Of a stretch of DNA of 64,000 bases, positions 1 through 64,000 are shown piece by piece. Origin of the DNA: a virus. Its lineage: Duplodnaviria > Heunggongvirae > Uroviricota > Caudoviricetes. Within the stretch, counting starts at the first letter, position 1, and every line of letters starts with the position of its first letter. A program made the position numbers and the translations under genes. Where the stretch lies: IMG/VR virus record IMGVR_UViG_3300037313_001751, positions 1 to 64,000 of that record; one strand, written 5' to 3'. The notes beneath the pieces were generated by a model that saw nothing but the letters and a program-made list of their open reading frames with translations, was not told the origin of the DNA and did not search any database.

Positions 1-156
1 AATGTGAACGCTAATTTTTCGATGTATTATACAAATCGCGGAGAGCGCCATTCACTTTGGTGCTTTGAAAATAGGGCTGACGCCGACCTTTTCAAGCGCG
101 AGTTTGGAGGGATCTACTCGCAACATGTTAAGCAAGGCAAGCGTGAAGCTGCTTAG
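1..156 (+). CDS. 3' end of an unknown ORF truncated by the window edge (open frame from position 1 to TAG at 154-156)
   Basis: 51 sense codons with no stop from the first base, ending KREAA*; no recognisable motif. Confidence 0.25.
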   Translation, partial: NVNANFSMYYTNRGERHSLWCFENRADADLFKREFGGIYSQHVKQGKREAA

Positions 157-173
157 CAGTTAAAAGAGGCGCA

Positions 174-258
174 GGGAGGGGGCGAGGTTCGAACTCGCGC
201 TTGAGGACCCACTATCTCGTTAGCAACGAGACCCCCTTCACCGCTTGGGCACCTCTCC
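174..258 (-). tRNA. tRNA-Ser (anticodon GCU), type II with long variable arm
   Basis: Minus-strand cloverleaf: acceptor GGAGAGG/CCCCTCC (one mismatch), D-region TG-CCCAAGCGGTGAAGGG, anticodon stem TCTCG/CGAGA with loop TTGCTAA, T arm GCGAG-TTCGAAC-CTCGC; no encoded CCA. Confidence 0.65.
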
Positions 259-267
259 TTGGGCCTT

Positions 268-531
268 CTACCTTGTTGTTAATACAATTGCATAGCTGAA
301 AAATGCGAGAGAGAAGCATCCTAGAATAAGAAGCAGCAAAAAATTAATGATGAGGCTAGCAATCATAAACGAGCGCTGCCGCCTAAATTGATCCTTTTCC
401 GTTTCAACTATCTTATCGGCAACTAGATGATTTGATGACTCGACAACATTCGCAATTTTCTCACTTGAATCGTGGATCGCTGTTGTGATTTCTTTTACGC
501 CCTGCGGTTGAACCACTTCTGGATCCAGCAT
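268..531 (-). CDS. small hydrophobic protein, C-terminal transmembrane segment
   Basis: 87-aa ORF between two tRNAs; C-terminus MIASLIINFLLLLILGCFSLAFF is TM-like. Confidence 0.35.
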   Translation of the reverse strand: MLDPEVVQPQGVKEITTAIHDSSEKIANVVESSNHLVADKIVETEKDQFRRQRSFMIASLIINFLLLLILGCFSLAFFSYAIVLTTR

Positions 532-550
532 GTCCGGTCCTCAAATTAAA

Positions 551-625
551 TGGAGAAGGGGGTCGGACTTGCACCGACATAGAACAGCTTTGCAGGCTGG
601 CGCATATCTACTCTGCCACCCCTTC
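551..625 (-). tRNA. tRNA-Cys (anticodon GCA)
   Basis: Acceptor GAAGGGG/CCCCTTC perfect 7 bp, anticodon loop CTGCAAA, T arm GTCGG-TGCAAGT-CCGAC, 3' CCA encoded; ORF-track entries 530..808 and 541..798 overlap it and are spurious. Confidence 0.65.
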
Positions 626-653
626 GGATTTTTATTTAGTAGGAGCAATCTAG

Positions 654-724
654 TAGCCGGTACTGGAGTTGAACCAATATTAGCGAGGTCAAAGCTCGCC
701 GTCCTACCGTTGGACGAACCGGCC
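654..724 (-). tRNA. tRNA-Gln (anticodon UUG)
   Basis: Acceptor GGCCGGT/ACCGGCT, D arm GTCC-AACGGTA-GGAC, anticodon stem GCGAG/CTCGC with loop CTTTGAC, T loop TTCAACT; 71 nt, no CCA. Confidence 0.7.
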
Positions 725-879
725 TTAATTGTGTGGTTGTTCTTGCACCTCTGGCGCATCAGTCTTGTAAGATTACCATTTGTAAATTGCATCATCATGA
801 GCGACTAACCAATATCGGCCGCCTAGCAATAAACATAAGAGACATCCATACTGAAAAGAAGTTTACTTCTTACATGCAG

Positions 880-1155
880 TTAGTGCCCTTTTCTCTCCTT
901 GTTTAGCGCACCGATCAACTCCCACAAGCCATTAACTTCTTCTGTAAGTCTGGCTATTTGCTGCTCTAGTAGAGGTATTTTAGCAACTTCATCTCTGAGC
1001 TTTTGGTTGTCGCCAGCTAGCACCTGCGCATGCTTTTGCGCCTTTTTTGCACGTGCATAGGGGTTGGTTGCCCAATTAACCTTCGGTTTTCGGGGTTCAG
1101 GTCTTGGACCCTTAACAACGGGGGCCTTGGTAAAGATGTTGCTCGCCATCCTCAT
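880..1155 (-). CDS. hypothetical basic coiled-coil protein
   Basis: 91-aa ORF; N-terminus lysine/arginine-rich, C-terminus heptad-like (LEQQIARLTEEVNGLWELIGAL). Confidence 0.4.
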   Translation of the reverse strand: MRMASNIFTKAPVVKGPRPEPRKPKVNWATNPYARAKKAQKHAQVLAGDNQKLRDEVAKIPLLEQQIARLTEEVNGLWELIGALNKERKGH

Positions 1156-1333
1156 ATGTTAGCAGTTCCTGTAGTTTCAGCACAAACGTCAAATGCAGGC
1201 AGGCAACCCACTTATCCTGGTAATAACAAACCTAAATATCTTTCCTTTAAACTTTTCTTGTAGCAAACTCACGCGGCAGCCAAACGTTTAACCAGCGTGC
1301 GTGGTGCACACAAAGGTTATGTAGGAGTTTGCA

Positions 1334-1708
1334 ATGCCAGAGCGGAAGAATATTAACGACGCAACCAGAGAGGATATCGCCGAGTTGCCGTTTATGAGCG
1401 ACACGCGGGCTGAAATGATCGTCCACTACAGAGAGGTTAACGGGCCCTATAAGCAGCAAAGAGACTTAGAAAAAGTTACTGGCATAAACGAGAGACTTGC
1501 GGCACGGGTAGCCGAGTATTTCGACATTTCTGAACCATCCGCTGACGAAAGCGAAGATCGTCCCAACAACAGGAGAGCACGTAGCTCAGATGAGGAGATC
1601 GATAAGGCGATTAAAGAGGATGAGGACGGCGAGGATGATGGCGACGAAGACGATGGCGGCAATCGCAGCGGTCGGGGTGGCCGGAAACGTGCCGCCGCTT
1701 CCAGGTAG
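1334..1708 (+). CDS. ComEA-like helix-hairpin-helix DNA-binding protein with acidic, RG-rich tail
   Basis: NINDATREDIAELPFMSDTRAEMIVHYREVNGPY...LEKVTGINERL matches the competence ComEA HhH pattern (VNINTA..EL..LPGIG..KA..II.YREENGPF...L..V.GIG); followed by a poly-D/E and RSGRGGRKR tail; terminator directly downstream. Confidence 0.55.
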   Translation: MPERKNINDATREDIAELPFMSDTRAEMIVHYREVNGPYKQQRDLEKVTGINERLAARVAEYFDISEPSADESEDRPNNRRARSSDEEIDKAIKEDEDGEDDGDEDDGGNRSGRGGRKRAAASR

Positions 1709-1718
1709 CTGAGGCAAA

Positions 1719-1750
1719 AATGGGAGGAGAAATCCTCCCATTTTTATTTT
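1719..1750 (+). terminator. rho-independent terminator
   Basis: GGGAGGAGAAATCCTCCC hairpin followed by TTTTTATTTTT. Confidence 0.6.
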
Positions 1751-1844
1751 TGGATCATACGGCAAATGACATGGTTGTCGAGCCAGGCAGGACACTAGCC
1801 CTGACGGGGCTGTGCAGCATGCCATTACGGGCTGTGTGAACAGC

Positions 1845-2312
1845 TCAGTTGCCTTTTTGCCTCTGGTTAAGCTCTACCTTGTCTTCTATCTTTTTCACAT
1901 ATCTTAATGTTAAGAACGTCACGACTGTTAAAAATGCTGCGACTGCGTAGTTACCAAATCCTGAAGCAACGCCGATCGCGCATGTAATCCAGATGCTGGC
2001 TGCAGTGGCGGTTCCTTTAACTGTCATCTTGTCTTTAAGTATTGCACCACCACCAATGAATCCGATACCAGCAATGATGCCTTGAACAACTCCTTGCATC
2101 ACACGGCTATATTCGGCTGTGCCTTCGGCAAATTCGGCACGTATTGCTATAACAAAGCCGCAAGATGCTACTGCAACTAACGGAAAAGTTCGTAGACCAG
2201 CGCTACGTTCAGATATTGCGCGATTCAGTCCAATTGGTAGAGCAAGAAAATAGGCAACAGCTAATTTCAGTATTTCGATCTTTAGTGCATCAAAATCAAA
2301 ATGCATTTCCAA
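1845..2312 (-). CDS. mgtC: MgtC/SapB family membrane protein
   Basis: 155 aa, multi-TM; GLNRAISERSAGLRTFPLVAVASCGFV...IVQGIIAGIGFIGGGAIL is the conserved MgtC N-terminal core. Confidence 0.65.
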   Translation of the reverse strand: MEMHFDFDALKIEILKLAVAYFLALPIGLNRAISERSAGLRTFPLVAVASCGFVIAIRAEFAEGTAEYSRVMQGVVQGIIAGIGFIGGGAILKDKMTVKGTATAASIWITCAIGVASGFGNYAVAAFLTVVTFLTLRYVKKIEDKVELNQRQKGN

Positions 2313-2330
2313 AACCTTAACCTACTCCGA

Positions 2331-2930
2331 TCACTTCCCAAGACTGTTTAACAAATGGTCTCTATTGTGCTGCTCAACCATTGCCCCGATTGCACAACCA
2401 TGCGCAAACGCTTTGTGGAAGGATTGTAGATGACCTGCGACTGTCTGCACATCGAGCTCATTAATACTGGAAGCAAACGCAGGGTAGTCGTTTGCCAGGC
2501 TTTGGAGCATAATTCTGACGTTACGCACCTCAACACTACCAAACGGTTCATCGAACAGAATGCGATAATACAACGCTGTAGGCGCCGGTCGATTGTTTGG
2601 CTTTAGTGTGATTATAGCAATGTCACGCAAGTAAGTTGACACTTCCTTACGCCAATGACTTATGTCAGGATTTGACGGCATTGCAAGGATTTTCAATAAA
2701 TGTGTGTTAAGCGGACGTTCAATACTAGTTATAACGCTTTCGGCCTTCTTGCGCGAAAACAACATCTCCAGCAGTGCGCCTTGTGCAAATTCCTTCAGCC
2801 GCATGCCGCAGTTCCCTAGACCCAGAAGTATAACGGGCCCTTCGGTAGGATCAACGTTAGCTTGGTAGCGAGGTCCCGGATTGAACGGGAAACTCCAGGG
2901 TATGAACCTAGCGAGATACCATTTCTCCAC
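2331..2930 (-). CDS. hypothetical protein
   Basis: 199-aa ORF co-directional with neighbours; no recognised motif. Confidence 0.45.
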   Translation of the reverse strand: MEKWYLARFIPWSFPFNPGPRYQANVDPTEGPVILLGLGNCGMRLKEFAQGALLEMLFSRKKAESVITSIERPLNTHLLKILAMPSNPDISHWRKEVSTYLRDIAIITLKPNNRPAPTALYYRILFDEPFGSVEVRNVRIMLQSLANDYPAFASSINELDVQTVAGHLQSFHKAFAHGCAIGAMVEQHNRDHLLNSLGK

Positions 2931-3102
2931 CGCGCACTCTATTTAGTCTTATATAAGTTTCTCCCATTTCACCCCATCCATTTGCTTGCAGTGCATTGAA
3001 GCATATGTCATTGCCTTCAATCGATGCCGCCTCCATATCACGTGAGTTCATGCACCATGGCCACACACTTTTACCACAGTACCTACAAGATTGGTGTGTC
3101 AT
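2908..3102 (-). CDS. small Cys-rich hypothetical protein
   Basis: 64 aa, CRYCGKSVWPWC; tandem with next small ORF. Confidence 0.25.
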   Translation of the reverse strand: MTHQSCRYCGKSVWPWCMNSRDMEAASIEGNDICFNALQANGWGEMGETYIRLNRVRGGEMVSR

Positions 3103-3103
3103 T

Positions 3104-3286
3104 TCACTCCTTAATTGCTACCAAAGATATAAGATGTTCACGCATCAGTTCCGACAAACTCTCCCAAGTCGGGCAGTGGTGTCCATCCGATGAACGCACA
3201 ACAGATTCATACTTTTCACGGGCAGCTTGCTCTCTGAACTGACGGTTACCGGCGTTTGTTATTCGAGATTGAATATGTTTGCACAT
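3104..3286 (-). CDS. small hypothetical protein
   Basis: 60-aa ORF in the same orientation as its neighbours. Confidence 0.25.
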   Translation of the reverse strand: MCKHIQSRITNAGNRQFREQAAREKYESVVRSSDGHHCPTWESLSELMREHLISLVAIKE

Positions 3287-3339
3287 CGGACTATAGCCTT
3301 CCCTACTAACAGTTGGATGCTATCTCTATTGGACTGCGC

Positions 3340-3603
3340 TCAGTGAATGGTTGGCCTTTCGATAGTCTCAATGCGACTAAGAAAGGCAATGTTTTTTGAT
3401 GCCATATCGCGTGCATTTTTGATTTCATCCACCTTTTCTTGTAGCTCGGTCACGTGCCTACAGATCGCGAGGGAAGTAACGCACGCTCCAATACCAATAC
3501 CCGATAAAAGTGAAAAGATTGGCTCGTCGAAAAATATGCACAAGCCACCATTGACAACACTCAGTATTAAGACCGCTATCGAAGCTAGTTTTAACTTTCG
3601 CAT
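3340..3603 (-). CDS. small membrane protein (two TM segments plus coiled-coil tail)
   Basis: LASIAVLILSVVNGGLCIFF and GIGIGACVTSLAI hydrophobic stretches; chosen over the fully overlapping plus-strand ORF, which does not look like a protein. Confidence 0.35.
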   Translation of the reverse strand: MRKLKLASIAVLILSVVNGGLCIFFDEPIFSLLSGIGIGACVTSLAICRHVTELQEKVDEIKNARDMASKNIAFLSRIETIERPTIH

Positions 3604-3609
3604 TTGACC

Positions 3610-4161
3610 CTACAACAAAATGGATTGGCGAGCATTTATCGAGGATTCAACAGCGTCAAGTCCCATTCGGATACCGCTTTCGTTTTCGAGCAACCATTCT
3701 GCATCGCGATGTTTCTCAATTCCGTTAAGCAAATTCACTAACTGGCCAATCATCTGTTGATCCCAGCGTATAAGCTGCTGAAGCGTTGCGGCCTCTTGTC
3801 TATAACGCTGTGTCATCCGGTCGGTGCTAGGGACTGGAAGGGCGCGTATCTTGCCCTCTAGTTGTGAGATCTTCCGCGATATCCGCTCTAGCGTGCGCGC
3901 ATTTTCAAGGGCTCTTTGGTCATAGGGATTGTCTTTTGTAGGTGGTGGCAGGTTCATGCGACGATATTCAGAGCCGACAGTCTCGAAATATCCTTTTGCA
4001 AGGCCGAGAAGATAGCTAGCTCTTGCCCTCACCTTCAGGTCATCTTGTCGTAACTGGTTTTCGACCTTATAAAAGTTATACCCCCAACCGTAAAAAGCCG
4101 TGATAGCTAATTGCTCAATGTAACTCGCATCGTAGAATCTAGAATATGACTCCTCGATCAT
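3610..4161 (-). CDS. hypothetical protein
   Basis: 183-aa ORF; compact operon with the downstream SPFH-like gene (12-bp gap). Confidence 0.5.
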   Translation of the reverse strand: MIEESYSRFYDASYIEQLAITAFYGWGYNFYKVENQLRQDDLKVRARASYLLGLAKGYFETVGSEYRRMNLPPPTKDNPYDQRALENARTLERISRKISQLEGKIRALPVPSTDRMTQRYRQEAATLQQLIRWDQQMIGQLVNLLNGIEKHRDAEWLLENESGIRMGLDAVESSINARQSILL

Positions 4162-4172
4162 CGTTGTCTCCG

Positions 4173-4997
4173 TTATATGCCGGTCTTGCCGTCGACTGGC
4201 ATTAGTGTATTACCACCAATATTGAAGGGCAAACCAGCCGCAGCATTTGGCGCTGATATTAAGCCTTTGTCAGCCATCATAAACGCAAGGTAAAACTGCG
4301 CTGCCTCCTTTGGCGTCAAGCCAAGTGCCTGTAGTGAAATTAGGCCGCGCATCCTGTCATCTTTTGGTACGACAAGGATTTTCAAGTCGTGTAGATGGAT
4401 TCCGTATTCTCTGAGGAACTCAGCTAGGTGGTTCTGAACGCCTTCGCGCAAGTCTGATATTCTCGAATTAATCTCCTCTAGTTTTGTTGTTTGAATTACC
4501 TGATTGATCGACTGTTCAATCGCTGGTCCAGCATAAGCGGCTACTTCTGACGTGTTGATTACCAGGCCGTCAAACGGCATATGTTGGACAAGTTGATTGG
4601 CATCCTCAGCGGTGTTGATCTGGATGTAATAGTCTGCTGTGTATCTAACCTCAGCCATTTCTGCCGTCGTTGCTGTGCCGACGTTTTGACACATAAGCTT
4701 GGACCGATTTACGAATACCACCTCGTAGACCCAAGGAGAATCGCCACCCCATGCAAATGCCCGCACGAAATTACCAACAACGGGTTTATCTTCTGTGATC
4801 AGCGTATACTGCCCCATTTCGTACGTCTGTAGTAGCACGCCGCGTTCACGGAATATAGCGAATTGGTTCGGCTCTACGGTAAGCAACGATCCTGATACAA
4901 CCGCATTGTCGGAGCGCTTTAGCGCAAGATTGGCCTTCCCTAACAGATCCTGGCCATCCTTGCCTGTGCAGGTTATTATTTGCCGTGAACTGGCCAT
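4173..4997 (-). CDS. SPFH/band-7 (stomatin/prohibitin-like) domain protein, tentative
   Basis: 274 aa; beta-rich N-region followed by a long helical region typical of SPFH proteins; assignment by overall pattern only. Confidence 0.45.
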   Translation of the reverse strand: MASSRQIITCTGKDGQDLLGKANLALKRSDNAVVSGSLLTVEPNQFAIFRERGVLLQTYEMGQYTLITEDKPVVGNFVRAFAWGGDSPWVYEVVFVNRSKLMCQNVGTATTAEMAEVRYTADYYIQINTAEDANQLVQHMPFDGLVINTSEVAAYAGPAIEQSINQVIQTTKLEEINSRISDLREGVQNHLAEFLREYGIHLHDLKILVVPKDDRMRGLISLQALGLTPKEAAQFYLAFMMADKGLISAPNAAAGLPFNIGGNTLMPVDGKTGI

Positions 4998-5070
4998 TTT
5001 GGTTTCCTCCTCGTATTATGCCAATGTAAAGCATCTCGCATAGCTGTCACGCTAAAATTTTATATCTGTG

Positions 5071-5727
5071 CTAACAATCGTAGCCTTCGATATTGCGTAA
5101 GCCAATTTCAGGGGCAGAAAGATAGGTATCAATATTAAGGACCTGGTAAAACATAGCCTCGTTATTCAATAGGAAGATGCGTATTTTCTCGTAGTCACCA
5201 AGCCACAAACCTCCGTCCTTCGTTCTGGCAAACTTTTTGTTAGCGCTATATGCAAGAAGTAGAGGTATCAAATCATCCCTAATTTGATTTATATTCCGGA
5301 GATTGACGCCGGTGCGCTCAATCCACATCGCAAGCGCTTGTAGACTAACGGTGACTATTGGCTGTGACACGGTCCCAGATTTTGGCGCGATCCGCACTTG
5401 CCATACGCCGACCGCATAATCGATGTCTTGGTTATCACGCCCCTTGTTTGGCACTGGCGCAATAAAATATTCGAGAAACAGGTATTTTTTGCGCTTCATT
5501 TCAACAGTTTGCTCAATGCTACAGCCATCATTTCTATAAGAACGCCATTCTTTTGCCAACTCAGCAAAACGCTCAGGCCGTAATGCATTAGACTTAGGGC
5601 TTATGGCGCGCTGCGTTTTTTGAATGACTAACGTCAGGCGTGAAACAGTCTGCTGTGTATGTTCGGTAAGATCAAACCAGAATTGCCTTGCTTGACCTAA
5701 ATATTCTCTCGGTATACTATTTGACAT
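5071..5727 (-). CDS. hypothetical protein
   Basis: 218-aa ORF. Confidence 0.5.
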   Translation of the reverse strand: MSNSIPREYLGQARQFWFDLTEHTQQTVSRLTLVIQKTQRAISPKSNALRPERFAELAKEWRSYRNDGCSIEQTVEMKRKKYLFLEYFIAPVPNKGRDNQDIDYAVGVWQVRIAPKSGTVSQPIVTVSLQALAMWIERTGVNLRNINQIRDDLIPLLLAYSANKKFARTKDGGLWLGDYEKIRIFLLNNEAMFYQVLNIDTYLSAPEIGLRNIEGYDC

Positions 5728-5867
5728 GCCAGCAATTTAACGGCTGCCCATGTGGTAAACAAGACGCTCTTCACTATTGACATCTTGAAATGGTGTCGAT
5801 GCGTCGCTTTAATCTGATGCCAGATTGCAAATAGGCTGCAGCGGCTCGTTCGTTCAGCGGCAGTTTT

Positions 5868-6245
5868 TTAACTGTCCACTTTCTGAAAAAAGCTGACAGT
5901 GTCGAGGATCCGTCGGCTGTTTGCCAAGGCTGTATAACTGCGTTCTAGCCGCTCCTCCAGCGCACATACCGCCTCACAACGTGCACGGGCGCTCCGACGC
6001 GCAGCATTGATAAGTTCTTCGCGGTAACGGTTCGCGGCTATCTTTATCTTGCTTGCTGGTTGGCTTGAAGATGAATAGACCATGTTTACACCTCGCCATA
6101 CCTCAAAGCTATCGTAGTGCTCCTTACAGCAATAATACCACACAAACGCGCCAACTTCCTGGGCGTTTCCGTCGTCGTGCGCGGAAAACCATTCACCTGC
6201 CCTAATATTACGACCGATCTTCAAATAGAAGCGGTAATTCTCCAT
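5868..6245 (-). CDS. hypothetical protein
   Basis: 125-aa ORF. Confidence 0.45.
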   Translation of the reverse strand: MENYRFYLKIGRNIRAGEWFSAHDDGNAQEVGAFVWYYCCKEHYDSFEVWRGVNMVYSSSSQPASKIKIAANRYREELINAARRSARARCEAVCALEERLERSYTALANSRRILDTVSFFQKVDS

Positions 6246-6355
6246 TGCTGTCTCCTGACTTCTATTTGATTGAAAAGAACACCACTTTCACATCAATGCA
6301 AGGGAAATGTGCCAGGATGTAACTATCGGTTACAATAGTTAATCTAATGTAGATA

Positions 6356-6444
6356 TTCCTGGCCGAGGATTCGAACCTCGCCTCCATTCAAATGGAGCCT
6401 TCCGATTAACAATCGGAGACCTTCACCAAGCCGGCCGGCCAGGA
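6356..6444 (-). tRNA. atypical long (type II-like) tRNA, identity ambiguous
   Basis: Perfect acceptor TCCTGGC/GCCAGGA, T arm CGAGG-TTCGAAT-CCTCG, D-loop TGGTGAAGG (Ser/Leu-like), then two consecutive anticodon-like hairpins: TCCGA-TTGTTAA-TCGGA (anticodon would be GUU) and CTCCA-TTTGAAT-TGGAG (would be UGA) within a 20-nt extra arm. Confidence 0.5.
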
Positions 6445-7170
6445 TCAACGGTATGCATTAAGCCTATATTCCACTGGCCTAACCATGGTATATTCGACAG
6501 CCAACATCACAGCAGCAAAGCAAATGCCGTAACCTATAATGCCAACTAAGTCGAAGTTTTGAAAACGAAGGCTGAGTTCGTAACCAACACCGTCTGATCG
6601 GCCAAGCAATTCGGCAACAAGAACAATTTTCCAGGTCAGCGAAATTCCAGTTCTAAACGCACTCACTATATAAGGTAACAATTGTGGAAGAATGCACACC
6701 CGAAGCCGTTGAACGACCGTTAAGCGGAATAGCCGAGCAACGTCTTCAAGTTCTCTATCAAACGCCTTAACCCCTTCACGGAATGTAGTGTAGTACGCTG
6801 GCACCTTCGTTATTGTAACAGCGCAAATCAACGCTACATCGGTCAATCCCAACCACACATATGCGAAGATCATCACAATAACCATAGGAAGGTTCATGAA
6901 GATTATTATCCAAGGATCGATAAAGGCGTCGAACCTTTCTGATTTGCCGGCGATAATGCCAGAAAGGATGCCAAGTGCGAACGAGGCAATAAACGAACAG
7001 GCAACGCGTCTTCCAGTAATAAGGATGGCAGATATCATTCTGCCATCCACTACCTCTTTTGACACAAACGTTAGGACTTGTAGCGGTCCTGGTATGTAAT
7101 GCAGTTTAGCAAAGAGGATCCAGGCACCCAGCCACAAGCAAAATGAGGCTATCCGAAGTGCTTTTACCAA
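6445..7170 (-). CDS. ABC transporter permease, NitT/TauT (SsuC/TauC-like) family
   Basis: 241 aa, about 6 TM segments; EAA-type loop ELEDVARLFRLTVVQRLRVCILPQLLP; C-terminus LVAELLGRSDGVGYEL typical of this permease family. Confidence 0.75.
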   Translation of the reverse strand: MVKALRIASFCLWLGAWILFAKLHYIPGPLQVLTFVSKEVVDGRMISAILITGRRVACSFIASFALGILSGIIAGKSERFDAFIDPWIIIFMNLPMVIVMIFAYVWLGLTDVALICAVTITKVPAYYTTFREGVKAFDRELEDVARLFRLTVVQRLRVCILPQLLPYIVSAFRTGISLTWKIVLVAELLGRSDGVGYELSLRFQNFDLVGIIGYGICFAAVMLAVEYTMVRPVEYRLNAYR

Positions 7171-8114
7171 AACACCCCGTCTATAACGGGACCACTTGTG
7201 CCGTTCAACCTTTGAACTATTTCACTAAGTATTCTTGCATCATTCTCGTTTTCGTCTTTGCGGCTGGTTTTAATGCCGTCTAAAAACCGCCGTTTAAGGA
7301 GAGAGAATTCTGTTTGTGTGACTTTGCTGACCAACGGCTTCACCTCATTCCATACTTTATCTTCCTTCAATTTGGCGCAAGCTGCTGCAACACATTCAGA
7401 GAACGCGCTAACGGTTCCTTTATTCTGTTCAGCCCATGGTTCGTGAAAAACAAAGCCGGTGAGGGCAAAGCCGTTCGACAACCCGACATGACGAGCTGCC
7501 GTCCTAACGTCCAAGAGATTCCGATACCCTAGTGCTTCAAGCTCTGGACAAAAATTCCAATAGGTAAGGACGGCGTTGAGTTTTCCATTTTCGAGCAACG
7601 CGGACAATATTGGTGGTGACGCATACGAAACAGTGGCCTCTTTCGCTATGTCAAAACCTGATTTAAGTAATGAGGCCCGAACAATTAACCATGATTTGTC
7701 TATCTCATTTCCAGCCACACCTAGCGTCTTTCCTTTCAAGCCATACGCGTGATCGATCGGCGCACTGGCAAAGATGCTTCCAGATGCACTAGAAAATGGC
7801 AAGAATTTAAGCGGGACTCCATATGCTCTTTGAGTTGCGGCAAAAAACCAATCAGATAGTATTATGTCAACAGAATTGGCTAAAAGCGCAGTGCGGCACG
7901 CTTCAATACTGGCCAATTTCGTTATAGAAAATGTGATTCCGTGCTCCTTATCCAAATCATGTCGTTGCGCAACATCGAGGACCCATTGTAATGAGCCATA
8001 CTCCAGCATACCGATCCTCAATGGAGTTGTTTGTGCATGGACTGAACTGGCTGACATTGAAACCCCTGCTATCATCAGTGCCCGTCTAGATATCATCCTG
8101 TGCTCCCTAAGCAC
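7164..8114 (-). CDS. ABC transporter periplasmic substrate-binding protein (NMT1/SsuA/TauA-like) with signal peptide
   Basis: N-terminal MISRRALMIAGVSMSASSVHAQ signal; immediately upstream of, and overlapping, the permease; alternating alpha/beta SBP-like sequence. Confidence 0.7.
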   Translation of the reverse strand: MLREHRMISRRALMIAGVSMSASSVHAQTTPLRIGMLEYGSLQWVLDVAQRHDLDKEHGITFSITKLASIEACRTALLANSVDIILSDWFFAATQRAYGVPLKFLPFSSASGSIFASAPIDHAYGLKGKTLGVAGNEIDKSWLIVRASLLKSGFDIAKEATVSYASPPILSALLENGKLNAVLTYWNFCPELEALGYRNLLDVRTAARHVGLSNGFALTGFVFHEPWAEQNKGTVSAFSECVAAACAKLKEDKVWNEVKPLVSKVTQTEFSLLKRRFLDGIKTSRKDENENDARILSEIVQRLNGTSGPVIDGVFW

Positions 8115-8207
8115 GAGAATAGTATAGAACAGATCTCCGCAATTTAAAGCAGAAAGTGGAGGACCTGCTTGGGAGGAAATCTGGTTCCTTACTGATCCAG
8201 AAAGCCA

Positions 8208-9005
8208 ATGCGCTATAGTTGCCAGCTACACATTGACATCCAATTTGCACGGCAGTACATCAGCTGTTGTTACCCTGTCAAGGACAGCATGATGGCATCC
8301 AATTTCAAAACCCAGCGCGACGATGACACAGACAGCTTCACTTCCCGGCTTGGCACTGCTTATCACATTGTGAGGGGCAGCAGAACAGCCGACCCACTTT
8401 ATATTGAGCTGCACAACCAGCAGCATATACTAGGATCGATTGACGCTATCATTGCGCGCGTGCTTCCACAACACAAGGGCGACACACTTGTTGGCGTTCG
8501 CGAACTTGCTGCTGAGTTGAAGGACACACGTGCCTCGTTGGAGGCGCGCCGGATTGAGCTCAGCGACGCAAACAAGACTATTGTCGCGGCCCAAAAAGAA
8601 CTTAAGGAGTTAAGAAATAAATTGGTTTCGACAGCTGACCAATCACAAACGCTTTTAGAAAAAGACGAGATTATTGTGAAACGCGGAGAAGAAATAGCAG
8701 ATCTTAACCACCAAAATGCGCAACTAACAGAGGAGAAAAATGCCATAAAAGCGGATTGTGATAAGCAGCTCGCCGAAGTAAAAAAGGAGCTCGAACAACT
8801 AAAAAAGGAGAAAAGCGAGCAGGCAGCGCAGCACACGCAACAAATAACTGGCATTAGTCAGCAACTCACGCAAGCGCAACAAGCATATGACAAACTCGGT
8901 GGAGAGATAAGAGCGCTGGTAACCGAAATCAATGCGAAGATCGATACGAAGCCTGCCCCTGACAGTATCGCTGACACAGGGTTCGCTTCACAATCAGTAA
9001 AGTAG
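8208..9005 (+). CDS. coiled-coil protein (Q/K/E-rich)
   Basis: 265 aa; long heptad region ELKELRNKLVS...EQLKKEKSEQAAQ; terminator downstream. Confidence 0.5.
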   Translation: MRYSCQLHIDIQFARQYISCCYPVKDSMMASNFKTQRDDDTDSFTSRLGTAYHIVRGSRTADPLYIELHNQQHILGSIDAIIARVLPQHKGDTLVGVRELAAELKDTRASLEARRIELSDANKTIVAAQKELKELRNKLVSTADQSQTLLEKDEIIVKRGEEIADLNHQNAQLTEEKNAIKADCDKQLAEVKKELEQLKKEKSEQAAQHTQQITGISQQLTQAQQAYDKLGGEIRALVTEINAKIDTKPAPDSIADTGFASQSVK

Positions 9006-9035
9006 GCCACCGCTTATGTAGGTTTCGTCAACTGA

Positions 9036-9072
9036 GCAAGAAGAGCATTGGCTCCTTGAAAAAGGAGCTTCT
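9036..9072 (+). terminator. rho-independent terminator
   Basis: GCTCCTT-GAAAA-AGGAGC hairpin followed by TTCTTTTTT. Confidence 0.55.
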
Positions 9073-9175
9073 TTTTTGAAGAAACCGATTTAACCTAGCA
9101 GAGTCTACGCAGCGAGCACGCATACTTAATATTGGGAGGCAATACACGAAAAATTTATCGTGCTAATTAGACAGT

Positions 9176-9691
9176 ATGAATGACTTTTTTGGAACAGGAA
9201 CTCGCGTTGCAATAGCCGTAACGGGTGCTATATCGGTAATAGCAGCAGTGGCCGGAGGGGCGATTACATTTTTTGTAACAAATGCGTCGCTTGCAAGCCA
9301 AGTTGCAGCAAATACCGCACGAATCAACACGATGCAAACTACGCTTGACGCTGTAGCTCAGTCAGCCAGTGGGTTGACAGCGCGCGTTGCAACCCTTGAA
9401 GGGAAGGTGACAAATGGTGATAGCAGATCATCTATCAATACGGAACGTATTGCTGCATTAAGGGCCGATGTAGTTAGGTTGATGGCAGATCTAAGAGAGG
9501 TGGAAACCCAATTCTGTGCATCAGATACAATTCGAAATCTGATGCATGCCAACGATCTGCGAATTTATTCATTGTTGTGGCAGAAAGTCTACAAATTTCC
9601 TTACCCAACCGACAATGCTTATTATCCTATGGTATGCAATCGTAACACGCAATCCAGTCTTGTAAGTAGCGAAATGAATGGCGAAAAATAG
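9176..9691 (+). CDS. membrane-anchored coiled-coil protein
   Basis: N-terminal TM (VAIAVTGAISVIAAVAGGAITFFV), then a helical repeat region. Confidence 0.45.
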   Translation: MNDFFGTGTRVAIAVTGAISVIAAVAGGAITFFVTNASLASQVAANTARINTMQTTLDAVAQSASGLTARVATLEGKVTNGDSRSSINTERIAALRADVVRLMADLREVETQFCASDTIRNLMHANDLRIYSLLWQKVYKFPYPTDNAYYPMVCNRNTQSSLVSSEMNGEK

Positions 9692-9738
9692 GTCTGCTGG
9701 AATACCTTTGTGTTCCATCCGCAGTTTCGATTGCTAAG

Positions 9739-10140
9739 CTACTCTGGGTTATCTTGATCACGCGACATTACATACCGCCGCACCTTGCGCGGATTGCTAT
9801 CGGCCACCACTTGAGTCTTAAGCTGTTCGATTTCAGCATCGGTAAGCGTTTCAGCCGCTACGATATAATTCCTGGCGTCATTAGTGGCGCGTATCAACTC
9901 ATCCAGCTTGACGTGGATAGCTGCGGTGTCTCTCGCTTGGCTATTTTGGAGCAGAAAGACCATCAAAAACGTCACTACTGTAGTTGCCGAATTGCAAACG
10001 AGTTGATAGGTATCAGACCAACCATAGTGTGGTCCTAAAGCCAACCAAACCACCATAGAAAGAGTGGCAAGAACAAATGTATGCGCTTTGCCAGCTTGCT
10101 TTGCAGCCCATTGAGCGAATTTGGAGAACCATTTATTCAT
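9739..10140 (-). CDS. small integral membrane protein, possibly low-affinity iron permease-like family
   Basis: 133 aa; core YQLVCNSATTVVTFLMVFLLQNSQARDTAAIHVKLDELI recalls the PF04120-type small permease signature, recalled from memory only. Confidence 0.45.
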   Translation of the reverse strand: MNKWFSKFAQWAAKQAGKAHTFVLATLSMVVWLALGPHYGWSDTYQLVCNSATTVVTFLMVFLLQNSQARDTAAIHVKLDELIRATNDARNYIVAAETLTDAEIEQLKTQVVADSNPRKVRRYVMSRDQDNPE

Positions 10141-10571
10141 TATCTGGTCCTCACGATCTTTTTAAATTTGTCTACCTCATCGTTATGGATGAGAACTGGT
10201 GCATATCGGTGGCCCATCTGGAAGGCAACATATAGCCGATGTCGGCCATTGCCGATCGATACAGGATGGTTTACGCGAGTTGGACTATCGTTGATCGACA
10301 CTTCAGCAGGATCCATATATCCACCGGACTTCCAATGTTCGGCAGCTCGTGGTATGCGCTTTCCAATCGCATTTTCGCCGCCTGTTGGATCATTTAAATC
10401 TAGCCGTGAATACCGATCTGTCAGCCTGAACATATCCTCGATATTAGCGTTGAGGATGGTGTATTCCGGATTTTTCTGATACCATTTGTTAGAAACACTT
10501 TTGTCTAGGTGTTGTCCAACAGCCCATCGAACATGATCGTCATCACGTTCATATATTTCAGCAAACCGCAT
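10140..10571 (-). CDS. ParB/sulfiredoxin-like nuclease-domain protein, tentative
   Basis: 143 aa; SIGNGRHRLYVAFQMG resembles the ParB N-terminal GxxRxxA motif. Confidence 0.4.
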   Translation of the reverse strand: MRFAEIYERDDDHVRWAVGQHLDKSVSNKWYQKNPEYTILNANIEDMFRLTDRYSRLDLNDPTGGENAIGKRIPRAAEHWKSGGYMDPAEVSINDSPTRVNHPVSIGNGRHRLYVAFQMGHRYAPVLIHNDEVDKFKKIVRTR

Positions 10572-10650
10572 CGCGCCTCCCGCAATTTATTCTTATATTT
10601 ACTGCAGGCGTTGGACGGTGTGCGCCTCGACGCAAAACTTACTAAATGTA

Positions 10651-10723
10651 TGACCTTGGCGGGACTTGAACCCAGCATTTTCCGCTTGAAAGGCGGCTCT
10701 CCGGACCTTTAGAGGACAAGGTC
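10651..10723 (-). tRNA. tRNA-Glu (anticodon UUC), probable
   Basis: Acceptor GACCTTG/CAAGGTC perfect, D arm CTCT-...-AGAG, anticodon loop CTTTCAA, T loop TTCAAGT. Confidence 0.6.
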
Positions 10724-10908
10724 ACAAATGTTAATCAGTAATCCACATCAACAATTGCCATGCGACTTGAATTCCTTTTTCAATTAGATCTAGATCTACA
10801 TGACGAACAAAGATTGCAACAACAAGAACGCCGACCAGAATTTGGACAACGGGATCTTTTACCGCACGGATAACAATCTCGCTAAGCACTACTACTCTCC
10901 TCGTTTGC

Positions 10909-11133
10909 TTACACTTTACGTTTGTGTTGACGGGACACGGTCAATTTGACAAAAATTGCCGCGACACCTACTATTTCAACACAACTTGCAAGAAACTGCA
11001 CTAACCAAGGATTATAGCCAATACTCATTGCGACTAAGCCAGCGATAGTAGGTATACAAAGGATGAGAATTAGGAGCTGCATATTGCGATCTTTGAACGC
11101 TGCGCGCAGCCCTGCATTCATCGCTGCCTCCAA
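10909..11133 (-). CDS. small membrane protein
   Basis: 74 aa with two hydrophobic helices. Confidence 0.3.
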   Translation of the reverse strand: MEAAMNAGLRAAFKDRNMQLLILILCIPTIAGLVAMSIGYNPWLVQFLASCVEIVGVAAIFVKLTVSRQHKRKV

Positions 11134-11136
11134 GAA

Positions 11137-11346
11137 CTACAGACGAAATGGATTGGTTAGAATTGTTATTGAGTGGCCACGTCTGCCACATTCCTTGCAC
11201 CGCAAAGGCAAATGTATCAACGGCGTATCTCCATGACCAGACTTTACCAGTGCTTCTAGATCAAGCTTAACATTATGGTCACAATATCTACAAGTCGCTA
11301 TTACGACATGGAGGTTGAGATATTGCCGCGGCGTTGGTAATTCCAT
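11137..11346 (-). CDS. small zinc-ribbon protein (CxxC...CxxC)
   Basis: C-terminal 70 aa of the 150-aa track ORF starting at MELPTP: CRYCDHNV...CKECGRRGH; the upstream part of that ORF conflicts with a better signal-peptide ORF. Confidence 0.35.
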   Translation of the reverse strand: MELPTPRQYLNLHVVIATCRYCDHNVKLDLEALVKSGHGDTPLIHLPLRCKECGRRGHSITILTNPFRL

Positions 11347-11350
11347 CACA

Positions 11351-11614
11351 CTACCTGCAACACCATCCATGACCGCAATAAAACCGACTGCCATACTCAC
11401 AACGCCAACGGTGTGGATACTCGCTGTAGCGATGTGGCGGCGGACGATAATACCCCGGAGGGGGTGGCGGAGGGTAGCCGGGATAGTAGTGGGGCCCATA
11501 GTAGGGTTGAGGTGGGGCATTATAGTAATCAGCGCTCGCGCCGTTCCAGGTAATGCCCGAAGCAAGTGCAGCAATAGCCAATGAACCAAAAACTCGTAAT
11601 AGCATTTTTACCAA
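11351..11614 (-). CDS. secreted Pro/Tyr-rich small protein
   Basis: Signal peptide MVKMLLRVFGSLAIAALASG, then YYNAPPQPYYGPHYYPGYPPPPPPGYY and C-terminal Cys cluster. Confidence 0.4.
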   Translation of the reverse strand: MVKMLLRVFGSLAIAALASGITWNGASADYYNAPPQPYYGPHYYPGYPPPPPPGYYRPPPHRYSEYPHRWRCEYGSRFYCGHGWCCR

Positions 11615-11747
11615 TCTCCTGTTACTAAACGCGATAACGCCAGTGAGCCAGATAAGTTACAGAAATATTTTGGCGCTTAAGGGGGTAACCAGACACCAAA
11701 ATGATGTGACCCAACTAGGTTTTCCAATCACCGTAATTTAATAAATG

Positions 11748-12314
11748 TTATAGTTTCACAAATTCCTGCCTAACCAGTTCGAAGGTTTTATACGTTTTGC
11801 CATCTTGCGTCCGGATAAAGACATCGGGATTCTCCTCAAGAAACAGTTTTAAAATTGTCATAGCTCTTACCACAGGTATCTCACTAGTGGATTCAACTGG
11901 GCGTGCCGAAACATCTGCTTGTTCATGCTCGCTTTCACTCACGTTGGCTGCCGTCATCGGGAATATCAGCAGTTCGTTATGTTCGCCACCACGTGTTGGT
12001 TCGCTAGTGAATGGGCTAAATGGCGTTTGTGGTGCGCCCTCGATACGTGACGCAGCAACCTGCAAATAGACCATAGTACGCGAGCCTTTAGTTTGTGCCG
12101 TAAACGCCGGACCCTCTGATTCTGTTCCTATATTCGGATCCTCGTCCTTACGCCGGAAAACAAGCCCTTCATGCCAAGAGCCATACAACGTCACATGATT
12201 ACCGACGATGTCGATTGACTTGAATACCTCCTGTACTTCACGTTGATTAAACGAGAATTTAATGGTAAACCTGTTGTTCGACCGGTAGCTGCTAACGCGC
12301 ATAACATCCTCCAT
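11748..12314 (-). CDS. hypothetical protein
   Basis: 188-aa ORF. Confidence 0.5.
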   Translation of the reverse strand: MEDVMRVSSYRSNNRFTIKFSFNQREVQEVFKSIDIVGNHVTLYGSWHEGLVFRRKDEDPNIGTESEGPAFTAQTKGSRTMVYLQVAASRIEGAPQTPFSPFTSEPTRGGEHNELLIFPMTAANVSESEHEQADVSARPVESTSEIPVVRAMTILKLFLEENPDVFIRTQDGKTYKTFELVRQEFVKL

Positions 12315-12518
12315 GTAGTTGCAAACTACATGGCAATATAGTTACGTCAAGTGCTGTAGCTATGCTGCTTGGAAGTTTCCACACCTTCCTCCGAGCCTTA
12401 AAAGGGCCCTTGTGCCCCAGGGATACCGATTGTCATGAACACAGTCCCTAAGCGACATAGCTTTGCGCCTTTATTGAAGCGCCGATCCTGTGGTTCGCAC
12501 TGACCGCCATGAATAGGC

Positions 12519-12869
12519 TCATTGTGTTGCTGGCGGCGATAGTTCGACATACGGGTCACACCTTCCATCTGTCACTGTGCCCGAAAACAAATTGCCAAAC
12601 AATGGCCGTGAAATATGACCTTTGAACGTGACGGTAGGGTTGTCACCCACGCTAGCTCCCTGTAGGTAACCATCAGCATCAACTGTTCCATTAATGCGGT
12701 AGCTATAAACGTAAAGGTTGAACCGGCCGTTGTAGACAACAGCAGTTATTGCTGAAGTACGGTTGCACTTGTCCTCCTTTGCAATTCCTGAATACCTACC
12801 ATCATAGTGCTCAGGCGGCAGCGTACCGCACGCTCCTAACGCAAGCACCAGCAACAAAGTATATCGCAT
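12519..12869 (-). CDS. lipoprotein
   Basis: MRYTLLLVLALGAC: signal peptide with lipobox (LGAC). Confidence 0.55.
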   Translation of the reverse strand: MRYTLLLVLALGACGTLPPEHYDGRYSGIAKEDKCNRTSAITAVVYNGRFNLYVYSYRINGTVDADGYLQGASVGDNPTVTFKGHISRPLFGNLFSGTVTDGRCDPYVELSPPATQ

Positions 12870-12950
12870 GTTTCATCCTAACGTGTGCATTAGTGCCCCT
12901 ATAACAGGTCTACAGCTTTAAAAACAACTTTTGCACTGCTATGATTAGCA

Positions 12951-13160
12951 ATGGACACAGATAGCGATAACGATGATTTACGAGCCAAACTGCATCCCTC
13001 GTTTGAACGGGTTGGACGACGGCGTCTAACTGAGGAGGAGTTGATTGATGTATACCAAAAGGCATACAATGATGCGTCCGACATTATCCATAAGGATGCT
13101 GCTGGCGCTAGGTTGGCCCAGTTGAAAAGCCTGTTTGCACGGCGTCCCAAACCTTTCTAG
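12951..13160 (+). CDS. small hypothetical protein
   Basis: 69-aa ORF, acidic N-terminus. Confidence 0.3.
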   Translation: MDTDSDNDDLRAKLHPSFERVGRRRLTEEELIDVYQKAYNDASDIIHKDAAGARLAQLKSLFARRPKPF

Positions 13161-13243
13161 GGATGAACTTCGGTGGAACGCCATATCCCTGTTTAAATAA
13201 CACAGATTTTCAAAATCACCAGATTGTCGTTCCTCCACATATG

Positions 13244-13319
13244 TGGTGCCCCCGACGAGATTCGAACTCCCAGCCTTAGGTTTAGAACACTTGCGCTCTA
13301 CCAATTGAGCTACGGAGGC
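13244..13319 (-). tRNA. tRNA, probably Arg (anticodon UCU); weak anticodon stem
   Basis: Acceptor GCCTCCG/CGGGGGC, D arm GCTC-AATTGGTA-GAGC, T loop TTCGAAT, encoded CCA; anticodon loop GTTCTAA but stem CAAGT/ACCTA pairs poorly. Confidence 0.55.
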
Positions 13320-13382
13320 TTATCATTGTCTTGACTACAGCTATGCCATACATATACTTAGTTGGTGACTAAGGAGGGTAAA

Positions 13383-13712
13383 GTGATCGATTTTAAACAA
13401 CCTGGGCGCACGCTTAGCACATCGAAAGCGATGTATCGCCGGACACATCCAGATCACAACATCGTATTTGGTGCTGTCTTGGCAAGTAAACAAGCAGGAC
13501 AAATCTGGCATGGCGATATAGACCTTGACGAGTCGTCCGACGCAGAAAGCCTGAAGTCTCTTGCAAGACGTCTTAACCAAGAGATTTATGTATTCAGAGC
13601 AATGGATGCGCGCTCAAGGCGCACTGATGAGATTAGCTGGGACCGTTTTGTCGTCGTTGTTCGGCCACGTGGTGACATTATTCCAAATGTCAGTGAGAAT
13701 TATTGTCAATAA
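13383..13712 (+). CDS. hypothetical protein
   Basis: ORF-track start is TTG at 13362; GTG at 13383 preceded by AAGGAGG at 13372-13378 is the likelier start. Confidence 0.45.
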   Translation: MIDFKQPGRTLSTSKAMYRRTHPDHNIVFGAVLASKQAGQIWHGDIDLDESSDAESLKSLARRLNQEIYVFRAMDARSRRTDEISWDRFVVVVRPRGDIIPNVSENYCQ

Positions 13713-14319
13713 TAAACGCGAGAATGCTTGCTGCCTTTTGCATATCCGCAAAGTAGTTTAAAGGATCACGGGCGTCGGTGCCTTCTGGCCAAAACACAAA
13801 AAGCGCCCCCAGGAAATTGTCGTCTCGCATGATTGGGCAGACGTCGAAGGCGCCAACACCCATACTATGCAAACGCTCGCGGCTAGAAGATTCTTGCTGA
13901 TCATCAACTAGCTGATAGCTACACTTGCCTTCCAACAACTGCGGCAAATAGGTTGACCAGTTGGTTATCGGAAGATTCTTCACGAGTGGTCCTGGACCAT
14001 TCTTAAAGGATCGGACGGACCGTGCCGCGATCACTGTCCAGGTAAAGTGCGGCAAAGTGTTTGCCACAGTTTCGTGTGAGGAGATGTTTGAGACACGAGC
14101 TACAACTGCGCCGTCAATATTTTTTAATGTGTTATCCAGTATCGATTCGATCAAATGCGATTTTTCTGCGTCGTCCCGGGAGAACAAATTGCCGTATAAA
14201 GAATAGGCTGGCTTATGTAATAAGCCGTGAATCGTGACGCTAATTGAAAACACAACAACCACTACGGGCAAGATTGTCCATGCAAGGACACGCTTGAGGA
14301 ATCTTGTCCTAAAGTCCAT
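13690..14319 (-). CDS. membrane-anchored hypothetical protein
   Basis: 209 aa; N-terminal TM WTILPVVVVVFSISVTI. Confidence 0.5.
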   Translation of the reverse strand: MDFRTRFLKRVLAWTILPVVVVVFSISVTIHGLLHKPAYSLYGNLFSRDDAEKSHLIESILDNTLKNIDGAVVARVSNISSHETVANTLPHFTWTVIAARSVRSFKNGPGPLVKNLPITNWSTYLPQLLEGKCSYQLVDDQQESSSRERLHSMGVGAFDVCPIMRDDNFLGALFVFWPEGTDARDPLNYFADMQKAASILAFIIDNNSH

Positions 14320-14584
14320 CTCATATCCAACTGACTGAAATAATAGTAGTAATTATCCATGCTTATTTCAATTTGGGGTGACTGGAGGTAATCGAAACCT
14401 CGCTAACACGGCCACATCGTGTCGTGCAAATCCACTACACTACAGTCACCATAACTTGGCTAAAGCAAATCCATGGTATGTTTTTGACAGGCAACCGCAC
14501 GGACTGCTGTTGGGGCTGCTGCATACATGCAAGCATCGCAAACGTTGTAGTTTTTCTACGCCGCATTGAGCGACTGGACCGCCT

Positions 14585-14953
14585 TCAGGCCAGCCCATCG
14601 TCGATCCGCTTAAGGGCTGCGTCTGTCAGCTCTTGTTTGATGTCGATTTGGTCGCCCGTATCTCGTATTTTGCGCAGGGTGTCGTCGATCTCCCCTAATA
14701 CACGGCCGAGTGTCTTCCCGGTCTGATCTGGTGCCGGGATGCGCATAGCAATGAGTTCCCACCGTTGCACGAACATTGGGACAAAATGGCCGCGAGGTTG
14801 CTGTTCAGTGCCCATGATGTGATCACCAACATCATATGCAGTATGGCCAAATCGTTGAGTTTGAAACGTGTAACGCTCCTGGTGGCTCACCGGCACATTA
14901 GCAAGCCATACTTCCCCCTCTTGTGCTTCGGGGTGCGGTAATCCATAAGGCAT
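14585..14953 (-). CDS. hypothetical protein
   Basis: 122-aa ORF. Confidence 0.45.
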   Translation of the reverse strand: MPYGLPHPEAQEGEVWLANVPVSHQERYTFQTQRFGHTAYDVGDHIMGTEQQPRGHFVPMFVQRWELIAMRIPAPDQTGKTLGRVLGEIDDTLRKIRDTGDQIDIKQELTDAALKRIDDGLA

Positions 14954-15229
14954 TGGACTGTCCTTTTATCATGCATCGCGAGCGTAGCATTGCGCTGTGG
15001 AAGGTCAACCTGACTAACCGTCAACATAGCCATAGGGAAAGTGCAACGTGTTGCTAGCCGTTGCTATCCAGCATACACCGTGCTATCGGCACGGTCCGAG
15101 CGGGAGCAGTTGGTCAAGTACGTTAATTTATCGATTACGTAAAAAGGACGCACCTGCGTTAAACAAAGTGTTGTCAGAACCATTTGCTAGCATCTAGGCC
15201 CGGTACCCATCCGCACATTTATTGCGTAA

Positions 15230-15595
15230 TTAGGAATACCAAGCGAAACGGCAACCAGGTGGACAAATAGACTCTGCCTGCGCACACGATTGGACGAATT
15301 GCTCAACTATTCGCCGCCTTTGTTCAATTTCAAGATCAGCAACGTTGTCGGGATAGATCCAACTGTATAATTCAGGCAGGGCGACAGCCTCGTCGTTTAT
15401 CAGAACAGTGTTCTGGTCCACGATGATATGCACACCGGTTATACCTGTGTCCTTTTCAAATTGGGCGTGCGATTCCCAGCCAGCCTCTGGTAACACTGCG
15501 TAGCTGTTGTCTTGCGTGAGCACAACGCGTTTCCTCATATCAAATCTCCTATTTCCTATGCAACAAAGCATAGCAAGACTTAACAGGCAAAACAA
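15230..15595 (-). CDS. hypothetical protein
   Basis: 121-aa ORF. Confidence 0.45.
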   Translation of the reverse strand: MFCLLSLAMLCCIGNRRFDMRKRVVLTQDNSYAVLPEAGWESHAQFEKDTGITGVHIIVDQNTVLINDEAVALPELYSWIYPDNVADLEIEQRRRIVEQFVQSCAQAESICPPGCRFAWYS

Positions 15596-15736
15596 GGATC
15601 GACTGGTGGACAGTTATCGGATGCTGGACTGCGCCGTTGCCAGCACAACGAACTGGATTGATTTTGCGAAGTCTTGGCGCCAGGCCATATCCGAATGTCG
15701 GAGTTTAAGCTATCATCTGAGGATGACAATGTAAAA

Positions 15737-15808
15737 TGGGCGGCGAAAGAATCGAACTTTCACCCCGGGTTTATGAGACCCACGCACTTACCAATGTGCT
15801 AGCCGCCC
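15737..15808 (-). tRNA. tRNA-Met/Ile2 (anticodon CAU)
   Basis: Acceptor GGGCGGC/GCCGCCC perfect, D arm GCAC-ATTGGTAA-GTGC, anticodon stem TGGGT/ACCCG with loop CTCATAA, T arm GAAAG-TTCGATT-CTTTC. Confidence 0.7.
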
Positions 15809-15832
15809 GCCTAACCTTGTATCCTTTTCCTC

Positions 15833-16027
15833 CTAGAATGCTATCATCGACCTTATAGTGTAGCTATATAAAACGGTCAACAAAAGCGCTATTATCAATC
15901 CTGCCATTATGCCAAACAGAAATTCGACACCTGACAGAAGCCTTTTATATCGCCTATATGCGAACCACCCAATAACGCAAGCTACGACAGCAAACAGTAC
16001 CTCAATGAGGAAGAAAGGGCCTAACAT
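15833..16027 (-). CDS. small membrane protein
   Basis: 64 aa, two hydrophobic helices. Confidence 0.3.
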   Translation of the reverse strand: MLGPFFLIEVLFAVVACVIGWFAYRRYKRLLSGVEFLFGIMAGLIIALLLTVLYSYTIRSMIAF

Positions 16028-16084
16028 CCGAACACCTTATGTTGCTTACGCATTATACGATGTTCAAATAGCTAAGCAAACGTC

Positions 16085-16327
16085 TTACCTAACAAATGGG
16101 CCTTTCTGTTGCTCCTTGGTGGCTTTTGCATCACCAGCTTGCGTACTAGTGTTACCTGGCAATACTGTAGTTCCGGTATCGCCAGGGACATGGCTTAGGC
16201 CTTTGTGCATGCCATCAGCTGACTCAAATTGTTCAGGTGGTACATTGCGGGGGTCTGTAGTGCTGACCTGAGCAAAGCCAACCAAAGGCACAAAATAAAG
16301 AGATATAACCAATAACCGGCCAAACAT
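16085..16327 (-). CDS. small secreted protein
   Basis: Signal peptide MFGRLLVISLYFVPLVGFAQ. Confidence 0.4.
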   Translation of the reverse strand: MFGRLLVISLYFVPLVGFAQVSTTDPRNVPPEQFESADGMHKGLSHVPGDTGTTVLPGNTSTQAGDAKATKEQQKGPFVR

Positions 16328-16372
16328 TAAAATACCTTTCTAAAATGGAGCGGCTCGAGGGATGCGAACTGC

Positions 16373-16600
16373 TTAAGCCCACCTGCGTCGCAACTCGTCC
16401 AGTTCAACACGATAGGACAAAGTCACCAAAGTGGCTGCTTCGTCTGCCGTATCAACTACGGTCTCGCTTACCGATAAAATGGCTCCTTGGCGTGCTTCAA
16501 TACTTTCCATTAATTTATTAATCTGCTCTTCCTTCATAGCACGCAGATCGCCAATTGATCCAATGTGTGGAAATGCTATTACTTTAACTCTAATTGCCAT
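16373..16600 (-). CDS. hypothetical protein
   Basis: 75-aa ORF. Confidence 0.4.
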   Translation of the reverse strand: MAIRVKVIAFPHIGSIGDLRAMKEEQINKLMESIEARQGAILSVSETVVDTADEAATLVTLSYRVELDELRRRWA

Positions 16601-16653
16601 TTAAAGTCCTTAAAAACATGGTCCATAACCGACGGCTTGGCTCCAGGAAACGA

Positions 16654-16729
16654 TGGCACCGGTGGGGAGCATCGACCTCCCAACCTGCGGGTTTGGAATC
16701 CGCTGCTCTACCAATTGAGCTACACCGGC
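16654..16729 (-). tRNA. tRNA-Trp (anticodon CCA)
   Basis: Acceptor GCCGGTG/CACCGGT, D arm GCTC-AATTGGTA-GAGC, anticodon loop TTCCAAA, encoded CCA; ORF-track entry 16610..16804 overlaps it and is spurious. Confidence 0.65.
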
Positions 16730-16809
16730 ATAATGTTTGGTTCTGGAGGTTAGCCGCGCGCTAACTCTTCGCTTAATGCCACCCATCGGTCGTAGGGTGT
16801 CCATTTGTT

Positions 16810-16887
16810 TGGTGCCCCCAGTGGGAGTTCAACCCACCTTTCTGCCTTGAGGGGGCAGCGTTCTCAGCGACCATAAACTATGGGGGC
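16810..16887 (-). tRNA. tRNA-like element with non-canonical loops (anticodon loop CCCUCAA: C33, nominal anticodon CUC)
   Basis: Perfect acceptor GCCCCCA/TGGGGGC with discriminator A and encoded CCA; D arm GTTT-(11 nt)-GAAC; anticodon stem CTGCC/GGCAG; T arm GTGGG-TTGAACT-CCCAC lacking the canonical C56. Confidence 0.4.
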
Positions 16888-16896
16888 AATTGCAGT

Positions 16897-17226
16897 TCAG
16901 TCTGGCCACCGTGTTTGGTTTATTGTTGCTATTCTAGATCGGGTTGCATCACGCCGGAGGCAGCCGCAGGACCGCGTATAACCCTGCCGCAAGTGATGTG
17001 AGCTAACCACCGTCGTCTGCCCGCAAGCGCATTCACAAGTCCAAGTCGTATAGCCACGCTTTGAACCTGCTCGCTCAGTTACCGATAAACGTCCAAATTG
17101 AATGCCACATAGGTTCAGCGGTCGCACAACTGAGGCCAGCCCTAATACCACCCCCAGTAATGACGGTGGTATGGAGGAGGAGCATATGGAGGTGGCACTA
17201 CAATGCATCCTGTGAGCAAGCCACAT
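16897..17226 (-). CDS. Cys-rich hypothetical protein (possible zinc binding)
   Basis: TCECACGQ...CGCLRR cysteine cluster. Confidence 0.4.
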   Translation of the reverse strand: MWLAHRMHCSATSICSSSIPPSLLGVVLGLASVVRPLNLCGIQFGRLSVTERAGSKRGYTTWTCECACGQTTVVSSHHLRQGYTRSCGCLRRDATRSRIATINQTRWPD

Positions 17227-17452
17227 ATGAGTGCCATCACCATAGCTTTAAACATTGACTGTTCCTTGTTGCCACGTTGATTCTTTAACTATCCTCGCTG
17301 CGGTATATAACAGTGCAGGCCGCATGTCACCTATCAGCATATCGCCTTCTGGTGGGTTCAAAATTTCATCGGCCAGCTGTATAAGGCAGTTTTCTATTTC
17401 TTCTTTTGTGATTGGATGTGTAGCGATATTACGCATAAAAACTCCGGTGAAC

Positions 17453-17965
17453 TTATAACTTTAATAACCTTTTTGCCAATAGGCTCCTTTCACGTGCTAA
17501 TTGCTTCCACGATGCAGGATGCTTGCCGTCGTCAATTCCATTTATCTGGTTGATGGCCTTTTCGAAAACATAAAGCGCTAGGTCACGCCACGTTTTGCTC
17601 CTACGCAATAGCGGACGCAACGCATCAAGCTTAAGGTTTTCGCGTTCTTGCTGGCTAAGACCAAGTGGCAACCATTTTGCTGGAATTGAACGGTCGCCAG
17701 CTTCAAATAAATGCACTGCCTTCTTGCTGAGAATCATCTCACCGAAACGGTACTGGTAGTCGGCCTTTTTGGCATTTTGCTGCCGCTTCTTTTCAGCATC
17801 CAGGGCCTTCTTTGTTTCCTCATCGCGTTTTAGGTTCTTGTCCAGAACAGCAATATTCAACAAGGTGTCTGCGTGTGGTAGGATGCCGCCATATGTTTTA
17901 GTGGGGTTTTGATATGAAAGCTTTCTAAATTTCGGCATAACCGTCCTCGTGTTAGAAGAGCACAT
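17453..17965 (-). CDS. hypothetical protein
   Basis: 170-aa ORF, basic. Confidence 0.45.
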   Translation of the reverse strand: MCSSNTRTVMPKFRKLSYQNPTKTYGGILPHADTLLNIAVLDKNLKRDEETKKALDAEKKRQQNAKKADYQYRFGEMILSKKAVHLFEAGDRSIPAKWLPLGLSQQERENLKLDALRPLLRRSKTWRDLALYVFEKAINQINGIDDGKHPASWKQLARERSLLAKRLLKL

Positions 17966-17976
17966 CGGAGATTTTT

Positions 17977-18435
17977 CTATACTGGATCCTCATTGTAATA
18001 TGCATCTATGCACGATTTGTCACTTAATCTGACATATTCGCCCGCTAATTTTAAGCACATACATTGACTTGGTTGCATTATTGCTTGAAGGTGCCTAACC
18101 TTGCGGTTTGTCAATGCGTGTGTCACGTCTACAGGGGCCACGGGGATATTTTGTTCATAGCAAAACTGACGCAATGCCATTGCAACAGCAGTTTCTACAG
18201 ATCGATTAGTAGAATGATGTCGGGCAGTATGGGTTTGGCTGGTGTAAACGTATTGACGCACACCAACCAAGTATAGGCCATTATCTTCTACAAAATAACC
18301 TCTCGGGTTTATTGGCTTTACAATCAACTCTAATCGAGACGTTGACTTAGACGCCATAGCGCAAACCATACCACCATCATATCGTTGAGTCACCTGAACC
18401 TCCGTTAAATATGCGCGGTTATTTAGGATCTGCAA
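17977..18435 (-). CDS. hypothetical protein
   Basis: 152-aa ORF. Confidence 0.45.
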   Translation of the reverse strand: MQILNNRAYLTEVQVTQRYDGGMVCAMASKSTSRLELIVKPINPRGYFVEDNGLYLVGVRQYVYTSQTHTARHHSTNRSVETAVAMALRQFCYEQNIPVAPVDVTHALTNRKVRHLQAIMQPSQCMCLKLAGEYVRLSDKSCIDAYYNEDPV

Positions 18436-18493
18436 ATCCTAAAAACTCAGCTTGGATCATTTTTCTGAGCTGTCCCGCAAAGTTATTTAAAGG

Positions 18494-19432
18494 TTGGATC
18501 ATTTTATCATGGCCTATATTGGAACCGAATATAACCGAGAGAATGCTCTCTCCGCGTTGAAAAAAGCGTCTGAATGGCATAGGCAGCAAAAACAAAAGAG
18601 GATAGATGCGTACAATAAGAAGCCGAACAGGTGCGCGCGTCAAGCATGCAGTGCAAGCCTGCCTTATGAAGGTAGGCACAAACAGTATTGCTCGCGACAG
18701 TGCAGTTGTTCAACTTTAAGCGGGCGGATCGCCAGGACCGACTCGCAGAAGGCTAAAGCTTTGTTAACCCGCAAAAGGCAACAGCTCGCTCGCCATGAAT
18801 ATATTGCAAGGAGTAACTGCCTTAGGCACTGCGCAGACAAAAGCTATTCGTTCACCATGGTTAAAGCGTGCGAATGCATTAAATGCGACAATGTCTTTTT
18901 TGTTAGGAACTGGCAAGAACGCCGAAAGCTGTTGTGTAATCAATGTTTTTCAAAGCTTGATAGAATTCCGTACAGTGGTATTAAGGTACCATTCGTAAAC
19001 CCTTATGATGGCGAATTGGTTACTTTCGATAGCTCATGGGAGCTAGCTGTTGCCAAAGCACTAATCGAGCGAAATATTAGGTGGACTAAACCGGAGCCGA
19101 TCAGTTGGGTCGATTCACTAGGCAAAGTGCGACGTTACGTAGCTGATTTCTATCTTCCTAATTATGACGTATTCTTGGATCCAAAGAATGATTGGGTAAT
19201 CAACCATCAAAAAGAGAAACTTGATACAGTCTCGCGACAAGTTACGCTAGTCTATGGCAGTGTCAAAAAAATACTGCAACATGTCGACAATATGGTCCGG
19301 GTGAGGAATTCTGCCGTCCTGACTTCAAGGTCCCAAACCTTGCACTCTACTTCTGAGTTACAACCGGGAAATTTGTGCGAAAATGGTCGGAGTGGGCAAG
19401 AATTGCACTTACCATCCCTCCCGGCTCGATAG
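18494..19432 (+). CDS. zinc-ribbon N-terminus plus restriction-endonuclease-like (PD-(D/E)xK, DUF559/Vsr-like) C-terminal domain protein
   Basis: N-terminal CARQACSAS...CSRQCSCS; C-terminal RYVADFYLPNYDVFLDPKND fits the D...(D/E)xK core of Vsr-like nucleases. Confidence 0.45.
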   Translation: MDHFIMAYIGTEYNRENALSALKKASEWHRQQKQKRIDAYNKKPNRCARQACSASLPYEGRHKQYCSRQCSCSTLSGRIARTDSQKAKALLTRKRQQLARHEYIARSNCLRHCADKSYSFTMVKACECIKCDNVFFVRNWQERRKLLCNQCFSKLDRIPYSGIKVPFVNPYDGELVTFDSSWELAVAKALIERNIRWTKPEPISWVDSLGKVRRYVADFYLPNYDVFLDPKNDWVINHQKEKLDTVSRQVTLVYGSVKKILQHVDNMVRVRNSAVLTSRSQTLHSTSELQPGNLCENGRSGQELHLPSLPAR

Positions 19433-20403
19433 CTGGGCGCTCGGCTTTTGAGCTACACTCCGACAGTTACCGAAAAGTATTCCCTTCCGACTCCAACACA
19501 GTAGCAGCTAACATGCAGAACATCAAATAGAATCATTAATTTAAGGATTAAACAAAGCTGCGTCCTAGGACCTCAGTGATCCTAGGACGCATATGCTTCA
19601 TCCATCATGGATGAGGCTTTGGCAACAAAGCAATTCAAGGTCCGTAGACGCAGGACTGCATGCTGCCTAGTTAAAGCAATTACTGAATCCACATGGATCC
19701 AGTAACTCACTTCCATATTCAATTATCAAAGACCAAATCTTCCTCTTTCTACAAAGTGTATCCTGTCTCTTCATCACATCCATATATTTTCGTCGATTTA
19801 CGTGTCAATAATTTTTTTGGTTTTATTTTGTGTGGCCTGCACTGCTTTAACAAATAGTTCAAACAAATCTACGTCGCCGAGTATAACAATAGCAGCGGCG
19901 CGCTTGCTACGGTTATTACTAGAGCAATGCGCAAGCAGAACCTCTTTTGCTCTGTCCCTTGCGGTATCCGGCATGCCCTATCTCCTGGATCGACACGTTA
20001 TCTACTTCCTGCTTTACCTGTTTCCAACCATCCTTTCATCAAAGCAACAAAAAACCTGGGTCCTTGCGGGCCCAGGTTGCTTCTCTGTTACATATGGAGA
20101 CTGATTACAACATCAGTTTCCTAGAAGCAACCCAAGCCGCTTTATTGGCTGGATGGTATGATTCGGTATGCCAGCAACCAACTGGCCCTGTCCCAGTTTG
20201 GCGCAGTCTCCGCTCGCCCTCATAGGACGAGAAAGCCTTAGCGGCTATAAACCGCCAGCCTCCGTGACCTATAGGTTGCAACCGGGACAACATTATTAAC
20301 ACTCCTGAAGTTCTATGGGCTGTAGCGTTGCGCGGCTATTTATAAGCGAGCGGATTCGCTGTCAACAGTTTTAATGTGAAATATTTGCGCACGAAAGCGT
20401 ATA

Positions 20404-21951
20404 TCAAACTTTATCCTTTGGCCGTCCGAGGAACTTGTACATATAAGACTTACCATTTGGTTTCAATGCGAAAGGAAAGCCCTCAACGCTATGGATAAGC
20501 CGACGCATTTCTTTGCCCCACTCGTCATGGTCAAAACGCCGTTTTCCGTAGTGATCGTTTTCCCATTCCCTATACTGAATATATAGCGCCGAACTATGGA
20601 TGAAGTTATCGTTGCCAAATCCGTTTGGCAGTAGATAAGCCCATTCTTCACAAGGGTTCATCACGCGAATGTCTTCTTGCGCTAATTTCATCTGGCTCTC
20701 GAAGCGAACCAATGGATCTTCACCCCGTTCATCCACACTCTGCCACAGTGCGTGAAAATCTACTGAGTTGGTAAACGCAAAGTTGGTTTGCTTTTTGAAC
20801 CGGATTCCTATGAAACGCCTTGCTCCAGTCTCGTCACGAATCAACTGGTCGACTTCTCTGTTACTAGCACCGATAAAAACCGCATTTTGTTTCACCAATA
20901 TGACGTTATTGGTGCGCATCACGCGTCGAACCAACGTATCGGATGTAATCAGGTTTTTGACGTAGTCAACATCGGCCCTTGAGGCGAACCCCATCTCGTC
21001 CAAAATCAATACACAATTGTCCCAAATATCAATGTTCCTGTCATCTGTTATCTGGTTAAAATCTGTGCTAGCGGTCAACTCGCAAAGCGGCGATACCAGC
21101 CTCTTCATCCATTCAGATTTCCCAGTACCTTGGACTCCGAGGATGATCGGCATAAGGTGGTTGGTAACAGGTAAATTTTGGATCTTTCGCTTAACCTGCC
21201 AGATGAATTTCTTTATGATGCCGACAATAAAATCAACATCCATCAACGTTGTATCAAATGTATTGTTGACCATATCCTGCCACAACTGATCGACTTCTTC
21301 GATAGGAATTCGTGAATGGCCATACAAAATACCAGCGAATATTTCGGCTCGCCTGTTTAGTTGCTCAGTCTTAAGCCAGTCTTGAATAACGTCATCAATC
21401 TCACCTGCAGTAAAACGCAGGTCCAACTCCCTTGCCTTTATCCGCAGCGTCCGTGCTAAGTCTTCTGTAGTAATATGGCGCTCCTTGCACGCCAAGATAT
21501 CCTGATATAGGCGTTGCTCCTGCTTTATCGCCGCTATGTCTTCGCTTGTAGCGTTTGCGAGGCGGGCGTTGACTTTTGCTAACTCAGCTTCGACATCATA
21601 CCCTTCGTGGTAGACCTTTGTGTGCTGAGTGATGCTTTTCTTATAATTAACTTTGATGTTGAACTTGTCGCAATAAAGCCGCAAAAATATTGCTGGTGTT
21701 TTTGGATCTCCTCCTAATTCATCTCTCACCTTTCTTATTTCGATTGCCCTATTCCACTCGCGTTTGGTTATGAGTCGCTCTCTCAGGAAAAAATCACGGA
21801 TGCGTGTGTGGTTACCTTCGAGGTTTAACAAATCGATATAGTCATACGGATCAATATCAAGATTGCGCGCTTTCCTTGAACCAAGATCCGCTAGTATCTC
21901 CTCATGCAAATCGTCTGTATGTGGTGCTGGTAGGGGTATTACATTGTTCAT
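20404..21951 (-). CDS. phage/plasmid primase-associated P-loop ATPase (D5 / VirE / P4 primase C-terminal type)
   Basis: Walker A ILGVQGTGKS; Walker B VLILDEMGF; then RRVMRTNNVILVKQNAVFIGASN...ETGARRFIGIRF typical of VirE/P4-primase helicase modules. Confidence 0.7.
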   Translation of the reverse strand: MNNVIPLPAPHTDDLHEEILADLGSRKARNLDIDPYDYIDLLNLEGNHTRIRDFFLRERLITKREWNRAIEIRKVRDELGGDPKTPAIFLRLYCDKFNIKVNYKKSITQHTKVYHEGYDVEAELAKVNARLANATSEDIAAIKQEQRLYQDILACKERHITTEDLARTLRIKARELDLRFTAGEIDDVIQDWLKTEQLNRRAEIFAGILYGHSRIPIEEVDQLWQDMVNNTFDTTLMDVDFIVGIIKKFIWQVKRKIQNLPVTNHLMPIILGVQGTGKSEWMKRLVSPLCELTASTDFNQITDDRNIDIWDNCVLILDEMGFASRADVDYVKNLITSDTLVRRVMRTNNVILVKQNAVFIGASNREVDQLIRDETGARRFIGIRFKKQTNFAFTNSVDFHALWQSVDERGEDPLVRFESQMKLAQEDIRVMNPCEEWAYLLPNGFGNDNFIHSSALYIQYREWENDHYGKRRFDHDEWGKEMRRLIHSVEGFPFALKPNGKSYMYKFLGRPKDKV

Positions 21952-22020
21952 ATTTTTACCCTTATGCTTATATCACAGTCTATAAAACTGGGCGCTATCC
22001 CGCCAATATTAACGACCAGG

Positions 22021-22290
22021 TTATTTTGTGGTTGTCAGTGCGTTTCGTAACGCGTGGGCTAACGCGTAGGATTTAGGATCCTGCGCACCTTTCCCAGACA
22101 ATACCTCGAATATTTTCATCGCTCGTTGTCGATCAAAAGGTGTGTTCTGTGGAATCGATTCTAAATAATAACCCCTAATTAAGAAGCACTGGCTGCATAT
22201 AGCATCTAACCGTGCTTGGGGATCGACTTCGACCGGAACAAGGGTTGGACGTTGTTTCGCGTTATCAACTATTAGCTTTATCATACGCAC
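22021..22290 (-). CDS. hypothetical protein
   Basis: 89-aa ORF. Confidence 0.4.
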   Translation of the reverse strand: MRMIKLIVDNAKQRPTLVPVEVDPQARLDAICSQCFLIRGYYLESIPQNTPFDRQRAMKIFEVLSGKGAQDPKSYALAHALRNALTTTK

Positions 22291-22302
22291 CCCTATAGAC
22301 AG

Positions 22303-22716
22303 CTAATGATCTGGCTCGGCGTGGTCGAGCAAATCACCGGTATCTGAGTTGTCTTGTTTCCTACGCCTGCTTAGTTTTGTGATGCCGTGTTTCTCCATTG
22401 CATCTTCTTGGATCTGCTTCCAATACTTGCAGATGCGCGGGATGCCCTGTGAATTGCAGCGTCGCCAAACGGCCACTTGTTTCGGTGTGAGGAAGTTTGC
22501 CCTTAGGTAAAAGTTCGCCATGTCGGTGCCCATCTCAGCATCGATAGGTGTGAATCCCCGACCATTGATCCGTTGAACCTCCTTTGCTCTGCGCTCGGAG
22601 TAGGTTTGCCGTTTGTTCAATAGCACGAGTGCACGGCCAATAGCGTGCATACCCACATCGTCCTCACGCATGAGAAGAGCCTGGATATACTCCTTGGTGA
22701 ACTTGCTCTCGTCCAT
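22303..22716 (-). CDS. hypothetical protein
   Basis: 137-aa ORF. Confidence 0.45.
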   Translation of the reverse strand: MDESKFTKEYIQALLMREDDVGMHAIGRALVLLNKRQTYSERRAKEVQRINGRGFTPIDAEMGTDMANFYLRANFLTPKQVAVWRRCNSQGIPRICKYWKQIQEDAMEKHGITKLSRRRKQDNSDTGDLLDHAEPDH

Positions 22717-22825
22717 AGCACAAAACTAAAACATCTAGCAGCAACTCGTCAACCATTAGCAACAACAAGCTAGGCACGAGAAATGTCCACCTGTAAATAA
22801 ATAGCCAAAACTCTGGAGGACGACC

Positions 22826-23644
22826 ATGCCTTATTCTGCTGACATCCGTGCTTATATAAAGTTGCTTGAGGCTGATTATGATCGACCTTACACAGGTAGT
22901 CCAAATGTTGATTACACTGAAGTTGGGAATGAAAAAGGTGAGGTTACCAAAGTAGTCGCCAACCTTACAGCTTTTATGTCCGGCAAATACACACGGCTTG
23001 CGAAAAACATTCAGCGGATGCAGGAGATTGCACAGGAAACATTAGCATTAGAAGCGGAAATTAAGCAAGACGGACGCGAAGCAATCGCTGACTTATTCGC
23101 TGCCGAGGACGCTGCTTATACCCGCGTTGTCGAAACAGTAAGCTTCACCCTTCAGATAACAAAGGACCCGAAAGCAGCAACCACTGTCCAATACCAAAAA
23201 GTGCTGAATGAGCTTGAATCGCATCTAACCCCGGAGTTGTTGCAAGTCCTTGAGGCGATTAAAGCAAAATTTTCAAAGGTCAATCCTCCCAAGCCGCCCG
23301 CACTTACGCACGCACCACGGGAAGAAAGTATATCTTCAGTCAGCGAGGCGCCATTATCTGCTCCATTGACAGCGTTCTTCCAGAAATTCTTTAGGCGTAT
23401 ACAATTATGGGGGCAAAATTACGACGCGAAGCTCGGAAAGCTTAAGGCAAGCTTGGGTGTTCATGAAGCCAGGTCCAACGTTATGGAGTCAATTTCGCCG
23501 GATGCAGTCGCGCTTAAGGTTTGGAAGGCGTTATCACAAGCGAACAGTGACATTGTGCTTGCAGAGAAAGGGCCAGTTGGCGCCAGCTTTACAGTGCACG
23601 CGGATGGCACCTCATTTGAGGTAGCCATCCGACATGTTGCTTAA
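22826..23644 (+). CDS. hypothetical protein
   Basis: 272-aa ORF. Confidence 0.5.
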   Translation: MPYSADIRAYIKLLEADYDRPYTGSPNVDYTEVGNEKGEVTKVVANLTAFMSGKYTRLAKNIQRMQEIAQETLALEAEIKQDGREAIADLFAAEDAAYTRVVETVSFTLQITKDPKAATTVQYQKVLNELESHLTPELLQVLEAIKAKFSKVNPPKPPALTHAPREESISSVSEAPLSAPLTAFFQKFFRRIQLWGQNYDAKLGKLKASLGVHEARSNVMESISPDAVALKVWKALSQANSDIVLAEKGPVGASFTVHADGTSFEVAIRHVA

Positions 23645-24975
23645 CGGATTTTTATAACCGCTACGTCAAACTTGTCCTCGCCGTCCTCTGCGTCTTTGGC
23701 TTTTCTCTGTGCATATATGGCCCAGGCCGGCTTGTTAGCGTCGGATTTTGAAGCTACCATAACCCGAGGATTGCCTATTTGCATAATACCATGCACAGTA
23801 AGATTATCGGTAGCTGCGACATAGAGTGGTCGCTCTTCACTCAACGAATCACCGGGTAAAAGGACCTTATCCTCTAGTTGGCTGCTGAACGGATAAACTT
23901 TTAACGGTAGCTGGTCGTCCGTGATAGCGGCATCGTCAAGCAATTTCCGAATGGTATCGGGAAGATCTGATCGCGCAATGCTCTGATCTGGCCATAAATC
24001 ACAACCCCGGAAAATCCCGTTATCGTGGTCGAGCTTGTCAGTTTGCTCCTCCTCCAACCTTCGCTGTGCATCCTTCTCGTCGTTTAACCTCTTTTGCTCG
24101 GCTTGGTATTCCCTCCGAGCCTTTTCTGCCTCTGGGGAGAGGTTTAGTTCTTTACTACCGGGCTCCCGCCGTCTCTTGTCTGAATCTCTGGCAGCTGGGA
24201 TATTAAGATGGTCGGCGGAACCATCGCCTGCCAACACGGCAGCAAAATCCTCTGGCGTAAAGTTATAGCGTTTCTTTGGCTTAGCCGTTTGAGGGTTCGA
24301 CTCAATATCTCCAGCTCCTGACTTGTGCGCGATGACACTGTCAATCTCGACTTTACCATCTGCTCTTTGTTTGCCTCGCACGTCGGTAACCACTACGTCA
24401 TCAGATTTGGGCTTTTTGCCGCGCCGGGCGTTAGCATCGCCGAATGAGTCGTCGCCGGAAACACTGCCTTTCTTCTGCATATCCTTCATTTGGTCACGAA
24501 GGGCCTTATCTTGTTCCTTCATTTCTGGAGAACGTTTATCCCACGGATCATTTTCGGTTAAGCCGTGTATTTCCTCTAGCGTGGCACCAGTTACCTCGCG
24601 GCCAGCGGCTTCTGCAGCGGCTGCTGCTTGGTCCCACTCAGCAGCCTGCTTGGCTTGTTGGTCTTTCCAAAGCATATCCATTTGGCGGTCGCGGCCGTTT
24701 ATCGGCTTTACAACGACAATATGCCACTTTTCAACGAACTCGTCGCCTTGCCCGCTGTCGTCGTGATAAACCAGCATTACGGGGCGTTTATAGCCCTTAA
24801 GCTCTGGTCGAAAGAAATGATCGGTTATAGCAGAGAAGGTAACTTCGTTGGCATACTGCGTGGGTTGTTCATTTAGCAGTGTATCGACCCATCCGTCGAA
24901 CTCGACTACACTATCTGCAGCGGCGACAATAGTGGCCACTCTGTTGTCCAAAGTCTCGCGATATCCGTAAAGCAT
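23641..24975 (-). CDS. hypothetical protein with long charged, disordered central region
   Basis: 444 aa; K/D/E-rich middle; 4-bp ATGA-type overlap with the upstream convergent ORF end. Confidence 0.5.
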   Translation of the reverse strand: MLYGYRETLDNRVATIVAAADSVVEFDGWVDTLLNEQPTQYANEVTFSAITDHFFRPELKGYKRPVMLVYHDDSGQGDEFVEKWHIVVVKPINGRDRQMDMLWKDQQAKQAAEWDQAAAAAEAAGREVTGATLEEIHGLTENDPWDKRSPEMKEQDKALRDQMKDMQKKGSVSGDDSFGDANARRGKKPKSDDVVVTDVRGKQRADGKVEIDSVIAHKSGAGDIESNPQTAKPKKRYNFTPEDFAAVLAGDGSADHLNIPAARDSDKRRREPGSKELNLSPEAEKARREYQAEQKRLNDEKDAQRRLEEEQTDKLDHDNGIFRGCDLWPDQSIARSDLPDTIRKLLDDAAITDDQLPLKVYPFSSQLEDKVLLPGDSLSEERPLYVAATDNLTVHGIMQIGNPRVMVASKSDANKPAWAIYAQRKAKDAEDGEDKFDVAVIKIR

Positions 24976-25030
24976 TCAAACTCTCCTATGTTTGCCCATT
25001 GTAACATCAGCATAGACAACGTCAACCACA

Positions 25031-25432
25031 TTAACGCGGAAGGAGGAGCTTATAGGCGTTTTGCCCGGACTGCATATTGCGCACGTTGACATAATACGTA
25101 AGCATTGGGTCCAGCGTCAACGCACCTGGATCTAAATCAGTCATCTGGACATCCCAAATTATGATCGACTTCGGCACGAGTGTAAGCTTAATCGGATTCA
25201 TAGCCGGATTGTTTTCGAACAGAATTTTATCCAATGGGCGTCGACTCAACCAGGCGTGCACCGAGAACTGTTGTGTTGGTGGCTCAAGTTGAGTTAACGC
25301 GAGCGTAATATTGGAGTGCTTGCGCGGCAAAATCTGAAAGCTAAAAACATGGTTCACTCCACCAGGAATCGCATAGCGATCATCTTTCGACCGATCGGGC
25401 CGATTAAATAAGACAAAATTGTCGGAATGCAC
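25031..25432 (-). CDS. hypothetical protein
   Basis: 133-aa ORF. Confidence 0.45.
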   Translation of the reverse strand: MHSDNFVLFNRPDRSKDDRYAIPGGVNHVFSFQILPRKHSNITLALTQLEPPTQQFSVHAWLSRRPLDKILFENNPAMNPIKLTLVPKSIIIWDVQMTDLDPGALTLDPMLTYYVNVRNMQSGQNAYKLLLPR

Positions 25433-25558
25433 TAACTACACCTCAGCATCTGCTTGCACTGTAATCCAGTTAAGCATCGCTAGCGGAGTCCCAAAAGACT
25501 AAGAATAATCAAAACTATAACAATCAACCCTACGATATAAATGATACTATTCATATGA

Positions 25559-26056
25559 TTATCCTATATGATCTGTGTTCAACCACTCCTGCCTGATATT
25601 TTTCCATTCTCCATTTTCTGACGCATGAGTGATCTTTGACAGATCATGTGTCGTCTTTATTCCAGAACGGTGGTATGAGTCAAGGAATGGCGACCATTTT
25701 GCCCAGTTTAGCGATGATCGGAACACTAATTGGTGACAAAAGACCTTAGTTCCCTCTACACGGATTATTTCACGTATACCACTGTCCCGCGTACCCTTCA
25801 GTTTGATGAGACTTCCAGGACCAAGGGACAGTTTTGTTATCAATTGCAGTTGTTGTTTGATCGCTTCCTCAGCAGCCTTGCGCTGTTTATATGCCTTGTG
25901 TCGCTTCAACGCAATTTCGTCCCTAAGCGACAAGTACGCCCAGTTAAGAACCTCTGTAGCGACCTTTATTCGCCTTTTTGGATCGCTAACAGTGGCAAGA
26001 TATTCTTCAAAATGACGAATAAGAACTTCTTCGTTGTGTGCGAACGTAGACGTCAT
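25559..26056 (-). CDS. hypothetical protein
   Basis: 165-aa ORF. Confidence 0.45.
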   Translation of the reverse strand: MTSTFAHNEEVLIRHFEEYLATVSDPKRRIKVATEVLNWAYLSLRDEIALKRHKAYKQRKAAEEAIKQQLQLITKLSLGPGSLIKLKGTRDSGIREIIRVEGTKVFCHQLVFRSSLNWAKWSPFLDSYHRSGIKTTHDLSKITHASENGEWKNIRQEWLNTDHIG

Positions 26057-26112
26057 GTAAGGCCTTTGGTCAAATAAAAGGAACTGCGATCATCCCTTGT
26101 ATTTACCAATTG

Positions 26113-26862
26113 TTAATCATGCCAGCCTGGTGGTGGCGTACACCCAGCGCCAAACGCTTGTGGCAATTCGGAAACAGTCGGATGTTGCCCTCCAATTTTT
26201 ATACCCCGTGCTGTGAGCCCTTTCCTGTCGTCGTAATAGACCAACAGTTCAGCAAGCTTATTGCCCCGCTTAAAGGCTACGTCATGTGTTGCAAATGCAG
26301 TTTTTTCTCCAAAACCAGTCCCCAGCGTGTTGACGCTTTGCGTCAGTGTAGTCGCGCTAGCAGTGGCAGATCTCGTTATAGAGTTCGTTGACCATAGAGG
26401 CGAATCGCAAATAGTCTGGGCCTGACCCATCATCGGATATAATTGTGTCGACGGTTGCAGGGATTGGTATGACATGATGGTTGTCTCAGCAAACACCATC
26501 AAGCCGAGCACGCCGGTGTTTTTTACACCGGCCGGTGATGCAAAGCTTGCATAGCTATGCTTTTTGTCTTGGAATGTGAATTTTGCCACTGCGGTGTTGT
26601 CCAGGGTCCAGCCAGGAATCCTAAGAGACCCCATGCTGCCAACAATATAGCCCTTACTTTCCCTTGTTGCTGGGGTGCCATCTAATGGACTTAGTCCATC
26701 AACACTTGGCACCACCAATACGCGGAAATAAGCGCTATTTGTAAATGTTAGTTCAAAGTTAGACTTGCGCCGACCTTCAACAAACGTGTTACCGTGGTGT
26801 TGGTATTCTTGGATCTTCCTGCCATTAACAAGAACATTGAACTCGAAATAGAGATGCTTCAT
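26113..26862 (-). CDS. hypothetical protein
   Basis: 249-aa ORF. Confidence 0.5.
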   Translation of the reverse strand: MKHLYFEFNVLVNGRKIQEYQHHGNTFVEGRRKSNFELTFTNSAYFRVLVVPSVDGLSPLDGTPATRESKGYIVGSMGSLRIPGWTLDNTAVAKFTFQDKKHSYASFASPAGVKNTGVLGLMVFAETTIMSYQSLQPSTQLYPMMGQAQTICDSPLWSTNSITRSATASATTLTQSVNTLGTGFGEKTAFATHDVAFKRGNKLAELLVYYDDRKGLTARGIKIGGQHPTVSELPQAFGAGCTPPPGWHD

Positions 26863-26922
26863 CTTTTCTCCTTAAGGACTTCTGCTCATCAATCGGATGA
26901 GTCTTCTGCCTTACCAATACTA

Positions 26923-27216
26923 CTAAGATGGCTCAGAAATAGCCTTTAGCGGGTGTCCATAGTGACTAGCGACAGTTATCGTATCGTCAACCTTCTGTTC
27001 AGCTATTTCTTTCGTAAATACTCCTGCGATACCCCGTCCCTTTTCGTGCACCTCTAACGTCAACGCGCGCGCTTCTGATAGTGATTTATTGAATACATCA
27101 ACTAATACGTCAACTACAAAAGGCATTGGCGTAAAGTCATCATTAAGCAAGACAACCTTATACAGTTGTGGCCGCTTAAGAGTAACGTCTACTACGCTTT
27201 CAACATCGGTGCTCAT
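26923..27216 (-). CDS. clpS: ATP-dependent Clp protease adaptor ClpS
   Basis: 97 aa; YKVVLLNDDFTPMPFVVDVLVDVF...ARALTLEVHEKGRGIAGVFTKEIAEQK is the canonical ClpS core. Confidence 0.8.
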   Translation of the reverse strand: MSTDVESVVDVTLKRPQLYKVVLLNDDFTPMPFVVDVLVDVFNKSLSEARALTLEVHEKGRGIAGVFTKEIAEQKVDDTITVASHYGHPLKAISEPS

Positions 27217-27281
27217 TAGTTTGCCTATAATCCTAGGTGGTCAAACATGGAAAGGGTGGAGTTATACTCCACCCTTAATTA

Positions 27282-27719
27282 TCAATCGATGTTAACAGTG
27301 CGTGCTTTTAGCTCCTCAGGAATCTCATATTGAATGTAAACGCAGAGTAAGCCATCCTTATATTCTGCGTTCTTCACGTAAGTATTCTGCATAAGCCTAA
27401 ATTCTCGTCTGAAATCTCGTTCGGCTATTCCTTGGTGTAGGAAAACTCTATCATCATTCCTATTAAGTTTTGATCCGGAAACTGAAATTACTGGACCTTC
27501 AACTTGTATATTGAGTTCGTCTTTAGTGTAACCTGCTACTGCAAGCGTTAGCTTGTATGTGTCCTGTGACAGTTTTTCAATGTTGTATGGCGGAAACCCG
27601 GTAGTATCAAATGGTAGATTGAAAAAATTATCACTGCCAATAAAGTGCTTCTGAAGCCGAGACAGTGCTTCGGGCATTGTCAATGTCGCTAGTTGCATTA
27701 TCTTCCTCCATTTAAGCAA
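27282..27719 (-). CDS. small heat-shock protein (Hsp20 / IbpA-type alpha-crystallin domain)
   Basis: 145 aa; YNIEKLSQDTYKLTLAVAGYTKDELNIQVEGPVISVSG...GIAERDFRREFRL alpha-crystallin pattern. Confidence 0.8.
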   Translation of the reverse strand: MLKWRKIMQLATLTMPEALSRLQKHFIGSDNFFNLPFDTTGFPPYNIEKLSQDTYKLTLAVAGYTKDELNIQVEGPVISVSGSKLNRNDDRVFLHQGIAERDFRREFRLMQNTYVKNAEYKDGLLCVYIQYEIPEELKARTVNID

Positions 27720-27794
27720 GGATTAGGACCTTATATAAGCGTCCAGGTAGCCACCCTTGTGGCCGCGCATATTTATACCAGCGCAAGATTTGCA

Positions 27795-28535
27795 TTATGT
27801 GTTAGTATAATACAGGTAATCCGACATAGCCTGCTCATACTCAACGACACATGCCCGTGTATTACTGCTTATGTGCATGGCCTCAACCATTTCCTCAATG
27901 TTCAACCTGATTTCGGCAAATCTGTTTTCGTAGCCCGTATTGCCTATCATTCTAAATTCGAAATATGGATTTGCCGGAGCAGTATGGAAGCTTATCGCCC
28001 GGTACTTAGAATCAGGACTCATTTGCAGTCGCATTTGCAGGACCTTTGCCGCTTGTTTCCACGACGTTATGTGTTGTCGCTTAGTATGGCGTGTCCATTT
28101 TTTAAAATCACTATCATAGCTCTTGCAAAAGATATTTCTTTGGCGCTTGTATTGGGCGAGAAACTCGTTACACGGCGTGAAGACTATGAGCTTTACTGGA
28201 TCCACGTTTTTATTGCGCTGTATATCGATGAAGCTAAGGTTCACATGTAAGCCAGTTGTTCTGTTAGTGCGATGTCTCCTCTCTCCAATCCAACTTAGGA
28301 CTTCAGCTAGCCGCTGTAATCCATGCTTGTATGGAAGGCATGGTGTTACCAATTCGTGGCCAAAACAAAGGCGCGCCGGTTTGATCGAGCTATCAAACGC
28401 CATACGCCACCTTTCGTTCAACTTGCCGCCAAATGGCACGTTGAATGTTTTCTCTAGGTCTTCAATGATGTCTCTAGCTGTTGTGGCCGCAAAAAATTCA
28501 AACTCGAATCCAATCTGCGTTTTGTATGATTTCAT
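27795..28535 (-). CDS. hypothetical protein, possibly amidoligase (GS-like, PF12224-type) family
   Basis: 246 aa; N-terminal QIGFEFEFF resembles the amidoligase_2 opening motif; otherwise unassigned. Confidence 0.45.
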   Translation of the reverse strand: MKSYKTQIGFEFEFFAATTARDIIEDLEKTFNVPFGGKLNERWRMAFDSSIKPARLCFGHELVTPCLPYKHGLQRLAEVLSWIGERRHRTNRTTGLHVNLSFIDIQRNKNVDPVKLIVFTPCNEFLAQYKRQRNIFCKSYDSDFKKWTRHTKRQHITSWKQAAKVLQMRLQMSPDSKYRAISFHTAPANPYFEFRMIGNTGYENRFAEIRLNIEEMVEAMHISSNTRACVVEYEQAMSDYLYYTNT

Positions 28536-28595
28536 ATAACACTCCAGCTCAATGCAGGAGTAAAGTAACCACTAGGCGCTTGTCATTATTCACTC

Positions 28596-28622
28596 AAAAA
28601 AATGGGAGGTTTCCCTCCCATA
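28596..28622 (-). terminator. rho-independent terminator downstream of the S21-like gene
   Basis: Minus strand: GGGAGGGAAACCTCCC hairpin followed by TTTTTTT. Confidence 0.6.
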
Positions 28623-28859
28623 TTACCATTCCTCGGAAGCTGCAGCAGCTTTGCGCACGCGCCGTTCACCCTCCTTCTTACGCTTCCGTGCAATTTGACC
28701 TTTGCTTTCGTAATATTCTTTGCGGCGCATGTCCCTGATTATCCCTTCCTGGACCATACGTCTTTTTAAGGTTTTAATTGCCGCATCGAATGCTTTGTTC
28801 CGTGCATCGATTTTCTCGGACGGATCTACATGGTAGATCTGTTTGATATCGACTGTCAT
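28623..28859 (-). CDS. rpsU: ribosomal protein S21-like
   Basis: From internal Met MTVDIKQIY...FDAAIKTLKRRMVQEGIIRDMRRKEYYESKGQIARKRKKEGERR aligns with bacterial S21 (FD.A...FKR....G.L.E.RRRE.YEKP...RKR.K); ORF-track start 28907 is probably too far upstream. Confidence 0.7.
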   Translation of the reverse strand: MTVDIKQIYHVDPSEKIDARNKAFDAAIKTLKRRMVQEGIIRDMRRKEYYESKGQIARKRKKEGERRVRKAAAASEEW

Positions 28860-28924
28860 ACCTCTTTTATGCAGGTCGCGGCCGCAACCTGGGAAATGTT
28901 TGCGCATCCTAAAATAATCTTACC

Positions 28925-29440
28925 TTATACAGTGGTTGGTTTTAATGGTGCGACTATAGTTATCATATCGCGGCCATTCAATGTGATCGGTTTCTCTATT
29001 TTGTGTTCCCTAAGGTTTCCAAGAAAGTTTTCAAGCACAATACGTCCTCTATCGGCATAGTTCAGTTCACGACCTTTAAATTTTACAATGACTTTGACCT
29101 TATCACCATCAGTTAAGAAACCTTGTGCCTTTTTTGCTTTTAGTTCTACATCCCGTGTATCGGTAACCGGTCGCAGCTGGATTTCCTTGACATCCACCTG
29201 TGCTGCCCGTGACTTCTTTGCTATTTCCTTTTCACGTTTCTCTAGATCATAGCGAAACTTACCGTAGTTTAGTATTTTAGCAATTGGTGGAGACGCGTCT
29301 CTGATTATCACAAGGTCAAGATTTTGTTGTCTTGCTTGGTATAGTGCGTCACGCGTTGCGACAATCCTATTCTCGTCATCATCAACAAGTCTAACTTCCC
29401 GTGCTGTAATATATTCGTTAACCGAATGGTCTATTGTCAC
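28925..29440 (-). CDS. infC: translation initiation factor IF-3
   Basis: EVRLVDDDENRIVATRDALYQARQQNLDLVIIRDASPPIAKILNYGKFRY...VKEIQLRP...KVKVIVKFKGRE matches IF-3 N and C domains throughout. Confidence 0.9.
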   Translation of the reverse strand: MTIDHSVNEYITAREVRLVDDDENRIVATRDALYQARQQNLDLVIIRDASPPIAKILNYGKFRYDLEKREKEIAKKSRAAQVDVKEIQLRPVTDTRDVELKAKKAQGFLTDGDKVKVIVKFKGRELNYADRGRIVLENFLGNLREHKIEKPITLNGRDMITIVAPLKPTTV

Positions 29441-29455
29441 AAATCAACTCCAAAT

Positions 29456-30700
29456 TCAACCTGTCTTTAATAGTTCCTTATATTCCTTAATAAGGATGGG
29501 GTTCTCTAAGCCATTTATCACATCTTTGCTAATGCGAACTTTTACAACGCCTTCGTCGCGTAGTTCGGCTAAAGTGAATTGAATTGGTAATAAACGCTTC
29601 TCAAGCACACCGCGCAAACCCCGCGCACCGGTCTTACGCTCGATTGCTCGTTTGGCGACTTGGCGCAGCGCGTCGGCATCAAATTCGAGCTCGATTTTTT
29701 CTAATTGGAAAAGTTTTGCAAATTGCTTAATTAGTGCGTTCTTCGGCTCCTGGAGGACTTGGACTAGCTGGTCTTCGGTCAATTCATCAAGATGAACTAT
29801 AATCGGCAGGCGCCCAACTAATTCAGGAATAAGGCCGTATTTGACCAAATCTTCCGGTTCGACTTGAGGAAGATAATTGTTTTGCTTCTCCTCACTTACT
29901 GCCTCAAGCCGTGAGCCATATCCAATCTTATTTTTATTCTTATTGAGTCTCTCACCGATTATTTCATTTAAGCCAACAAATGCGCCTCCAACGATAAAAA
30001 GGATATTCTTCGTGTTAACAATGATGGTTTCAGCCTGTGGATGTTTGCGGTTGCCTTGCATTGGCACACGGACCTCAGTGCCTTCGATGATTTTGAGGAG
30101 CGCCTGCTGAACGCCTTCTCCAGACACGTCCCGAGTGATTGACACGTTATCGCCTCGTTTGGCTTTCTTCTCTATTTCATCGATAAAAATAATCCCTCGC
30201 TCAGCTTTCGACACATCGCCATCGGCAACTTGCACCAACCTGGTAATGATTGTTTCGACGTCATCGCCAACATAGCCGGCTTCGGTAAGAGAGGTTGCGT
30301 CAGCAATAGTGAATGGAACATCTAATAGTTTTGCTATACTTTGTGCAATCAGCGTTTTTCCAGATCCCGAAGGGCCGAGTAATACCAGATTAGACTTTTC
30401 TAGCTCCACATCGTCAATAATAGGAAATTCGAGCCGCTTGTAATGGTTGTTAATTGCAACACTCATCACCATCTTGGCTTCTTCCTGGCCAATAACATAG
30501 TCGTCCAGGAATTTCATAATTTGCTTGCAAGTTGGAACCTTGTTTTTCTTCTGTGTTACGGCACCTTCTTTAAGAATCTCTGAGCACACCTTAATGCAAT
30601 CGTCGCAAATATATACGTCAGGGCCAGCGATCAATTTTTTGACCTGCGTTTGCTGCTTAGCGCAGAACGAACAGCTCAGAGTCTTTTTTGATTCGGTCAT
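29456..30700 (-). CDS. clpX: ATP-dependent Clp protease ATPase subunit ClpX
   Basis: N-terminal zinc-binding CSFCAKQ...CDDC; Walker [11 protein letters not shown]; Walker [10 protein letters not shown]; GYVGDDVE pore loop; sensor and C-terminal ClpX regions. Confidence 0.9.
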
Positions 30701-30708
30701 TAGATATC

Positions 30709-31332
30709 CTATGACATTGGATAGTAAGTAGAACCACTAGCATCCGCCACAAAATTTACCGTGATTTTGGACTCAGCGGCTGCAATATCATCCGCAAGCG
30801 GTCCAGCATTTACTGCAATCAAACTCTCCCCATAATGATAATTCGGATCTGAGAAGGCGGTCGGGTCGATAACTGGATAATTGTCTACATTTACGTTTGC
30901 CACCAATGCGCGTGCGATCCACCGCTTTATGGCATCATCATTATAAAGCATTTCTCCTGGATTCAGTTCGTCATATGCATATAGATAGTCTGGGCGGTCA
31001 TATACAACTGTAAAATCCATTGTAGTTGCTTGCGCTGAGGCTGTCGCTCCTGTTGCAGAGACATTCTTTATTGCGAAAGGCGTCACCGTGCTTGCCAGTT
31101 GGCTAACAATTGAGTTCCACCGGATGTTGCCACGGGCTCTCGCTGCTGCGTTCGCTGCGTTGGTCGGCCATCCGCTTGACATATCATATGTGCCGCCTGA
31201 ACCTGGAGTTATATAGCTATTAGCCGGCAGATTGTCTATAAAGCCATCACCTGGTGCACTTGCTGTAACGCCAGCTATGCTGACAGTGTAAAACAAAAGA
31301 TCTTGCGACATACAGCCACCTTTCAAACACAA
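30709..31332 (-). CDS. hypothetical protein
   Basis: 207-aa ORF, Ala/Asn-rich. Confidence 0.5.
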   Translation of the reverse strand: MCLKGGCMSQDLLFYTVSIAGVTASAPGDGFIDNLPANSYITPGSGGTYDMSSGWPTNAANAAARARGNIRWNSIVSQLASTVTPFAIKNVSATGATASAQATTMDFTVVYDRPDYLYAYDELNPGEMLYNDDAIKRWIARALVANVNVDNYPVIDPTAFSDPNYHYGESLIAVNAGPLADDIAAAESKITVNFVADASGSTYYPMS

Positions 31333-31425
31333 ATATTATCAATATATTTAGTTAGCAAAGAGTTAGATTGCCAAATTTCTCCCAACGTCATAATTAACGA
31401 GTATCAGTTTTGAAATAGGAATAAG

Positions 31426-33345
31426 ATGACTACGCTCACAAAAGACGACCTTACAGACAATATTCATCAATTGGCCTATCGTGACCATGCACGGCTCAAG
31501 ACCGAAATGTACTTGGGATCACGCAGCCTGCATACCCAATCGATCCTTTGCTTGCCAGATTCTGACAGCTTGTTTATCAATATCAACGAGTCCTTTAACG
31601 CTACTGGAATGCAATTAGAGGAGATTAGTTGGGTTCAGGCCTTGGCTACTTACGTGCGTGAGATCATTGATAATGGTCTTGATGAATTTGCACACGGTTA
31701 TGGATCACGACTCGACGTTACCTACAACGCTGCAACTTGCGAAATTACCGTGAAGGATGACGGGCGAGGCATACCGATTGATCATGCAGTCGCAGCTTTA
31801 ACCCAACCTATGACTGGCCGTAATTTTGGAGAAAGAAAGGAGATTGTTGGCACAAATGGATATGGCGCATCAGCTGTTTCGAACACATCGGAATATTTCG
31901 ATTTCACAGTGTGTCAAACTGGCAAGAAACTAGAATGTTCGATTCGAGAAGGCGAGCCGAAAATAGGCGGCAAACTCGAGATCTCTGAACCTCAAGTGAC
32001 TAGCTATAGAGGCAGCCACACCGGCACGATGATTTCCTTCAAGCCCAGCAAACATGTATTTAGACATTTGACATTGCCGGACAGGTTTTTGAAAACCCGG
32101 ATGTTTGAGATTGCAGTGTGCAACCCACATTACAAAATTTATTACAATGGAGAATTGTTAAAAATTAAATCACGGATAGAAAGCTCTCTCTTTCCTAACC
32201 GAAAAACGATCCGCATAGAAGTAGTTAATTCGCCGATGAAATTTAAGAGCATCTTTTTCCTCGTGCCTAAATTTGTCGAATCAGGCGATCACTATCATAC
32301 GCTTGTTAACAACATATTCGCCCATAATGGCGGCATCCACATTGACACATTTAAGCGTGTTTTTCCAGGGTCTTTACTACGAGCATTAGAGAGGGAGTCC
32401 AAAAGGCGCAAACTGGTGCCAAACCGTTCTGATATCAGCGAAGGATTGCTTGTCTACAACATAACCACTATGCAACAGCCTGATTTTGATAGCCAGTCGA
32501 AATCACGGCTCATCAATGAGGACGCTGGCGACATCATACGTCGGTTTTTCGAAAATGACGATTTCATCAAATCCTTTATAAAGGAGAATGCCGAATGGAT
32601 TGACGAGATCTATCAACGCTGCGCAGACCGGACGCAAAGGCGTGATGCAAGTGAGCTATCGAAATTAAGCAAGAAGGTTCTTCGCAACAAAGTGCCTGGA
32701 TTGATGGATGCCACAGCTTCCCGCCGAAATGATTGCATCCTTTTCCTTGCAGAAGGTGATTCGGCCATTGGCGGCATGGCAAGTGTGCGGAATCCCGAAA
32801 TTCATGGCGGCCTTGCGTTGCGCGGCAAAATCATGAATGTAAATGGTGAAAACCCGAAGAAAGTTTTGGATAATAAATGCCTCACCGAGATTATGAATTC
32901 GATTGGCCTTGTGATTGGCCAGGAGGCTAAGCGTCATAATTTAAGATATGGCAAGGTGTACCTTGCAACCGATATGGACCATGACGGCTTCAATATTGCT
33001 GCGTTGTTGATAAACTTTTTCTACACATATTGGCCTGAATTGTTTAACCCTGAACAACCACCATTTGTCTACGTATTTCAAACGCCGTTCGTTATCGCAG
33101 AAAAAGGCCGGCACAGAAAATACTGGTACGCGCATGATTACAACGGTTTCGATCCTAAGGATTATGTTGGCTGGTCAATCACTCGGGCAAAAGGCTTGGG
33201 AACCCTCAGCGAATTAGATTGGGAACATTCGATGCATAATCCGATTTTGATGCCGATAGTTGAAGACGGTAATTTGCATGATTCTTTGGATCTGATCTTT
33301 TCGCCAAAGAAGGCCGATGCAAGGAAACAGTGGATTGGACTCTAA
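31426..33345 (+). CDS. type II DNA topoisomerase, ATPase + Toprim subunit (T4 gp39/gp60-like, GyrB/ParE-related)
   Basis: GHKL ATPase motifs (EIIDNGLDE, VKDDGRGIP, GTNGYGAS); Toprim ILFLAEGDSA...; DMDHDGFNI acidic motif. Confidence 0.85.
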   Translation: MTTLTKDDLTDNIHQLAYRDHARLKTEMYLGSRSLHTQSILCLPDSDSLFININESFNATGMQLEEISWVQALATYVREIIDNGLDEFAHGYGSRLDVTYNAATCEITVKDDGRGIPIDHAVAALTQPMTGRNFGERKEIVGTNGYGASAVSNTSEYFDFTVCQTGKKLECSIREGEPKIGGKLEISEPQVTSYRGSHTGTMISFKPSKHVFRHLTLPDRFLKTRMFEIAVCNPHYKIYYNGELLKIKSRIESSLFPNRKTIRIEVVNSPMKFKSIFFLVPKFVESGDHYHTLVNNIFAHNGGIHIDTFKRVFPGSLLRALERESKRRKLVPNRSDISEGLLVYNITTMQQPDFDSQSKSRLINEDAGDIIRRFFENDDFIKSFIKENAEWIDEIYQRCADRTQRRDASELSKLSKKVLRNKVPGLMDATASRRNDCILFLAEGDSAIGGMASVRNPEIHGGLALRGKIMNVNGENPKKVLDNKCLTEIMNSIGLVIGQEAKRHNLRYGKVYLATDMDHDGFNIAALLINFFYTYWPELFNPEQPPFVYVFQTPFVIAEKGRHRKYWYAHDYNGFDPKDYVGWSITRAKGLGTLSELDWEHSMHNPILMPIVEDGNLHDSLDLIFSPKKADARKQWIGL

Positions 33346-34711
33346 CACAATGACTTGGACAAGTATGCAACCGAGCGATTATATCCTAACAACCTCACAT
33401 GGATTTTCCGTCTACGCGTGTGAATCGCGTGCCATTCCGAAAGTAACTGATGGACTAAAAGATTCGCAGCGCAAAATGCTATGGATAATGAGGAACAAGT
33501 CCGACAAACTTAAAACAATATCTTTAGCAGGAGAGTGCATCAGTAGTAACCTATACCTTCATGGCGACCAGTCGGCATCTGACACAATTTCGATGATGGC
33601 AGCACCGTTTTGCAATAATGTTCCCTTGTTCGACGGTATCGGATCATTCGGGACGAGGACTGCGCCCACCGGCTGGGGCGCAGCACGTTATACATACGTT
33701 AAGCGCGGCAAAGCTGCTCAGCACCTCGTATACCCGGACCTTGACATTATTCCGTTAAAGGAAAATTATGATGGCTCAGCAATGGAGCCGATACATTTCT
33801 TGCCGATCATCCCGTTGGTGCTTCTAAACGGAATATCGGGGATAGCCGTTGGCTATTCAACGGACATCTTATCCCGGTCACTACAAGACCTAATTGATGC
33901 CTGCATAAGCGTCCTTGACAACAAAGTTCCAGCAAGCCTACGCCCTGCCTATACCTACCTCAATTGCTCTGTTGCTCCAATTGGCCTAAACGTATGGGAA
34001 TTTTCGGGCAAAGTAGCGATAATTGATACGTCAACAATCCGTGTTTATGAACTGCCTCCTGAACTAACACTTGAAAAATTCAAAGAGCGGCTGAATGAAT
34101 TCGAGGATAAAGGTCACATCAATAGCTATACCGACCGCTCAACTAAAGCAATCGATATAACAATCAAATTTCCTCGTGGTTCAATTAGGGATTGGACGGA
34201 TGAACAAGCTGTTGATTTCCTCAAACTAAAGCAGAAAAAAACTGAGCGAATAGTTGTTATTGATTGGAGTAATGATAGGATTCGACAATATCCATCAGCT
34301 GAACAACTTGTTGCTGATTTTGTCAACTGGCGGCTTAAATGGTACACGACACGATACGAAAGTAAGCTTAAAAGCGCTTCTTATGAACTCCAGTTTTGGC
34401 GGGGAATCAAGCTCTGCTTTGAGAAGGATATGCCGTCCCGTTTGCTGGCGCGCATTAACAAAAAAGAAGTTGAAGCTGACGTGTTCGACTTGACGAAATC
34501 ATTGGCCCTGGATGAAAAGCAGGTTGAACGGATTGCTGCGTTACCAACGTATCGCTGGTCACGAGAGGGTTTGGAGTTGGCCGAAGTAACTATTGATGAA
34601 CTCCAGCGCAACACTGCTGAATACAACTTGATTTTGTCTGACGAAAAGGCCATTAGGTCCATCTACAAGAAGGAACTAATGGCCCTTAAAAAGGTAAAGC
34701 TAGCTACCTAG
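33317..34711 (+). CDS. type II DNA topoisomerase, DNA breakage-reunion subunit (T4 gp52-like, GyrA-N-related)
   Basis: ESRAIPKVTDGLKDSQRKMLWIM (GyrA RALPDVRDGLKPVHRR pattern); active-site region GAARYTYVK; overlaps upstream subunit by 29 nt. Confidence 0.85.
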   Translation: MQGNSGLDSNTMTWTSMQPSDYILTTSHGFSVYACESRAIPKVTDGLKDSQRKMLWIMRNKSDKLKTISLAGECISSNLYLHGDQSASDTISMMAAPFCNNVPLFDGIGSFGTRTAPTGWGAARYTYVKRGKAAQHLVYPDLDIIPLKENYDGSAMEPIHFLPIIPLVLLNGISGIAVGYSTDILSRSLQDLIDACISVLDNKVPASLRPAYTYLNCSVAPIGLNVWEFSGKVAIIDTSTIRVYELPPELTLEKFKERLNEFEDKGHINSYTDRSTKAIDITIKFPRGSIRDWTDEQAVDFLKLKQKKTERIVVIDWSNDRIRQYPSAEQLVADFVNWRLKWYTTRYESKLKSASYELQFWRGIKLCFEKDMPSRLLARINKKEVEADVFDLTKSLALDEKQVERIAALPTYRWSREGLELAEVTIDELQRNTAEYNLILSDEKAIRSIYKKELMALKKVKLAT

Positions 34712-36410
34712 TTGCAAACACGCAGAATGATGCGCCATTCTGATGATGCGGTTCGTCCAAAAATACATCGGTACTGAACCCCTCATCAGATAGGATGTTG
34801 AGGATATCTTCCTTCCTCAACCATTTGCTGCCCTCTGCAGAGCCGCCGCAAAATCCAGCCCATTCCAGGGCATGCAGGTACTGTTGACCATACATGGCAA
34901 CTGTTCTACCATGTCTTGTAGTTACTTGTTCAGGCGAAAAATTAAACTTATTCCGTTGCTCGTGCTGCTCCATTACAGCGGGATCGAAATAGTGGGTCCA
35001 CAACCCTATAGCGCGCGCAACCCTACACATATTTTGCAGGACAGACACGGGATCCGTCATATGGTACAACACCCCAGACGCTAGCAGGAAATCATAATGG
35101 CTGGTGGGGTTTTCGAGATATTTGGTGAAGTCGCCGAGCAAAAATGTTGCCCCGTCGAGTTTTAGATGATTCTTTACGACCAAACAGCGTTGCCAGGCTC
35201 TCACATTTGACTCGATGCCAAGCACGCGTGCGCCACGTTGTGTCATCATATATGTGTGCCCAGCCTCAAGTGGGCCTAGTTCTAACACATGTTTGCCAAC
35301 AAAGCCACCAAGCCGCTTCTCGAAACCAATAATCCTTTGGTCATTGAAAAGTTCAGCATAGCCGGTATCAGCTAGTCCTGGAACCTTAGAACTCCACTCG
35401 CCTTCAAAGACACGAACTGCATTTTGTGGCGCTGGCTTCCAATCAACATATCTGGGAATTGCCGGTGCTTTTTCAATTTGTGGCTTCGGTAATGTCACTG
35501 GCTCGTCGAGAACATGTTGTTCAATATCGAGGAGAGTCGGCTCACCGGCGAGAAGCCAGTCTATTTGTGCCTTCTGCTCTAACAGCGTGCGTTTTAAAAG
35601 ACGCATTCGCCTTCTATTGAACTGGTCGTCCGAATAAGCTTGTGCAATGCGCTTTCCTCCTCGCCTAAGCCACACGTAGAATTCACAACCAGTTGCATCA
35701 GTGGACCGATCAACCCTCAGGTCGATTTTTCCGAGGCGCGATAGCTCTAACACTATAAGTTCGAACGATGCCGGTGTGAAATGCCATGCATGTAAGTCGT
35801 GATATTGATCGTCATTTGCATAAAGGGCGAGTTTTTCTGCTGCTTCGCCAAAAGTATGGATGAAATTAAGTGATTGTGTTGGCCATTGACCCCACGTAAT
35901 GCTGCCTCCGCTTGCTACAGCGTATCCATAATGCTGGAAAGCTGCACTTGGGTTGTGGCGCGACGACCCCTCAGCCCTAAGCACATCGCCAGTAGTGGTA
36001 ATAGGTTGGAATGCATCGAAGATATAGCGTTTATCGGGAACAGCAAGGATTACGGTGCCATCTTCTTTTAGCAACTGACCAGCACTGTTAAAAAACCCGA
36101 TCAAATCGGTTACATGTTCAATGACATGACTGGCGATAAAAGCATCAAACTGTCCATGCAGCTCTACCGGCACTACGTCGCATATCGCACCCTGTTGCCA
36201 AACGTAATCAACATCCTCGATGTTCGAAACATCAACATTCGCGTGGCCGGCATATTTTTCGATGAGTCCATTCCGATCTGTGTGATCAACAACCTTCGTA
36301 TTCCAGCCGTCGCGTTTTGGAGCGATCGGACTTGTGCTTGGGCCGATTTCGAGGAGCAGCGCCGCGTCGCGATGTAAACGTGACAGCAATGTATCTGCGC
36401 GTGATGACAT
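34704..36410 (-). CDS. tandem class I SAM-dependent methyltransferase-domain protein
   Basis: 568 aa; two Rossmann MTase-like regions (…AFIASHVIEHVTD…DGTVILAVPD and …VLELGPLEAGHTYMM…DFLLASGVLYHMTDPVS). Confidence 0.65.
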   Translation of the reverse strand: MSSRADTLLSRLHRDAALLLEIGPSTSPIAPKRDGWNTKVVDHTDRNGLIEKYAGHANVDVSNIEDVDYVWQQGAICDVVPVELHGQFDAFIASHVIEHVTDLIGFFNSAGQLLKEDGTVILAVPDKRYIFDAFQPITTTGDVLRAEGSSRHNPSAAFQHYGYAVASGGSITWGQWPTQSLNFIHTFGEAAEKLALYANDDQYHDLHAWHFTPASFELIVLELSRLGKIDLRVDRSTDATGCEFYVWLRRGGKRIAQAYSDDQFNRRRMRLLKRTLLEQKAQIDWLLAGEPTLLDIEQHVLDEPVTLPKPQIEKAPAIPRYVDWKPAPQNAVRVFEGEWSSKVPGLADTGYAELFNDQRIIGFEKRLGGFVGKHVLELGPLEAGHTYMMTQRGARVLGIESNVRAWQRCLVVKNHLKLDGATFLLGDFTKYLENPTSHYDFLLASGVLYHMTDPVSVLQNMCRVARAIGLWTHYFDPAVMEQHEQRNKFNFSPEQVTTRHGRTVAMYGQQYLHALEWAGFCGGSAEGSKWLRKEDILNILSDEGFSTDVFLDEPHHQNGASFCVFATR

Positions 36411-36413
36411 CCC

Positions 36414-39400
36414 TTACAATCCCTCCCAGGGCTTCGTGCGGCGTGTTGGCGTTGCTAGTTTGAACGTATGATCGACGTAGTCGAAATTTGGATTATAGAA
36501 TGGATCCATATCTAACTGGCGACCCCATTTTTGCCGCATATACGCCTGGGACCTACGATAGCGATGTATCTTATCGGGGTCTTCATCCGATCCTCGGCTC
36601 GCTGACTCGTAGTGGAACAATTCAGCAAAGGGCGTCCATACAACTTTTAGTCCGTGTTCTCGCACACGCAAACAAAAATCGACATCGTTATATGACACGG
36701 GTAAATTGTCAGCATCAAGCCCTCCCAGTTCAAGGTACAGTTCTTTTGTTACAGCAAGACATGCGCCGGTCACAGCACTAACCTCGCGTGTCAGTGCATA
36801 CTGCCCTACGTAACCACCGCTATTTTCATCATCATAGTGTCCAAAATGTCCTGCAACACCATCGGTGCCGACTCCAACAACAACGCCAGCATGTTGAATC
36901 CGACCATCGCCGTATAGCAGTTTTGCGCCGACAACACCCACATCTGGCCTAGATACGATCGACACCATCTCGCGCAACCAGTTTCGATCTTTGACCTTTG
37001 TGTCATTGTTAAGCAAGACTAAAATATCGCCACTGCTTTCCTTAGCTCCGAAATTGTTGATCGCCGAATAATTGAAAGGTCCGGGGTAAGAGACCACCCG
37101 GATATTGGACGTCTTAGAATATTGCTCAAGTAGGAATAGCGCACTCTCCTCCTTGCTGCCATTGTCGACAATAACCACCTCAAAATTATCATAATCAGTA
37201 TCTAGGACACCACCAATACACTGCGACAGCAAGCTAGCCCTGTCCCGTGTCGGTATAATAATTGAAACTTTTGGCGTTGGCACTGGCAGTGGCCAAATAA
37301 CACGGCTCCATTCAGCAGCCAACTTCGCCGGCGCAACTTTTGCACCTTTGATATGTTTACTGTGTAGGTAGTCGGCAATTGCTCGCCGCGCAGCGGCAAC
37401 ACACTGGTCCAGTTGCGACTGAGAAAACGAGCCCTTTTCGGGGTCGAGACGCCAGTGATACAGCACGGCTGGAATATGATAAATTTTGTCCGTTTTCGCG
37501 GCACACCTCAGCGTGAGATCATAATCCTGGCTGCCGTCAACAATGCCTTCCCTGAAGCCGCCGACTGATTCGACCAACGACCGCCTATAAACACCTAGGT
37601 GGCTGAACATATTGTGGCCGAACATAAGGTCAATGTTGAAATCTGGCTTGAAATACGGCTGGAGGCGTCTCTTGTCCGGCCCCATCCGATCTTCGTCGCT
37701 GTAGATCATATCGAGGCTTTTGTTATCATTAAGCGCCACTACAACTTCATACATTGCGGTCTCTGCTAAGAAATCATCATGGTCCATCAGCAGGATGAAC
37801 TCACCCTTTGCTAATTTTATCGCAGAGTTACTCGCAGCGGCTATATGGCCGTTTGTGGAACGCCATGTAACTTTGATCCGCTTATTTTTCGATGCCTCCC
37901 TCCGAATAGCTCTCCGTGTCTCTTTGTTGGTTGATGCGTCGTCAGCGATGCACAATTCCCAGTTGTCATATAGCTGTGCTTCGATACTTGCGATCGCGTC
38001 CCTGAGATAGCTTGGCTTTGTATTGTATGTTGGCATAACCACGGAAATTAGTGGCTTGTATTGCAGTTTGGCGATGTGGCTCCTTATTAGCTCGCGATCT
38101 CGTGAAGTCAGCGTATCGTTGTGCCGCACCCAATTATCGTAATCTGTCGGCTCAAAACCACCCCGTGCCGGCTCTTTCCTTCTGTCGCCTATTAGTGACG
38201 TCAGCCGGCGTCGCACATTCACTGGAACATATGATCCTAACACTCGCACCGGCGCAGTAGCCCGCCACATTGTTGAGTTCTTCAACATGTCGCGTTCAGC
38301 CTGCACACTGCTAAGCTGCGCCTGCATAGCGTGCAGGTGGTTCCGCAATGCGTTGATCTCTTCGACATCGGTCACAACTTGAACCGGTGACTGCGCCTGG
38401 GGCGCGGCAAGTCTCAGAGCCTCAGACAGCGCAGCAGACAGCCTCGCTTTCTCAGCGTTTGCGACGGATGCGATGGAGGTCAGACGACCAATTTCATTTC
38501 GCAAAGTGTCTGTCTCATCGACATGTTTGTTTGTAGCAGCCTCTAGTTGCTGAATACGGCCGACGCTTTTCTGAAAGCTTATTCGCTGTTCGTCTAGCTG
38601 GTTCGATAAGAGCGCAATCTGCGTTTCCATTTGTTCTGATTGTGCTTGCGCAGTCGTCATTTTTGCAGTAAGCGCGTCGATTTCTTGCAGTCGTGTAGCA
38701 TCGGCGACATTGTGATCAGCTACTACCTTAGCTAATTCTGCGTGTTTATCACTTAACTCTTGCTGCTTTTGATTGAGCTGCACTTGTAGGCCTGCTAACT
38801 GACTACGCAGGGACGAAAGGTTTAACCGCTGGCGAATTAATTCGACAAACCCATGCAGCAAATCGCGGGTTACCGGCCCCTTTTGCAACAGGAAAGCGTG
38901 TGGCGCTATAAACGATGCATCAAACGTTGTTACGGGTGCAAACCCAACGTCTGCAAATTTGTTAAGCCACCAAATTGTTGGCTTAACATTTATGTGGGTC
39001 GGTTCTATGATGTCGATTGGTGAAGATGAAAACAGCACGCGTGGTGCCGCATCGGCCATATTGTAAATTGCCTGTAGCGCCTCTTCTTCGCTCATATGTT
39101 CAAGCACCTCGATGCAGACGATCAAATCGAAGATGCCATTAAATCGATCTGTTAAACTCCCTTGTTCCACAAACGGCCGTACATCTGGCCTTACCTGGGA
39201 CACAGCAAAATTGGAAATATCCCTTCCATACGCTTCAATACCCCGATCCCATAATGCCTCCACCAAAAACCCATGTGCACAGCCAGCGTCAAATACTGTT
39301 TTCGGTGCGAGACTGCGCACAATCTCATCGGCTATGCCGCCAAAAAACAACCCCCATTCGGGCTCTTCGCGAGCATAGGGTTTTTGCCCGCAATGCGTCC

Positions 39401-39455
39401 GATAATAATCAGCGTTATAAGTCTCGTCCACGTCGTATCCAGTTTGTTCGTCCAT
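36414..39455 (-). CDS. multidomain glycosyltransferase: N-terminal SAM-MTase + coiled-coil + two family-2 glycosyltransferase (GT-A) domains
   Basis: 1013 aa; MTase motif I VFDAGCAHGFLVEAL; GT2 #1 ISVVMPTYNTKPSYLRDAIASIEAQLYDNWELCIADDAS; GT2 #2 VSIIIPTRDRASLLSQCIGGVLDTDYDNFEVVIVDNGS; DxD-type acidic motifs present. Confidence 0.8.
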   Translation of the reverse strand: MDEQTGYDVDETYNADYYRTHCGQKPYAREEPEWGLFFGGIADEIVRSLAPKTVFDAGCAHGFLVEALWDRGIEAYGRDISNFAVSQVRPDVRPFVEQGSLTDRFNGIFDLIVCIEVLEHMSEEEALQAIYNMADAAPRVLFSSSPIDIIEPTHINVKPTIWWLNKFADVGFAPVTTFDASFIAPHAFLLQKGPVTRDLLHGFVELIRQRLNLSSLRSQLAGLQVQLNQKQQELSDKHAELAKVVADHNVADATRLQEIDALTAKMTTAQAQSEQMETQIALLSNQLDEQRISFQKSVGRIQQLEAATNKHVDETDTLRNEIGRLTSIASVANAEKARLSAALSEALRLAAPQAQSPVQVVTDVEEINALRNHLHAMQAQLSSVQAERDMLKNSTMWRATAPVRVLGSYVPVNVRRRLTSLIGDRRKEPARGGFEPTDYDNWVRHNDTLTSRDRELIRSHIAKLQYKPLISVVMPTYNTKPSYLRDAIASIEAQLYDNWELCIADDASTNKETRRAIRREASKNKRIKVTWRSTNGHIAAASNSAIKLAKGEFILLMDHDDFLAETAMYEVVVALNDNKSLDMIYSDEDRMGPDKRRLQPYFKPDFNIDLMFGHNMFSHLGVYRRSLVESVGGFREGIVDGSQDYDLTLRCAAKTDKIYHIPAVLYHWRLDPEKGSFSQSQLDQCVAAARRAIADYLHSKHIKGAKVAPAKLAAEWSRVIWPLPVPTPKVSIIIPTRDRASLLSQCIGGVLDTDYDNFEVVIVDNGSKEESALFLLEQYSKTSNIRVVSYPGPFNYSAINNFGAKESSGDILVLLNNDTKVKDRNWLREMVSIVSRPDVGVVGAKLLYGDGRIQHAGVVVGVGTDGVAGHFGHYDDENSGGYVGQYALTREVSAVTGACLAVTKELYLELGGLDADNLPVSYNDVDFCLRVREHGLKVVWTPFAELFHYESASRGSDEDPDKIHRYRRSQAYMRQKWGRQLDMDPFYNPNFDYVDHTFKLATPTRRTKPWEGL

Positions 39456-39514
39456 GCGACAACTTTCAATTAATCTCCGCGCAATGTGTAGTTAAATTTC
39501 GTCGACGCGTCAAG

Positions 39515-39548
39515 GCAGGCCAATAAAAAAGGTCCTTGGCGGACCTTT
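39515..39548. terminator. bidirectional hairpin terminator
   Basis: AAAAAAGGTCC-TTGGC-GGACCTTTTT flanked by A-run and T-run between two minus-strand genes. Confidence 0.55.
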
Positions 39549-39562
39549 TTGCATCACCCCGT

Positions 39563-40690
39563 TCAATAAAATAAGTCTATTTCAAATCCCTCCAGTGTCG
39601 TAATGTGATTTGATATACGAAAACAATCCAAACAGCGCAAATCTGCCTTTAAAATTCGAAGCGCAGAATAGCTGTGACTTGGAGCCCTTGACTCAATTAT
39701 CGGCGCCTCTAAATAACTTCGTACCAGCACATCATTGGTGTAGGTAGTTTTTATTTGGAAGCTGTGGCACATACCAAAAGTGCCATCCTGCAGTTTGACA
39801 ACGATGATGCAGTCATCACGAAGCGCAGCTATATCATCATATTCGATAGGGTCCAGACATGGGACGCTTTGCGATTGCAAGTTGCCAGCGCCCGTAAATC
39901 CAACAACTGCCGGAAAGCACAGGCAGTCAAGCCCTTGTTTTGCGATATAGGAGTTGAGTTCTTCGAGCGCTCCTGCTTTAGTTTTTTCCTCACTTTTGGT
40001 TATTTCGCTGACCTTTAACGCTGCAATCAGCTGTAACGACTTAGGGATGTGACTTCCATCCTCAAAGACAGCAAGCACAGCTCGCTTCGTGCGGCATACC
40101 TCTGCCGTGTGTGTTTGTGATGCCTTTGTGATGGGGTAATATGTCCCTAGATAAACGCCAGACAAGCCATCAACTGTCACGACGTGGTTGCCGACTTTTA
40201 ATTTGCGCAAACTGACGCGTTTGTTCATCCTGCCTGTATTACGCACGGCATTTTGATACTGCACACCAGATGTTGGGATCAAAATGTTATGGCTAGCGAA
40301 TGCTGCCCAAACACATTCTTCTAAGATTTCTCCTTGCACAATTGAACAGCTTTGCGTCAGTTGGCTCGCATTCAATGTCGTTACAGCTACCGTAAACCCT
40401 CGTGGGTCTTCAACTATCCACTCAACTGACCCATTATTTGTGTGACTGCCTTCACCGGTCAGCCGGAAGCCGACAAGCGGCTCGTTCGTTATCGTCCTAG
40501 CCGGTAGTGGCTCTGAGCGACTAAGTGGCCATCTAGCCCAACTATCGATTGCAGCTTTATAGCGGCATGTTTTGCTATCATCACCATCAGGTGTCATCAT
40601 AGCCCTCATTCCAGAGCGGCTTATTGGCTTGAATCTAACGTAAAACGTCTGAGGTAAATTAAGATGAGTTTGCTCTAATTTTGGCAGCAT
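39563..40690 (-). CDS. hypothetical protein
   Basis: 375-aa ORF. Confidence 0.5.
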   Translation of the reverse strand: MLPKLEQTHLNLPQTFYVRFKPISRSGMRAMMTPDGDDSKTCRYKAAIDSWARWPLSRSEPLPARTITNEPLVGFRLTGEGSHTNNGSVEWIVEDPRGFTVAVTTLNASQLTQSCSIVQGEILEECVWAAFASHNILIPTSGVQYQNAVRNTGRMNKRVSLRKLKVGNHVVTVDGLSGVYLGTYYPITKASQTHTAEVCRTKRAVLAVFEDGSHIPKSLQLIAALKVSEITKSEEKTKAGALEELNSYIAKQGLDCLCFPAVVGFTGAGNLQSQSVPCLDPIEYDDIAALRDDCIIVVKLQDGTFGMCHSFQIKTTYTNDVLVRSYLEAPIIESRAPSHSYSALRILKADLRCLDCFRISNHITTLEGFEIDLFY

Positions 40691-40692
40691 GT

Positions 40693-40923
40693 TTATGCAC
40701 TCAACCGTAAGAGAATTGCATACCGCTTTTCGAGTTCTTGTAGCCGAAGCCTGTAGGGTTTTGCTGCAAGCGCTATTGCTTCTGTAATGGCAAGGTTCAT
40801 CTCAGCTTTGCACGTTTGCATTTCCCTCCACATCTCCACCAATGCTGGTTGGTTATCAGCTACCTGTAACTCATTTACGTTTAAATCGGAAAGTCGGCTC
40901 CTAACTTCGAACAAGACTGACAT
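40693..40923 (-). CDS. small hypothetical helical protein
   Basis: 76-aa ORF directly upstream of, and co-oriented with, the 375-aa ORF. Confidence 0.4.
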   Translation of the reverse strand: MSVLFEVRSRLSDLNVNELQVADNQPALVEMWREMQTCKAEMNLAITEAIALAAKPYRLRLQELEKRYAILLRLSA

Positions 40924-41040
40924 GCGTTGATTCCAAACCTATATAAATTTTTACCGCGTCGGCTCTAGTTGAACAAAGCGGATTTGATTTCCACACTACA
41001 GCACGCTAAGATTTGCTTGTAACAAAAGGGATTTACAGCG

Positions 41041-41655
41041 GTGAGGGCGATAACTGCTGCGCTTGTATTGTCAGTGCTGGCACCATCTGCGGTCGCTACC
41101 AATAGCAGTCACCAGCACCAGCACCGACACCACAATGGTATTGTTCACAAAGCACCGAAGACTCCTGGCACCAACATAAATGACTTGGTACGTGCCATAT
41201 CTAAGAGCCGCGAATTTCCACTAGATCCAACGCTGAGGAAACTGCCTATAAAGCAGCGGCGAAATGCAACATGTCTCGCCCTCGCTATATATCACGAGGC
41301 GAGGTCTTCGTCTGAGCCAGATAAAAAAGGCGTAGCACATGTAGTGGTAAATAGGCTCAAATCGGGTGGTTTCGGGCGCACAGTGTGTGACGTTGTCAAT
41401 GAGCGGTTGCCGCATGTCACTATCCCGCAATTCTCCTGGCTGTTAGAGCACCAGAAAGCGTTGCTTCCAACTGAGGATGACGCGTGGCTTGAAGCACAAC
41501 AGATCGCGCTATCAGTGCTAAACTCCCATTCGGAAGATCCGTCAAAGGGGTCAACATATTTTTGGGCCCTCAACATGACAAAACACCAATCGTGGATGCG
41601 CACGGGGAAAGCATACTACCACATAGGCAGCCACGTGTTTATGGTTGGGCGCTAA
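41041..41655 (+). CDS. secreted cell-wall hydrolase, SleB family (Hydrolase_2); candidate endolysin
   Basis: Signal peptide MRAITAALVLSVLAPSAVA; LALAIYHEARSSSEPDKKGVAHVVVNRLKSGGFGRTVCDVVNE...QFSW matches the SleB-domain core (IYAEARGE...G..AV..VV.NR........C.VV.Q..QFS). Confidence 0.7.
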   Translation: MRAITAALVLSVLAPSAVATNSSHQHQHRHHNGIVHKAPKTPGTNINDLVRAISKSREFPLDPTLRKLPIKQRRNATCLALAIYHEARSSSEPDKKGVAHVVVNRLKSGGFGRTVCDVVNERLPHVTIPQFSWLLEHQKALLPTEDDAWLEAQQIALSVLNSHSEDPSKGSTYFWALNMTKHQSWMRTGKAYYHIGSHVFMVGR

Positions 41656-42095
41656 ATCTCAACGACAGCGCTGTTTCCGCTGTGTTCTCGCACCTCTACT
41701 GACTGTACAAAACAACGTCCAGCTGACTGCTGCTGAATGAGCTGGTTGGTGTAGTTGTAGATCAGTTCTGCAAACTTCTCGCAACCGGTCCCTGCAACAA
41801 TCCGTAAATCAATTAAACCTCGTTCGCTCAGCTCCTTAAAAACCTCCAATTCTGGGTCGTCCTCTGCCACACAGCATGTGTGGTCAAACATATCTTTTAG
41901 CCATTCCTTAATCTCCTTAAGTCCACCAAAGTCGACGACCCAATTTCGCTCGTCAAGGTATGTCGCTCCAAAAACGAATTTTACACTCAAGGCATAGCCA
42001 TGGATTAGTCTACAATGGCTAGTGGCACGCCACTGCCGGAATGAGCATGACAGTCCTTCATTATGATCATATGTTTTCGTCGATAGATACTTCAT
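41652..42095 (-). CDS. queD: 6-pyruvoyl-tetrahydropterin synthase / QueD-like
   Basis: 147 aa; CRLIHGY...VVDFGGLKEIKEWLKDMFDH fits the PTPS/QueD zinc-site and DF..LK pattern. Confidence 0.6.
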   Translation of the reverse strand: MKYLSTKTYDHNEGLSCSFRQWRATSHCRLIHGYALSVKFVFGATYLDERNWVVDFGGLKEIKEWLKDMFDHTCCVAEDDPELEVFKELSERGLIDLRIVAGTGCEKFAELIYNYTNQLIQQQSAGRCFVQSVEVREHSGNSAVVEI

Positions 42096-42128
42096 TACTA
42101 CTCGCTAAAATAATTTAATGTCAGTTAA

Positions 42129-42833
42129 TTAGCCGGTAACGGCGTTTAAGAATTTGATTCCTAGTGCATCACAATATGGTTTACAGAACGTTTCCCGATC
42201 TTCGACCAAAAGAGTACATCGAAGTTTGACGCACTCAACAGCTTTCCATGCTCTAATTGCGCGATTAATCGAAATCACCAACCCGATATCGAGCATATCT
42301 CTTTTTACTAGCTTTTGAATGTCAGGTGTTATTTTTGATTCGTGGTCTAAATCCTGCAGCAACGTAGGCAGTTGAACCCATGCCTGCCATAAAACTGGCT
42401 CAACGATTTTTACACCATCAAACCAGTCGGGTGACAACGGGTCGCTGCATTCTGTTAGGTCATCCCATATTCTATTTGCATCGTTCGGCGCGCGAAATGT
42501 CACAATCCAAAATTTATGCGACTTATAGTTGTCTCTAATCCACCGTCTCCAAAACCAACTTTGTTCACCATTCAAAAGCGTGCCGTCGAGATCCCATGCT
42601 ATACTGAGGTGCCGGTCGAGTATTTGGTGTCGGACACGTTTGTTTGTAAGGAGCCGGTAAGGTTTGCCGAGAACCGTGTCTATTATATTTGATCCGGATA
42701 ACCGTGATTTGTTTGCAATGGTAGCGTCGTCAGCAAAACTCGCCTCAGTTACTATTGGTGGCGGGACCTTGAACTCATCTGTGCTTAGCAGGCGTTCTAT
42801 ATCGTTCCTTAGCGTGTCACGGTTCTTGGTCAA
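42129..42833 (-). CDS. HAD-superfamily hydrolase-like protein
   Basis: DLDGTL motif I (IAWDLDGTLLNGE); possible motif II T in VTFRAP. Confidence 0.45.
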   Translation of the reverse strand: MTKNRDTLRNDIERLLSTDEFKVPPPIVTEASFADDATIANKSRLSGSNIIDTVLGKPYRLLTNKRVRHQILDRHLSIAWDLDGTLLNGEQSWFWRRWIRDNYKSHKFWIVTFRAPNDANRIWDDLTECSDPLSPDWFDGVKIVEPVLWQAWVQLPTLLQDLDHESKITPDIQKLVKRDMLDIGLVISINRAIRAWKAVECVKLRCTLLVEDRETFCKPYCDALGIKFLNAVTG

Positions 42834-42918
42834 GGTATATCCAGACGTTTTTGTGAACCATTGCTACGTGCGATTTTAACACAAGCGCGTGCAGCATAGT
42901 TGCAACACGTAAGTTTTT

Positions 42919-43218
42919 TTAGCCCCACGTCAGCTTGAACAACAGCGCATCGCGCTTGTCGGCGAATTCGAAGGTAAGTGTCCATGTCCTGCTGACTTGG
43001 CGCTGGCTAACGCGAAAGCTACCACAGAGTGCAGCGTTGTCCAGCCAATCGAGATATTTTTCTCGCCAGACCAGCATTTCTTCGAATGAGCCAACGGTCG
43101 ATACGCTGACGGCGGAGCCGTTCGCTTGAAAGTTTGCTTCGACGCGCGGTAACAGTTCTACATCGACGGGATCAGTTAGTGAATATAAAGACTTGAGCGA
43201 TAGCGTCATGTTTGTCAC
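42919..43218 (-). CDS. hypothetical protein
   Basis: 99-aa ORF. Confidence 0.4.
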   Translation of the reverse strand: MTNMTLSLKSLYSLTDPVDVELLPRVEANFQANGSAVSVSTVGSFEEMLVWREKYLDWLDNAALCGSFRVSQRQVSRTWTLTFEFADKRDALLFKLTWG

Positions 43219-43370
43219 CTATTAAATTGCTCTATTCTACTCCTGTAGTAGCCTTTGTAGCTCGCGAACTACATATCTGTTGCTACAACAAGCTTAGTGT
43301 TGCTGCAACGCACTTTCAAGTTGAGTGCAAGCGGGCCCTACAAGCGTGCATGTAAGCCCTGAAAACTCAG

Positions 43371-44537
43371 CTACGAATCTATAGCTGCAACGCGCCGCAC
43401 CCTGTTAACCAAGGTTTGCTTTTTGCCACGATATTCACTGTGGTTCTTTACTGTACAACATATATCGAAAGATTCACCGGTCAAACCGTCTGCGGCAAAA
43501 TCTTCGTTGAATGCAAACCAAACCAGCACGTTTCCGTTCCGATCCTCAAATATGTGCCGCGTGCTACGTTCGCCTCTTATCGCCGCTTTGAGTGTGACAT
43601 TTATGGTAAGCTTGTCTCCGACAGCACTAACGTAATTGCTGACCGACGCTATCGCAGGCGGCTTAACGAACTTACTCCAAAATACACCAACGATGCTAGC
43701 AGCAATGGCTAGGTGGCGTGGTTCCAGGGCATCACTTTGTGCGATCGTGCGGCTGTTATGCTGCCAATCGTTTAACTGCGCGCCATCATCACCAAAAGCT
43801 TCTGCCCATTCGATGGCCTTATCAGCGATGCATATGCCGTCAGCTGACGGCGCAGTATGGTTCAGCATTAGCTTATCGGCACGCGCCACAGTTGACGTCC
43901 AACCATGCTGTTTGGCAGCTGACGCGCTTACCCAGCCATGTTTTGTTACGGCGTCGGCACATAGCGCCATGAACATGCGAGTGCTGATCCAGCGATAATC
44001 TGTATGTGCTCCGGAGCCACCAAATCCTATGCCTCTGGAATAATCACCGATAATGGCGAGCATTTCTGCTATCTTGGCCAATTTGACAGCGCCATCATGC
44101 CCAGTAAAATCCTTTAGGCAGGACGAACCAACCTGTTTATAACTTCCGGTCTCAGCGTTGGCTAAAACGAACGTGTCCCGGCGATAGCGCCGCTCATTAC
44201 AATGTTCGCACGTATGGCGAGTGCTGGTTCGGAACCTGTCAGGCAGTGTCATACCTGGAACAACACGGACAACATTGCCGGCTTCTTGGCTGTGGTCGAT
44301 GCGTGCTACAAACTGCCAGCCATTAAGTTTGACTTCAGGATGTGCCACAAACACCTCGTAAATCTTCATCTTTTGAAGATTACTGTGTCCTTCGCCATCC
44401 AAGAAATGGTAGCCAATTACTGTGCAGAACACCTTCTCGCCGACTAACTTAGCAGCTTTTTTACCGAGCTTTTCGATCTTCTCGCGGAACCATGGCAGCA
44501 TGGGTTCTGGTATATCGTATGTCTGACCCTCAGCCAT
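43371..44537 (-). CDS. hypothetical protein
   Basis: 388-aa ORF; CEHCNERRY possible zinc site. Confidence 0.5.
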   Translation of the reverse strand: MAEGQTYDIPEPMLPWFREKIEKLGKKAAKLVGEKVFCTVIGYHFLDGEGHSNLQKMKIYEVFVAHPEVKLNGWQFVARIDHSQEAGNVVRVVPGMTLPDRFRTSTRHTCEHCNERRYRRDTFVLANAETGSYKQVGSSCLKDFTGHDGAVKLAKIAEMLAIIGDYSRGIGFGGSGAHTDYRWISTRMFMALCADAVTKHGWVSASAAKQHGWTSTVARADKLMLNHTAPSADGICIADKAIEWAEAFGDDGAQLNDWQHNSRTIAQSDALEPRHLAIAASIVGVFWSKFVKPPAIASVSNYVSAVGDKLTINVTLKAAIRGERSTRHIFEDRNGNVLVWFAFNEDFAADGLTGESFDICCTVKNHSEYRGKKQTLVNRVRRVAAIDS

Positions 44538-44716
44538 TGCAACAACTCCTTCTGTGTTAAGACCAACCTAACACAGAAGGCGTAATAGTCAACCAATTCG
44601 TAGCTGCTTAGTTACCTATGGTTTAACACACCTTTTGGTTGCAACCTGTGCCTTCCTCTAGCACTAATACAACCGATAGGTTACGTGGTTGCAAACCATA
44701 GAGAGGCTGAAGTTGG

Positions 44717-45841
44717 TTAGTGTACATCGTCAGCGGCAATGGCTTCGTTAAAGCGCAGTCTCACCGTGGTGCCACGGCCTTCACGTGTTTCGAGATATAG
44801 CCATCCACCGCTCTGCACCATAAAACCATTCACCATTGGAAGACCTAGCCCGGTTCCCCTGCCGTCTTTCGTCGTAAAAAATGGATCCAATGCGTGATCT
44901 GCTGTAAACCGATCCATCCCGCGACCGTTATCGGTTACTGTCAACTCAACAAACATTGAGTCTTCGCGAATGCCGTCCACCAACTGTGTTCGAACGACTA
45001 TCACACCCTTCCCCTCAATTGCATCAGATGAATTTTTTACGAGGTTTAGCAACGCCAATTCTAACTGTGCAGTATCAACCTCGATCATTAATGGAGAGTT
45101 TGACAGCGCAAACCGAATGTTGACGCCCTTTTTTACTGTTTGGCTTATCATACGGTCGAATCCCTTAATAACTTGATTAAGATCCACGATTGCTGTTTTT
45201 GGCGCTTGTTTGCGGGCTAGTGATAGCATTTGGGTTGCAAGTACGCTCGCCTGTTCGAAACCCCAGACTACACGCTCAAGGTTCCTCCTTTGCTTTTGGC
45301 TTACTGCCTCTTTCTCTGCGGCGTAAGCGGCATGCGACACAACTTGAATAATATTGTTAAACTCGTGGCCGATGCTTGCCGCTAATGTTCCCAGAGCCTT
45401 AAGGCGCTCTGTGTGGATTCTATCTTGCTCAGTCATTTTTCGTTGACTCACATCGACAACGTTAGCGAAGAAGTAGGTAATTTGGCCTGCATCGTCACAC
45501 ACAGGCGCAACCGTTACAAGGCACCAAACAGGAGTCCCATTTGCGGTGTAGAGAAGCAGTTCTTCTGCACAACATGCTGAACGGCCAAGCGCGTCTTCCA
45601 AGCGATCAAGATTGCATCTGTTTGTCTCGACTCCTGCCAGGAGTGACAACGGCTTGCCATTGATATCGGCCTGAGCATAGTGGAATAGGTGGCAAAATTC
45701 ATCACTACTATGTACTATCGGCTTAGATGGGTGGTTTGGATCAATCAGCGCAAAATTGAGGCCATTCAGTTGCTTTATTATACGAGGGAAATCAACATTT
45801 GTGCTGCAAACTGACTGCCGCAGTATGCTGGTTGTATGCAT
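44717..45841 (-). CDS. cytoplasmic sensor histidine kinase (PAS + HisKA + HATPase_c)
   Basis: H-box LAASIGHEFNNIIQVV; N-box LLNLVKNSSDAI; G1 VTDNGRGMD; G2 GRGTGLGLPMV; N-terminal PAS-like region; no TM segment. Confidence 0.85.
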   Translation of the reverse strand: MHTTSILRQSVCSTNVDFPRIIKQLNGLNFALIDPNHPSKPIVHSSDEFCHLFHYAQADINGKPLSLLAGVETNRCNLDRLEDALGRSACCAEELLLYTANGTPVWCLVTVAPVCDDAGQITYFFANVVDVSQRKMTEQDRIHTERLKALGTLAASIGHEFNNIIQVVSHAAYAAEKEAVSQKQRRNLERVVWGFEQASVLATQMLSLARKQAPKTAIVDLNQVIKGFDRMISQTVKKGVNIRFALSNSPLMIEVDTAQLELALLNLVKNSSDAIEGKGVIVVRTQLVDGIREDSMFVELTVTDNGRGMDRFTADHALDPFFTTKDGRGTGLGLPMVNGFMVQSGGWLYLETREGRGTTVRLRFNEAIAADDVH

Positions 45842-45967
45842 AACACATTCCCGCCAATGAACTGACTTCGAGAGTGCTATGGCTCAGTGTTAAACACAAA
45901 ACTGTGTGGGCGCAAGTTATTTCTGCCATTCTTGTGCCAGCCATAGCCGCTTTTGCTGCTGTCCCAA

Positions 45968-46504
45968 TCAATTTGACAATTTCGACAGCACAAGGTCCGC
46001 CATAAGGCTCCGGTCAAGAATGAGATAACGGTTGGTTCTCACAACAAACCGTGCTTGTGGCACCCGACCACAGCTGGCACAAAGAGGCTGAACAATTATT
46101 GATCCGTTCACTTTTATCTCTTTCACAACAGCAACCACCAATTCCGCTACGGAATTGGTCCCTGGATTAAGGACCTTTGAAAACGTTATCACTGATCCAA
46201 CCTGGATATTCTTCCCAAGGATATCCTTCACAACTGGAGGCTTATCGGTTATTACGAGCCTTGTCTCACCTCTATAGTCGGGTAGATATTCGAGATATTT
46301 TCCTTTGAGCCAAAACTGACGGTAGCCGCATATTTTAAGCCTGAATACATGGTTGCTTAAGGTAACGTGTTTGACTTCCACAACCTGTGCTATCGAGCCC
46401 CGCTTCTTACCATTGCAAATGCGCACATATTGGTTGCCCTCTACGACACGCTTTTTGACTGCTTGCACATCCTGATAGAAACGTAGAATCATTTCCGGCC
46501 TCAA
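45968..46504 (-). CDS. hypothetical protein
   Basis: 178-aa ORF between the kinase and receiver genes. Confidence 0.45.
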   Translation of the reverse strand: MRPEMILRFYQDVQAVKKRVVEGNQYVRICNGKKRGSIAQVVEVKHVTLSNHVFRLKICGYRQFWLKGKYLEYLPDYRGETRLVITDKPPVVKDILGKNIQVGSVITFSKVLNPGTNSVAELVVAVVKEIKVNGSIIVQPLCASCGRVPQARFVVRTNRYLILDRSLMADLVLSKLSN

Positions 46505-46630
46505 CCTGTAATTCCTGTTGCTGCTCTAGCGAGCATAAAACATGTTAACTCAGCACACACGATGTTTTTACACTTGCCGACAATTATTTGTGTGTTGAGA
46601 ATTTGAATGCCTGAATACGATCAAAAAATG

Positions 46631-46668
46631 CCAATAAAAAACTGCCTTTAAATTCCTTTAAAGGCAGT
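46631..46668 (-). terminator. rho-independent terminator downstream of the receiver gene
   Basis: Minus strand: CTGCCTTTAAAGGAATTTAAAGGCAG hairpin followed by TTTTTTATT. Confidence 0.55.
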
Positions 46669-46689
46669 CAAATAGCGCTTGTGGAAAGC

Positions 46690-47076
46690 CTATCCTTTTC
46701 TGCTTTCGATTACCTCCCGGATTTTGGTATTAAGTTTTTTCGGCATATAGGGTTTGGTTATTATGTCTACCGCCACATAGTCGCTTTCGAGTTTTAGGAT
46801 CTCCTCGGAATATCCCGTCGTCAATAGGATTGGCACTGACGGCCGCACTTTGGCCAGGTGTTTCGCAACCTCAAAGCCTGATACGTTGTCGGGCATCTTT
46901 ACATCGGAGAAAACAATGTCCAGCCTCTGATCCAGATTATCAATGATCGTTACCGCTTCGACCCCGTTATTTGCAGAGACGACCTCATAGCCAAACTCCT
47001 CTAAAAGCTCCTTTGACATTTGATGTAATGGCTCATCGTCCTCAACAAGAAGCACAATATATGGTGGTTGGTCCAC
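46690..47076 (-). CDS. single-domain response regulator (CheY-like receiver)
   Basis: 128 aa; acidic pocket LLVEDDE; phospho-acceptor region DIVFSDVKMP; T at LLTTGYS; no output domain. Confidence 0.85.
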   Translation of the reverse strand: MDQPPYIVLLVEDDEPLHQMSKELLEEFGYEVVSANNGVEAVTIIDNLDQRLDIVFSDVKMPDNVSGFEVAKHLAKVRPSVPILLTTGYSEEILKLESDYVAVDIITKPYMPKKLNTKIREVIESRKG

Positions 47077-47158
47077 TGGCTATCTCCTAGTCTACCACAC
47101 ATAAAAGTTACAGCATTGAGTCATTTTTTCAAGAGCCTAATTACCTGCGGTGGTTTGT

Positions 47159-47470
47159 TTATGCTGAGACCAGCTCTGTGCAGGTTGAAATTTCTGGCCT
47201 GCCCTTTATAAGGAAGCCTCCATGTTCATAAACCCAGTTAAGTGCCCGCTCGTTGGCTATGTCCACTGACTCAGGCACATCGAATGCATTAACAACGGTA
47301 ACGTATGACTTTGGCCAGTCATAAACGTGGTAATACCTGAAACCAGGCAAAGATTCCACAATCGGCAAGAAGTTCTTCACCGAGTCAACTAATTGCTGTT
47401 GGCAGCCGTGCCTCACCTTGTATCGACGGATCCCAATAAACATACCTGCTTTCCTTGTTAGTCGCACCAA
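47159..47470 (-). CDS. hypothetical protein
   Basis: 103-aa ORF. Confidence 0.45.
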   Translation of the reverse strand: MVRLTRKAGMFIGIRRYKVRHGCQQQLVDSVKNFLPIVESLPGFRYYHVYDWPKSYVTVVNAFDVPESVDIANERALNWVYEHGGFLIKGRPEISTCTELVSA

Positions 47471-47543
47471 ACAGAGTTAGATGCGGACATCCTGTTTAAC
47501 GCGTGATGCTCGGCTAAGTTGTTCACACACAAATAAACAAAAT

Positions 47544-47568
47544 GGATCCTGTGTGCCCCACAGGATCC
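47544..47568 (-). terminator. stem-loop terminator
   Basis: GGATCCTGTG-TGCCCC-ACAGGATCC, 10-bp perfect stem; T-rich tract follows on the minus strand. Confidence 0.5.
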
Positions 47569-47756
47569 ATGTTTAGTAAAGCAACCTCAAGGCTGAACGC
47601 CTTTGTCGATGCAGCGCAAATCAGTTGACGCTGGTTTGCGCTCCCACGGACCTGACCCTTTGGCTGCCAGCACTCGACACGTTTGGCTACCGTAGGCTGC
47701 GTGCGAAGACTATAGGCTTGCCACGTAGTTAAGTCAATGCTTCTTTATTATAGCGG

Positions 47757-48677
47757 TTAAACACCAGTCTGGGTGTTTGTAATGGTAGCTACGTCCCTTG
47801 TTGCTGGAGCTCGAAGGTTTGACGCAAGTGCATCTTGGCGCTCGTTGACAAATCGGTTGGTAATTGAAGCTGCATAAGTATTGCCTTGAATGCTCGCAGT
47901 CCTCGCGTCATAAATTGTATTAACGAAGTCGCTTCCAGACATTGACGAGATATTTTTGCCTTGTAACGCTGCTGCCATTCCATTAGCGGCGCCGGCTGGC
48001 CCTGCGTGGACAGCCCAGCTATAAAATGCCTGCTGCACACCCAAAGGCTGTGCATTTATATCCACCCCTGTTGTTGCAAGAAGCTTTGCAACTGCTGGAT
48101 CATAATGGGTGGCTTGGATGAAATCGTCCTGATCTTGTGCAAACTGTGGATTGTTAGCAGCCTCATTTTTCCATGCAGCAACAAAGGTTGGATCACCTGT
48201 CGCAGCGGCTTGCGCGCCGCCTGCGTTGACTAAGTTTGCGTAAGCAGCTGGATCTGTTTTCTGCAATTGATTGAGGAAATTATTCATTGTGCCAGGTCCT
48301 GTGGCTATTTGGTACGCCCCGTATGATGGGCCGCCTTTATCACCAGGATTATTGCCAAACGCACCATAGTCACCAGTGCTTTCATATTTTTTTGAAAGTC
48401 CGCCAATTGACGGATCGACTGCTCGATTTGGCGCCGCTATGTTTGCACCAAGGCCAGTCGCATGCTGGCTTCCAGCCGCAGTATAACCACCACCAGGTCC
48501 AGCATTGCCAGCGCCACCGGGACTGCCATAAGCCGGCACTGTCCCGCCTCTACTCCGATCTTGGCCTATCGGCGTGCCATCAGGCGCTTTACCTTTCGAC
48601 GTGTCAGGTGCTGGAGACAGTTCTGCGGCAGAACCAGCAGCACCACCTGAGGATCCGCCACCACAATTGCACGCCAT
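47757..48677 (-). CDS. glycine-rich virion-associated protein with putative lytic transglycosylase (SLT-like) motifs
   Basis: 306 aa; N-terminal G/S/A-rich low-complexity region; KKYESTGDYGAF...GGPSYGAYQIATG (ES catalytic and G-x-x-Q motifs) and FYSWAVHAGPAG (AYN-G-like); directly upstream of the PAAR gene. Confidence 0.45.
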   Translation of the reverse strand: MACNCGGGSSGGAAGSAAELSPAPDTSKGKAPDGTPIGQDRSRGGTVPAYGSPGGAGNAGPGGGYTAAGSQHATGLGANIAAPNRAVDPSIGGLSKKYESTGDYGAFGNNPGDKGGPSYGAYQIATGPGTMNNFLNQLQKTDPAAYANLVNAGGAQAAATGDPTFVAAWKNEAANNPQFAQDQDDFIQATHYDPAVAKLLATTGVDINAQPLGVQQAFYSWAVHAGPAGAANGMAAALQGKNISSMSGSDFVNTIYDARTASIQGNTYAASITNRFVNERQDALASNLRAPATRDVATITNTQTGV

Positions 48678-48691
48678 ATGTCGTCTCCGAT

Positions 48692-48982
48692 CTACTCAAA
48701 AAATACATCTTGGCTTCCAGTTGCAACCCGACTTCCACAGGTTATCGGGTCATTCATTCGGCCCACCTGCTTGCCGTTTGCAAATACCGTTTGTGATCCC
48801 GAAGCGAGCATGCCGTCATGGCAGCCTTTTTTATTGCAACAATGCACGGCCCACTTATCCCCTTGTCGATGCGCTCCACGATTATTAAAGAACACGTCGG
48901 GGCTGCCTTGCACCGCTTGTCGGCTCGGAAAACAATCGTGCCCGCTGCAGGTGTCATTGATCCTTGCGACGCCTGGCATCAA
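48692..48982 (-). CDS. PAAR-repeat protein (spike tip; T4 gp5.4 / T6SS PAAR-like)
   Basis: 96 aa; ARINDTCSGHDCFP...GSPDVFFNNRGAHRQGDKWAVHCC...GCHDG...SGSQTVFANGKQVGRMNDPITCGS...GSQDVFF, three PAAR-type repeats. Confidence 0.8.
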   Translation of the reverse strand: MMPGVARINDTCSGHDCFPSRQAVQGSPDVFFNNRGAHRQGDKWAVHCCNKKGCHDGMLASGSQTVFANGKQVGRMNDPITCGSRVATGSQDVFFE

Positions 48983-49860
48983 CTAACCGCCGCCAACACG
49001 CCGACAGCAGCGCCGGTTCCCACTGCGCCCATTATTGCTTTGAAGCATGGATCTTTTGGCAATATGCTGAGGAGTTGTGCAAGACCAAGTCGCGCCGCAT
49101 CGATAAGACTTTTTATCAACTTCATAATTTCGGCCTCAATCATGGCTATTAATGATTGAATCAGTCCCATCACATAAGCTATCGCATTTTGTATTTCAGC
49201 CAGGGCGTCGTTAATGACGCTCATTACTTTTGCAATCGCCGCGTTGATTTTGGCCATAATAGCGCTGCCTTTGTCAAGTAAGCTTCCAAGGAAGTCCTTC
49301 AAGCCCAAACATGGATCAAGCAGACTGCCAATTGCAGTTGCAAGCCCAAGAGCAGTTTGCACCATTCCTACTATGGACGGCAGATTTGAAATTAATCTAT
49401 CTGAATGATCTTGAAAGTCATCCATTGTCGTAGCGGCTTGATCTAGGTTGGCGGTCATTTCAGGCATTGCGCTCTGCCATAGTGCAACATCGGCCTGCTG
49501 CTGCAATGTTGGCTGGTAGCCTGGCTGTCCTGGAATTGACGACGTTGATCCAGTGCCGGTTTGGGTCAACGATGGCACTGGCGTGCCGACAATAACAATT
49601 GTTGCATAGCGCTCACTTAAACGGGTGTTAACCTCAGCTAAGCCGGTCTGGGCTTGGCTGATATCACAGGACCGAGGATTGGCCAGCACAGCAGAATAGG
49701 GATTAGCAGTTGGCAATGTCATAATTGCTTCACGATACTGTGCTACAACGTCAGCTGGGTAGTCACCACCCATCATAGTCATTAACCTAATCGTAGATGG
49801 GTCAAAATTTGGATTGTAGGTTGGATTGGCAAGGGCTTCGGTGTTAGGCGTTGTCACCAT
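48979..49860 (-). CDS. hypothetical structural-module protein
   Basis: 293 aa; 4-bp overlap with the PAAR gene; A/L/I-rich helical C-terminus. Confidence 0.5.
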   Translation of the reverse strand: MVTTPNTEALANPTYNPNFDPSTIRLMTMMGGDYPADVVAQYREAIMTLPTANPYSAVLANPRSCDISQAQTGLAEVNTRLSERYATIVIVGTPVPSLTQTGTGSTSSIPGQPGYQPTLQQQADVALWQSAMPEMTANLDQAATTMDDFQDHSDRLISNLPSIVGMVQTALGLATAIGSLLDPCLGLKDFLGSLLDKGSAIMAKINAAIAKVMSVINDALAEIQNAIAYVMGLIQSLIAMIEAEIMKLIKSLIDAARLGLAQLLSILPKDPCFKAIMGAVGTGAAVGVLAAVS

Positions 49861-50152
49861 TGTCTTCTATCCTTGGTTGGCCCTTAAGCGGCCTATGCGC
49901 TTCGTCCTCAGCCGAATTTAACCAAATGCTATATTGATAGCCAGGTCGGTCGGGCTCATCACCCTGGCCGCTCTTAATGATTATGTGTTTGTCTGAGGTA
50001 AGTCGGAGGTTTCCAGTCGTATGCAGTGCGAAATCATCTGGCAAAATGATCCGCTTATTTTCAATGTCGATTACCACACCATTAGCGAAGGTAATAATTT
50101 CAGGCTGGTTTGCCTCCTTGGTAAAAAAGCGTTTAGTTAGAAACCTATACAT
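49844..50152 (-). CDS. hypothetical protein
   Basis: 102-aa ORF, overlapping start/stop with its neighbour. Confidence 0.45.
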   Translation of the reverse strand: MYRFLTKRFFTKEANQPEIITFANGVVIDIENKRIILPDDFALHTTGNLRLTSDKHIIIKSGQGDEPDRPGYQYSIWLNSAEDEAHRPLKGQPRIEDNGDNA

Positions 50153-50476
50153 TTATGTCCTTGCTAAGACAGCGTTTTCATATTGTTGGCGGGCGTTGTC
50201 GCTTGCCTCAGCAAGAGATAAAATATGCTCTGATTTAATCGTAATCATGGCGTCCGGACCTAAGCTAAGCATCCATGGTGTAAACATGACGCGTGTCATG
50301 CCTTGTTCATTTACCCGTGGATTGCCGACACTGAGGCAAAGCGGCTGTTTCACTCTCACGACCTTCGTCTTCTTGCTATGGTCGTCCTGAACACACCGTG
50401 CGAGGAGCTCCTCTCCACTAATAAGCTTTACCGCAACAACCTTGTCTTCATAGCTGATTTCTTTTTCTACAAGCAT
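50153..50476 (-). CDS. hypothetical protein
   Basis: 107-aa ORF, adjoining its neighbours. Confidence 0.45.
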   Translation of the reverse strand: MLVEKEISYEDKVVAVKLISGEELLARCVQDDHSKKTKVVRVKQPLCLSVGNPRVNEQGMTRVMFTPWMLSLGPDAMITIKSEHILSLAEASDNARQQYENAVLART

Positions 50477-50947
50477 TTATAATTGAACCCTCTTTCCTTC
50501 TCGTATTTGGTATTTAACCATCAGAACACAATCGTTTTTGATTTTCGTATAGTCATACACTTCGCCAATGGAATAGTTTAATAGCCATTTGTCATCGACC
50601 AAAACGACCATCATTTGATCGGCAATACTATTGTTGTGCAGATAGGCAAGCTTCATGCGACTTGGATCCCATCCGGCTAGAATAAGCGTTTGCTCCATCA
50701 GATATGCTATGACAATCGAATCGAAATTTCCTTCTGAAATTAGCTGCCATGCGGTTGGCCATGATTCTGGGGCGTCCCAGTCCAATGCATAGGTTGTGAG
50801 GGGTGCATTTGCCCAAAATTTACAGATTTCGGTAAGTTGTTCCGATTCAGACAGGTCACCAAGTGTCTGGCGAAATTTCCGCCATTCGAGAATTCTCTGT
50901 GTGGAGGGCAAAAAGAACATATTCATTCGGCGCCTCGACTTTTGCAT
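50477..50947 (-). CDS. hypothetical protein
   Basis: 156-aa ORF. Confidence 0.5.
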   Translation of the reverse strand: MQKSRRRMNMFFLPSTQRILEWRKFRQTLGDLSESEQLTEICKFWANAPLTTYALDWDAPESWPTAWQLISEGNFDSIVIAYLMEQTLILAGWDPSRMKLAYLHNNSIADQMMVVLVDDKWLLNYSIGEVYDYTKIKNDCVLMVKYQIREGKRVQL

Positions 50948-50959
50948 ATTCTGCGCGTT

Positions 50960-51454
50960 TTAGTTGAAGGTTACCACAGCACTGGATATCGATAACGCCG
51001 GTAAAGGCGTTCCGGTGGTGATAGGAGGCAGCGCTCCTGATATTGTTACTGTTTGAACGCTTGCCTGCGCAACGCCAATGTTTGCTGTAAGCCGCCGCAA
51101 CGAAATTGCGGCGTCGGCAGTTTGGCTCGATAGATTCTTAAGACCAATGTGCGCCGTTACACGCCGCAAACTTGCTGAAAATGTCACTGCTGAAGACGAA
51201 ATTGACTGCCATGTACGTTTTGAGAACGTTAGAAGCAGCTCGCTGCCTGACGTGTTCTGGGCAGTTAATTGTGGATTGGCGTCCGTGCCGATGCTGACAT
51301 CGAATGTAATACTACTGGCAGGAAATTGGTCGTTAATGACGGTGTTAGGCCCAAATGCTATGTACAACGTCGAAGCAGCAAGTGGATTGCCATCGGCATC
51401 AGAGACACCATAATCGACAATAGCAAGGTTGTCGCCATTGAAAAAATGAAACAC
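50960..51454 (-). CDS. hypothetical protein (beta-rich; possibly structural)
   Basis: 164-aa ORF. Confidence 0.5.
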   Translation of the reverse strand: MFHFFNGDNLAIVDYGVSDADGNPLAASTLYIAFGPNTVINDQFPASSITFDVSIGTDANPQLTAQNTSGSELLLTFSKRTWQSISSSAVTFSASLRRVTAHIGLKNLSSQTADAAISLRRLTANIGVAQASVQTVTISGALPPITTGTPLPALSISSAVVTFN

Positions 51455-51822
51455 CGGGATTAAATCTGAGTGAGCAGGCAGAGCAATATTCGCAAACGAA
51501 GCAGGTTTGGCAACGGAATCAAGTTCAGTAAGGATTCGAATATTTTTGTCGAAACGATTACGTGGTGGCGGTGTAGTATAGGGTGCAGTTGTTACCCTCG
51601 GCCCCCCAATAAAAACTTCACCTGTATCCGACGCAAACCCGATCTCGCCTTCAGCTAGTTGGTTCGGAAGGTCGCTACGTGCGCCACGTCGCGCGAACAG
51701 CCGTGATATTTGAGTAACAGACAGATCACACCTTCTTTCGGTAAATCAACAAGCAATGGATGTTTGTTATTTATGGGAAAACAGTGCCAGTTGGTTGACT
51801 TCTGCTATGGCGACTGTAAGAT

Positions 51823-52314
51823 GTGAGCAAGGAGCGTGATATGGCTATTAGCAAACCTACGGTTAACACCAAAGTAAGGGTTACGGTGAATAACACTCAC
51901 CAACGGTCTTATTCGGTTGTATGGTGTCCGGAAACTTTCGTTGTTGAGGGAACAGTGTATTATCCAAACCCGTGGGATAATAAAGAGTCGATCCGGCTTT
52001 TATGCGCAAACCATAGCATCAAGCATCCGGTTATTCCATTGTCGTTGATTGCACGGATTGAAGAACTTGGCAAAGACGACAAGCCAATACCGATTGAAGT
52101 AGTTAAAGAAGAAGCGCCGCCTCCAAAGCCGAAAGTTAGCGAGTTGGTCTTCTCAATTGAGAGCAGCAAAAAAGGCAGCTTCTATAAAGTTGTTAAGCGC
52201 GGCAGCTACTGGACTTGCTCATGCATTGCAGGATTGCATGGCAAGGAATGCAAACACGTCAAACAAGCGCAGGCTCAAGAAGCCGACGCTGAGAAAGGAA
52301 CTGTTCAAGCCTAG
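51823..52314 (+). CDS. SWIM zinc-finger protein
   Basis: C-terminal YWTCSCIAGLHGKECKHV (CxCx(n)CxH). Confidence 0.5.
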   Translation: MSKERDMAISKPTVNTKVRVTVNNTHQRSYSVVWCPETFVVEGTVYYPNPWDNKESIRLLCANHSIKHPVIPLSLIARIEELGKDDKPIPIEVVKEEAPPPKPKVSELVFSIESSKKGSFYKVVKRGSYWTCSCIAGLHGKECKHVKQAQAQEADAEKGTVQA

Positions 52315-52954
52315 CTATCCAGCGTTCCTTGCAGCCTTCTAATTCATCAGCTTCAAAAATGAATTCCTTGTATTCAAGTGTTCGGCTAACCATGAATATT
52401 ACGCCCGTTTGGATGGCGGTCTCGAACAGTTCGTTGTGCGCCATCGCGTAAGCTGCCAACTGTAAGGAATAATCCTCAATCATCTCACGCGTTTTCATCT
52501 TATTTGTCGTTTTATAATCCATAATTGCTGGCTTGCCCTTGTAGACCCCTATTAAATCAGCAGTGCCGGCATAGAGATTCGGGTAATAGAGTGGCGCCTC
52601 CATCCCCCATATTTCGTCAACATTCACGAGGCCTCTGTTTATGATTTGATCAGACATAGCGGTCGCTAATTGACGAATTAAATTTGTGCCAGGCGGCCTT
52701 GGAAGGTTTTGAATATGTGATTCGAGATGAGTGTGCATCAGCGTGCCAAGAGATGCTGCTTCGTTCCGGATACGAGTGGCCTCTGCTAAGCCGACACGCT
52801 TTTGCCATTCTAAGAGATTTGTTTTATCAGCGGTGGCTGACAGGATTGTTGTTACACTCGATACACGATTGCCATCCGGTTGGATGTATTCTCTTCCTGC
52901 TTCACTGGTTGCGCGAGTGAGTGGTACGTAACTATAGCAATTTGTTAATTTCAT
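52259..52954 (-). CDS. PD-(D/E)xK nuclease-family protein (Cas4/RecB/phage exonuclease-like)
   Basis: 231 aa; GTADLIGVY...AIMDYKTT gives the D...(D/E)xK triad; overlaps the 3' end of the SWIM gene convergently. Confidence 0.55.
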   Translation of the reverse strand: MKLTNCYSYVPLTRATSEAGREYIQPDGNRVSSVTTILSATADKTNLLEWQKRVGLAEATRIRNEAASLGTLMHTHLESHIQNLPRPPGTNLIRQLATAMSDQIINRGLVNVDEIWGMEAPLYYPNLYAGTADLIGVYKGKPAIMDYKTTNKMKTREMIEDYSLQLAAYAMAHNELFETAIQTGVIFMVSRTLEYKEFIFEADELEGCKERWIARLEQFLSQRRLLEPALV

Positions 52955-53207
52955 TATCTAAATCTTCAATCAATAAATCGGCTACACTACTAAGGTCAAG
53001 CTTAAATTGCAATTTGTTATTTTCTTGGTTATGTTCGTTCAATATTTCGGGTTGTTTTTCCACACCCATAAGTTTCCTCAGGCGTTCGTCAAAATCCATT
53101 CGACATGTCCAGATCTTTCGTTGCTTGCCTTGTTGCCGCCTGGTCAATTTTTTGCAAGCCACGCTCATCCTGTCCCTTAGCAACTGATGAATCAGTGGTG
53201 TTGTCAA
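52932..53207 (-). CDS. small hypothetical protein (start uncertain; likely internal Met near 53099)
   Basis: 91-aa track ORF overlaps the upstream gene by 118 nt in another frame; MDFDER start at 53099 would give an 11-nt overlap. Confidence 0.3.
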   Translation of the reverse strand: MTTPLIHQLLRDRMSVACKKLTRRQQGKQRKIWTCRMDFDERLRKLMGVEKQPEILNEHNQENNKLQFKLDLSSVADLLIEDLDNEINKLL

Positions 53208-53553
53208 TTGTGATCGTCATCTGGCCATTATTTGATGGATCAGGTTCGACAGTTAAGTTTGCTACGCCGTCCATAGCTTGTGTGATGAGGTCGTCAGTAA
53301 TATCAATGCTTTCGAAGTTGGGATCAGCTTGGACCTGCTGCCTAATTTGGTCGAATGTTATAGACGTAATGCCTTGGCTCGCAAGCGGCGTGACGATGTT
53401 GAGGATAGCCTCACGCATATTGGTGATGACATCGTCTCCGCCGCCATCACCGTCTGTCTCATCATCCATTAACGCTACCAGTTGATCAAACTCAATAACT
53501 TTATCCCTCGCCTTTGCCTTATGCTTCTTTGAGCCCGGCTGTGCCTGCGGCAA
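53089..53553 (-). CDS. hypothetical acidic protein
   Basis: 154-aa ORF. Confidence 0.5.
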   Translation of the reverse strand: MPQAQPGSKKHKAKARDKVIEFDQLVALMDDETDGDGGGDDVITNMREAILNIVTPLASQGITSITFDQIRQQVQADPNFESIDITDDLITQAMDGVANLTVEPDPSNNGQMTITIDNTTDSSVAKGQDERGLQKIDQAATRQATKDLDMSNGF

Positions 53554-53597
53554 AGACCCTGAAATCAGATGCTTAGGTTTGTGCTGTTCCGCGTTCC

Positions 53598-55439
53598 TTA
53601 TCCGCGCATTGTCGTCGTTAGGATCTTTTTTTTTGAGTCGGACACTGCTTTTGTTTGGCTTTCGCCGACCGGCGCCGCAGCTGGCGCATCGCCGCCACCA
53701 GCCCCACCTGGGTCGGTAGCTGCATCATGCGATGCTGCTGCATCAAAGCCATTGCATGCGTGGTGTGGATCACTGCCTGCGTAGCCTCCTGCGAGATAGG
53801 CACGGGGCAGACCAGCATAATATGCGCCAACGCCTAAGAGGTAGCTAGGGTGGTGGCTACGATGCTTATGATGCAGCTTCTTCTCGCCGAGGCGGATTAA
53901 TTCCTCCTTAGCGATTGTCTTCTTTGCATTGGTTCCACGCGCCTTCTTTGGCTTGCCCACATTTTTGATATCTTTGTCGACATGCTCGCCCTTATTGCCG
54001 CGACGAGCTTCATAGACTTCTGGCCCTTTAACGACGTTAGGAATGTCCTCACCAACATTCTCATCGGTCTTATCGGTCGCAGCCTTTACAAGTTGTGCAA
54101 CGGTCTGGATATTACCTTGTGACGTGTCTCCGGCGATCTTTTTGAGCGCAGTCTGATCTGTTGAATCCATGCCCGCTAGAACATTCTGCACTGGCTGGTT
54201 TGCTACGCTTGGATCTGTTGCCATTTTGCCAGCTATTTTACTAATGGCTGTGTTGGTTTCATTTTCATCATCAGGTGACGTAGGGGAAGTTGGTGCTACT
54301 GGTCCATCCTCGCGCATGCTCTTCGCTAGCTGAACCGAATATGTCCCCGGATCACAACCATATAGCTGCGCAAAAGATTCTAACACAGAAGGGCCGTCAT
54401 CTTCGAGAAGATCGCTGGTGAAATTCTCCACAACCTGAGCGGCTTTACCCTTGCCGAACAGTTGAATGTTTGTTTCAATCACTGACGCGATGCCACGAGC
54501 TAATTTTTCAGACCGGGGTACCACACGATCTGCTTCGATCATCTCGCGAAGTTTGTCAGCTCCAAGTTTCTTCTCGCCAATGTAACCAGCCATCCAAATT
54601 GGGTTTTGCACCGCTTTCGATGTGACATTTTGTGTGAAACGCAGGAATTTATCGCCTGTCATTGTTTTGGCAGCTTCGCTTAACAGCCAATCGGTCAGGT
54701 CTTCCAGCTTCACTGTTTTTAGAAGCTTTTCACCAGCTTCTGCTAGGTTGATTGCTTCGTCTACGTCTTTCTCTTTGCGCGCATCGCGCTTATATTGCGA
54801 CGCTTTGCGGCGTGTTTTCACGTCGTCGTCTGCGTCATCATCGTTTCGGTAGGATTTACCCTCTTTGCGTATTGAAGATCTGCTTTCTGACTTTACCGCG
54901 CGGCCGAGCGGTTCACCGGGAGTGCCAGCAGCCGCGTCCGCGCCAGCAAATTCATCAGCAGGCGACGCTTGCTCAGCACCAGTGTCCGCTACAGCCATAT
55001 CATTGCCCACGTTCGGACCAGCTGGAGCATTCATATCATTCTGCGGCGCAATTTTGCCCTCGACTTGCAAAATCGCTGTGTTAATTGAATCTTTGGCGGC
55101 ACGCACTGTCTCAAGCGCATTCTGAATGTTGGTATTCGCAGCATGCTCAAATGTTGCAGCAGCTTCTGGTCCGAATGCGCCCTTCATAGCGTCGGCCAAG
55201 GGCATGATTTCTTCAGCACCTAATTCTGCAAGATGCTCAGCGATTTTTTGCAGCCGGTCACAAACGTCTTTTGCTGCCAGAATTAGCTTGGCTTGCTCCA
55301 AATCGTTTTCAAGCAGTTTTGACAAACTGGTAGGGTCAAGTTGCTCTCGCAACGTCTTCGCTTTTGCGAGCAAAGCCTTCTTTTCGTGAAACTCTTTCTT
55401 AAGTGCGCGAAGCTTTTCGACTTTCTCTTTGATATTCAT
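53598..55439 (-). CDS. large hypothetical protein (Ala/Lys/Glu-rich; structural or scaffold-like)
   Basis: 613-aa ORF, N-terminal coiled-coil region. Confidence 0.55.
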   Translation of the reverse strand: MNIKEKVEKLRALKKEFHEKKALLAKAKTLREQLDPTSLSKLLENDLEQAKLILAAKDVCDRLQKIAEHLAELGAEEIMPLADAMKGAFGPEAAATFEHAANTNIQNALETVRAAKDSINTAILQVEGKIAPQNDMNAPAGPNVGNDMAVADTGAEQASPADEFAGADAAAGTPGEPLGRAVKSESRSSIRKEGKSYRNDDDADDDVKTRRKASQYKRDARKEKDVDEAINLAEAGEKLLKTVKLEDLTDWLLSEAAKTMTGDKFLRFTQNVTSKAVQNPIWMAGYIGEKKLGADKLREMIEADRVVPRSEKLARGIASVIETNIQLFGKGKAAQVVENFTSDLLEDDGPSVLESFAQLYGCDPGTYSVQLAKSMREDGPVAPTSPTSPDDENETNTAISKIAGKMATDPSVANQPVQNVLAGMDSTDQTALKKIAGDTSQGNIQTVAQLVKAATDKTDENVGEDIPNVVKGPEVYEARRGNKGEHVDKDIKNVGKPKKARGTNAKKTIAKEELIRLGEKKLHHKHRSHHPSYLLGVGAYYAGLPRAYLAGGYAGSDPHHACNGFDAAASHDAATDPGGAGGGDAPAAAPVGESQTKAVSDSKKKILTTTMRG

Positions 55440-55799
55440 TTAGGCTTGCTCCCTAACGCGTGAATCGGCACCGGCTTGTTGGCGCATATTTGGTTTTCGT
55501 TGAGTGTTTCGCGCTGCGCCTTTGCGTAAAGGAGCTATTTCACCAAGGAAAATAGTCACCGCTTCTTGAATCAAACAAGCTTTGGCATACTCGCGATCAT
55601 TATTGTAAGAATTGTGGTCCGCCTCTCGTATAATGGCTTGCTTAGCGATCCCATATGTTTCGTACAGACTTACTAGTTCGGCACGGCTTTTCGCATTTGC
55701 AAAATCGATAGTCATTCCATAAAGGTTTTCTAAGAGACGCAAGATGCGCGACAATTTATACTCCGCACTTATGTCTAGTTCATCAATAATCATAGTCAA
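55440..55799 (-). CDS. hypothetical protein
   Basis: 119-aa ORF immediately downstream of the 613-aa gene (stop adjoins its start). Confidence 0.5.
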   Translation of the reverse strand: MTMIIDELDISAEYKLSRILRLLENLYGMTIDFANAKSRAELVSLYETYGIAKQAIIREADHNSYNNDREYAKACLIQEAVTIFLGEIAPLRKGAARNTQRKPNMRQQAGADSRVREQA

Positions 55800-55867
55800 C
55801 CTTCCAAAATACGGAAAGAGGGTAAATTCAGCTTTTCATATTTATATTTTTCATACAGAAAAATGCA

Positions 55868-56410
55868 CTAGTGACTATTTGGCATATTCAACTCAAGTAC
55901 ACGCAATTCATCATCTTCGTATTTGTTGCCGAACTTAACCGCTTTTGGTTCAAGACCGTATAATTTGAACCCCAATTCCTCGTACCACCTGCTTGCCTGA
56001 GTGTTGCTAGCGGTAACCGACAGCAGTATGCGCTCCATACATGGTATCTGCGCAGCATAGCTGAGCAATGCTTGCATCATCTTATTGCCAATACCCATTC
56101 CGCGTGCGCTTGGCATCGTATACATACCCCACAGAGTTGCCTTATGCGAAAGCTTGACGGCAGCGGACACATCAAGTGCCACTACGCCAAAAAGGTTTTT
56201 AAAAATAAAAGCGCCAAAAATGGCGCTTAGATTTGGTGGTTCGAAAATACGAGCTGCAAAATCATCTAGTGGCAGCAAGCTTTCAATATCATAGCAGCCA
56301 TTGAAAGCAACTGGGTAGTTCTTTAAACCGTCAAGCCTCACCCGCCGATATTCCGCAGCATCGGACTTAGTTAATCGCCTTACTACCACATCGTGTCTAT
56401 CACCGCACAT
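55868..56410 (-). CDS. GNAT-family N-acetyltransferase
   Basis: Motif A ARGMGIGNKMMQALLSYAA; motif B NTQASRWYEELGF. Confidence 0.7.
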   Translation of the reverse strand: MCGDRHDVVVRRLTKSDAAEYRRVRLDGLKNYPVAFNGCYDIESLLPLDDFAARIFEPPNLSAIFGAFIFKNLFGVVALDVSAAVKLSHKATLWGMYTMPSARGMGIGNKMMQALLSYAAQIPCMERILLSVTASNTQASRWYEELGFKLYGLEPKAVKFGNKYEDDELRVLELNMPNSH

Positions 56411-56413
56411 TGA

Positions 56414-57085
56414 TCATCTTATACTATCCAATATGTTCCTAATCTGATCGAGGGCGACCAAGGCGTTTGCCTTTGCCACCTGGAATCGGTCAGCGAAGAC
56501 ATTTCCAGCCTGAGCTTCCTTCAAAGCGACACAGCGCTCATAGCGATACTTAAAGCGTGCAGCGTCCATACGGTTTCGGGTGAATGTCTCCTCAAGCTCC
56601 AAAATATGCCGGATTTTTGAGTCTCCAAAAGGTATGCCTTTGTTAAGATACCGCACAATTGCATGTGCAGCTTCGAGCATTGAAAGGTTATTGCACAGTT
56701 CCTCATTTGTTTGTGAATTCACTACGTCGTATACTTTTTGCGCCTTTCCATCTGTTGGCGAGTTGATTATCCGCACACGGACTTCACAAAGGCCAATCCG
56801 CATTCCATTGTCTAGTTCCTGTGTTGCTAAAGCTTCGCGTAAGCGTGAGTCGTTGTGTGACTCTTCAAACAATTTTGTAGCTGTGCCTGTAGATGCGTTA
56901 TTAAACCGTTGTAGGATTTCGGCCATCGCATCAACCTCAGTCTTGCCGGATTGGGCCGATTGCTTGGGTGATTGCCGGCCAATCAAGATTTCACGTTGCG
57001 AACTTCTTTGTGGTCTGGAATCGCCATCCTCCACAATTTGTCGGAGTTTTTTCATTGCCGCAATGTCTTGTGCAGACGGATTCAT
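56414..57085 (-). CDS. hypothetical protein
   Basis: 223-aa ORF. Confidence 0.5.
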   Translation of the reverse strand: MNPSAQDIAAMKKLRQIVEDGDSRPQRSSQREILIGRQSPKQSAQSGKTEVDAMAEILQRFNNASTGTATKLFEESHNDSRLREALATQELDNGMRIGLCEVRVRIINSPTDGKAQKVYDVVNSQTNEELCNNLSMLEAAHAIVRYLNKGIPFGDSKIRHILELEETFTRNRMDAARFKYRYERCVALKEAQAGNVFADRFQVAKANALVALDQIRNILDSIR

Positions 57086-57312
57086 TCATCACTCCAATTG
57101 TCATCATTGATCACATAGCGCGTTAATTCATCTACTTTTATTCGGTTCAACAAACCTCTGCTAACCATCTTCCGTGCTAATTCAACATCACTTTCGTCTA
57201 GATGGTCCATCGTGATACCCCTGCCACCTGAATTCTTGATATCGTCTATAATTTGCAACTCAGCGTTGCTAACTGGCATTTTTATGCCACCTTTAAATTC
57301 TTCAAATCGCAT
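57082..57312 (-). CDS. small hypothetical protein
   Basis: 76 aa; 4-bp overlap with the upstream gene. Confidence 0.4.
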   Translation of the reverse strand: MRFEEFKGGIKMPVSNAELQIIDDIKNSGGRGITMDHLDESDVELARKMVSRGLLNRIKVDELTRYVINDDNWSDE

Positions 57313-57314
57313 CT

Positions 57315-58586
57315 TTATGTCTTCAATGTACGCTTTTCGCCGAGGTAATCCCTGCCCATAGCTTGTAATTGCGTAGCAAGGTCCTGTAGCTTATGCACGA
57401 GAATCTTATACTCGCTCATTTTGATATCAGGCAACTGTAATTGCACGTTGTTCAGGTGGTCGTCAATCGATGCCATGGCCGGGCTTGGTGTAGCGCCACC
57501 AACAACATCCACATTTACTGGTGCATCTGCGTCCGGGGCGATCGGATCGACATCACCCGACAGGCTATCAACTGGCGCGCTATCCACGGGCACGGCAAGA
57601 TCAACACTTGGATCTGGCGCCGCTATATCAGGCGCTATGTCTACATCGGCGCCGTCTGCAGAAGGTGGCTCCACGCCTACAGGATCGACCGGCGGGTCCA
57701 TCGGTGTTGGCGGCAGCCCGGCCAACTCCCGCAGTCGAAACAACGGGATAACATCGGCAAAACCAACGACACCCTCATTGAGATTATGGTCTAATGTAGG
57801 AGCTTTATTTTCTGCCAATTTATCGATCGCCTCATCCCACTCACGCTTCTTGTGCTTAGCACCACGGCCACGCTCATCTTTCTGATCCATCTTACGCTTT
57901 GGATCAATAACACCTGCCTTTGACTGCATACGTTGCAAATCTTTATTATGGGGGTTACGCGGCGTCATCATGGCAAGCTTTTCCTTAGCCTGGTTAGCGC
58001 GTTTCTGCCAGTTCGTCGTCTCGGCCACTCTCGCTTCTCCTGGTACTTTTGAGTCACGAACGTATCGTTGCTTGCGCATCAATCCCGATATAGTTCTACC
58101 GACCTTATACGCGTGATCGCGATCTTCACATTTTATATGAAAATGACCACGACCGTTAGTTAAGAATTCAATTTTATTTTGATCTAGCCATTCGATCAAT
58201 TGGTCAGACAACGCTGGCTGTTCCATTATGGCAATATAGTTGAACCCTTCCATCGCCAACATGCGGTCTTCTGGATTGTCACTTTCGGCAATTGGCATTA
58301 AATTTTCAAGCGGCTGTTCAGCCTGTTCAGCAACTTCATTCTGTGAATCTAACCCTCTGTACATTCTGTGTAAACGATCGGTGTTCATTGCTGCCTCTTT
58401 TATGCTAACGCCATAGCCCCGTAGGATTTGATTTGCTTGTGCTACAGCAGATGTTGAATTAGATACTGTAAGGCAATTGATCAGATTGATTAAGTCAGAG
58501 CCAGATATGGTGTTTTGCAACTGAGTTGCTGTTTGATTATCAATCCCATGCTGCACAAGTAGTTGAGACAGACTTTGATCTACCAT
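57315..58586 (-). CDS. hypothetical protein with Pro/Asp/Val-rich C-terminal repeats
   Basis: 423-aa ORF; PVDPVGVEPPSADGADVDIAPDIAAPDPSVDLAVPVDSAPVDS repeat-like tract. Confidence 0.5.
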   Translation of the reverse strand: MVDQSLSQLLVQHGIDNQTATQLQNTISGSDLINLINCLTVSNSTSAVAQANQILRGYGVSIKEAAMNTDRLHRMYRGLDSQNEVAEQAEQPLENLMPIAESDNPEDRMLAMEGFNYIAIMEQPALSDQLIEWLDQNKIEFLTNGRGHFHIKCEDRDHAYKVGRTISGLMRKQRYVRDSKVPGEARVAETTNWQKRANQAKEKLAMMTPRNPHNKDLQRMQSKAGVIDPKRKMDQKDERGRGAKHKKREWDEAIDKLAENKAPTLDHNLNEGVVGFADVIPLFRLRELAGLPPTPMDPPVDPVGVEPPSADGADVDIAPDIAAPDPSVDLAVPVDSAPVDSLSGDVDPIAPDADAPVNVDVVGGATPSPAMASIDDHLNNVQLQLPDIKMSEYKILVHKLQDLATQLQAMGRDYLGEKRTLKT

Positions 58587-58783
58587 TTCAATTCTTTCTT
58601 AATTGAAAATGCCTTACTGTAGGATGGAAGATGATTTGTTGGTTTGTTTGATTTGCGCCTGATCATCCTCTCATTCGTTCGTTGAATGAGTGCCCGTGCA
58701 ATTGCGCCGGTCAGTTCTTGTTCTTCTAAATCAGTCTGATCTGAATCAAGAATCTCAATTAAAAACATATCATAATCCAACAC
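58580..58783 (-). CDS. small hypothetical protein
   Basis: 67-aa ORF overlapping the next gene start by 7 nt. Confidence 0.35.
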   Translation of the reverse strand: MLDYDMFLIEILDSDQTDLEEQELTGAIARALIQRTNERMIRRKSNKPTNHLPSYSKAFSIKKELKW

Positions 58784-58826
58784 AATACAGTGATATTTAT
58801 AGCATTGGTCATTCTGTCACAAAAAA

Positions 58827-58848
58827 GGCCCTGGGAACAGCCAGGGCC
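58827..58848. terminator. hairpin terminator (bidirectional context)
   Basis: GGCCCTGG-GAACAG-CCAGGGCC flanked by AAAAAA upstream and TTTCTGTTTGTT downstream. Confidence 0.55.
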
Positions 58849-58868
58849 TTTCTGTTTGTTCTAAAATA

Positions 58869-59810
58869 TTAGAACGGACCGCTCGACACAACAACAAACG
58901 TGTTGGTGGCTGCGTCGGAACTGCTGCCAGTGTTAACCCATGCCGGTGACATGTAGTTGAGGTTAGAGTTCAACGTGTCTGTCAGGTCGGGGTTAGTGTT
59001 ATATGGCGTCGGGCCGCCCATAATTGCCGGGCGAGGATTACCAAGGGGATTGTTGGAGTTGGTCCAGCCAACTTGCTTGGTATCCCACGCGCCGTTGTGC
59101 TCAATTGTAAATGACATCGCCCAGACAGTGCCAGATGCTGGCGCAAATGTAGGGGTAGGCGTGTTGTTATACGCGCTATATGCCATTGACGTGACCTGAC
59201 TCATAACAACCGGCTGTGCACGCAGGCTGATCGTTTCGACAAGCTTGTCCAGCATCAACTGACTGTTCGAAACGGTATCAGTGTAGACGCCAGGAGGATT
59301 GCCACGCGGGATAATCATCTGGCCAAGACCAGTGGGCGTAATGTCGATTGTGGTATACACTGTATAATAGTTCAGCCCAGCGCCAATATGATTCCCAGGC
59401 GCGGAGAAGCCGTGCTGCCGAAGTGCTGGGATCTGACCAGCATTCTGCCCAGAGTTTGCTGTGCCGGCGGTAAGCATCTGACCCATTGCCGGTCCAAAGC
59501 GACGGCGAGAACCGTCAGCGTCTTCGCCAGCATCTTCTTCTTCACGCTCAGCCTCTTCGACCGCCCAACCCATCGCACGCTTCTGGTCGTCGCTCGGATT
59601 GCCGAAACGATTCTCCTTGCCAACCATGCTCATATCCGGCTCAAACTCCGGATGATCGAGGACAACTGTGGGATAGTCGCCATAACCCATCTTAGAGACG
59701 TTGGTATTACCCCGATCCCAGTCGCGAAGGGCATCCATTTCTTCAGACGCAGATTCAGGCTTTTTTGTGCCGTCCTTGGTCTCGTCGTCGTTCTTATCTT
59801 CGTCACTCAT
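58869..59810 (-). CDS. hypothetical protein (acidic N-terminus, beta-rich C-terminus)
   Basis: 313-aa ORF. Confidence 0.5.
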   Translation of the reverse strand: MSDEDKNDDETKDGTKKPESASEEMDALRDWDRGNTNVSKMGYGDYPTVVLDHPEFEPDMSMVGKENRFGNPSDDQKRAMGWAVEEAEREEEDAGEDADGSRRRFGPAMGQMLTAGTANSGQNAGQIPALRQHGFSAPGNHIGAGLNYYTVYTTIDITPTGLGQMIIPRGNPPGVYTDTVSNSQLMLDKLVETISLRAQPVVMSQVTSMAYSAYNNTPTPTFAPASGTVWAMSFTIEHNGAWDTKQVGWTNSNNPLGNPRPAIMGGPTPYNTNPDLTDTLNSNLNYMSPAWVNTGSSSDAATNTFVVVSSGPF

Positions 59811-60033
59811 AATCTTTACTCCATAACGGAAGTTTTTGGTTAAACTTATTTATACAGGCTGCCAATTTTACGCCCATTGCCGATTGTTTGCTCTTTTTCG
59901 GCTGCAGTGTGACCTACTTCCTTTACGCGCCGGGCCAGCCTCTTCCTAAACAATGGCTGCGCGACTGACGCAACGCCGCCAGCACCTGTGCTACCACAAC
60001 TTGCGTTTTCAGCGACAACTTCGAAATAGCGCA

Positions 60034-61425
60034 TCACACTGACTTCAAAAATGCAAAGCCCACTTGTGCAAGCGGCTCTTTTAGATTAGCTGGAACCTTC
60101 GAATAGCTTCTCATCGACTGTAAATTTTGCCGTAGTTTTTGTATAGCCTCAGCTGACATGCCATTGCTGTCTAAATGAGAGACCATTTTATTCAAAAGAC
60201 TAGCATTTACGGCGCTGCCACTAGTGGTTCCAACTCCCCCTTTTGGCGTGCGCTGATTTTGATAGTATTGTGCAACATTGTCGTCGAAGCTACTTGCGCT
60301 ACCAGGGTTATAACCGCCTGAGGTATTTCCGCCACCAGGCGACGGCCCAACAGGTGGCACGCTAGCTGCTGCGGCAACACCAGTCTGCGTCTGGACCTTA
60401 CTTGAGACCATATCTTTGTCATGAGCATACGCAGCCGCCGACGAAAAGATGTTTGCAAGATCCTTTCCTCTAATCGCTGTATTTGCCGCACTAGGAATTT
60501 GGAGTTCGACCAATTTTTTCGATCGAGGCTTAGTAGATTCGGTCTGGTTGCCTGCAATCTTCGAATCATGAGCCCTAATATTGGCAGTATGTTGATCACG
60601 TTCTTTGGAAAACTCTTGTGACCGGGAGTGGTGATAATTGGCTCGCGCTTGCGGCTTCGCTTTAGCATCAGGATGAGTATAAGAATTTGCTTTTGCAATA
60701 TTCTGGTCGCGCAGCTTTGCGTGATGCGACGCCAAGTCTGCTGCCGTTTGGCGGGCACTGAGGGCGCCCCTTCGGTCCCAATTCGGCTCTCCTGGTTGCG
60801 GTGGTGCTGTATTGTTTGCGGCGGCAGCACGGTTATCAGCTGCGGCCTGGATGTGTGGAGGAACTGGCGGCATCACATTCTTGCCAAGGGGTGCGCCTGG
60901 CGCCCTATTGGCAGCGGGCGCCGCGCTAGCCTTAGCCGGTGCAGGATTTGTTGTTATTGTATGAGGCATACCGGAAGCATATTGCTGAGGATTAGCAACT
61001 GATGGAGGTACTACCGCAGGTGTAGGCGTGGGTGTAGGTGTAGGTGTAGGTGCGCCGGTCTTTGCAGGCATTGCAACGGTTGGCTCTTGCCGTTGGCCCG
61101 AAGTCTTCGCACCAGAAGCTGCATGCTGCCCTAAAATTTCTTGCGCCTGTTTAGGCTCAAAGCCGATCATCTGCAAATACTGCTGCACATCGTCAGCAGT
61201 GCCTTTTCGGTTTGTTTTTCCGACCCAAACGGAGAATCCGTCCTGCATCTGTTTCGCAAGGGTGTCACGTTGAACACGACCTTGGGCACGTTTGTTACCG
61301 ATCGCGCCTAGAGCCTTATTAGCAAGCCTATTAAGTATTGGGCCTTCGGTAACTGGCTCGCCTGAACTGCCAGCATCCTCAAGCAGAGTAATAAAACTTC
61401 TCATATCGTTACTGACTGCTGACAT
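60034..61425 (-). CDS. Pro/Ala-rich hypothetical protein with (TP)n linker
   Basis: 463-aa ORF; TPTPTPTPTP encoded by a GTAGGT tandem repeat at about 61017-61053. Confidence 0.5.
   Translation of the reverse strand: MSAVSNDMRSFITLLEDAGSSGEPVTEGPILNRLANKALGAIGNKRAQGRVQRDTLAKQMQDGFSVWVGKTNRKGTADDVQQYLQMIGFEPKQAQEILGQHAASGAKTSGQRQEPTVAMPAKTGAPTPTPTPTPTPAVVPPSVANPQQYASGMPHTITTNPAPAKASAAPAANRAPGAPLGKNVMPPVPPHIQAAADNRAAAANNTAPPQPGEPNWDRRGALSARQTAADLASHHAKLRDQNIAKANSYTHPDAKAKPQARANYHHSRSQEFSKERDQHTANIRAHDSKIAGNQTESTKPRSKKLVELQIPSAANTAIRGKDLANIFSSAAAYAHDKDMVSSKVQTQTGVAAAASVPPVGPSPGGGNTSGGYNPGSASSFDDNVAQYYQNQRTPKGGVGTTSGSAVNASLLNKMVSHLDSNGMSAEAIQKLRQNLQSMRSYSKVPANLKEPLAQVGFAFLKSV
61017..61053. repeat. 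hexanucleotide tandem repeat (GTAGGT/GTGGGT, about 6 units) encoding a (Thr-Pro)n linker
   Basis: gtgtaggcgtgggtgtaggtgtaggtgtaggtg visible in the sequence. Confidence 0.6.
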
Positions 61426-61690
61426 TTCGTTTCCTCTGTTCTTCTAATTTTCGATATTCACGAATCTTTCTGCTGAATTTTTGCGGATCCCTGTTTTTTA
61501 TAGCAGCTAAGAGGCGCTTCGTAAGCTCTTCGCTCTCTTCTAGGTCAAAACTTTCAGCAACCAATTGCAGGAAATTAATCGCACTAACAATTACATTATT
61601 GGCCCTTGCCTCAATGATTTGGTGCTTATCGCGCTGCGGAATAAACCGATCCAGTTCCTCGATAATGCTTTTCGAATTGCGATTAATCAA
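61409..61690 (-). CDS. hypothetical protein
   Basis: 93-aa ORF. Confidence 0.4.
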   Translation of the reverse strand: MINRNSKSIIEELDRFIPQRDKHQIIEARANNVIVSAINFLQLVAESFDLEESEELTKRLLAAIKNRDPQKFSRKIREYRKLEEQRKRNVSSQ

Positions 61691-62015
61691 CGTCGGCCTG
61701 CCTGTATTTTTCCGTTACGCGGGCCAGCATTTCGGCAGCTAAATTCAGCCCCTCTTCAATTCCTAACGCATAATTCTGATTCTCGTTCAGCTCACGATAG
61801 CTTTTAAGCCTGAATATCATGTTATCGAGATCCTCTAGGAGGTACATGATTTGGTCAGCTTGACTTTCAACCACTGGTGTGAGGTCACCGGACAAAACTT
61901 CATCCTCCGTTGAGGTTATATTTTCGGCTATTCTTATATAGCTTTGCATTTCGTCCAAATGCTTTGCCATAGAAAGATCTCCTTTAAGTATCAATTTATT
62001 TATTGCGTATAGCAA
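61683..62015 (-). CDS. hypothetical protein
   Basis: 110-aa ORF. Confidence 0.4.
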   Translation of the reverse strand: MLYAINKLILKGDLSMAKHLDEMQSYIRIAENITSTEDEVLSGDLTPVVESQADQIMYLLEDLDNMIFRLKSYRELNENQNYALGIEEGLNLAAEMLARVTEKYRQADVD

Positions 62016-62019
62016 TCTG

Positions 62020-62523
62020 CTACCGATTTGACATCTCGCCTGCCAATTGTAGCACAGAGGTCCTTACCTTAGCTGGTTCGCCTTCAGCCTGTGGCGACGC
62101 TTCCTGTCGTGTCGTCGGCTTTAGTTGTTGTAGCGGCCTGGCAAGCATAGCAGGTGGATGTTTGACGGCAGGACTACCATCCTTATTGCTTATGCGCATG
62201 TTTGTAGTGTCATAGGCGAGTGTAATTTTGTGACCGACACCAGCCGACGAACGTGTTTTTAGCAGTTGTAATTCGTATTCGCCAACTTCACGCAACGCTG
62301 GTGAAGAGAATATCGCCATAACATTGTCCGCGGTATTAAATTTTGAAATGCCACCAGCAATATGGCTTGCATCAAAATGACTTTCTTGTATAGCGGAATT
62401 ATGCGTCAAAATGCCATTGGCATAGAAGAGATTGTTGCCAGTGACCTCCAAGTCCAACGTCGACACTTCACCGACCTCTTCAATGCTAACAATTTCGTCC
62501 TCTAATTCAAAAAGCTGACGCAT
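62020..62523 (-). CDS. DnaB-family helicase C-terminal fragment preceded by a 42-aa split-intein C-segment (IntC)
   Basis: MRQLFELEDEIVSIEEVGEVSTLDLEVTGNNLFYANGILTHN|S: intein blocks F/G ending HN+Ser, of DnaE-IntC size; followed by extein AIQESHFDASHIAGGISKFNTADNVMAIF (helicase C-terminal region); GGGAG RBS 8 nt upstream. Confidence 0.7.
   Translation of the reverse strand: MRQLFELEDEIVSIEEVGEVSTLDLEVTGNNLFYANGILTHNSAIQESHFDASHIAGGISKFNTADNVMAIFSSPALREVGEYELQLLKTRSSAGVGHKITLAYDTTNMRISNKDGSPAVKHPPAMLARPLQQLKPTTRQEASPQAEGEPAKVRTSVLQLAGEMSNR
62398..62523 (-). other. split intein C-terminal segment (IntC, 42 aa)
   Basis: Compare Npu DnaE IntC MIKIATRKYLGKQNVYDIGVERDHNFALKNGFIASN|C with ...STLDLEVTGNNLFYANGILTHN|S. 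Confidence 0.65.
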
Positions 62524-62934
62524 TTTTCAATTACTCCCATGTTATTTGCTTTCCAGTCCTCTTTCCAAATTTCGAGGGCTGGTAATCCTTGTGTCTGATA
62601 CACTATATGCGTTTTGAATCGATTGCATTCAACTGGTGAATGGTTACAGTATTATCATAGGAATAAGGCCTATCGTCCGGTGCAACTAAGTTTGAATTAG
62701 CTTGAAATGCGTTGCCATAAAACTCAATGGGTGGCGTACTCTGCCTTCACAAACAATGGCGAGCTAACCGCGCCAAATTGAGGCCAACATACCGGCGACA
62801 TAGAAAGAGGAAACTTATGTTCGACATACTGGACTACTAGCTCCATAAACCGCGTGAATTATCAACTGTCACCAGCGGAAAGGCATGCTGAAGCCGTTCA
62901 AAATTTGTTTGCAGATCGCTAGTTGAGTGGCTGT

Positions 62935-64000
62935 CTACGATTTTGTATTTATTTGCGCAAACAGGACATCTCCGACCTTTAGACCTGAGTTGATCGACTT
63001 CACACCGTTAACTGTTGGAAAGAGATGATGCTTCGAGCATTCAATGGCTTTACCAGACTTAGTGACTATCCTATAGGTTTTTTGCACCGATGGACTGGTT
63101 TTAGCTACTACCTGAACTGGCCCCTCGTTAGAGTCCAGCCAATCGCCAATGTTGACGTCTTTGATCTTAATTGGATTGCCGTTGGCTGTGACAGAGGTGT
63201 TTTCTGAAAGACATCTATTAAGCTGGCTCGCAGTAGCACATAGGATATTCAGTTCTGCTGCTAGCGCCCGCAGTTCTTCAGATGTGAACTTGTCCTTGAC
63301 AAATAGATCGCTCAGTGATACCGAGGTATTGTTTGGATACACAAGGTCCAAATAATCGACAAGCAGACCATCGACTTTTACGCCTGACTGAATTTCGTAT
63401 TCCCTGATATAAGCGCGAATATCAGCGGCAGTTGTTCCGGCACCGCGCATCGCTTTGATCTGAAGCTTGCCCCAGCTTGCACTCCTGCGCACAATAACGT
63501 TCCATTTGAGCATCGAATCTTCTGTGTTTTTTACAATCTCCTCAGTACCTAATTTGGTAATCATCGCGTCATAGCGCAGCCCAATTAAGTCTTCAGATAA
63601 TTCCAGTGTAATGTAGACGATATTCAACCCTTGTTCGACCCAGTTCAACGCAAGGTTTTGCAGGAAAAGGCTTTTGCCGGTATTGTGGCTAGAAATACCA
63701 TTTGTATAATAACGTTGGTTTTCATGACCTATAGACAGATCATAACAATCTTCAAGGCGCCGTTGTTTTTTGATATCATCCACTACGTCAAGGCCCTTAG
63801 CAGTAATGAGGATGTCACCAACTAATAGTTCCCTGACATAGCGCCAACTGCCGTTCTTGACCTGGAAAAGATGATCGTAACTAGCTCGTATTTTAATCCC
63901 ACTCTTCATTCTGACATCATAGACAATTTTGTCTGCTTTCCGCACCCACCACGTTGCTGGCACCCATCCATCCGGGCTATCAACGTAGTACTTAACGCCC
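62935..64000 (-). CDS. DnaB-family (T4 gp41 / DnaB-like) replicative helicase, N-terminal part: truncated by the window edge, contains a cis mini-intein in the P-loop and ends in a 92-aa split-intein N-segment
   Basis: Frame stays open beyond position 64000; extein GISSHN|TGKSLFLQNLALNWV...ITLELS...LLVDYLDLV...ATASQLNR carries DnaB motifs H1 (interrupted), H1a, H2, H3; C-terminal CLSENTSV...HHLFPTVNG...GDVLF is an N-intein; the track start at 63963 is a GTG inside the open frame. Confidence 0.75.
   Translation of the reverse strand, partial: GVKYYVDSPDGWVPATWWVRKADKIVYDVRMKSGIKIRASYDHLFQVKNGSWRYVRELLVGDILITAKGLDVVDDIKKQRRLEDCYDLSIGHENQRYYTNGISSHNTGKSLFLQNLALNWVEQGLNIVYITLELSEDLIGLRYDAMITKLGTEEIVKNTEDSMLKWNVIVRRSASWGKLQIKAMRGAGTTAADIRAYIREYEIQSGVKVDGLLVDYLDLVYPNNTSVSLSDLFVKDKFTSEELRALAAELNILCATASQLNRCLSENTSVTANGNPIKIKDVNIGDWLDSNEGPVQVVAKTSPSVQKTYRIVTKSGKAIECSKHHLFPTVNGVKSINSGLKVGDVLFAQINTKS
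62938..63213 (-). other. split intein N-terminal segment (IntN, 92 aa) fused after helicase motif SQLNR
   Basis: CLSENTSVTANGNPIKIKDVNIGDWL (block A) ... ECSKHHLFPTVNGVKSINSGLKVGDVLF (block B, TxxH); in-frame TAG at 62935-62937 ends it. Confidence 0.65.
63682..64000 (-). other. contiguous mini-intein inserted in the helicase Walker A loop (N-terminal part lies beyond the window)
   Basis: IRASYDHLFQVKNGSWRYVRELLVGDIL (block B) ... CYDLSIGHENQRYYTNGISSHN|T (blocks F/G); extein resumes TGKS, the P-loop GKS/T. Confidence 0.6.

Follow-up and report, generated by a model that had tools for sequence, protein, structure and literature searches.

In Klebsiella pneumoniae O7, the dTDP-rhamnose-dependent glycosyltransferase (GT) modules of ORF6 form alpha-1,2 and alpha-1,3 rhamnose linkages (Kelly et al. 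2024, PMC11231755), and in Geobacillus stearothermophilus NRS 2004/3a WsaE is encoded next to wzm/wzt and rmlABCD (PMC2943079). Multi-GT proteins and clusters of GTs and O-methyltransferases have already been reported for jumbo phages and giant viruses, and a part in pre-empting superinfection has been suggested for those of jumbo phages (Iyer et al. 2021, PMC7824862). Here we describe, in a 64-kb window (the whole stretch of DNA analysed) from a jumbo phage with 10 tRNAs, a two-gene cassette which most likely builds and methylates a rhamnose chain of fixed length. Our best explanation, to which as a whole we assign a probability of about 0.5, is that the cassette provides a soluble, oligomerising fusion of terminator, coiled-coil ruler and polymerase working on the surface glycan of the infected host, and that it was captured whole from an alphaproteobacterium by an ancestor of the phage, whose lineage has kept it under selection.

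The protein encoded by gene 1 resembles ORF6-O7, for which alphaproteobacterial homologues have been reported, in that a terminator with a methyltransferase at the N terminus, a long coiled-coil ruler and, at the C terminus, a pair of GT2 domains are all joined in one polypeptide (PMC11231755). Both proteins have DXDD in the first GT module and NXD in the second; in ORF6-O7 this dTDP-rhamnose GT2 pair has been characterised biochemically. ORF6-O7 differs in its length of 1414 aa, with an added kinase, a CBM-like domain and a methyl-phosphate cap; as the phage protein is devoid of the kinase, a plain O-methyl cap is predicted. In addition, ORF6-O7 requires a separate ribofuranosyltransferase, is a product of a chromosomal rfb locus that includes wzm/wzt, and has no double-methyltransferase partner. 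WsaE similarly unites an N-terminal 2-O-methyltransferase with two rhamnosyltransferase domains and makes an alpha-1,2/alpha-1,3 L-rhamnan with a 2-O-methyl cap, in a wzm/wzt and rmlABCD neighbourhood like that of the bacterial homologues of the phage gene; it differs in its Gram-positive origin, a product destined for the S-layer protein and methylation that in vitro did not depend on the length of the chain, and a coiled-coil ruler is not described in the sections of its report drawn on here (PMC2943079). The probable homology to ORF6-O7 and WsaE rests on architecture, motifs and context rather than on alignment.

A distal terminator and a polymerase at opposite ends of a coiled-coil ruler are also found in WbbB (K. 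pneumoniae/Raoultella O12) and in WbdD/WbdA (E. coli O8/O9a) (PMC11231755, PMC3482155). WbbB differs by its beta-Kdo transferase terminator and its GT99/GT102/GT103 modules, and WbdA by mannosyltransferase modules residing on a separate protein; the PDB search gave no sequence-level match to WbdD. The O8-type terminator is a methyltransferase alone. The initial annotation had likened the locus to WbdA/WbdD, and the logic of a polymerase, a terminating methyltransferase and a coiled-coil ruler agrees with the architecture and motifs, but the single-polypeptide enzymes ORF6-O7, WbbB and WsaE are the better comparators.

Viral parallels exist as well. Chlorovirus PBCV-1 encodes two rhamnosyltransferase domains and a 2-O-methyltransferase in A064R, while a second enzyme, A061L, puts a further methyl group on the same rhamnose (PMC9614988). 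A064R differs in belonging to a eukaryotic virus, in its domain order (GT-GT-methyltransferase), in GTs of other families, in having no coiled coil and in adding single residues to a capsid N-glycan instead of a polymer, and it was not among the phmmer PDB matches. In temperate-phage O-antigen conversion, gtrABC, oac and D3 iap/wzy-beta are proposed or shown to alter the host's surface glycan and block superinfection. For the surface-polysaccharide clusters of jumbo phages and cyanophages, phage GTs, sometimes with O-methyltransferases, are likewise proposed or shown to act in this way (PMC7824862). The jumbo-phage and cyanophage clusters and temperate conversion differ from the present cassette in being multi-gene sets of single-domain enzymes or modification systems at the periplasmic face, and no terminator-ruler-polymerase fusion of the ABC-transporter pathway is described among them.

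Results

Gene 1 lies 5' of gene 2 with an intergenic gap of 3 nt, and GGGAGGG serves as the Shine-Dalgarno sequence ahead of gene 2 (Table 1). Neither protein has a transmembrane segment, and no promoter was identified for the cassette. Gene 2 is convergent with topoA, which it overlaps by 8 nt.

Table 1. Positions of the cassette genes, their domains and the flanking features in the window.
Feature	Position	Strand	Description	Evidence
Gene 1, 1013 aa	36414..39455	-	Predicted polymerase-terminator; methyltransferase followed by a coiled coil and two GT2 domains	ORF list, Pfam, AF2
Class I SAM methyltransferase, residues 1-195	38871..39455	-	Predicted chain terminator	Pfam, AF2 Rossmann fold
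Coiled-coil spacer, residues 197-392	38280..38867	-	Predicted molecular ruler	Heptad periodicity, AF2 helices
Linker, residues 393-467	38055..38279	-	Conserved S394-x-x-W397-R-x-T-x-P motif, Y439/W442	
GT2 module 1, residues 468-720	37296..38054	-		PF00535
GT2 module 2, residues 721-1013	36417..37295	-		PF00535/PF13641
Gene 2, 568 aa	34704..36410	-	Double methyltransferase	ORF list, Pfam, AF2
N-terminal methyltransferase, residues 1-290	35541..36410	-	Conserved partner of the polymerase	
C-terminal methyltransferase, residues 326-568	34707..35435	-	Resembles deoxysugar O-methyltransferase	
Hairpin beyond gene 2	34645..34687	-	17 nt past the gene 2 stop, within the topoA 3' end	Inverted repeat
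topoA (topoisomerase II subunit A)	33317..34711	+	Left border of insertion site	PF00521, E 2e-72
375-aa conserved hypothetical gene	39563..40690	-	Right border of insertion site	Phosso XYS97668.1 orthologue, E 1.5e-38
Terminator-like hairpin, AAAAAGGUCC-GCCAA-GGACCUUUUU then UAUU	39522..39550	-		Sequence and fold

The terminator that the initial annotation had placed after the genes stands in part: the hairpin beyond gene 2 is stable (dG -23.4 kcal/mol, z -3.35; 0 of 200 shuffles equally stable), but its U tract is short (4 U), it falls within the 3' end of topoA and the consensus terminator scan made no call there. A second hairpin, upstream of gene 1, had been overlooked; it folds with dG -23.4 kcal/mol (z -2.6), UUUUUUAUU comes after it, and this terminator-like element closes the upstream 375-aa gene and insulates the cassette.

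Both ORFs lie exactly where the initial annotation had placed them. For gene 1, the domain order proposed earlier agrees with Pfam, which places Methyltransf_23/11/12/25 at residues ~50-135 and Glycos_transf_2 (E 3e-46) on two stretches, 471-630 and ~728-950, in line with the assignment to GT-A family 2. The AlphaFold2 (AF2) model has a mean pLDDT of 86.8, and many of the 598 homologues share the architecture. Among 29 family members, D56-x-G58-C59-A60, D79, D110 and E116/E119/H120 of the methyltransferase are invariant. The spacer is rich in Ala, Leu and Gln, with 1% Pro and no aromatic residue; its heptad power was matched by 7 of 2000 shuffles, the 7/3 harmonic is also present, and AF2 models three long helices (197-246, 253-350 and 357-392). 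Across 121 family members the spacer varies from 85 to 556 aa between conserved flanks. The motif columns of the linker are invariant or near-invariant in the family alignment, and residues 407-434 are modelled as disordered (pLDDT <50). GT2 module 1 carries the DXDD motif D558-H-D560-D561 (37773-37784), with D505/D506, D558, D560 and D561 invariant, and module 2 the NXD motif N816-N-D818 (37002-37010), with N816, D818, N923, D924, D926, H948 and E950 invariant. Taken together, the two modules align structurally with PmHS2 and K4CP, both two-domain polymerases, in line with a polymerase. The predicted catalytic residues of both cassette proteins are intact and invariant within the family.

The two methyltransferase folds expected for gene 2 are two distinct Pfam domains, Methyltransf_23 at residues 22-152 and Methyltransf_11/31 at 372-476, and the AF2 model (pLDDT 89.7) shows two Rossmann domains separated by a disordered linker (292-319). 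Gene 2 has 484 homologues. Its residues 1-290 are 55% identical to a stand-alone 319-aa methyltransferase encoded downstream of a bacterial gene 1 homologue (P0004), with E21, G23, D42, D68, D89, H95 and E98/H99 invariant. The top PDB match of the C-terminal domain, both by sequence and by structure (TM 0.72-0.74), is EvdMO1, whose structure holds SAH and D-fucose; invariant here are E377-L-G379-P-L, E400, D427 and S445-V447. The methyltransferase domains of the cassette fall into three distinct subfamilies.

The genes belong to a phage and not to a bacterial O-antigen locus: the IF3-ClpX-topoisomerase II block is syntenic with the phages Phosso (of Sinorhizobium) and Atu_ph07 (of Agrobacterium; topoA identity 57% and 51%, respectively), and the window has no wzm/wzt. 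The pair has been inserted between topoA and the 375-aa gene; in Phosso, XYS97668.1 lies ~60 nt from topoA, and both Phosso and Atu_ph07 are without the pair. A sister phage contig (L009) carries it in the same place, and the proteins are 84% and 79% identical in amino acid sequence. Comparison of that contig with the window gave a pS of 0.84 (saturated) and a pN of 0.10-0.14, and the GT modules and long coil are under purifying selection like that on the methyltransferases. In GC3 the cassette resembles the phage and not the donor, and its codon usage is fully phage-like and likewise unlike that of the donor. The sister-phage copy, the saturated pS with low pN and the codon usage thus indicate that the cassette is old and under selection. 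In the tree, the phage copies group in a single clade (100/100 bootstraps) that branches from within the alphaproteobacterial pairs.

The clearly bacterial origin of the cassette might suggest an inert passenger or an assembly chimera, and a QueD-like gene 2 kb away might suggest a DNA-hypermodification enzyme; we regard these readings as highly improbable. The junctions recur in an independent Logan contig as well as in the diverged sister phage, and strong purifying selection and a composition ameliorated to the phage genome speak against a passenger or chimera. DNA hypermodification, a route raised in the initial annotation, gained no support and was rejected, as the QueD-like gene occurs at the same place in the cassette-free Phosso and the polymerising GT-A modules, arranged in tandem and joined to a ruler, look like glycan polymerases. 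Phage DNA glycosyltransferases are not known to have this layout.

The same gene pair is common on alphaproteobacterial chromosomes, so that the proteins in themselves are not unusual. In Bradyrhizobium, Rhizobium, an alphaproteobacterial MAG and R. tumorigenes pRt932, full-length homologues have rfbABCD and wzm/wzt as neighbours; on A. lipoferum p6 this holds for the GT2x2 core, and rfbABCD is immediately adjacent in each of the five transporter-bearing alphaproteobacterial loci. Among 45 metagenomic loci 12 kb or longer, Wzt-like genes were neighbours in 20, Wzm-like genes in 10 and RmlC/RmlA in 7-9, and three loci (L108, L005, L008) have RgpF and PF04989 rhamnosyl-O-methyltransferase genes nearby. 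Around the closest bacterial pairs (L002, L008, L108, L109), neither wzm/wzt nor rml was found within 10 kb, so that this subfamily may also work without a transporter.

These data also bear on the sugar. The same machine might use 6-deoxy-L-talose, D-rhamnose, fucose or a hexose in place of L-rhamnose, as GT2 donor specificity is not readable from sequence, rml genes accompany only the minority of metagenomic loci given above and the top overall structural matches are GlcNAc/GlcA polymerases. Methylated 6-deoxytalose and fucose are, moreover, frequent in rhizobial O-antigens. We nevertheless consider another sugar unlikely: the DXDD/NXD pair is that of the dTDP-rhamnose enzymes of ORF6-O7, the transporter-bearing loci all have rfbABCD, RgpF and rhamnosyl-O-methyltransferase family genes occur nearby, and the top match of a single GT domain (module 1) is the dTDP-rhamnose-dependent RmlT. 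The earlier guess at a rhamnan is strengthened by the motif pattern, the rfbABCD neighbourhoods and the RmlT match.

Discussion

We infer the donor sugar, the linkages, the function of the ruler, export through the host and the gain for the phage as follows. Gene 1 would encode an enzyme of the kind serving ABC-transporter-dependent O-antigen or S-layer-glycan assembly, whose two GT2 modules may alternate in extending a host primer linked to undecaprenyl diphosphate by L-rhamnose, or a close 6-deoxyhexose, with dTDP-L-rhamnose of the host as donor, to yield an alpha-1,2/alpha-1,3 rhamnan. The coiled coil would keep the N-terminal methyltransferase ~185-195 helical residues from the polymerase, and once the chain reaches it, this domain would O-methylate the non-reducing end, stopping growth and fixing the length. 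Two further, differing O-methyltransferase activities of gene 2 may add extra methyl groups to cap or chain. Genes for rml, wzm/wzt, waaL and an initiating transferase are absent from the 64-kb window. The product would therefore draw on the host's sugar supply and rely on host machinery for export and attachment, altering the surface glycan of the infected cell.

Several points speak against this pathway. It would depend wholly on the host for rml, wzm/wzt, waaL and the initiating transferase, and Phosso and Atu_ph07 manage without it. In cap-dependent systems the carbohydrate-binding module of Wzt reads a specific cap, and export of a phage-specified cap might fail. In addition, the AF2 model breaks the helix at 247-252 and 351-356, and the coil may not be fully extended.

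In a further scenario, the phage enzyme would compete with the host polymerase for lipid-linked primer and dTDP-rhamnose and cap chains prematurely or with a heavily methylated cap that is not exportable; host O-antigen would be shortened or shut down, or undecaprenyl phosphate sequestered, with no new glycan displayed. Cap-dependent export needs the correct terminal modification, and improper termination blocks export (PMC11231755); the three methyltransferase subfamilies may yield a cap differing from that of the host, and the phage brings no transporter of its own. This outcome appears rather improbable, since GT modules and coil, needless for pure capping or blocking, are selected like the methyltransferases, and since bacterial chromosomes retain the complete pair, there presumably making a product.

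Alternatively, the cassette might decorate structural proteins of the phage itself with a rhamnose oligo- or polysaccharide that bears a methyl cap. Such virion glycosylation has a viral precedent in the two rhamnosyltransferases, methyltransferase and extra methyltransferase of PBCV-1 A064R and A061L (PMC9614988), and it would fit soluble, cytoplasmic enzymes without a membrane segment, a window without export or ligation genes, closest bacterial pairs that are likewise apart from wzm/wzt, and the large multi-GT proteins of other uncultured tailed phages and giant viruses. Virion glycosylation is improbable here, as the characterised or context-annotated relatives work in lipid-linked, ABC-exported glycan pathways, the window has neither a protein-glycosylating initiating transferase nor an oligosaccharyltransferase, and A064R has no long-chain coiled-coil ruler. 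The cassette sits among replication and host-takeover genes, away from the structural genes, and its absence from the related Phosso and Atu_ph07 places it outside the core virion programme. Mycobacteriophage virion glycosylation would be a further parallel.

Thus, the cassette most likely serves to remodel the rhamnan or O-antigen on the surface of the infected host, and the likely benefit would be that competing phages, or progeny, are blocked from adsorbing to infected cells. Enzymes of this type were known from bacteria before, and location in a phage is the sole unusual aspect.

Organization of the gene pair

Both predicted open reading frames were recovered from the ORF list and by translation, exactly at the coordinates given for them. 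Gene 1 encodes a protein of 1013 aa and gene 2 one of 568 aa; the two are indeed co-oriented and lie 3 nt apart, and gene 2 is preceded by a Shine-Dalgarno sequence, GGGAGGG. The hairpin terminator proposed to follow the pair exists as a hairpin (dG -23.4 kcal/mol, z -3.35), but it has only four U and was not called by a consensus terminator scan. The convergent topoisomerase gene shares 8 nt with gene 2, and its 3' end contains the hairpin. As a second terminator-like hairpin closes the upstream 375-aa gene, the pair is delimited on both sides as an insulated two-gene unit. The 375-aa gene itself was considered as a member of the operon and rejected, since it has its own terminator-like hairpin, is kept in the Sinorhizobium phage Phosso, which is without the cassette, and shows no informative homology. 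The best promoter candidate 5' of gene 1 was TTGACG-N17-TACACA, and consensus scan sites were no more numerous there than in shuffled sequences.

Coordinates of the gene pair, its flanks and other features of the window
Feature	Position	Strand	Remarks
Ten tRNA genes (Ser, Cys, Gln, Met x2, Asn, Arg, His, Trp, Glu)	174-16887	-	scattered among small ORFs
MgtC	1845-2312		host-like
SPFH/Band-7 protein	4173-4997		host-like
ABC importer permease	6445-7170		host-like
NMT1-like binding protein	7164-8114		host-like
IF3-ClpX-hyp-topoL-topoA block	28925-34711
Hairpin after gene 2	34687-34645	-
Gene 2	34704-36410	-	568 aa
Gene 1	36414-39455	-	1013 aa
Region directly after the coil of gene 1	38055-38279	-	residues 393-467
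Second terminator-like hairpin	39550-39522	-	followed by UUUUUUAUU
375-aa gene	39563-40690		orthologue of Phosso XYS97668.1, E 1.5e-38
QueD/6-pyruvoyl-tetrahydropterin-synthase-like gene	41652-42095	-
PAS/HATPase histidine kinase	44717-45841	-	best NCBIfam matches CckA/LOV-type kinases
Stand-alone receiver-domain protein	46690-47076	-	partner of the PAS kinase in a two-component pair
VgrG3-C-terminal/GH46-like protein	47757-48677	-
PAAR protein	48692-48979	-
DUF7217 protein	48979-49860	-
DnaB-like helicase ORF	62935-63963	-	intein-splicing-domain match at N-terminus

Domain architecture of the two proteins

Pfam searches confirmed that the gene 1 protein joins a methyltransferase (MTase) to two family 2 glycosyltransferase (GT2) modules, with a SAM-methyltransferase at about residues 50-135 and GT2 stretches at 471-630 and about 728-950 (PF00535, E 3e-46, 157.8 bits against a cutoff of 23.3, in two stretches). 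The putative terminator end is an N-terminal class I SAM MTase whose motif residues (D56-x-G58-C59-A60 plus D79 and D110) are invariant in the family and all kept in the phage protein; the same holds for the DXDD motif of GT module 1 (D558-H-D560-D561) and the NXD motif of GT module 2 (N816-N-D818). The coiled-coil spacer, estimated at roughly 200 aa in the initial annotation, was located at residues 197-392, a stretch rich in Ala, Leu and Gln with 1% Pro and zero aromatics, in which a hydrophobic periodicity of 3.5 residues was matched by only 7 of 2000 shuffles and is accompanied by a strong 7/3 harmonic. An AlphaFold2 model of gene 1 (mean pLDDT 86.8) predicts three long helices here (197-246, 253-350 and 357-392; about 185 helical residues), positioned between the Rossmann domain and the two GT-A domains. 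Across 121 homologues, a spacer of 85 to 556 residues separates the conserved modules, as expected of a ruler element. No TM-like segment was found in either protein.

Directly after the coil lies a motif, S394-x-x-W397-R-x-T-x-P, which together with Y439 and W442 is invariant or nearly so in 29 members of the family; the motif and Y439/W442 flank a disordered stretch (407-434). This region may be a docking or membrane-contact element.

Structure comparison aligned PmHS2 and K4CP, both two-domain polymerases, with the tandem GT-A unit over about 580 columns (E ~1e-20). The GT-A matches of gene 1 in the PDB range from E 1e-12 to 1e-20, and the top single-domain structural match of the GT part is RmlT, a dTDP-rhamnose enzyme. 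WbdD was not among the PDB matches of a phmmer search.

The gene 2 protein contains the two MTase domains ascribed to it, at residues 22-152 and 372-476 (Pfam). All three MTase domains of the cassette score above the Pfam cutoff; they fall into separate subfamilies, three in all, and share 17-27% identity in the Rossmann core. For the C-terminal domain of gene 2, the nearest match is EvdMO1 (TM 0.72-0.74), a deoxysugar O-MTase whose structure contains D-fucose, and the N-terminal half of gene 2 is 55% identical to a stand-alone MTase that follows a bacterial homologue. Judged by Rossmann fold, SAM motif and likeness to sugar O-MTases, the cassette's MTase domains are thus predicted to be class I SAM-dependent sugar O-methyltransferases.

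Comparison with characterized enzymes

A close parallel in organization is ORF6-O7 of K. pneumoniae, in which DXDD and NXD have been shown by mutagenesis to define two dTDP-Rha-dependent GT2 modules; its N-terminal terminator includes a methyltransferase, and a coiled coil serves as its ruler (PMC11231755). Compared by motifs and architecture rather than by alignment, gene 1 resembles this enzyme in the exact DXDD and NXD motifs, the terminator and the coil. A second characterized protein, WsaE of Geobacillus, combines an N-terminal 2-O-MTase with alpha-1,2 and alpha-1,3 rhamnosyltransferase domains and is encoded beside wzm/wzt and rmlABCD (PMC2943079); it would, by architecture and neighbourhood rather than alignment, be a further analogue of gene 1. 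The earlier assignment to the logic of a polymerase with terminating MTase and coiled-coil ruler was largely right; the MTase end, the coil and the DXDD and NXD pair of GT modules are all present. The Wzm/Wzt locus characteristic of this enzyme class was not found in the 64-kb window.

Homologous loci in bacteria

Database searches returned 598 matches to gene 1 and 484 to gene 2. Many of the gene 1 matches are full length; Rhizobium, Bradyrhizobium and Tianweitania are among their sources, and some carry the label O-antigen biosynthesis protein. The unusualness initially ascribed to the genes was overrated: the architecture is abundant in bacteria, and the pair is found in ordinary alphaproteobacterial chromosomes. 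These chromosomes hold the complete pair, including the double MTase, alongside further MTases, RgpF ('rhamnan synthesis F') or a rhamnosyl-O-methyltransferase of family PF04989. Within 10 kb of the closest bacterial pairs, wzm/wzt and sugar-nucleotide genes were not found.

The loci of more distant full-length homologues are textbook ABC-transporter-dependent loci. The Bradyrhizobium locus comprises rmlCBDA, wzm/wzt and an extra protein with two tandem GT2 modules; those of Rhizobium sp. and R. tumorigenes pRt932 hold wzm/wzt, GT2, RgpF, GT4 and rfbADBC, and that of an alphaproteobacterial MAG rmlABD, wzm/wzt, an MTase, a WaaL-like gene and rmlC. On plasmid p6 of A. lipoferum 4B (NC_016588.1, ~213-221 kb), wzm/wzt and a 1151-aa GT with a homologous GT2x2 core are followed directly downstream by rfbCBDA, and the GT adjoins a sulfotransferase gene and cysD, which hints at a sulfate-type chain terminator in that system. 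In metagenomes, 45 loci with a length of 12 kb or more bear the GT2x2 core; a Wzt-like gene was detected in at least 20 of them, a Wzm-like gene in at least 10 and RmlC or RmlA genes in at least 7-9, all counts being BLAST-level lower bounds.

Indirect support for dTDP-L-Rha as the putative donor comes from the adjacency of rfbABCD, from neighbouring RgpF and PF04989 genes, from the match to RmlT and from the motif pattern. The TIGR01556 'rhamnosyltransferase' model scored 39.9 bits, with a cutoff of 200. That the same machinery uses a donor sugar other than L-rhamnose appears improbable to us.

Phage setting and insertion site

The window derives from a jumbo phage. The location of the cassette in a phage genome rather than in a bacterial O-antigen locus, as originally assumed, is borne out by tRNAs, phage genes and synteny with Phosso and the Agrobacterium phage Atu_ph07. 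Scattered tRNA genes, ten in the window, are typical of jumbo phages. Also encoded are a split T4-type topoisomerase II, a VapE-like primase/helicase, an intein-bearing DnaB and a PAAR/VgrG3-C module; many genes are without a family match, and IF3, ClpX, MgtC and the PAS histidine kinase, along with its receiver protein, are host-like. The host-like genes at 1845-8114, MgtC among them, have membrane and transport functions. The adjacent VgrG3-C/GH46-like, PAAR and DUF7217 genes (47757-49860) look like a tail-tip puncturing and lysin module. The intein-splicing-domain match at the N-terminus of the DnaB-like ORF suggests that the intein-interrupted helicase gene extends further upstream, perhaps as far as the edge of the window.

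With the topoA subunits of Phosso (469 kb) and Atu_ph07 (490 kb), that of the window shares 57% and 51% identity, respectively; one virion protein has its best matches in these two phages, and the IF3-ClpX-hyp-topoL-topoA block is syntenic in all three. Within this block, topoL and topoA overlap by 29 nt in the window phage, and four small ORFs lie between them in Phosso. In Phosso, XYS97668.1 is directly convergent to topoA at a distance of about 60 nt. The pair sits exactly between topoA and the orthologue of this gene and is missing from both relatives, which identifies it as a lineage-specific insertion. The insertion between conserved genes, the flanking hairpins on both sides and a phylogenetic position nested in bacteria are features of an accessory, 'moron'-like cassette.

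The nearby QueD-like gene had given rise to the idea of a DNA hypermodification route, which was rejected: a PTPS gene occupies the same relative place in Phosso, which is without the cassette, so that the QueD-like gene is unrelated to it. The window showed no other queuosine or deazaguanine genes.

Persistence and ancestry of the cassette

The cassette recurs on L009, a metagenomic contig of 3.2 kb, which holds the 3' part of gene 1 (84% aa identity) and the whole of gene 2 (79%). The C-terminus of a convergent topoA (...ILSNERAIRSIYKKELMALKKV) comes next, and the contig therefore represents a sister phage with the same insertion site. Between the window and L009, pS is 0.84, with synonymous sites saturated, and pN is 0.10-0.14 in every domain, indicating strong purifying selection. 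GC3 (0.46-0.50) and codon usage of the cassette fit those of other phage genes, compared with a GC3 of 0.70-0.84 in the closest bacterial homologues. An inert passenger or an assembly chimera was rejected on the basis of the sister copy, the purifying selection and the phage-like composition.

In a neighbour-joining tree, the window and L009 cluster in 100 of 100 bootstraps and then join, again in 100 of 100, P0001, a homologue with 55% identity from a low-GC 220-kb element bearing the same pair; this clade is nested among alphaproteobacterial chromosomal pairs. Such a topology fits one old capture of the whole bacterial cassette, which would then have been inherited vertically. The element that carries P0001, and with it the nearest homologue pair (locus L001; Logan SRR10968229, the same as the 220-kb contig of GCA_015689235.1), has a GC content of 43%. 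This low GC and the clustering with the phage copies hint that the element is a phage; no phage hallmark was found in the visible 23 kb, where PHROG matches are generic. The element also encodes two FemAB-family proteins, a GT21-like GT, an isoamylase (GlgX), a ParB-like nuclease, a C39 peptidase and ribosomal protein L33.

Occurrence in phages

A nucleotide search against deposited phages gave no match to the cassette, and neither a full-length gene 1 protein nor any gene 2 homologue was found among them. Single-sequence scans of IMG/VR and GTDB genomes returned nothing or one irrelevant Bacteroidales match. Alignment-based scans of IMG/VR detected GT2x2-only proteins on 8 contigs and single-domain relatives of either MTase on 54, and the full pair on none. 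In INPHARED, short unannotated records named 'Enterococcus phage', 'Listeria phage' or, for faecal entries, 'Bacteriophage sp.' (OR846623.1, PQ520143.1, OR848236.1 and others) gave the best tblastn matches to the GT2x2 part and encode a GT2x2 protein of 36-44% identity to the phage protein; these records probably represent bacterial DNA for cell-wall polysaccharides that contaminated the phage preparations. Large multi-GT proteins are present in uncultured tailed phages and giant viruses. The cassette is a phage-borne case of an enzyme kind that is known and biochemically characterized in bacteria; its exact subfamily, an MTase-only terminator with a double-MTase partner, is common in alphaproteobacteria and is without a characterized member.

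Proposed role of the cassette

Building on the observed anatomy, motifs, genomic contexts, insertion and selection, we propose that the gene 1 protein oligomerises via its coil and that its GT2 modules would use dTDP-L-rhamnose from the host to lengthen an alpha-1,2/alpha-1,3 L-rhamnan carried on a lipid-linked host primer. Once the chain spans the coil, the distal MTase would methylate its non-reducing end, which would stop growth and set the length. The gene 2 protein might contribute up to two more O-methyl groups, similar to chlorovirus A061L, which acts after A064R-D3 by adding a methyl (PMC9614988).

A search for sugar-nucleotide genes elsewhere in the 64-kb window found none; as rml, wzm/wzt, waaL and an initiating transferase are all missing, export and ligation would fall to the host. 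The missing transporter would be compatible with glycosylation of the phage's own structural proteins, for which viral precedent exists. This role is unlikely, as no protein-directed or initiating transferase or OTase was found in the window and the cassette is without linkage to structural genes and absent from the sister genera. In a related scenario, the cassette would bypass the host O-antigen pathway and make a length-measured, multiply O-methylated rhamnan for the virion or another phage structure, as a bacteriophage counterpart to the capsid-glycan enzymes A064R/A061L of chloroviruses, with a built-in coiled-coil ruler. We consider this quite unlikely; if it were true, the stand-alone bacterial pairs at loci L002, L008, L108 and L109 would mark an unrecognised transporter-independent glycosylation system. 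Premature or non-exportable capping of host chains, by which the cassette would interfere with host glycan synthesis, seems rather doubtful and is hard to square with a selection that acts equally on the coil and the two GT modules.

For remodelling of the host O-antigen, the likely payoff would be a changed surface glycan that blocks adsorption of rival phages or progeny. Surface-polysaccharide remodelling by jumbo phages is an idea already published: for GT/O-MTase clusters of other jumbo phages, a surface-glycan change blocking adsorption has been proposed (PMC7824862). As the enzyme class is already understood, the gain lies mainly in phage biology. The soluble, compact and self-contained enzyme pair could also be a tool for making methylated rhamnans of defined length, and coil lengths of 85-556 residues in the family provide a natural test set for the ruler model. 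If the prediction is true, the cassette would be the first phage-encoded complete polymerase-ruler-terminator enzyme of an ABC-transporter glycan pathway found in INPHARED, IMG/VR and the literature. A lytic-type jumbo phage would then rewrite the composition and modal length of its host's O-antigen with two genes and host precursors, which would be relevant to superinfection exclusion, to phage-host range in rhizobia and agrobacteria, and to surface signalling between plants and microbes.

Follow-up and report, generated by a model that had tools for sequence, protein, structure and literature searches.

The locus considered here raises the question of whether a jumbo phage possesses a two-component signalling pair of its own and, if so, what such a pair might do in an infected cell. 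Phage-owned sensory kinases are almost undescribed, and within the literature collection that we searched, no paper came up on histidine kinases, response regulators or two-component systems encoded by phages or viruses. The analysed stretch of DNA (hereafter, the window) comprises 64,000 nucleotides of an IMG/VR virus record (IMGVR_UViG_3300037313_001751). Its minus strand encodes a soluble histidine kinase of 374 aa (44717–45841) and a stand-alone receiver of 128 aa (46690–47076), with a further gene between them (45968–46504). All three open reading frames were found at the positions given in the initial annotation, and the kinase and receiver are indeed on the same strand; however, because all genes are on the minus strand, the receiver lies upstream of the kinase in transcription order and not downstream, as had been proposed. 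The intervening frame, annotated at 178 aa, is also present, although its start is probably the ATG at 46492, giving a protein of 174 aa.

The kinase comprises a sensor (residues 28–135; 45437–45760), the DHp helices (residues 140–215; 45197–45424) and a CA domain with the N, G1, F and G2 boxes (residues 220–366; 44744–45184), all on the minus strand. Pfam searches recognised PAS_9 (E = 3e-13, residues 35–133) and HATPase_c (E = 1e-17, residues 256–366; 65 bits against a cut-off of 26.4). The match to HisKA (PF00512) was weak, at 19.4 bits over residues 150–213 and under the gathering score of 26.9; this model is carried by most cellular homologues, and the phage DHp aligned to solved HisKA kinases, its H-box with those of CckA (5idj) and ZraS. 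In the PDB, the best match was 5idj, a structure of the DHp and CA domains of CckA (E = 2e-25, residues 144–362). Every previously quoted box was recovered, namely ASIGHEFNN with His159 (codon 45365–45367), NLVKNSSD, DNGRGMD and GRGTGLGLP. Residues H159, E160, N162 and N163, as well as N266, N270, D304, G306, G308, FFTTK (F321–K325) and about G329–L334, were unchanged in all 14 aligned sequences; neither the phosphorylatable histidine nor the ATP-lid residues, the loss of which would have cast doubt on the annotation, were missing on alignment. ASIGHEFNN was likewise unchanged in all four PAS-bearing phage kinases. An H-box histidine within the DHp, together with a Bergerat ATP-binding fold bearing N, G1, F and G2 boxes, is in keeping with class I (HisKA-type), and no match to HWE_HK or HisKA_2 was obtained with Pfam at E ≤ 0.01. 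The absence of a membrane segment was corroborated by a highest 19-residue Kyte-Doolittle window of 1.21. As far as its sequence indicates, the kinase is thus a catalytically intact-looking, HisKA/CckA-like and soluble enzyme. No second kinase or receiver was detected in the window by tblastn.

The N-terminal sensor had been described as PAS-like, which agrees with its PAS_9 match and LOV homology, but it is not a generic PAS domain; it is LOV-derived and has lost the adduct cysteine and the flavin contacts. Its PDB matches were phototropin LOV2, YtvA and YF1 (E = 1e-15 to 6e-23, the latter for YF1), and its NCBIfam LOV matches were NF052306 and YtvA_fam; NF010077 and NF052306 aligned to the LOV-like part of the kinase only. 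At the AsLOV2 positions N449, C450, R451, Q454, R467, N482, N492 and Q513, the window reads P, L, S, A, E, L, C and V, respectively, and the same losses appeared in the HMMER alignment to YF1. The GxNCRFLQ motif reads GKPLSLLAG, with leucine in place of the cysteine. The adduct cysteine was absent from all four phage versions, in which nearly all flavin contacts are gone, but present in all 28 cellular homologues, which almost always retained N449, C450, R451, Q454, N482, N492 and Q513 and in most cases R467. The phage sensor still has its LOV/PAS fold and its terminal D-V-S motif, and the linker leading to the DHp helix has kept its length. These features indicate that the sensor is a decayed LOV domain (ex-LOV) and not a photoreceptor. 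Should its predicted properties hold, it would represent a natural “dark”, flavin-free LOV scaffold with the kinase still attached.

The receiver consists of a single Response_reg domain (E = 8e-20; 71.4 bits against a cut-off of 30.2) spanning residues 8–120 of 128, followed by the stop codon and a terminator hairpin, in agreement with the earlier statement that it lacks an output domain. The reported acidic pocket and phospho-Asp context were also verified (E12-D13-D14, D58 with codon 46903–46905, T87 and K108-P109); D13, D58, K108 and P109 were unchanged relative to cellular partner receivers. Identity to the other recovered phage versions was 73%–93%. With catalytic motifs in both proteins and phage genes on the flanks, the claim of a complete, catalytically intact-looking histidine kinase and stand-alone receiver on phage DNA was upheld. 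The receiver gene starts with GTG and is preceded by an AGGAGA Shine-Dalgarno sequence.

The two genes are probably not in one operon, because a conserved terminator trails the receiver. This intrinsic-terminator-like hairpin (46640–46669, minus strand), a 13-bp stem followed by TTTTATT, begins 20 nt past the receiver stop; the hairpin and T-run were retained in the related phage loci L001 and L005, where the stem sequences differ but compensate (covariation). A second terminator-like hairpin (47542–47570, minus strand; a 12-bp stem and then TTTGTTTATT) separates the receiver's unit from the upstream spike lysin gene. Within this terminator-bounded unit, 82 nt upstream of the receiver, lies the gene for a 94-aa protein (47159–47443, minus strand) with weak ABM/Dabb-like similarity (Pfam ABM E = 6e-4, under the cut-off). 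This ABM-like protein was conserved immediately upstream of the receiver in L001 and L005; no homologue was found at the cellular loci or in GenBank phages, and nothing significant was found in the PDB (best E = 0.11). The locus would therefore be expressed as two units, one of the ABM-like gene and receiver and, beyond the terminator, one of the intervening gene and kinase. Since the intervening gene and the terminator split the kinase from the receiver, their co-expression is not assured. A sigma-70 promoter scan gave a count no higher than the shuffled expectation, and an Rfam search of the cassette yielded no match. A 19-nt motif upstream of the intervening gene was conserved and did not recur elsewhere in the window.

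The intervening gene, encoding 174–178 aa, is a resident phage gene and not a third two-component part. It was considered as a candidate Hpt or output protein and rejected: its beta-rich product comprises KOW/SH3-like barrels in tandem and no four-helix bundle, and the gene occurs in relatives devoid of kinase and receiver, Atu_ph07 among them. An AF2 model of this protein built from four sequences had a pLDDT of 51, too low to be of use.

The kinase and receiver aligned to adjoining segments of a single NCBIfam model (PRK13557) and, likewise, of a single PHROG (phrog_5982). The best NCBIfam match of the kinase was NF010076/PRK13557 at positions 45–393 of the 540-position model, with 253 bits against a family cut-off of 631, which it did not reach; that of the receiver was the receiver part of PRK13557 (418–537) with 87 bits, likewise short of 631, followed by the CckA receiver with 79 bits. 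Cellular homologues belonged mostly to Acetobacteraceae, and LOV kinases of this family were the nearest cellular relatives (35%–41% identity over nearly the full length); the phage kinases grouped together, relatedness being judged by identity rankings. A receiver-sized match, divergently oriented ca. 270 nt upstream, was present at approximately 28 of 39 cellular loci, and at the two loci for which genes had been called (L003 and L004), the receivers are single-domain proteins of 121–122 aa. Kinases of the PRK13557/NF010076 type, which are LOV-HisKA-HATPase proteins that may or may not carry a fused receiver, and the Acetobacteraceae pairs (L003, L004 and L008–L046) share domain order, linker length, the HEFNN H-box and the FFTTK F-box with the phage kinase; the Acetobacteraceae pairs additionally share a partner receiver of ca. 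120 aa. In contrast, neither the cysteine nor the flavin-binding residues are present in the phage sensor, the phage genes are co-directional with a phage gene between them whereas the Acetobacteraceae genes are divergent neighbours, and GC content is 0.47 in the phage as opposed to about 0.58–0.72. Descent of both phage genes from the PRK13557-type family of LOV kinases and receivers in Alphaproteobacteria appears probable as part of the overall explanation given below. The receiver scored at least as high against Verrucomicrobiota receivers and those of other loci as against the neighbours of Acetobacteraceae LOV kinases; as it is not clearly closest to the latter, capture of the two genes as a pair is no more than a possibility. 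The acquisition would be old, given the phage-like composition, the identity to cellular genes and the clustering of the phage kinases.

Two cellular systems offer points of comparison. LovK-LovR of Caulobacter and other alphaproteobacterial systems of a LOV kinase and a single-domain receiver feed the general stress response, and they share with the phage pair a soluble LOV-type kinase and an output-less receiver that works through contacts with other proteins or serves as a phosphate sink. LovK-LovR-type kinases are of the HWE/HisKA_2 type and bind flavin, whereas the phage kinase, unlike LovK, EL346 and the Brucella LOV-HK, is HisKA/CckA-like and flavin-less; no PhyR, NepR or EcfG genes were seen in the window. 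The CckA core (5idj, 5idm) shares the DHp and CA domains and the H(D/E)FNN H-box, and the phage receiver resembles that of CckA. Nevertheless, the phage kinase has no transmembrane part or fused receiver and missed the CckA equivalog cut-offs (1000 bits) by far, and a non-exhaustive search of the window revealed no ChpT-like Hpt.

The arrangement recurs in related phages. The order ABM-like gene, receiver, intervening gene and kinase was observed in the window, L001/L088 and L005, and appears to hold in a 6,095-bp contig, judging from three proteins (P0002, P0123 and P0133); identical copies were found in L006 and L007. Across four phage genotypes, the kinase and receiver co-occurred in fixed order, indicating linkage and co-inheritance. 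In another related phage (L002), a sensor-less kinase core occupies the same slot alone, with no receiver nearby and no PAS remnant found upstream of the gene. Pattern scans of IMG/VR with the kinase, the intervening protein, alignment A7 and P0136 detected no close relative, and the only locus found in a metagenome scan with A7 was a further instance of the L001 genotype.

On balance, the locus as a whole is probably explained as an accessory two-component module that belongs to a jumbo phage of the Atu_ph07-like group. Most likely, the two proteins would form a functional pair in which phosphate passes from His159 to Asp58, the sensor being blind to light and the output a protein–protein contact. 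We infer a scheme in which a dimeric cytoplasmic kinase autophosphorylates on His159, either constitutively or when the ex-LOV domain relays the effect of a partner or a non-flavin cue, and the phosphoryl group could then pass to Asp58 of the phage receiver. Because the receiver has no output domain, it presumably exerts its effect by attaching to other proteins or, more speculatively, by withdrawing phosphate from a host relay or supplying it in the infected cell, the latter being close to what was originally suggested.

Alternatively, the kinase might mainly phosphorylate or dephosphorylate host response regulators, such as single-domain regulators of the general stress response or cell cycle, with the phage receiver serving as a decoy or sink for host kinases. 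The lone kinase core of L002 is consistent with this; it indicates that the kinase can persist without the receiver and hints at host targets. The separate terminator-bounded units and the CckA-like core point in the same direction, and a published account describes single-domain receivers of Alphaproteobacteria as hubs or sinks (PMC5964349). However, the receiver accompanied the kinase in all four ex-LOV genotypes, both interface helices (DHp helix 1 and receiver helix 1) were nearly invariant across the phage versions, and the two proteins together span a single hybrid-kinase family model. Moreover, CtrA boxes occurred no more often than expected (1 against 1.6). Direct action on host regulators is therefore possible but rather unlikely compared with the phage-owned pair.

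A different suggestion concerns the sensor. The former flavin pocket contains two cysteines that were conserved without change in each of the four phage versions; C106, one of the two, takes the place of N492. Such a pocket might have been repurposed to sense thiol/redox state or a small host metabolite, such that the phage reads host physiology and the receiver rewires a phosphorelay or protease adaptor, thereby timing the infection; we regard this extended scenario as unlikely and offer it tentatively.

It could also be argued that the cassette is decaying cargo, that is, a leftover of captured host genes that no longer functions and is heading for loss. The cofactor site of the sensor is gone, one lineage has lost sensor and receiver altogether, and the ex-LOV domain evolves 3–5 times faster than the DHp. 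Selection was assessed from pN and pS values, since dN/dS ratios are not computable at saturated synonymous sites. Between phage genotypes, pN was 0.06–0.12 in the DHp, 0.10–0.17 in the receiver, 0.19 in the CA domain and 0.29–0.33 in the ex-LOV domain, with pS saturated at 0.72–0.9 (ex-LOV: 0.72–0.79). The DHp was the most conserved part (84%–92% amino acid identity). As pN was well below pS in every segment, including the ex-LOV domain, the cassette is under purifying selection in the four genotypes. In these genotypes, reading frames were intact and all catalytic residues were retained despite synonymous saturation, the base composition was wholly adjusted to the phage, and the linker length and DVS motif were conserved. 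Decay is thus highly unlikely. Instead, the cassette represents a well-defined, recurrent jumbo-phage case under purifying selection, with a cellular ancestry traceable to a LOV kinase and receiver. It suggests that a photoreceptor kinase, once virus-owned, lost its chromophore site while its catalytic core and partner interface were kept.

The receiver might instead be a CpdR-like adaptor that tunes a phage ClpX unfoldase and is switched off by kinase-dependent phosphorylation. A full-length ClpX gene is located 15 kb away (29456–30700; 578 bits against a cut-off of 359), several Clp genes occur in Atu_ph07-type phages (PMC6102473), and the CpdR model NF046022 ranked third among the NCBIfam matches of the receiver. 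Its score of 62.7 bits, however, is far under the equivalog cut-off of 180, and generic receivers score alike. In addition, ClpX is unlinked to the receiver and is conserved in the reference relative Atu_ph07, which has no such kinase or receiver genes; ClpX therefore does not need either protein, and an adaptor role is scarcely probable.

The initial annotation also proposed light or redox as cues. A working blue-light (LOV) or flavin-redox photoreceptor kinase, resembling bacterial LOV kinases or cysteine-less LOV* proteins, would fit the clear LOV homology of the sensor, and cysteine-less LOV proteins can signal via flavin photoreduction (PMC4682037). LOV* domains are similarly LOV-derived without the adduct cysteine, and some are joined to signalling outputs, but they bind flavin, and their published definition requires that no fewer than 9 of the remaining conserved positions be kept (Yee et al. 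2015, PMC4682037). The phage domain retains two, the Gly and Leu of GxNCRFLQ. Since the cysteine and essentially all flavin contacts (N449, R451, Q454, R467, N482, N492 and Q513 in AsLOV2 numbering) are lost, light or flavin-redox sensing is very unlikely, and a functional photoreceptor kinase of this kind is extremely so.

Phage ownership is supported by the surrounding genes. Upstream of the cassette lies a spike module encoding DUF7217, PAAR and a VgrG3-like C-terminal chitosanase-like lysin (47757–49860, minus strand; Pfam), and its gene order repeats upstream of the cassette in L005 and of the versions with only the kinase (L002) or only the intervening gene (L091). The window further contains a virion protein gene, 10 tRNAs and a T4-type topoisomerase II with 52% identity to those of Sinorhizobium phage Phosso and Atu_ph07, adjoined by ClpX as in Atu_ph07. 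Hallmark genes and synteny on both sides, together with phage-like composition (cassette GC 0.45–0.48, window 0.469, cellular LOV kinase genes 0.58–0.72), place it among Atu_ph07-like (Polybotosvirus-related) jumbo phages. Most “phage” database matches to kinases and receivers do come from a host chromosome, a prophage boundary or an assembly chimera. Such an origin, of which host chromosomal DNA had been named as an objection, is barely credible here, with > 15 kb of phage genes on either side, Atu_ph07-like synteny, GC matching the phage and not the cellular homologues, and the slot between the spike lysin and phrog_2319 genes filled in independent contigs from different samples. The genome is probably much larger than the 64 kb seen, and further partners may therefore exist.

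The pair had been called uncommon in phages, which applies to cultured phages but less so to uncultivated huge-phage contigs, where such kinases occur. A tblastn search of 50,697 GenBank phage records with the kinase and receiver found no credible homologue (weak matches of ≤ 33% identity), the 15 GenBank matches inspected or recognisable by record name were all bacterial or unverified contigs, and a 12 kb megablast against GenBank phages gave no match. The “sasA” gene of Microcystis phage MaAM05 was rejected as a phage kinase, being surrounded by rnhC, coaE and aspS. The components themselves are ordinary two-component parts, and hybrid kinases are already present on other huge-phage contigs. 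What the present locus makes testable is whether giant phages use a phosphorelay of their own in infection and on which host process it acts. The huge-phage hybrid kinases (IMG/VR L107, 308 kb; L111, 250 kb; L119, 253 kb; phrog_5982) share the HisKA/HATPase core at 24%–33% identity and lie among ORFans and a LAGLIDADG-endonuclease-domain protein (L107) or DUF5131 proteins (L111). Their receivers are fused and some have several PAS domains, whereas the window has separate kinase and receiver genes, an ex-LOV sensor and a fixed slot in an Atu_ph07-like lineage.

Every gene of the cassette region lay on the minus strand. In transcription order, a lysin resembling the C-terminal (chitosanase-like) part of VgrG3 (48677-47757) was followed by a 94-aa protein weakly similar to ABM/Dabb (47443-47159), the 128-aa receiver (47076-46690), ORF174/ORF178 (one gene with two candidate starts, 174-178 aa; 46504/46492-45968), the 374-aa kinase (45841-44717) and a 388-aa phrog_2319 protein (44537-43371). 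The receiver, placed downstream of the kinase in the initial annotation, thus lies upstream of it. It matched Response_reg in Pfam (E = 8e-20) and contained D13/D14, D58, T87 and K108-P109. The kinase matched PAS_9 (E = 3e-13) and HATPase_c (E = 1e-17), with a weak HisKA match (19.4 bits, below the cut-off of 26.9). Its His159, N-box Asn266/Asn270, G1 box D304xGxG308, FFTTK F-box and G2 box GTGLGL did not vary when aligned with 13 homologues, and the motifs also aligned with kinases of solved structure, among them the DHp-CA part of CckA (5idj; E = 2e-25). No hydrophobic segment was found in the kinase (highest 19-residue hydropathy, 1.21). These Pfam domains, intact motifs and the lack of a hydrophobic segment confirmed the original description of a kinase with all quoted motifs and no membrane segment, and of a receiver with an acidic pocket and a phospho-Asp.

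The components themselves are ordinary; the interest lies in their being owned by a phage and in what became of the LOV sensor. The cassette occurred in four genotypes, namely the window, a 6,095-bp contig encoding P0002, P0123 and P0133, and the phage contigs L005 and L001/L088. Between them, synonymous sites were saturated and replacement differences were low: pN was 0.06-0.12 in the dimerisation/phospho-acceptor helices (DHp), 0.10-0.17 in the receiver, 0.19 in the catalytic ATP-binding domain and 0.29-0.33 (pS, 0.72-0.79) in the N-terminal degenerate LOV (ex-LOV) domain, which was under purifying selection but evolved faster than the rest. Helix 1 of DHp and helix 1 of the receiver, which are the docking surfaces in two-component pairs, were nearly invariant across the phage versions, and this fits a conserved kinase-receiver interface. 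Low pN alongside saturated synonymous sites, together with these docking helices, argues for function. We consider it probable, with moderate confidence, that a working, light-blind kinase phosphorylates the phage's own output-less receiver, which would act via protein contacts. Hijacking of host regulators, in which the receiver would serve as a sink or decoy, is possible but decidedly less probable. In a more distant relative, a jumbo-phage contig of 185,563 bp (NCBI GCA_015689235.1; L002, 3290-4174), the slot behind the DUF7217-PAAR-lysin module is filled by a sensor-less, 294-aa kinase core, and neither a receiver nor a PAS remnant was found beside it, which leaves room for host targets; the nearly invariant docking helices fit the phage's own pair. 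That the cassette is decaying cargo is improbable, since the low pN argues for function even where the sensor has degenerated. CpdR-like control of the phage's ClpX seems at least as doubtful. A full-length ClpX is encoded at 29456-30700 (-; NCBIfam 578 bits, cut-off 359), and as the 207-aa ORF (30709-31332) between it and the topoisomerase genes had no Pfam match, no ClpP adjoins it.

At E = 1e-15 to 6e-23, the N-terminal domain of the kinase matched LOV2 of phototropin, YtvA and YF1, an engineered LOV kinase; it also matched NCBIfam LOV-kinase models. The closest cellular proteins were kinases of ca. 390 aa that carry the canonical GRNCRFLQG motif and share 35-41% identity. Flavin-contact positions were read from an alignment of AsLOV2, the four phage versions and 28 cellular homologues. 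C450, Q454, N482 and Q513 were kept in every cellular protein with the region aligned, and single exceptions occurred only at N449, R451 and N492. In the window kinase, N449, C450, R451, Q454, R467, N482, N492 and Q513 of AsLOV2 corresponded to P, L, S, A, E, L, C and V, respectively, and the other three phage versions were equally degenerate. By a published criterion, cysteine-less, flavin-binding LOV* domains must retain at least nine of the other conserved residues (PMC4682037); the phage domain retains two. The sensor, judged from its sequence, is a decayed LOV domain, and these losses make sensing of light or flavin redox very unlikely. The proposed PAS-like sensor was supported by PAS_9, but a response to light or flavin redox was not, and a true photoreceptor is highly improbable. 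The PAS-core end motif was nevertheless kept (as DVS vs. DVT), and the linker to His159 was exactly as long as in cellular LOV kinases; a structural or regulatory role of the ex-LOV domain is likely. The domain contains seven cysteines within 135 residues, of which C91 (codon 45569-45571) and C106 (45524-45526) were invariant in all four phage versions; C106 stands where AsLOV2 has its flavin-binding Asn492.

The window is phage DNA. Both subunits, large and small, of its T4-type topoisomerase II (31426-34711, +) best matched (52%) those of two jumbo phages, Sinorhizobium phage Phosso (469 kb) and Agrobacterium phage Atu_ph07 (490 kb), the adjoining ClpX reproduced the synteny of Atu_ph07 gp2 and gp4-5, and a virion structural protein and a DUF7217-PAAR-lysin spike module were also encoded. 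GC content of the cassette (0.45-0.48) equalled the window mean (0.469); that of the kinase's cellular homologues was 0.58-0.72. In independent contigs from other samples, the cassette again followed DUF7217-PAAR-lysin directly, in the same slot (L005), or had the same internal order (L001/L088 and L006/L007). A host chromosomal origin, raised initially as a concern, is excluded on these grounds as practically untenable. The window also carries ten tRNA genes scattered among small ORFs (174-16887, all -; Ser, Cys, Gln, two Met, Asn, Arg, His, Trp and Glu) and two tandem modification-type proteins (34704-39455, -), one of 568 aa with two methyltransferase domains and one of 1013 aa with a methyltransferase fused to two family-2 glycosyltransferase domains. 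A PTPS/QueD-like gene (41652-42095, -), which the related 185-kb contig also carries in its syntenic region, overlaps a convergent SleB-type cell-wall hydrolase gene (41041-41655, +) tail to tail by 4 bases.

Scanning a single genome for each species identified 567 relatives, the best ca. 40 of which were almost all Acetobacteraceae, including many lichen-associated MAGs (e.g., Lichenicoccus), Roseicella and Endosaccharibacter. At the two loci with gene calls, the LOV kinase gene lay beside a divergently oriented gene for a 121-122-aa stand-alone receiver; in ca. 28 of 39 cellular LOV-kinase loci, tblastn placed a receiver-sized match on the other strand, ca. 270 nt upstream. These neighbouring receivers had 26-40% identity to the phage receiver. 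Kinase and receiver also matched consecutive parts of NCBIfam NF010076/PRK13557 (45-393 and 418-537) and of phrog_5982 (505-846 and 870-988). The shared family models and neighbouring receivers assign the phage pair, at the sequence level, to the LOV-kinase/receiver family. Capture of both genes together is plausible, but since some receivers encoded at unrelated loci scored equally, it is not proven. The core of the kinase-only phage protein P0013 was 52-55% identical to other phage kinases versus ≤ 43% to any cellular kinase, indicating that the phage kinases form one group. The DHp helix of the 294-aa core differed at several positions invariant in receiver-linked versions.

Such pairs had been regarded as uncommon in phages. 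Consistent with this, the 50,697 GenBank phage records yielded no credible homologue (matches inspected were bacterial or unverified contigs), the cultured relatives Atu_ph07 and Phosso lacked both genes, and phrase searches of a literature library retrieved no paper on histidine kinases, response regulators or two-component systems encoded by phages or viruses. IMG/VR, however, contained 25 viral contigs (three of 250-308 kb) with kinases 24-33% identical. Most appeared to be kinase-receiver fusions, as a receiver match followed immediately on that of the kinase. Pfam confirmed this for L107 (7596-9113, among ORFans and a LAGLIDADG-endonuclease-domain protein) and L111 (6084-9191, beside DUF5131 genes); of the hybrids on L107, L111 and L119, the contigs of 250-308 kb, one had several PAS domains. 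PHROGs also includes such kinase families. These findings suggest that huge phages recurrently carry sensory kinases as a cargo that has gone undescribed. Phage-borne kinases exist but are essentially undescribed, and what is new here is a version that is split, has an ex-LOV sensor and sits in a fixed slot of the Atu_ph07-like lineage. A 'sasA' kinase annotated among rnhC, coaE and aspS in the 274-kb record of Microcystis phage MaAM05 (MW495066.1, 225848-234570) lies in what looks like bacterial chromosome, not phage sequence.

Close homologues of ORF178 numbered only four among 5.8 billion proteins, all within the cassette, and an exhaustive HMMER search added ca. 20 more distant representatives of its family. 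Family members occurred without a kinase or receiver in L091 (after the same DUF7217-PAAR-lysin module), L089/L090, L093 and Atu_ph07 (gp023); membership of ORF178 in the two-component system was accordingly rejected. A 13-bp hairpin with a T-run (46669-46640) lies 20 nt past the receiver stop codon. It was kept in L001 and L005 with differing, compensating stem sequences, and this conservation speaks strongly for a real terminator. With a second hairpin and T-run (47570-47542) between the lysin and ABM-like genes, the likely expression units are predicted to be ABM-like plus receiver and ORF174 plus kinase. The ABM-like protein, always directly 5' of the receiver within the same terminator-bounded unit and kept with it, had no homologues in the cellular LOV-kinase loci fetched or in GenBank phages and none significant in PDB; it may be a partner. 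An 18-nt motif, GTAAAAACATCGTGTGTG (46554-46571, -), unique in the window and ca. 60 nt 5' of the ORF174 start, was largely kept in L001 and L005, more so than the flanking intergenic sequence, and could be a phage promoter or operator.

Follow-up and report, generated by a model that had tools for sequence, protein, structure and literature searches.

The window (the whole 64,000-nucleotide stretch of viral DNA that was analysed) ends within a helicase gene of the gp41/DnaB-like type, which is divided into 2 open reading frames (ORFs) on the minus strand. Both ORFs are intact, the one for the N-terminal half over 625 codons and the one for the C-terminal half over 167 codons. The N-terminal ORF continues past position 64000, the end of the window, and its translation reads ...ATASQLNR followed by the N-terminal intein segment, IntN, and a TAG stop codon. 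The C-terminal ORF starts with the C-terminal intein segment, IntC, and continues into the remainder of the helicase. The features are listed below, with arrows for splice junctions and with L004 denoting a related locus from another contig.

63682..64000, minus strand: C-terminal part of a cis intein (GGPG↓CVAYN...GISSHN↓TGKS) in the helicase P-loop; from the translation
63214..63681, minus strand: helicase extein between the inteins (TGKSLF...ATASQLNR), Walker A to motif H4; from Pfam, PHROG and the 8DUE alignment
62938..63213, minus strand: IntN, 92 codons (CLSENTSV...AQINTKS), with Cys1 and block B CSKHH; from the translation and homology to gp41-8
62935..62937, minus strand: TAG stop codon, end of the N-terminal helicase/IntN ORF; from the ORF list and translation
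62524..62934, minus strand: spacer of 411 nt, decayed Vsr-like homing-endonuclease gene; from tblastn, shuffles and a profile HMM
62775..62864, minus strand: relic segment A, RFMELVVQYVEHKFPLSMSPVCWPQF, with 54% identity to residues 36-61 of the 376-aa L004 endonuclease
62579..62728, minus strand: relic segment B, IEFYGNAFQANS...KRI(stop)CIRHKDYQ, matching catalytic-core residues 302-351
62502..62606, minus strand: 3' end of the endonuclease relic, overlapping the start of the IntC ORF by 22 nt, as does the intact gene in L004
62534..62538, minus strand: GGGAG, Shine-Dalgarno-like, 10 nt 5' of the IntC ATG (62523) and within the endonuclease relic
62398..62523, minus strand: IntC, 42 codons (MRQLFELEDE...LFYANGILTHN), with blocks F and G; from the translation and comparison with homologues
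62020..62397, minus strand: helicase C-extein, from Ser+1 AIQESHFDASHIAGGISKFNTADNVMAIF... to the stop codon at 62022-62020; from the translation and alignment to T4 gp41 and DnaB

The coordinates, the IntN and IntC segments, the TAG codon and the length of the spacer all agreed with a preliminary description of this DNA, as did the GGGAG ribosome-binding site and ATG proposed there for IntC. The same description had noted that the ORFs are in the same frame. They are located 414 nt apart and do share a frame, but this is coincidental, because the corresponding distance in L004 is not divisible by 3. The sequence of the locus, including the spacer, was recovered in 3 other assemblies, the samples of which may be related. 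The identity to the window was 100% in Logan SRR35147159 and Logan SRR35147322 and 99.97% in JGI 3300038443 (1 SNP, at position 63579). Because these assemblies carry the same sequence, the split locus is not an assembly artefact, and an assembly error at the spacer, a concern raised in the preliminary description, was ruled out. No near-identical DNA was found in the phage collection searched. Scans of positions 61900-63300 gave no promoter-like site for sigma-70, a model that may not fit the phage's own promoters, and a single terminator-like site, which was located on the plus strand and was within the expectation from shuffles.

The extein at 63214..63681 matched Pfam DnaB_C (E = 2.7e-11) and the DnaB-like replicative helicases of PHROG 19 (E = 2.4e-52). 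After removal of both inteins in silico, the helicase aligned without gaps across both junctions to T4 gp41 (8DUE, E = 8e-21) and to the SQLNRSLEQRA segment of DnaB. It also resembled the intein-free homologues P0073-P0104, which have the consensus ...ASQLNR(S/G/A)(S/A)(V/I)(E/Q)E.FD.SHI.GGISK.NTADN. The junction of the split intein was thereby aligned with SQLNR↓S in motif H4 of bacterial DnaB, the motif in which DnaB sites a and c have been placed (Novikova et al. 2016, PMC4760082). The location at the classic DnaB insertion site, as previously claimed, held at the level of the motif, the level at which sites a and c are given in PMC4760082 and PMC6195587.

The second, contiguous (cis) intein that had been reported in the same gene was also present. 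It interrupts the P-loop and comprises 188 amino acids in total, starting beyond the end of the window; its full gene was recovered from an identical contig (L001, nt 5523-6086), and Pfam Intein_splicing matched it in the N-terminal half of the helicase with 41.4 bits. A DNA primase gene is located directly upstream of the split helicase gene and was identified from the PHROGs (phrog_47, E = 2e-35), a Pfam search of its product having given no match. The window also encodes a VapE-like protein at 20407-21951, which is another helicase-like protein, and the split helicase is therefore possibly non-essential.

All motifs of a class-1 intein were identified in the 2 segments. Cys1 follows directly after ...SQLNR and aligned with Cys1 of gp41-8 and gp41-1, and block B (S60-K-H-H63) aligned with S-A-N-H in gp41-8 and S-E-E-H in gp41-1. 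Blocks F and G (...LFYANGILTHN↓S) contain the penultimate His, the terminal Asn and Ser+1; the residues I, E, D, L, F, A, N, I, L, T, N and S+1 were nearly invariant among 52 homologous C-terminal halves. When joined, IntN and IntC matched 6QAZ, the crystal structure sequence of the gp41-1 intein, over the whole length (E = 1.5e-20), a similarity well beyond that expected by chance. The joined sequence also matched Pfam Intein_splicing, the check suggested earlier, with E = 7e-8, although its 32.8 bits were slightly below the cutoff of 35.8 bits. An AlphaFold model of the joined intein from a single sequence without an alignment was uninformative (pLDDT 38). The net charges were +4 for IntN and -8 for IntC, as compared to +5 and -10 in gp41-8.

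The end point of IntN was also conserved. The IntN of L004 is likewise 92 amino acids long and has a homologous tail (..RINRED before the stop codon, versus ..QINTKS here), and the N-terminal halves P0068-P0072 end at the same place. Furthermore, motifs resembling GGGAG precede the IntC ATG in L004 (GAGG), L011 (GGAG) and L008 (GAGGGA). Judged by homology, the locus contains a real naturally split intein that very probably performs trans-splicing, because gp41-8 splices efficiently in published experiments.

The sequence between the halves is not a plain spacer, as it had been described, although its length and TAG codon were correctly given. In tblastn searches it matched the ORFs that stand intact between the halves in L004 and L006 with E = 5e-11 and 3e-8, and the match scored 35.8 bits, while none of 300 shuffles exceeded 24.6. 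A profile HMM built from 4 intact endonuclease genes gave matches with E = 1.3e-11 and 2e-8, in the forward frames only. The homology extends over 3 collinear pieces, with fragments in 2 frames. The relic lacks about 240 codons, is frameshifted at least twice and is interrupted by 1 stop codon. In place of the catalytic motif IEFxGDxxH it reads IEFYGNAFQ, with D changed to N and H to Q, and WKEDW stands where the intact genes have WEN(D/E)Y. The spacer thus has neither the intact ORF nor the catalytic acidic and His residues of a Vsr-like endonuclease; it contains 9 stop codons in the helicase frame, including the TAG, and is broken in all frames. Segment A is located inside an ORF for 40 amino acids (62846-62724), and an ORF of 33 codons is found at the end of the relic. 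The intact endonuclease relatives gave weak matches to MTES_1575 and DUF559, and a Pfam search with the L004 endonuclease gave no match. In comparisons with L004, the pN/pS values were 0.22-0.32 for inteins and exteins and 0.43-0.49 for the relic pieces; these are given in place of dN/dS because synonymous sites are saturated at this distance, which also places selection relative to L004 beyond quantification. From these comparisons, we identify the spacer as what is left of a decayed, free-standing gene for a Vsr-like homing endonuclease. An RNA element such as an intron or ribozyme was also considered for the spacer and rejected: Rfam, including the group I and II introns, gave no match, and the predicted RNA folding was no better than that of shuffled sequences (z = +1.1).

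Free-standing ORFs for IntC and extein accounted for 60 of the 61 relatives of the C-terminal half. Clustering of the free-standing IntC-helicase C-terminal halves at this site gave about 60 clusters at 90% identity, and at 50% identity about 42 representatives. The rarity previously attributed to such split inteins was therefore overstated. The same split layout was observed in L004, L006, L008, L009 and L011. The sequence between the halves in related loci was an endonuclease ORF of 376, 431 or 490 amino acids, a GIY-YIG gene, or nothing. In other metagenomic sequences, the site either lacked an intein, carried a contiguous mini-intein or carried a split intein, the last both with and without an endonuclease gene. 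A pattern scan of IMG/VR with the C-terminal half gave no relatives.

The cyanobacterial DnaE inteins (Ssp/Npu) are natural split inteins that splice in trans, with electrostatic pairing of the halves. The window intein resembles them in the sizes of the halves and probably in electrostatic pairing. The halves of DnaE are encoded at distant loci in a cellular genome and belong to DNA polymerase III alpha, whereas here they are adjacent, in a phage helicase, and separated by an endonuclease remnant. DnaE inteins were absent among the solved-structure sequences that matched the joined intein with E values up to 1. The intein is not specifically of the DnaE type to which it had been compared earlier; it is an allele of gp41-8, with the same junction and split point.

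Phage helicase genes "fractured" in this manner, including that with the gp41-8 split intein, have been described by Dassa et al. (2009, PMC2677866), and gp41-8 has since been used as a tool, for example by Pinto et al. (2020, PMC7090010). The sequence of gp41-8 and its native junction, LNR↓SAY, are given in the supplement of PMC7090010, according to which the intein is active in its naturally split form and shows 81-97% cis-splicing when fused. The identity between gp41-8 and the window intein was 53% over 137 aligned positions (E = 6e-45). Both are inserted at LNR↓SA (LNR↓SAI in the window) and split at a common point, giving an IntN of about 89-92 and an IntC of 42-45 amino acids, the former basic and the latter acidic. 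Both reside in a DnaB/gp41-like helicase whose gene is preceded by a primase gene, as published for gp41-8 (Dassa et al. 2009, PMC2677866), and in neither case does the endonuclease between the halves belong to the GIY-YIG type. They differ in about half of their residues, in the reduction of the endonuclease gene to a 411-nt relic in the window, and in the additional cis intein in the P-loop of the window helicase.

The similarity to the cyanophage gp41 inteins is more distant. The inteins gp41-1 to gp41-7 are split at the same structural position, and gp41-1 was 40% identical to the window intein, but gp41-1 is inserted 3 residues further on (SGY↓SSS, as compared to R↓S) and its endonuclease is of the GIY-YIG type. 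The gp41-7 locus was described as split without an endonuclease gene (Dassa et al. 2009, PMC2677866), whereas the window retains a recognisable pseudogene. Bacterial DnaB helicases may likewise contain 2 inteins, in the P-loop (site b) and in motif H4 (site a or c) (PMC4760082, PMC6195587), but each of these is contiguous, some having an in-frame endonuclease domain and others lacking it, and their similarity to the window intein was weak (E = 5e-6 to 1e-4). By sequence comparison, the window intein is thus a gp41-8-type allele and a further member of a published family, and the locus reveals no new kind of element.

We consider it highly probable that the locus represents a fractured phage helicase gene with a gp41-8-type split intein that splices, and from which the endonuclease has since decayed. 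In such a scenario, a class-1 mini-intein would first have occupied motif H4 of the gp41/DnaB-like helicase, with the R and the S of SQLNR↓S on either side of it. The mini-intein would then have been invaded by a free-standing gene for a Vsr-like homing endonuclease. With this insertion, IntN would have gained its stop codon and IntC its ribosome-binding site and ATG, giving rise to a split intein. In the lineage of the window's phage, the endonuclease gene would later have decayed to the 411-nt non-coding relic, the 3' end of which still contains the signals for starting translation of the C-terminal half of the helicase. The arrangement fits the published gene-breaking model, which includes a step termed "loss of the endonuclease gene". 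The 2 halves would be co-transcribed and translated separately, after which the basic IntN and the acidic IntC are predicted to bind each other and form a HINT domain. Cys1, the block B His, the terminal His-Asn and Ser+1 would perform trans-splicing to yield a continuous helicase (...ASQLNR-SAIQES...), while the upstream P-loop intein would be spliced in cis.

The insertion of the endonuclease gene could instead have inactivated the helicase, leaving 2 decaying remnants that do not splice, with replication depending on another helicase of the phage or host. Decay has clearly affected the endonuclease and thus does occur at this locus, and the VapE-like ORF provides a second helicase-like protein in the window. 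Yet the halves are intact over 625 and 167 codons beside a spacer broken in every frame, no catalytic intein residue or helicase motif has been lost, the pN/pS values of the halves were below those of the relic, and the split layout is conserved in dozens of divergent lineages. Given also that an intein with 53% identity splices efficiently in published assays, we regard a dead gene as improbable, in line with the earlier view that a split intein divides a DnaB-family helicase into 2 separately translated ORFs and that the gene is not a broken pseudogene.

Alternatively, the intein pieces may serve as a dimerisation module that holds together a helicase of 2 subunits without forming a peptide bond. 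Split-intein halves bind tightly, the charges are complementary here, and endonuclease-fractured genes without inteins, the products of which are necessarily non-covalent, have been reported for an SbcD-like protein and for NrdA of Aeh1 (Dassa et al., PMC2677866). Association would not require Cys1, the block B His, His-Asn and Ser+1, which are nevertheless kept and nearly invariant in the family, and about 134 extra residues within motif H4, which binds DNA, would be expected to impair the helicase, which makes a non-covalent helicase very unlikely. The common frame of the ORFs, 414 nt apart, could also suggest a contiguous intein that is restored because the spacer is an assembly error, a spliced intron or a site of ribosome bypass. 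This has largely been refuted already and has a negligible probability: the sequence is identical in 3 further assemblies, the spacer contains 9 in-frame stop codons and showed neither an Rfam match to group I or II introns nor folding above the level of shuffles, and the frame identity is not kept in L004. Furthermore, the spacer is homologous to an endonuclease gene that in the relatives is free-standing and overlaps the start of IntC, and the C-terminal half has its own ribosome-binding site and ATG, which are conserved in relatives.

With regard to the probable trans-splicing, split inteins of the gp41 family rank with the fastest tools for protein ligation, and a pair with 53% identity might be orthogonal to gp41-8 and thereby provide a new fast tool for trans-splicing. 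More speculatively, and with a rather low probability, the locus may be midway between a split intein with an active endonuclease and one without, the 3' end of a selfish gene having been domesticated as an obligatory expression signal. The deletion would then have spared exactly the part of the endonuclease gene that provides the ribosome-binding site and ATG for the C-terminal half of the helicase, and the terminal ORF of 33 codons could give translational coupling to IntC. If true, domestication would account for the continued function of split inteins once the endonuclease has been lost, on the way to dispersed split genes such as dnaE. All stages of gene breaking are represented at this one insertion site, from no intein through a contiguous mini-intein to a split intein with an endonuclease gene that is intact, decaying, as in the window, or gone. 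The site is therefore a good system for dating the individual steps and for asking which of the endonuclease-derived sequences are required.

On the minus strand, the gp41/DnaB-like helicase gene was divided between two ORFs, each carrying one half of an intein (IntN and IntC), with the following features:

Entering at 64000, minus strand: N-terminal helicase ORF, with the core TGKSLF...ATASQLNR followed by IntN
63682-64000 (complete at 5523-6086 in the matching contig L001), minus strand: first intein, in the P-loop, GGPG/C...SSHN/TGKS, 188 aa, contiguous
63213-62938, minus strand: IntN, 92 codons, translated as CLSENTSV...KHHLFPTVNG...AQINTKS
62937-62935, minus strand: TAG stop after IntN
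62934-62524, minus strand: spacer, 411 nt
62538-62534, minus strand: GGGAG, 10 nt 5' of the IntC ATG
62523, minus strand: ATG of the C-half ORF of 167 codons (stop 62022-62020)
From the ATG at 62523, minus strand: IntC, 42 codons, MRQLFELEDE...STLDLEVTGNNLFYANGILTHN

The C-extein follows IntC as S-AIQESHFDASHIAGGISKFNTADNVMAIF and runs through to the stop at 62022-62020, and the helicase frame contains nine stops in the spacer, including the TAG. The preliminary description had placed a naturally split intein at 62398-63213, and its coordinates, lengths, motifs, ribosome-binding site and reading frame all agreed with the minus-strand translation.

Removal of both inteins in silico yielded a 470-aa protein, for which the best solved relative was T4 gp41 (8DUE, E = 8e-21), with a gap-free alignment over both junctions, GGPG-TGKS and SQLNR-SAIQES. 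The second junction also aligned with SQLNR/SLEQRA of bacterial DnaB, which is motif H4. Since numerous intein-free homologues read straight through ASQLNR(S/G/A)(S/A), continuing as (V/I)(E/Q)E.FD.SHI.GGISK.NTADN, the insertion point could be fixed precisely. Inteins in the P-loop and H4 are also known in bacterial DnaB, a likeness at the level of the motifs. The P-loop intein, of which the window holds only the last third, has an insert of about 70 aa after block A. In the related loci L008 (2475-4906) and L006 (736-3674), the P-loop intein is itself split, atypically, into a short IntN of 14 to 36 aa (...ALAG/CVHPDTLITIRIKK and a stop), its own endonuclease-like ORF and a long IntC, such that these helicases are encoded in three pieces with two split inteins.

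The window is phage-like, with T4-type topoisomerase II subunits and a virion protein. A 515-aa ORF at 20407-21951 (-), with VapE-like and DUF5906 domains and matches to phage primase/helicase PHROGs, is a second helicase-like replication gene. A 1013-aa ORF at 36417-39455 (-), with PHROG matches to a methyltransferase-like N-terminus and two glycosyltransferase-like regions, may encode an enzyme of DNA or surface modification. Downstream of the helicase, two large ORFs (60034-61425 and 57315-58586, both minus) contain long low-complexity stretches (PTPTPTPTP; repeated PVD/APD).

Although the Intein_splicing scores in Pfam were only modest, the joined IntN and IntC matched the gp41-1 intein (PDB 6QAZ, E = 1.5e-20) over nearly the whole length, with far weaker matches to the DnaB and DnaX mini-inteins among solved structures. 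The gp41-1 and gp41-8 split inteins derive from "fractured" phage gp41 helicase genes, in which a free-standing homing-endonuclease gene lies between the two halves (Dassa et al. 2009, PMC2677866). Pinto et al. (2020, PMC7090010; supplement) give the gp41-8 sequence and the junction residues native to each intein, LNR/SAY for gp41-8 and SGY/SSS for gp41-1. The window intein showed 53% identity to gp41-8 (E = 6e-45) and 40% to gp41-1. It shares with gp41-8 the junction type (LNR/SAI), the split point and the charge pattern, with a basic IntN (+4) and an acidic IntC (-8) as compared to +5 and -10, and a DNA primase gene (phrog_47, E = 2e-35) lies immediately upstream, as in the published gp41-8 locus. 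Thus, the element is a new allele within the known gp41-8 split-intein family.

The spacer matched the intervening ORFs of the related loci L004 and L006 in three collinear pieces with shifting frames: residues 36-61 (RFMELVVQYVEHKFPLSMSPVCWPQF, 54% identity), residues 302-351 (IEFYGNAFQANS...KRI-stop-CIRHKDYQ, 36% identity) and the final 30 or so residues (...LEIWKEDWKANNMGVIEKCVSFLN and a stop versus ...IEVWENDYKINPIEVIERCISFLS and a stop). The best segment scored 35.8 bits, as compared to 14.5 ± 3.6 (maximum 24.6) in 300 shuffled spacers, and a profile of four intact genes matched the forward spacer frames only (E = 1.3e-11 and 2e-8), extending to the very end of the model. About 240 codons have been lost, with at least 2 frameshifts and one internal stop, and the conserved motif IEFxGDxxH has become IEFYGNAFQ. 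The final codons of this relic and the IntC start share a 22-nt overlap, identical to that of the intact gene in L004, and the ribosome-binding site and start codon of the C-half therefore lie within former endonuclease coding sequence, as proposed in the model of Dassa et al. (PMC2677866). The IntN tails in the window (QINTKS and a stop) and L004 (RINRED and a stop) are homologous and of equal length; hence, the break is older than the divergence of the two and the decay is secondary. Two short ORFs persist in the relic, at 62724-62846 (-; 40 codons) and 62502-62603 (-; 33 codons). The latter, which ends 22 nt into the IntC ORF, might in principle allow translational coupling to the C-half.

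Alternative readings of the locus are an assembly artefact, repair at the RNA level or a dead gene. The identical C-half protein was encoded on three further contigs from different runs or assemblies (Logan SRR35147159, JGI 3300038443 and Logan SRR35147322), which were 100%, 99.97% and 100% identical to the window and continuous through the spacer; the lone SNP, at position 63579, is outside it. The split layout is thus genuine and the locus is no artefact. A search of the spacer against Rfam gave no match and its predicted RNA folding was not unusual; an intron or ribozyme was rejected, and RNA-level repair is unlikely. L001 reaches beyond the window end and provides the N-terminal gene in full (625 aa) along with the genes upstream of it, among them a 514-aa ORF (2329-3870) upstream of the primase, conserved beside the primase-helicase module and with no match in Pfam or PHROG.

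Inactivation of the gene is likewise improbable: between the window and L004, pN/pS was 0.22 to 0.32 for the exteins and intein halves, as compared to 0.43 to 0.49 for the relic pieces, with synonymous sites saturated. The two halves might instead function as a non-covalent complex, which we also consider unlikely; the locus retains Cys1, the block-B S-x-x-H, the block F/G residues, His-Asn and Ser+1, which are near-invariant among 52 homologous C-halves. Most likely, the helicase halves are translated separately, IntN and IntC would associate with electrostatic assistance, and class-1 protein trans-splicing would yield the mature helicase, the P-loop intein being spliced in cis. Direct observation covers the layout of the locus, its conservation and its homology to a split intein of experimentally demonstrated activity, whereas transcription, translation and splicing are inferred. 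The interpretation in the preliminary description is supported.

The suggestion that such elements are rare was not borne out. Relatives of the C-half fell into 61 clusters at 90% identity, of which 60 were free-standing ORFs of IntC plus extein, about 140 to 260 aa and mostly 140 to 185 aa; the exception (P0003, locus L010) has a contiguous mini-intein and comes from a syntenic, closely related phage. Representatives at 50% identity were searched exhaustively, and the best 150 matches that included IntC comprised about 42 free-standing C-halves, about 12 contiguous inteins in full-length helicases and 7 more with an N-terminal extension. Eight contiguous inteins could be delimited, as mini-inteins of 125 to 152 aa at QxNR/C...THN/S. 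The searches also turned up split N-halves that terminate directly after IntN. The element is thus real, but neither uncommon nor of a new kind. Some free-standing C-halves do not start at the intein and have 40 to 70 aa before IntC (P0054, P0056, P0058, P0060, P0111, P0201, P0220 and P0245). P0200, a predicted protein of 5631 aa, matched the IntC region in five separate stretches and is possibly a giant protein carrying several inteins or HINT domains.

The sequence between IntN and IntC varies among relatives: a 376-aa ORF in L004 and L005, a homologous (L004 versus L006, E = 2e-31) 431-aa ORF with weak MTES_1575/DUF559 (Vsr-like nuclease) matches in L006 and L007, a GIY-YIG gene in L009, and only 94 nt in L008. 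The very abundant lineage L011 to L013 has a 490-aa ORF (2542-4014) with a DUF7487 N-terminal region and a GIEVCGVYWHSD motif, which differs from the other intervening genes. Accordingly, at least 3 endonuclease types occupy one split point across phages, and the homing-endonuclease gene that has decayed in situ is an added point of interest of this locus.
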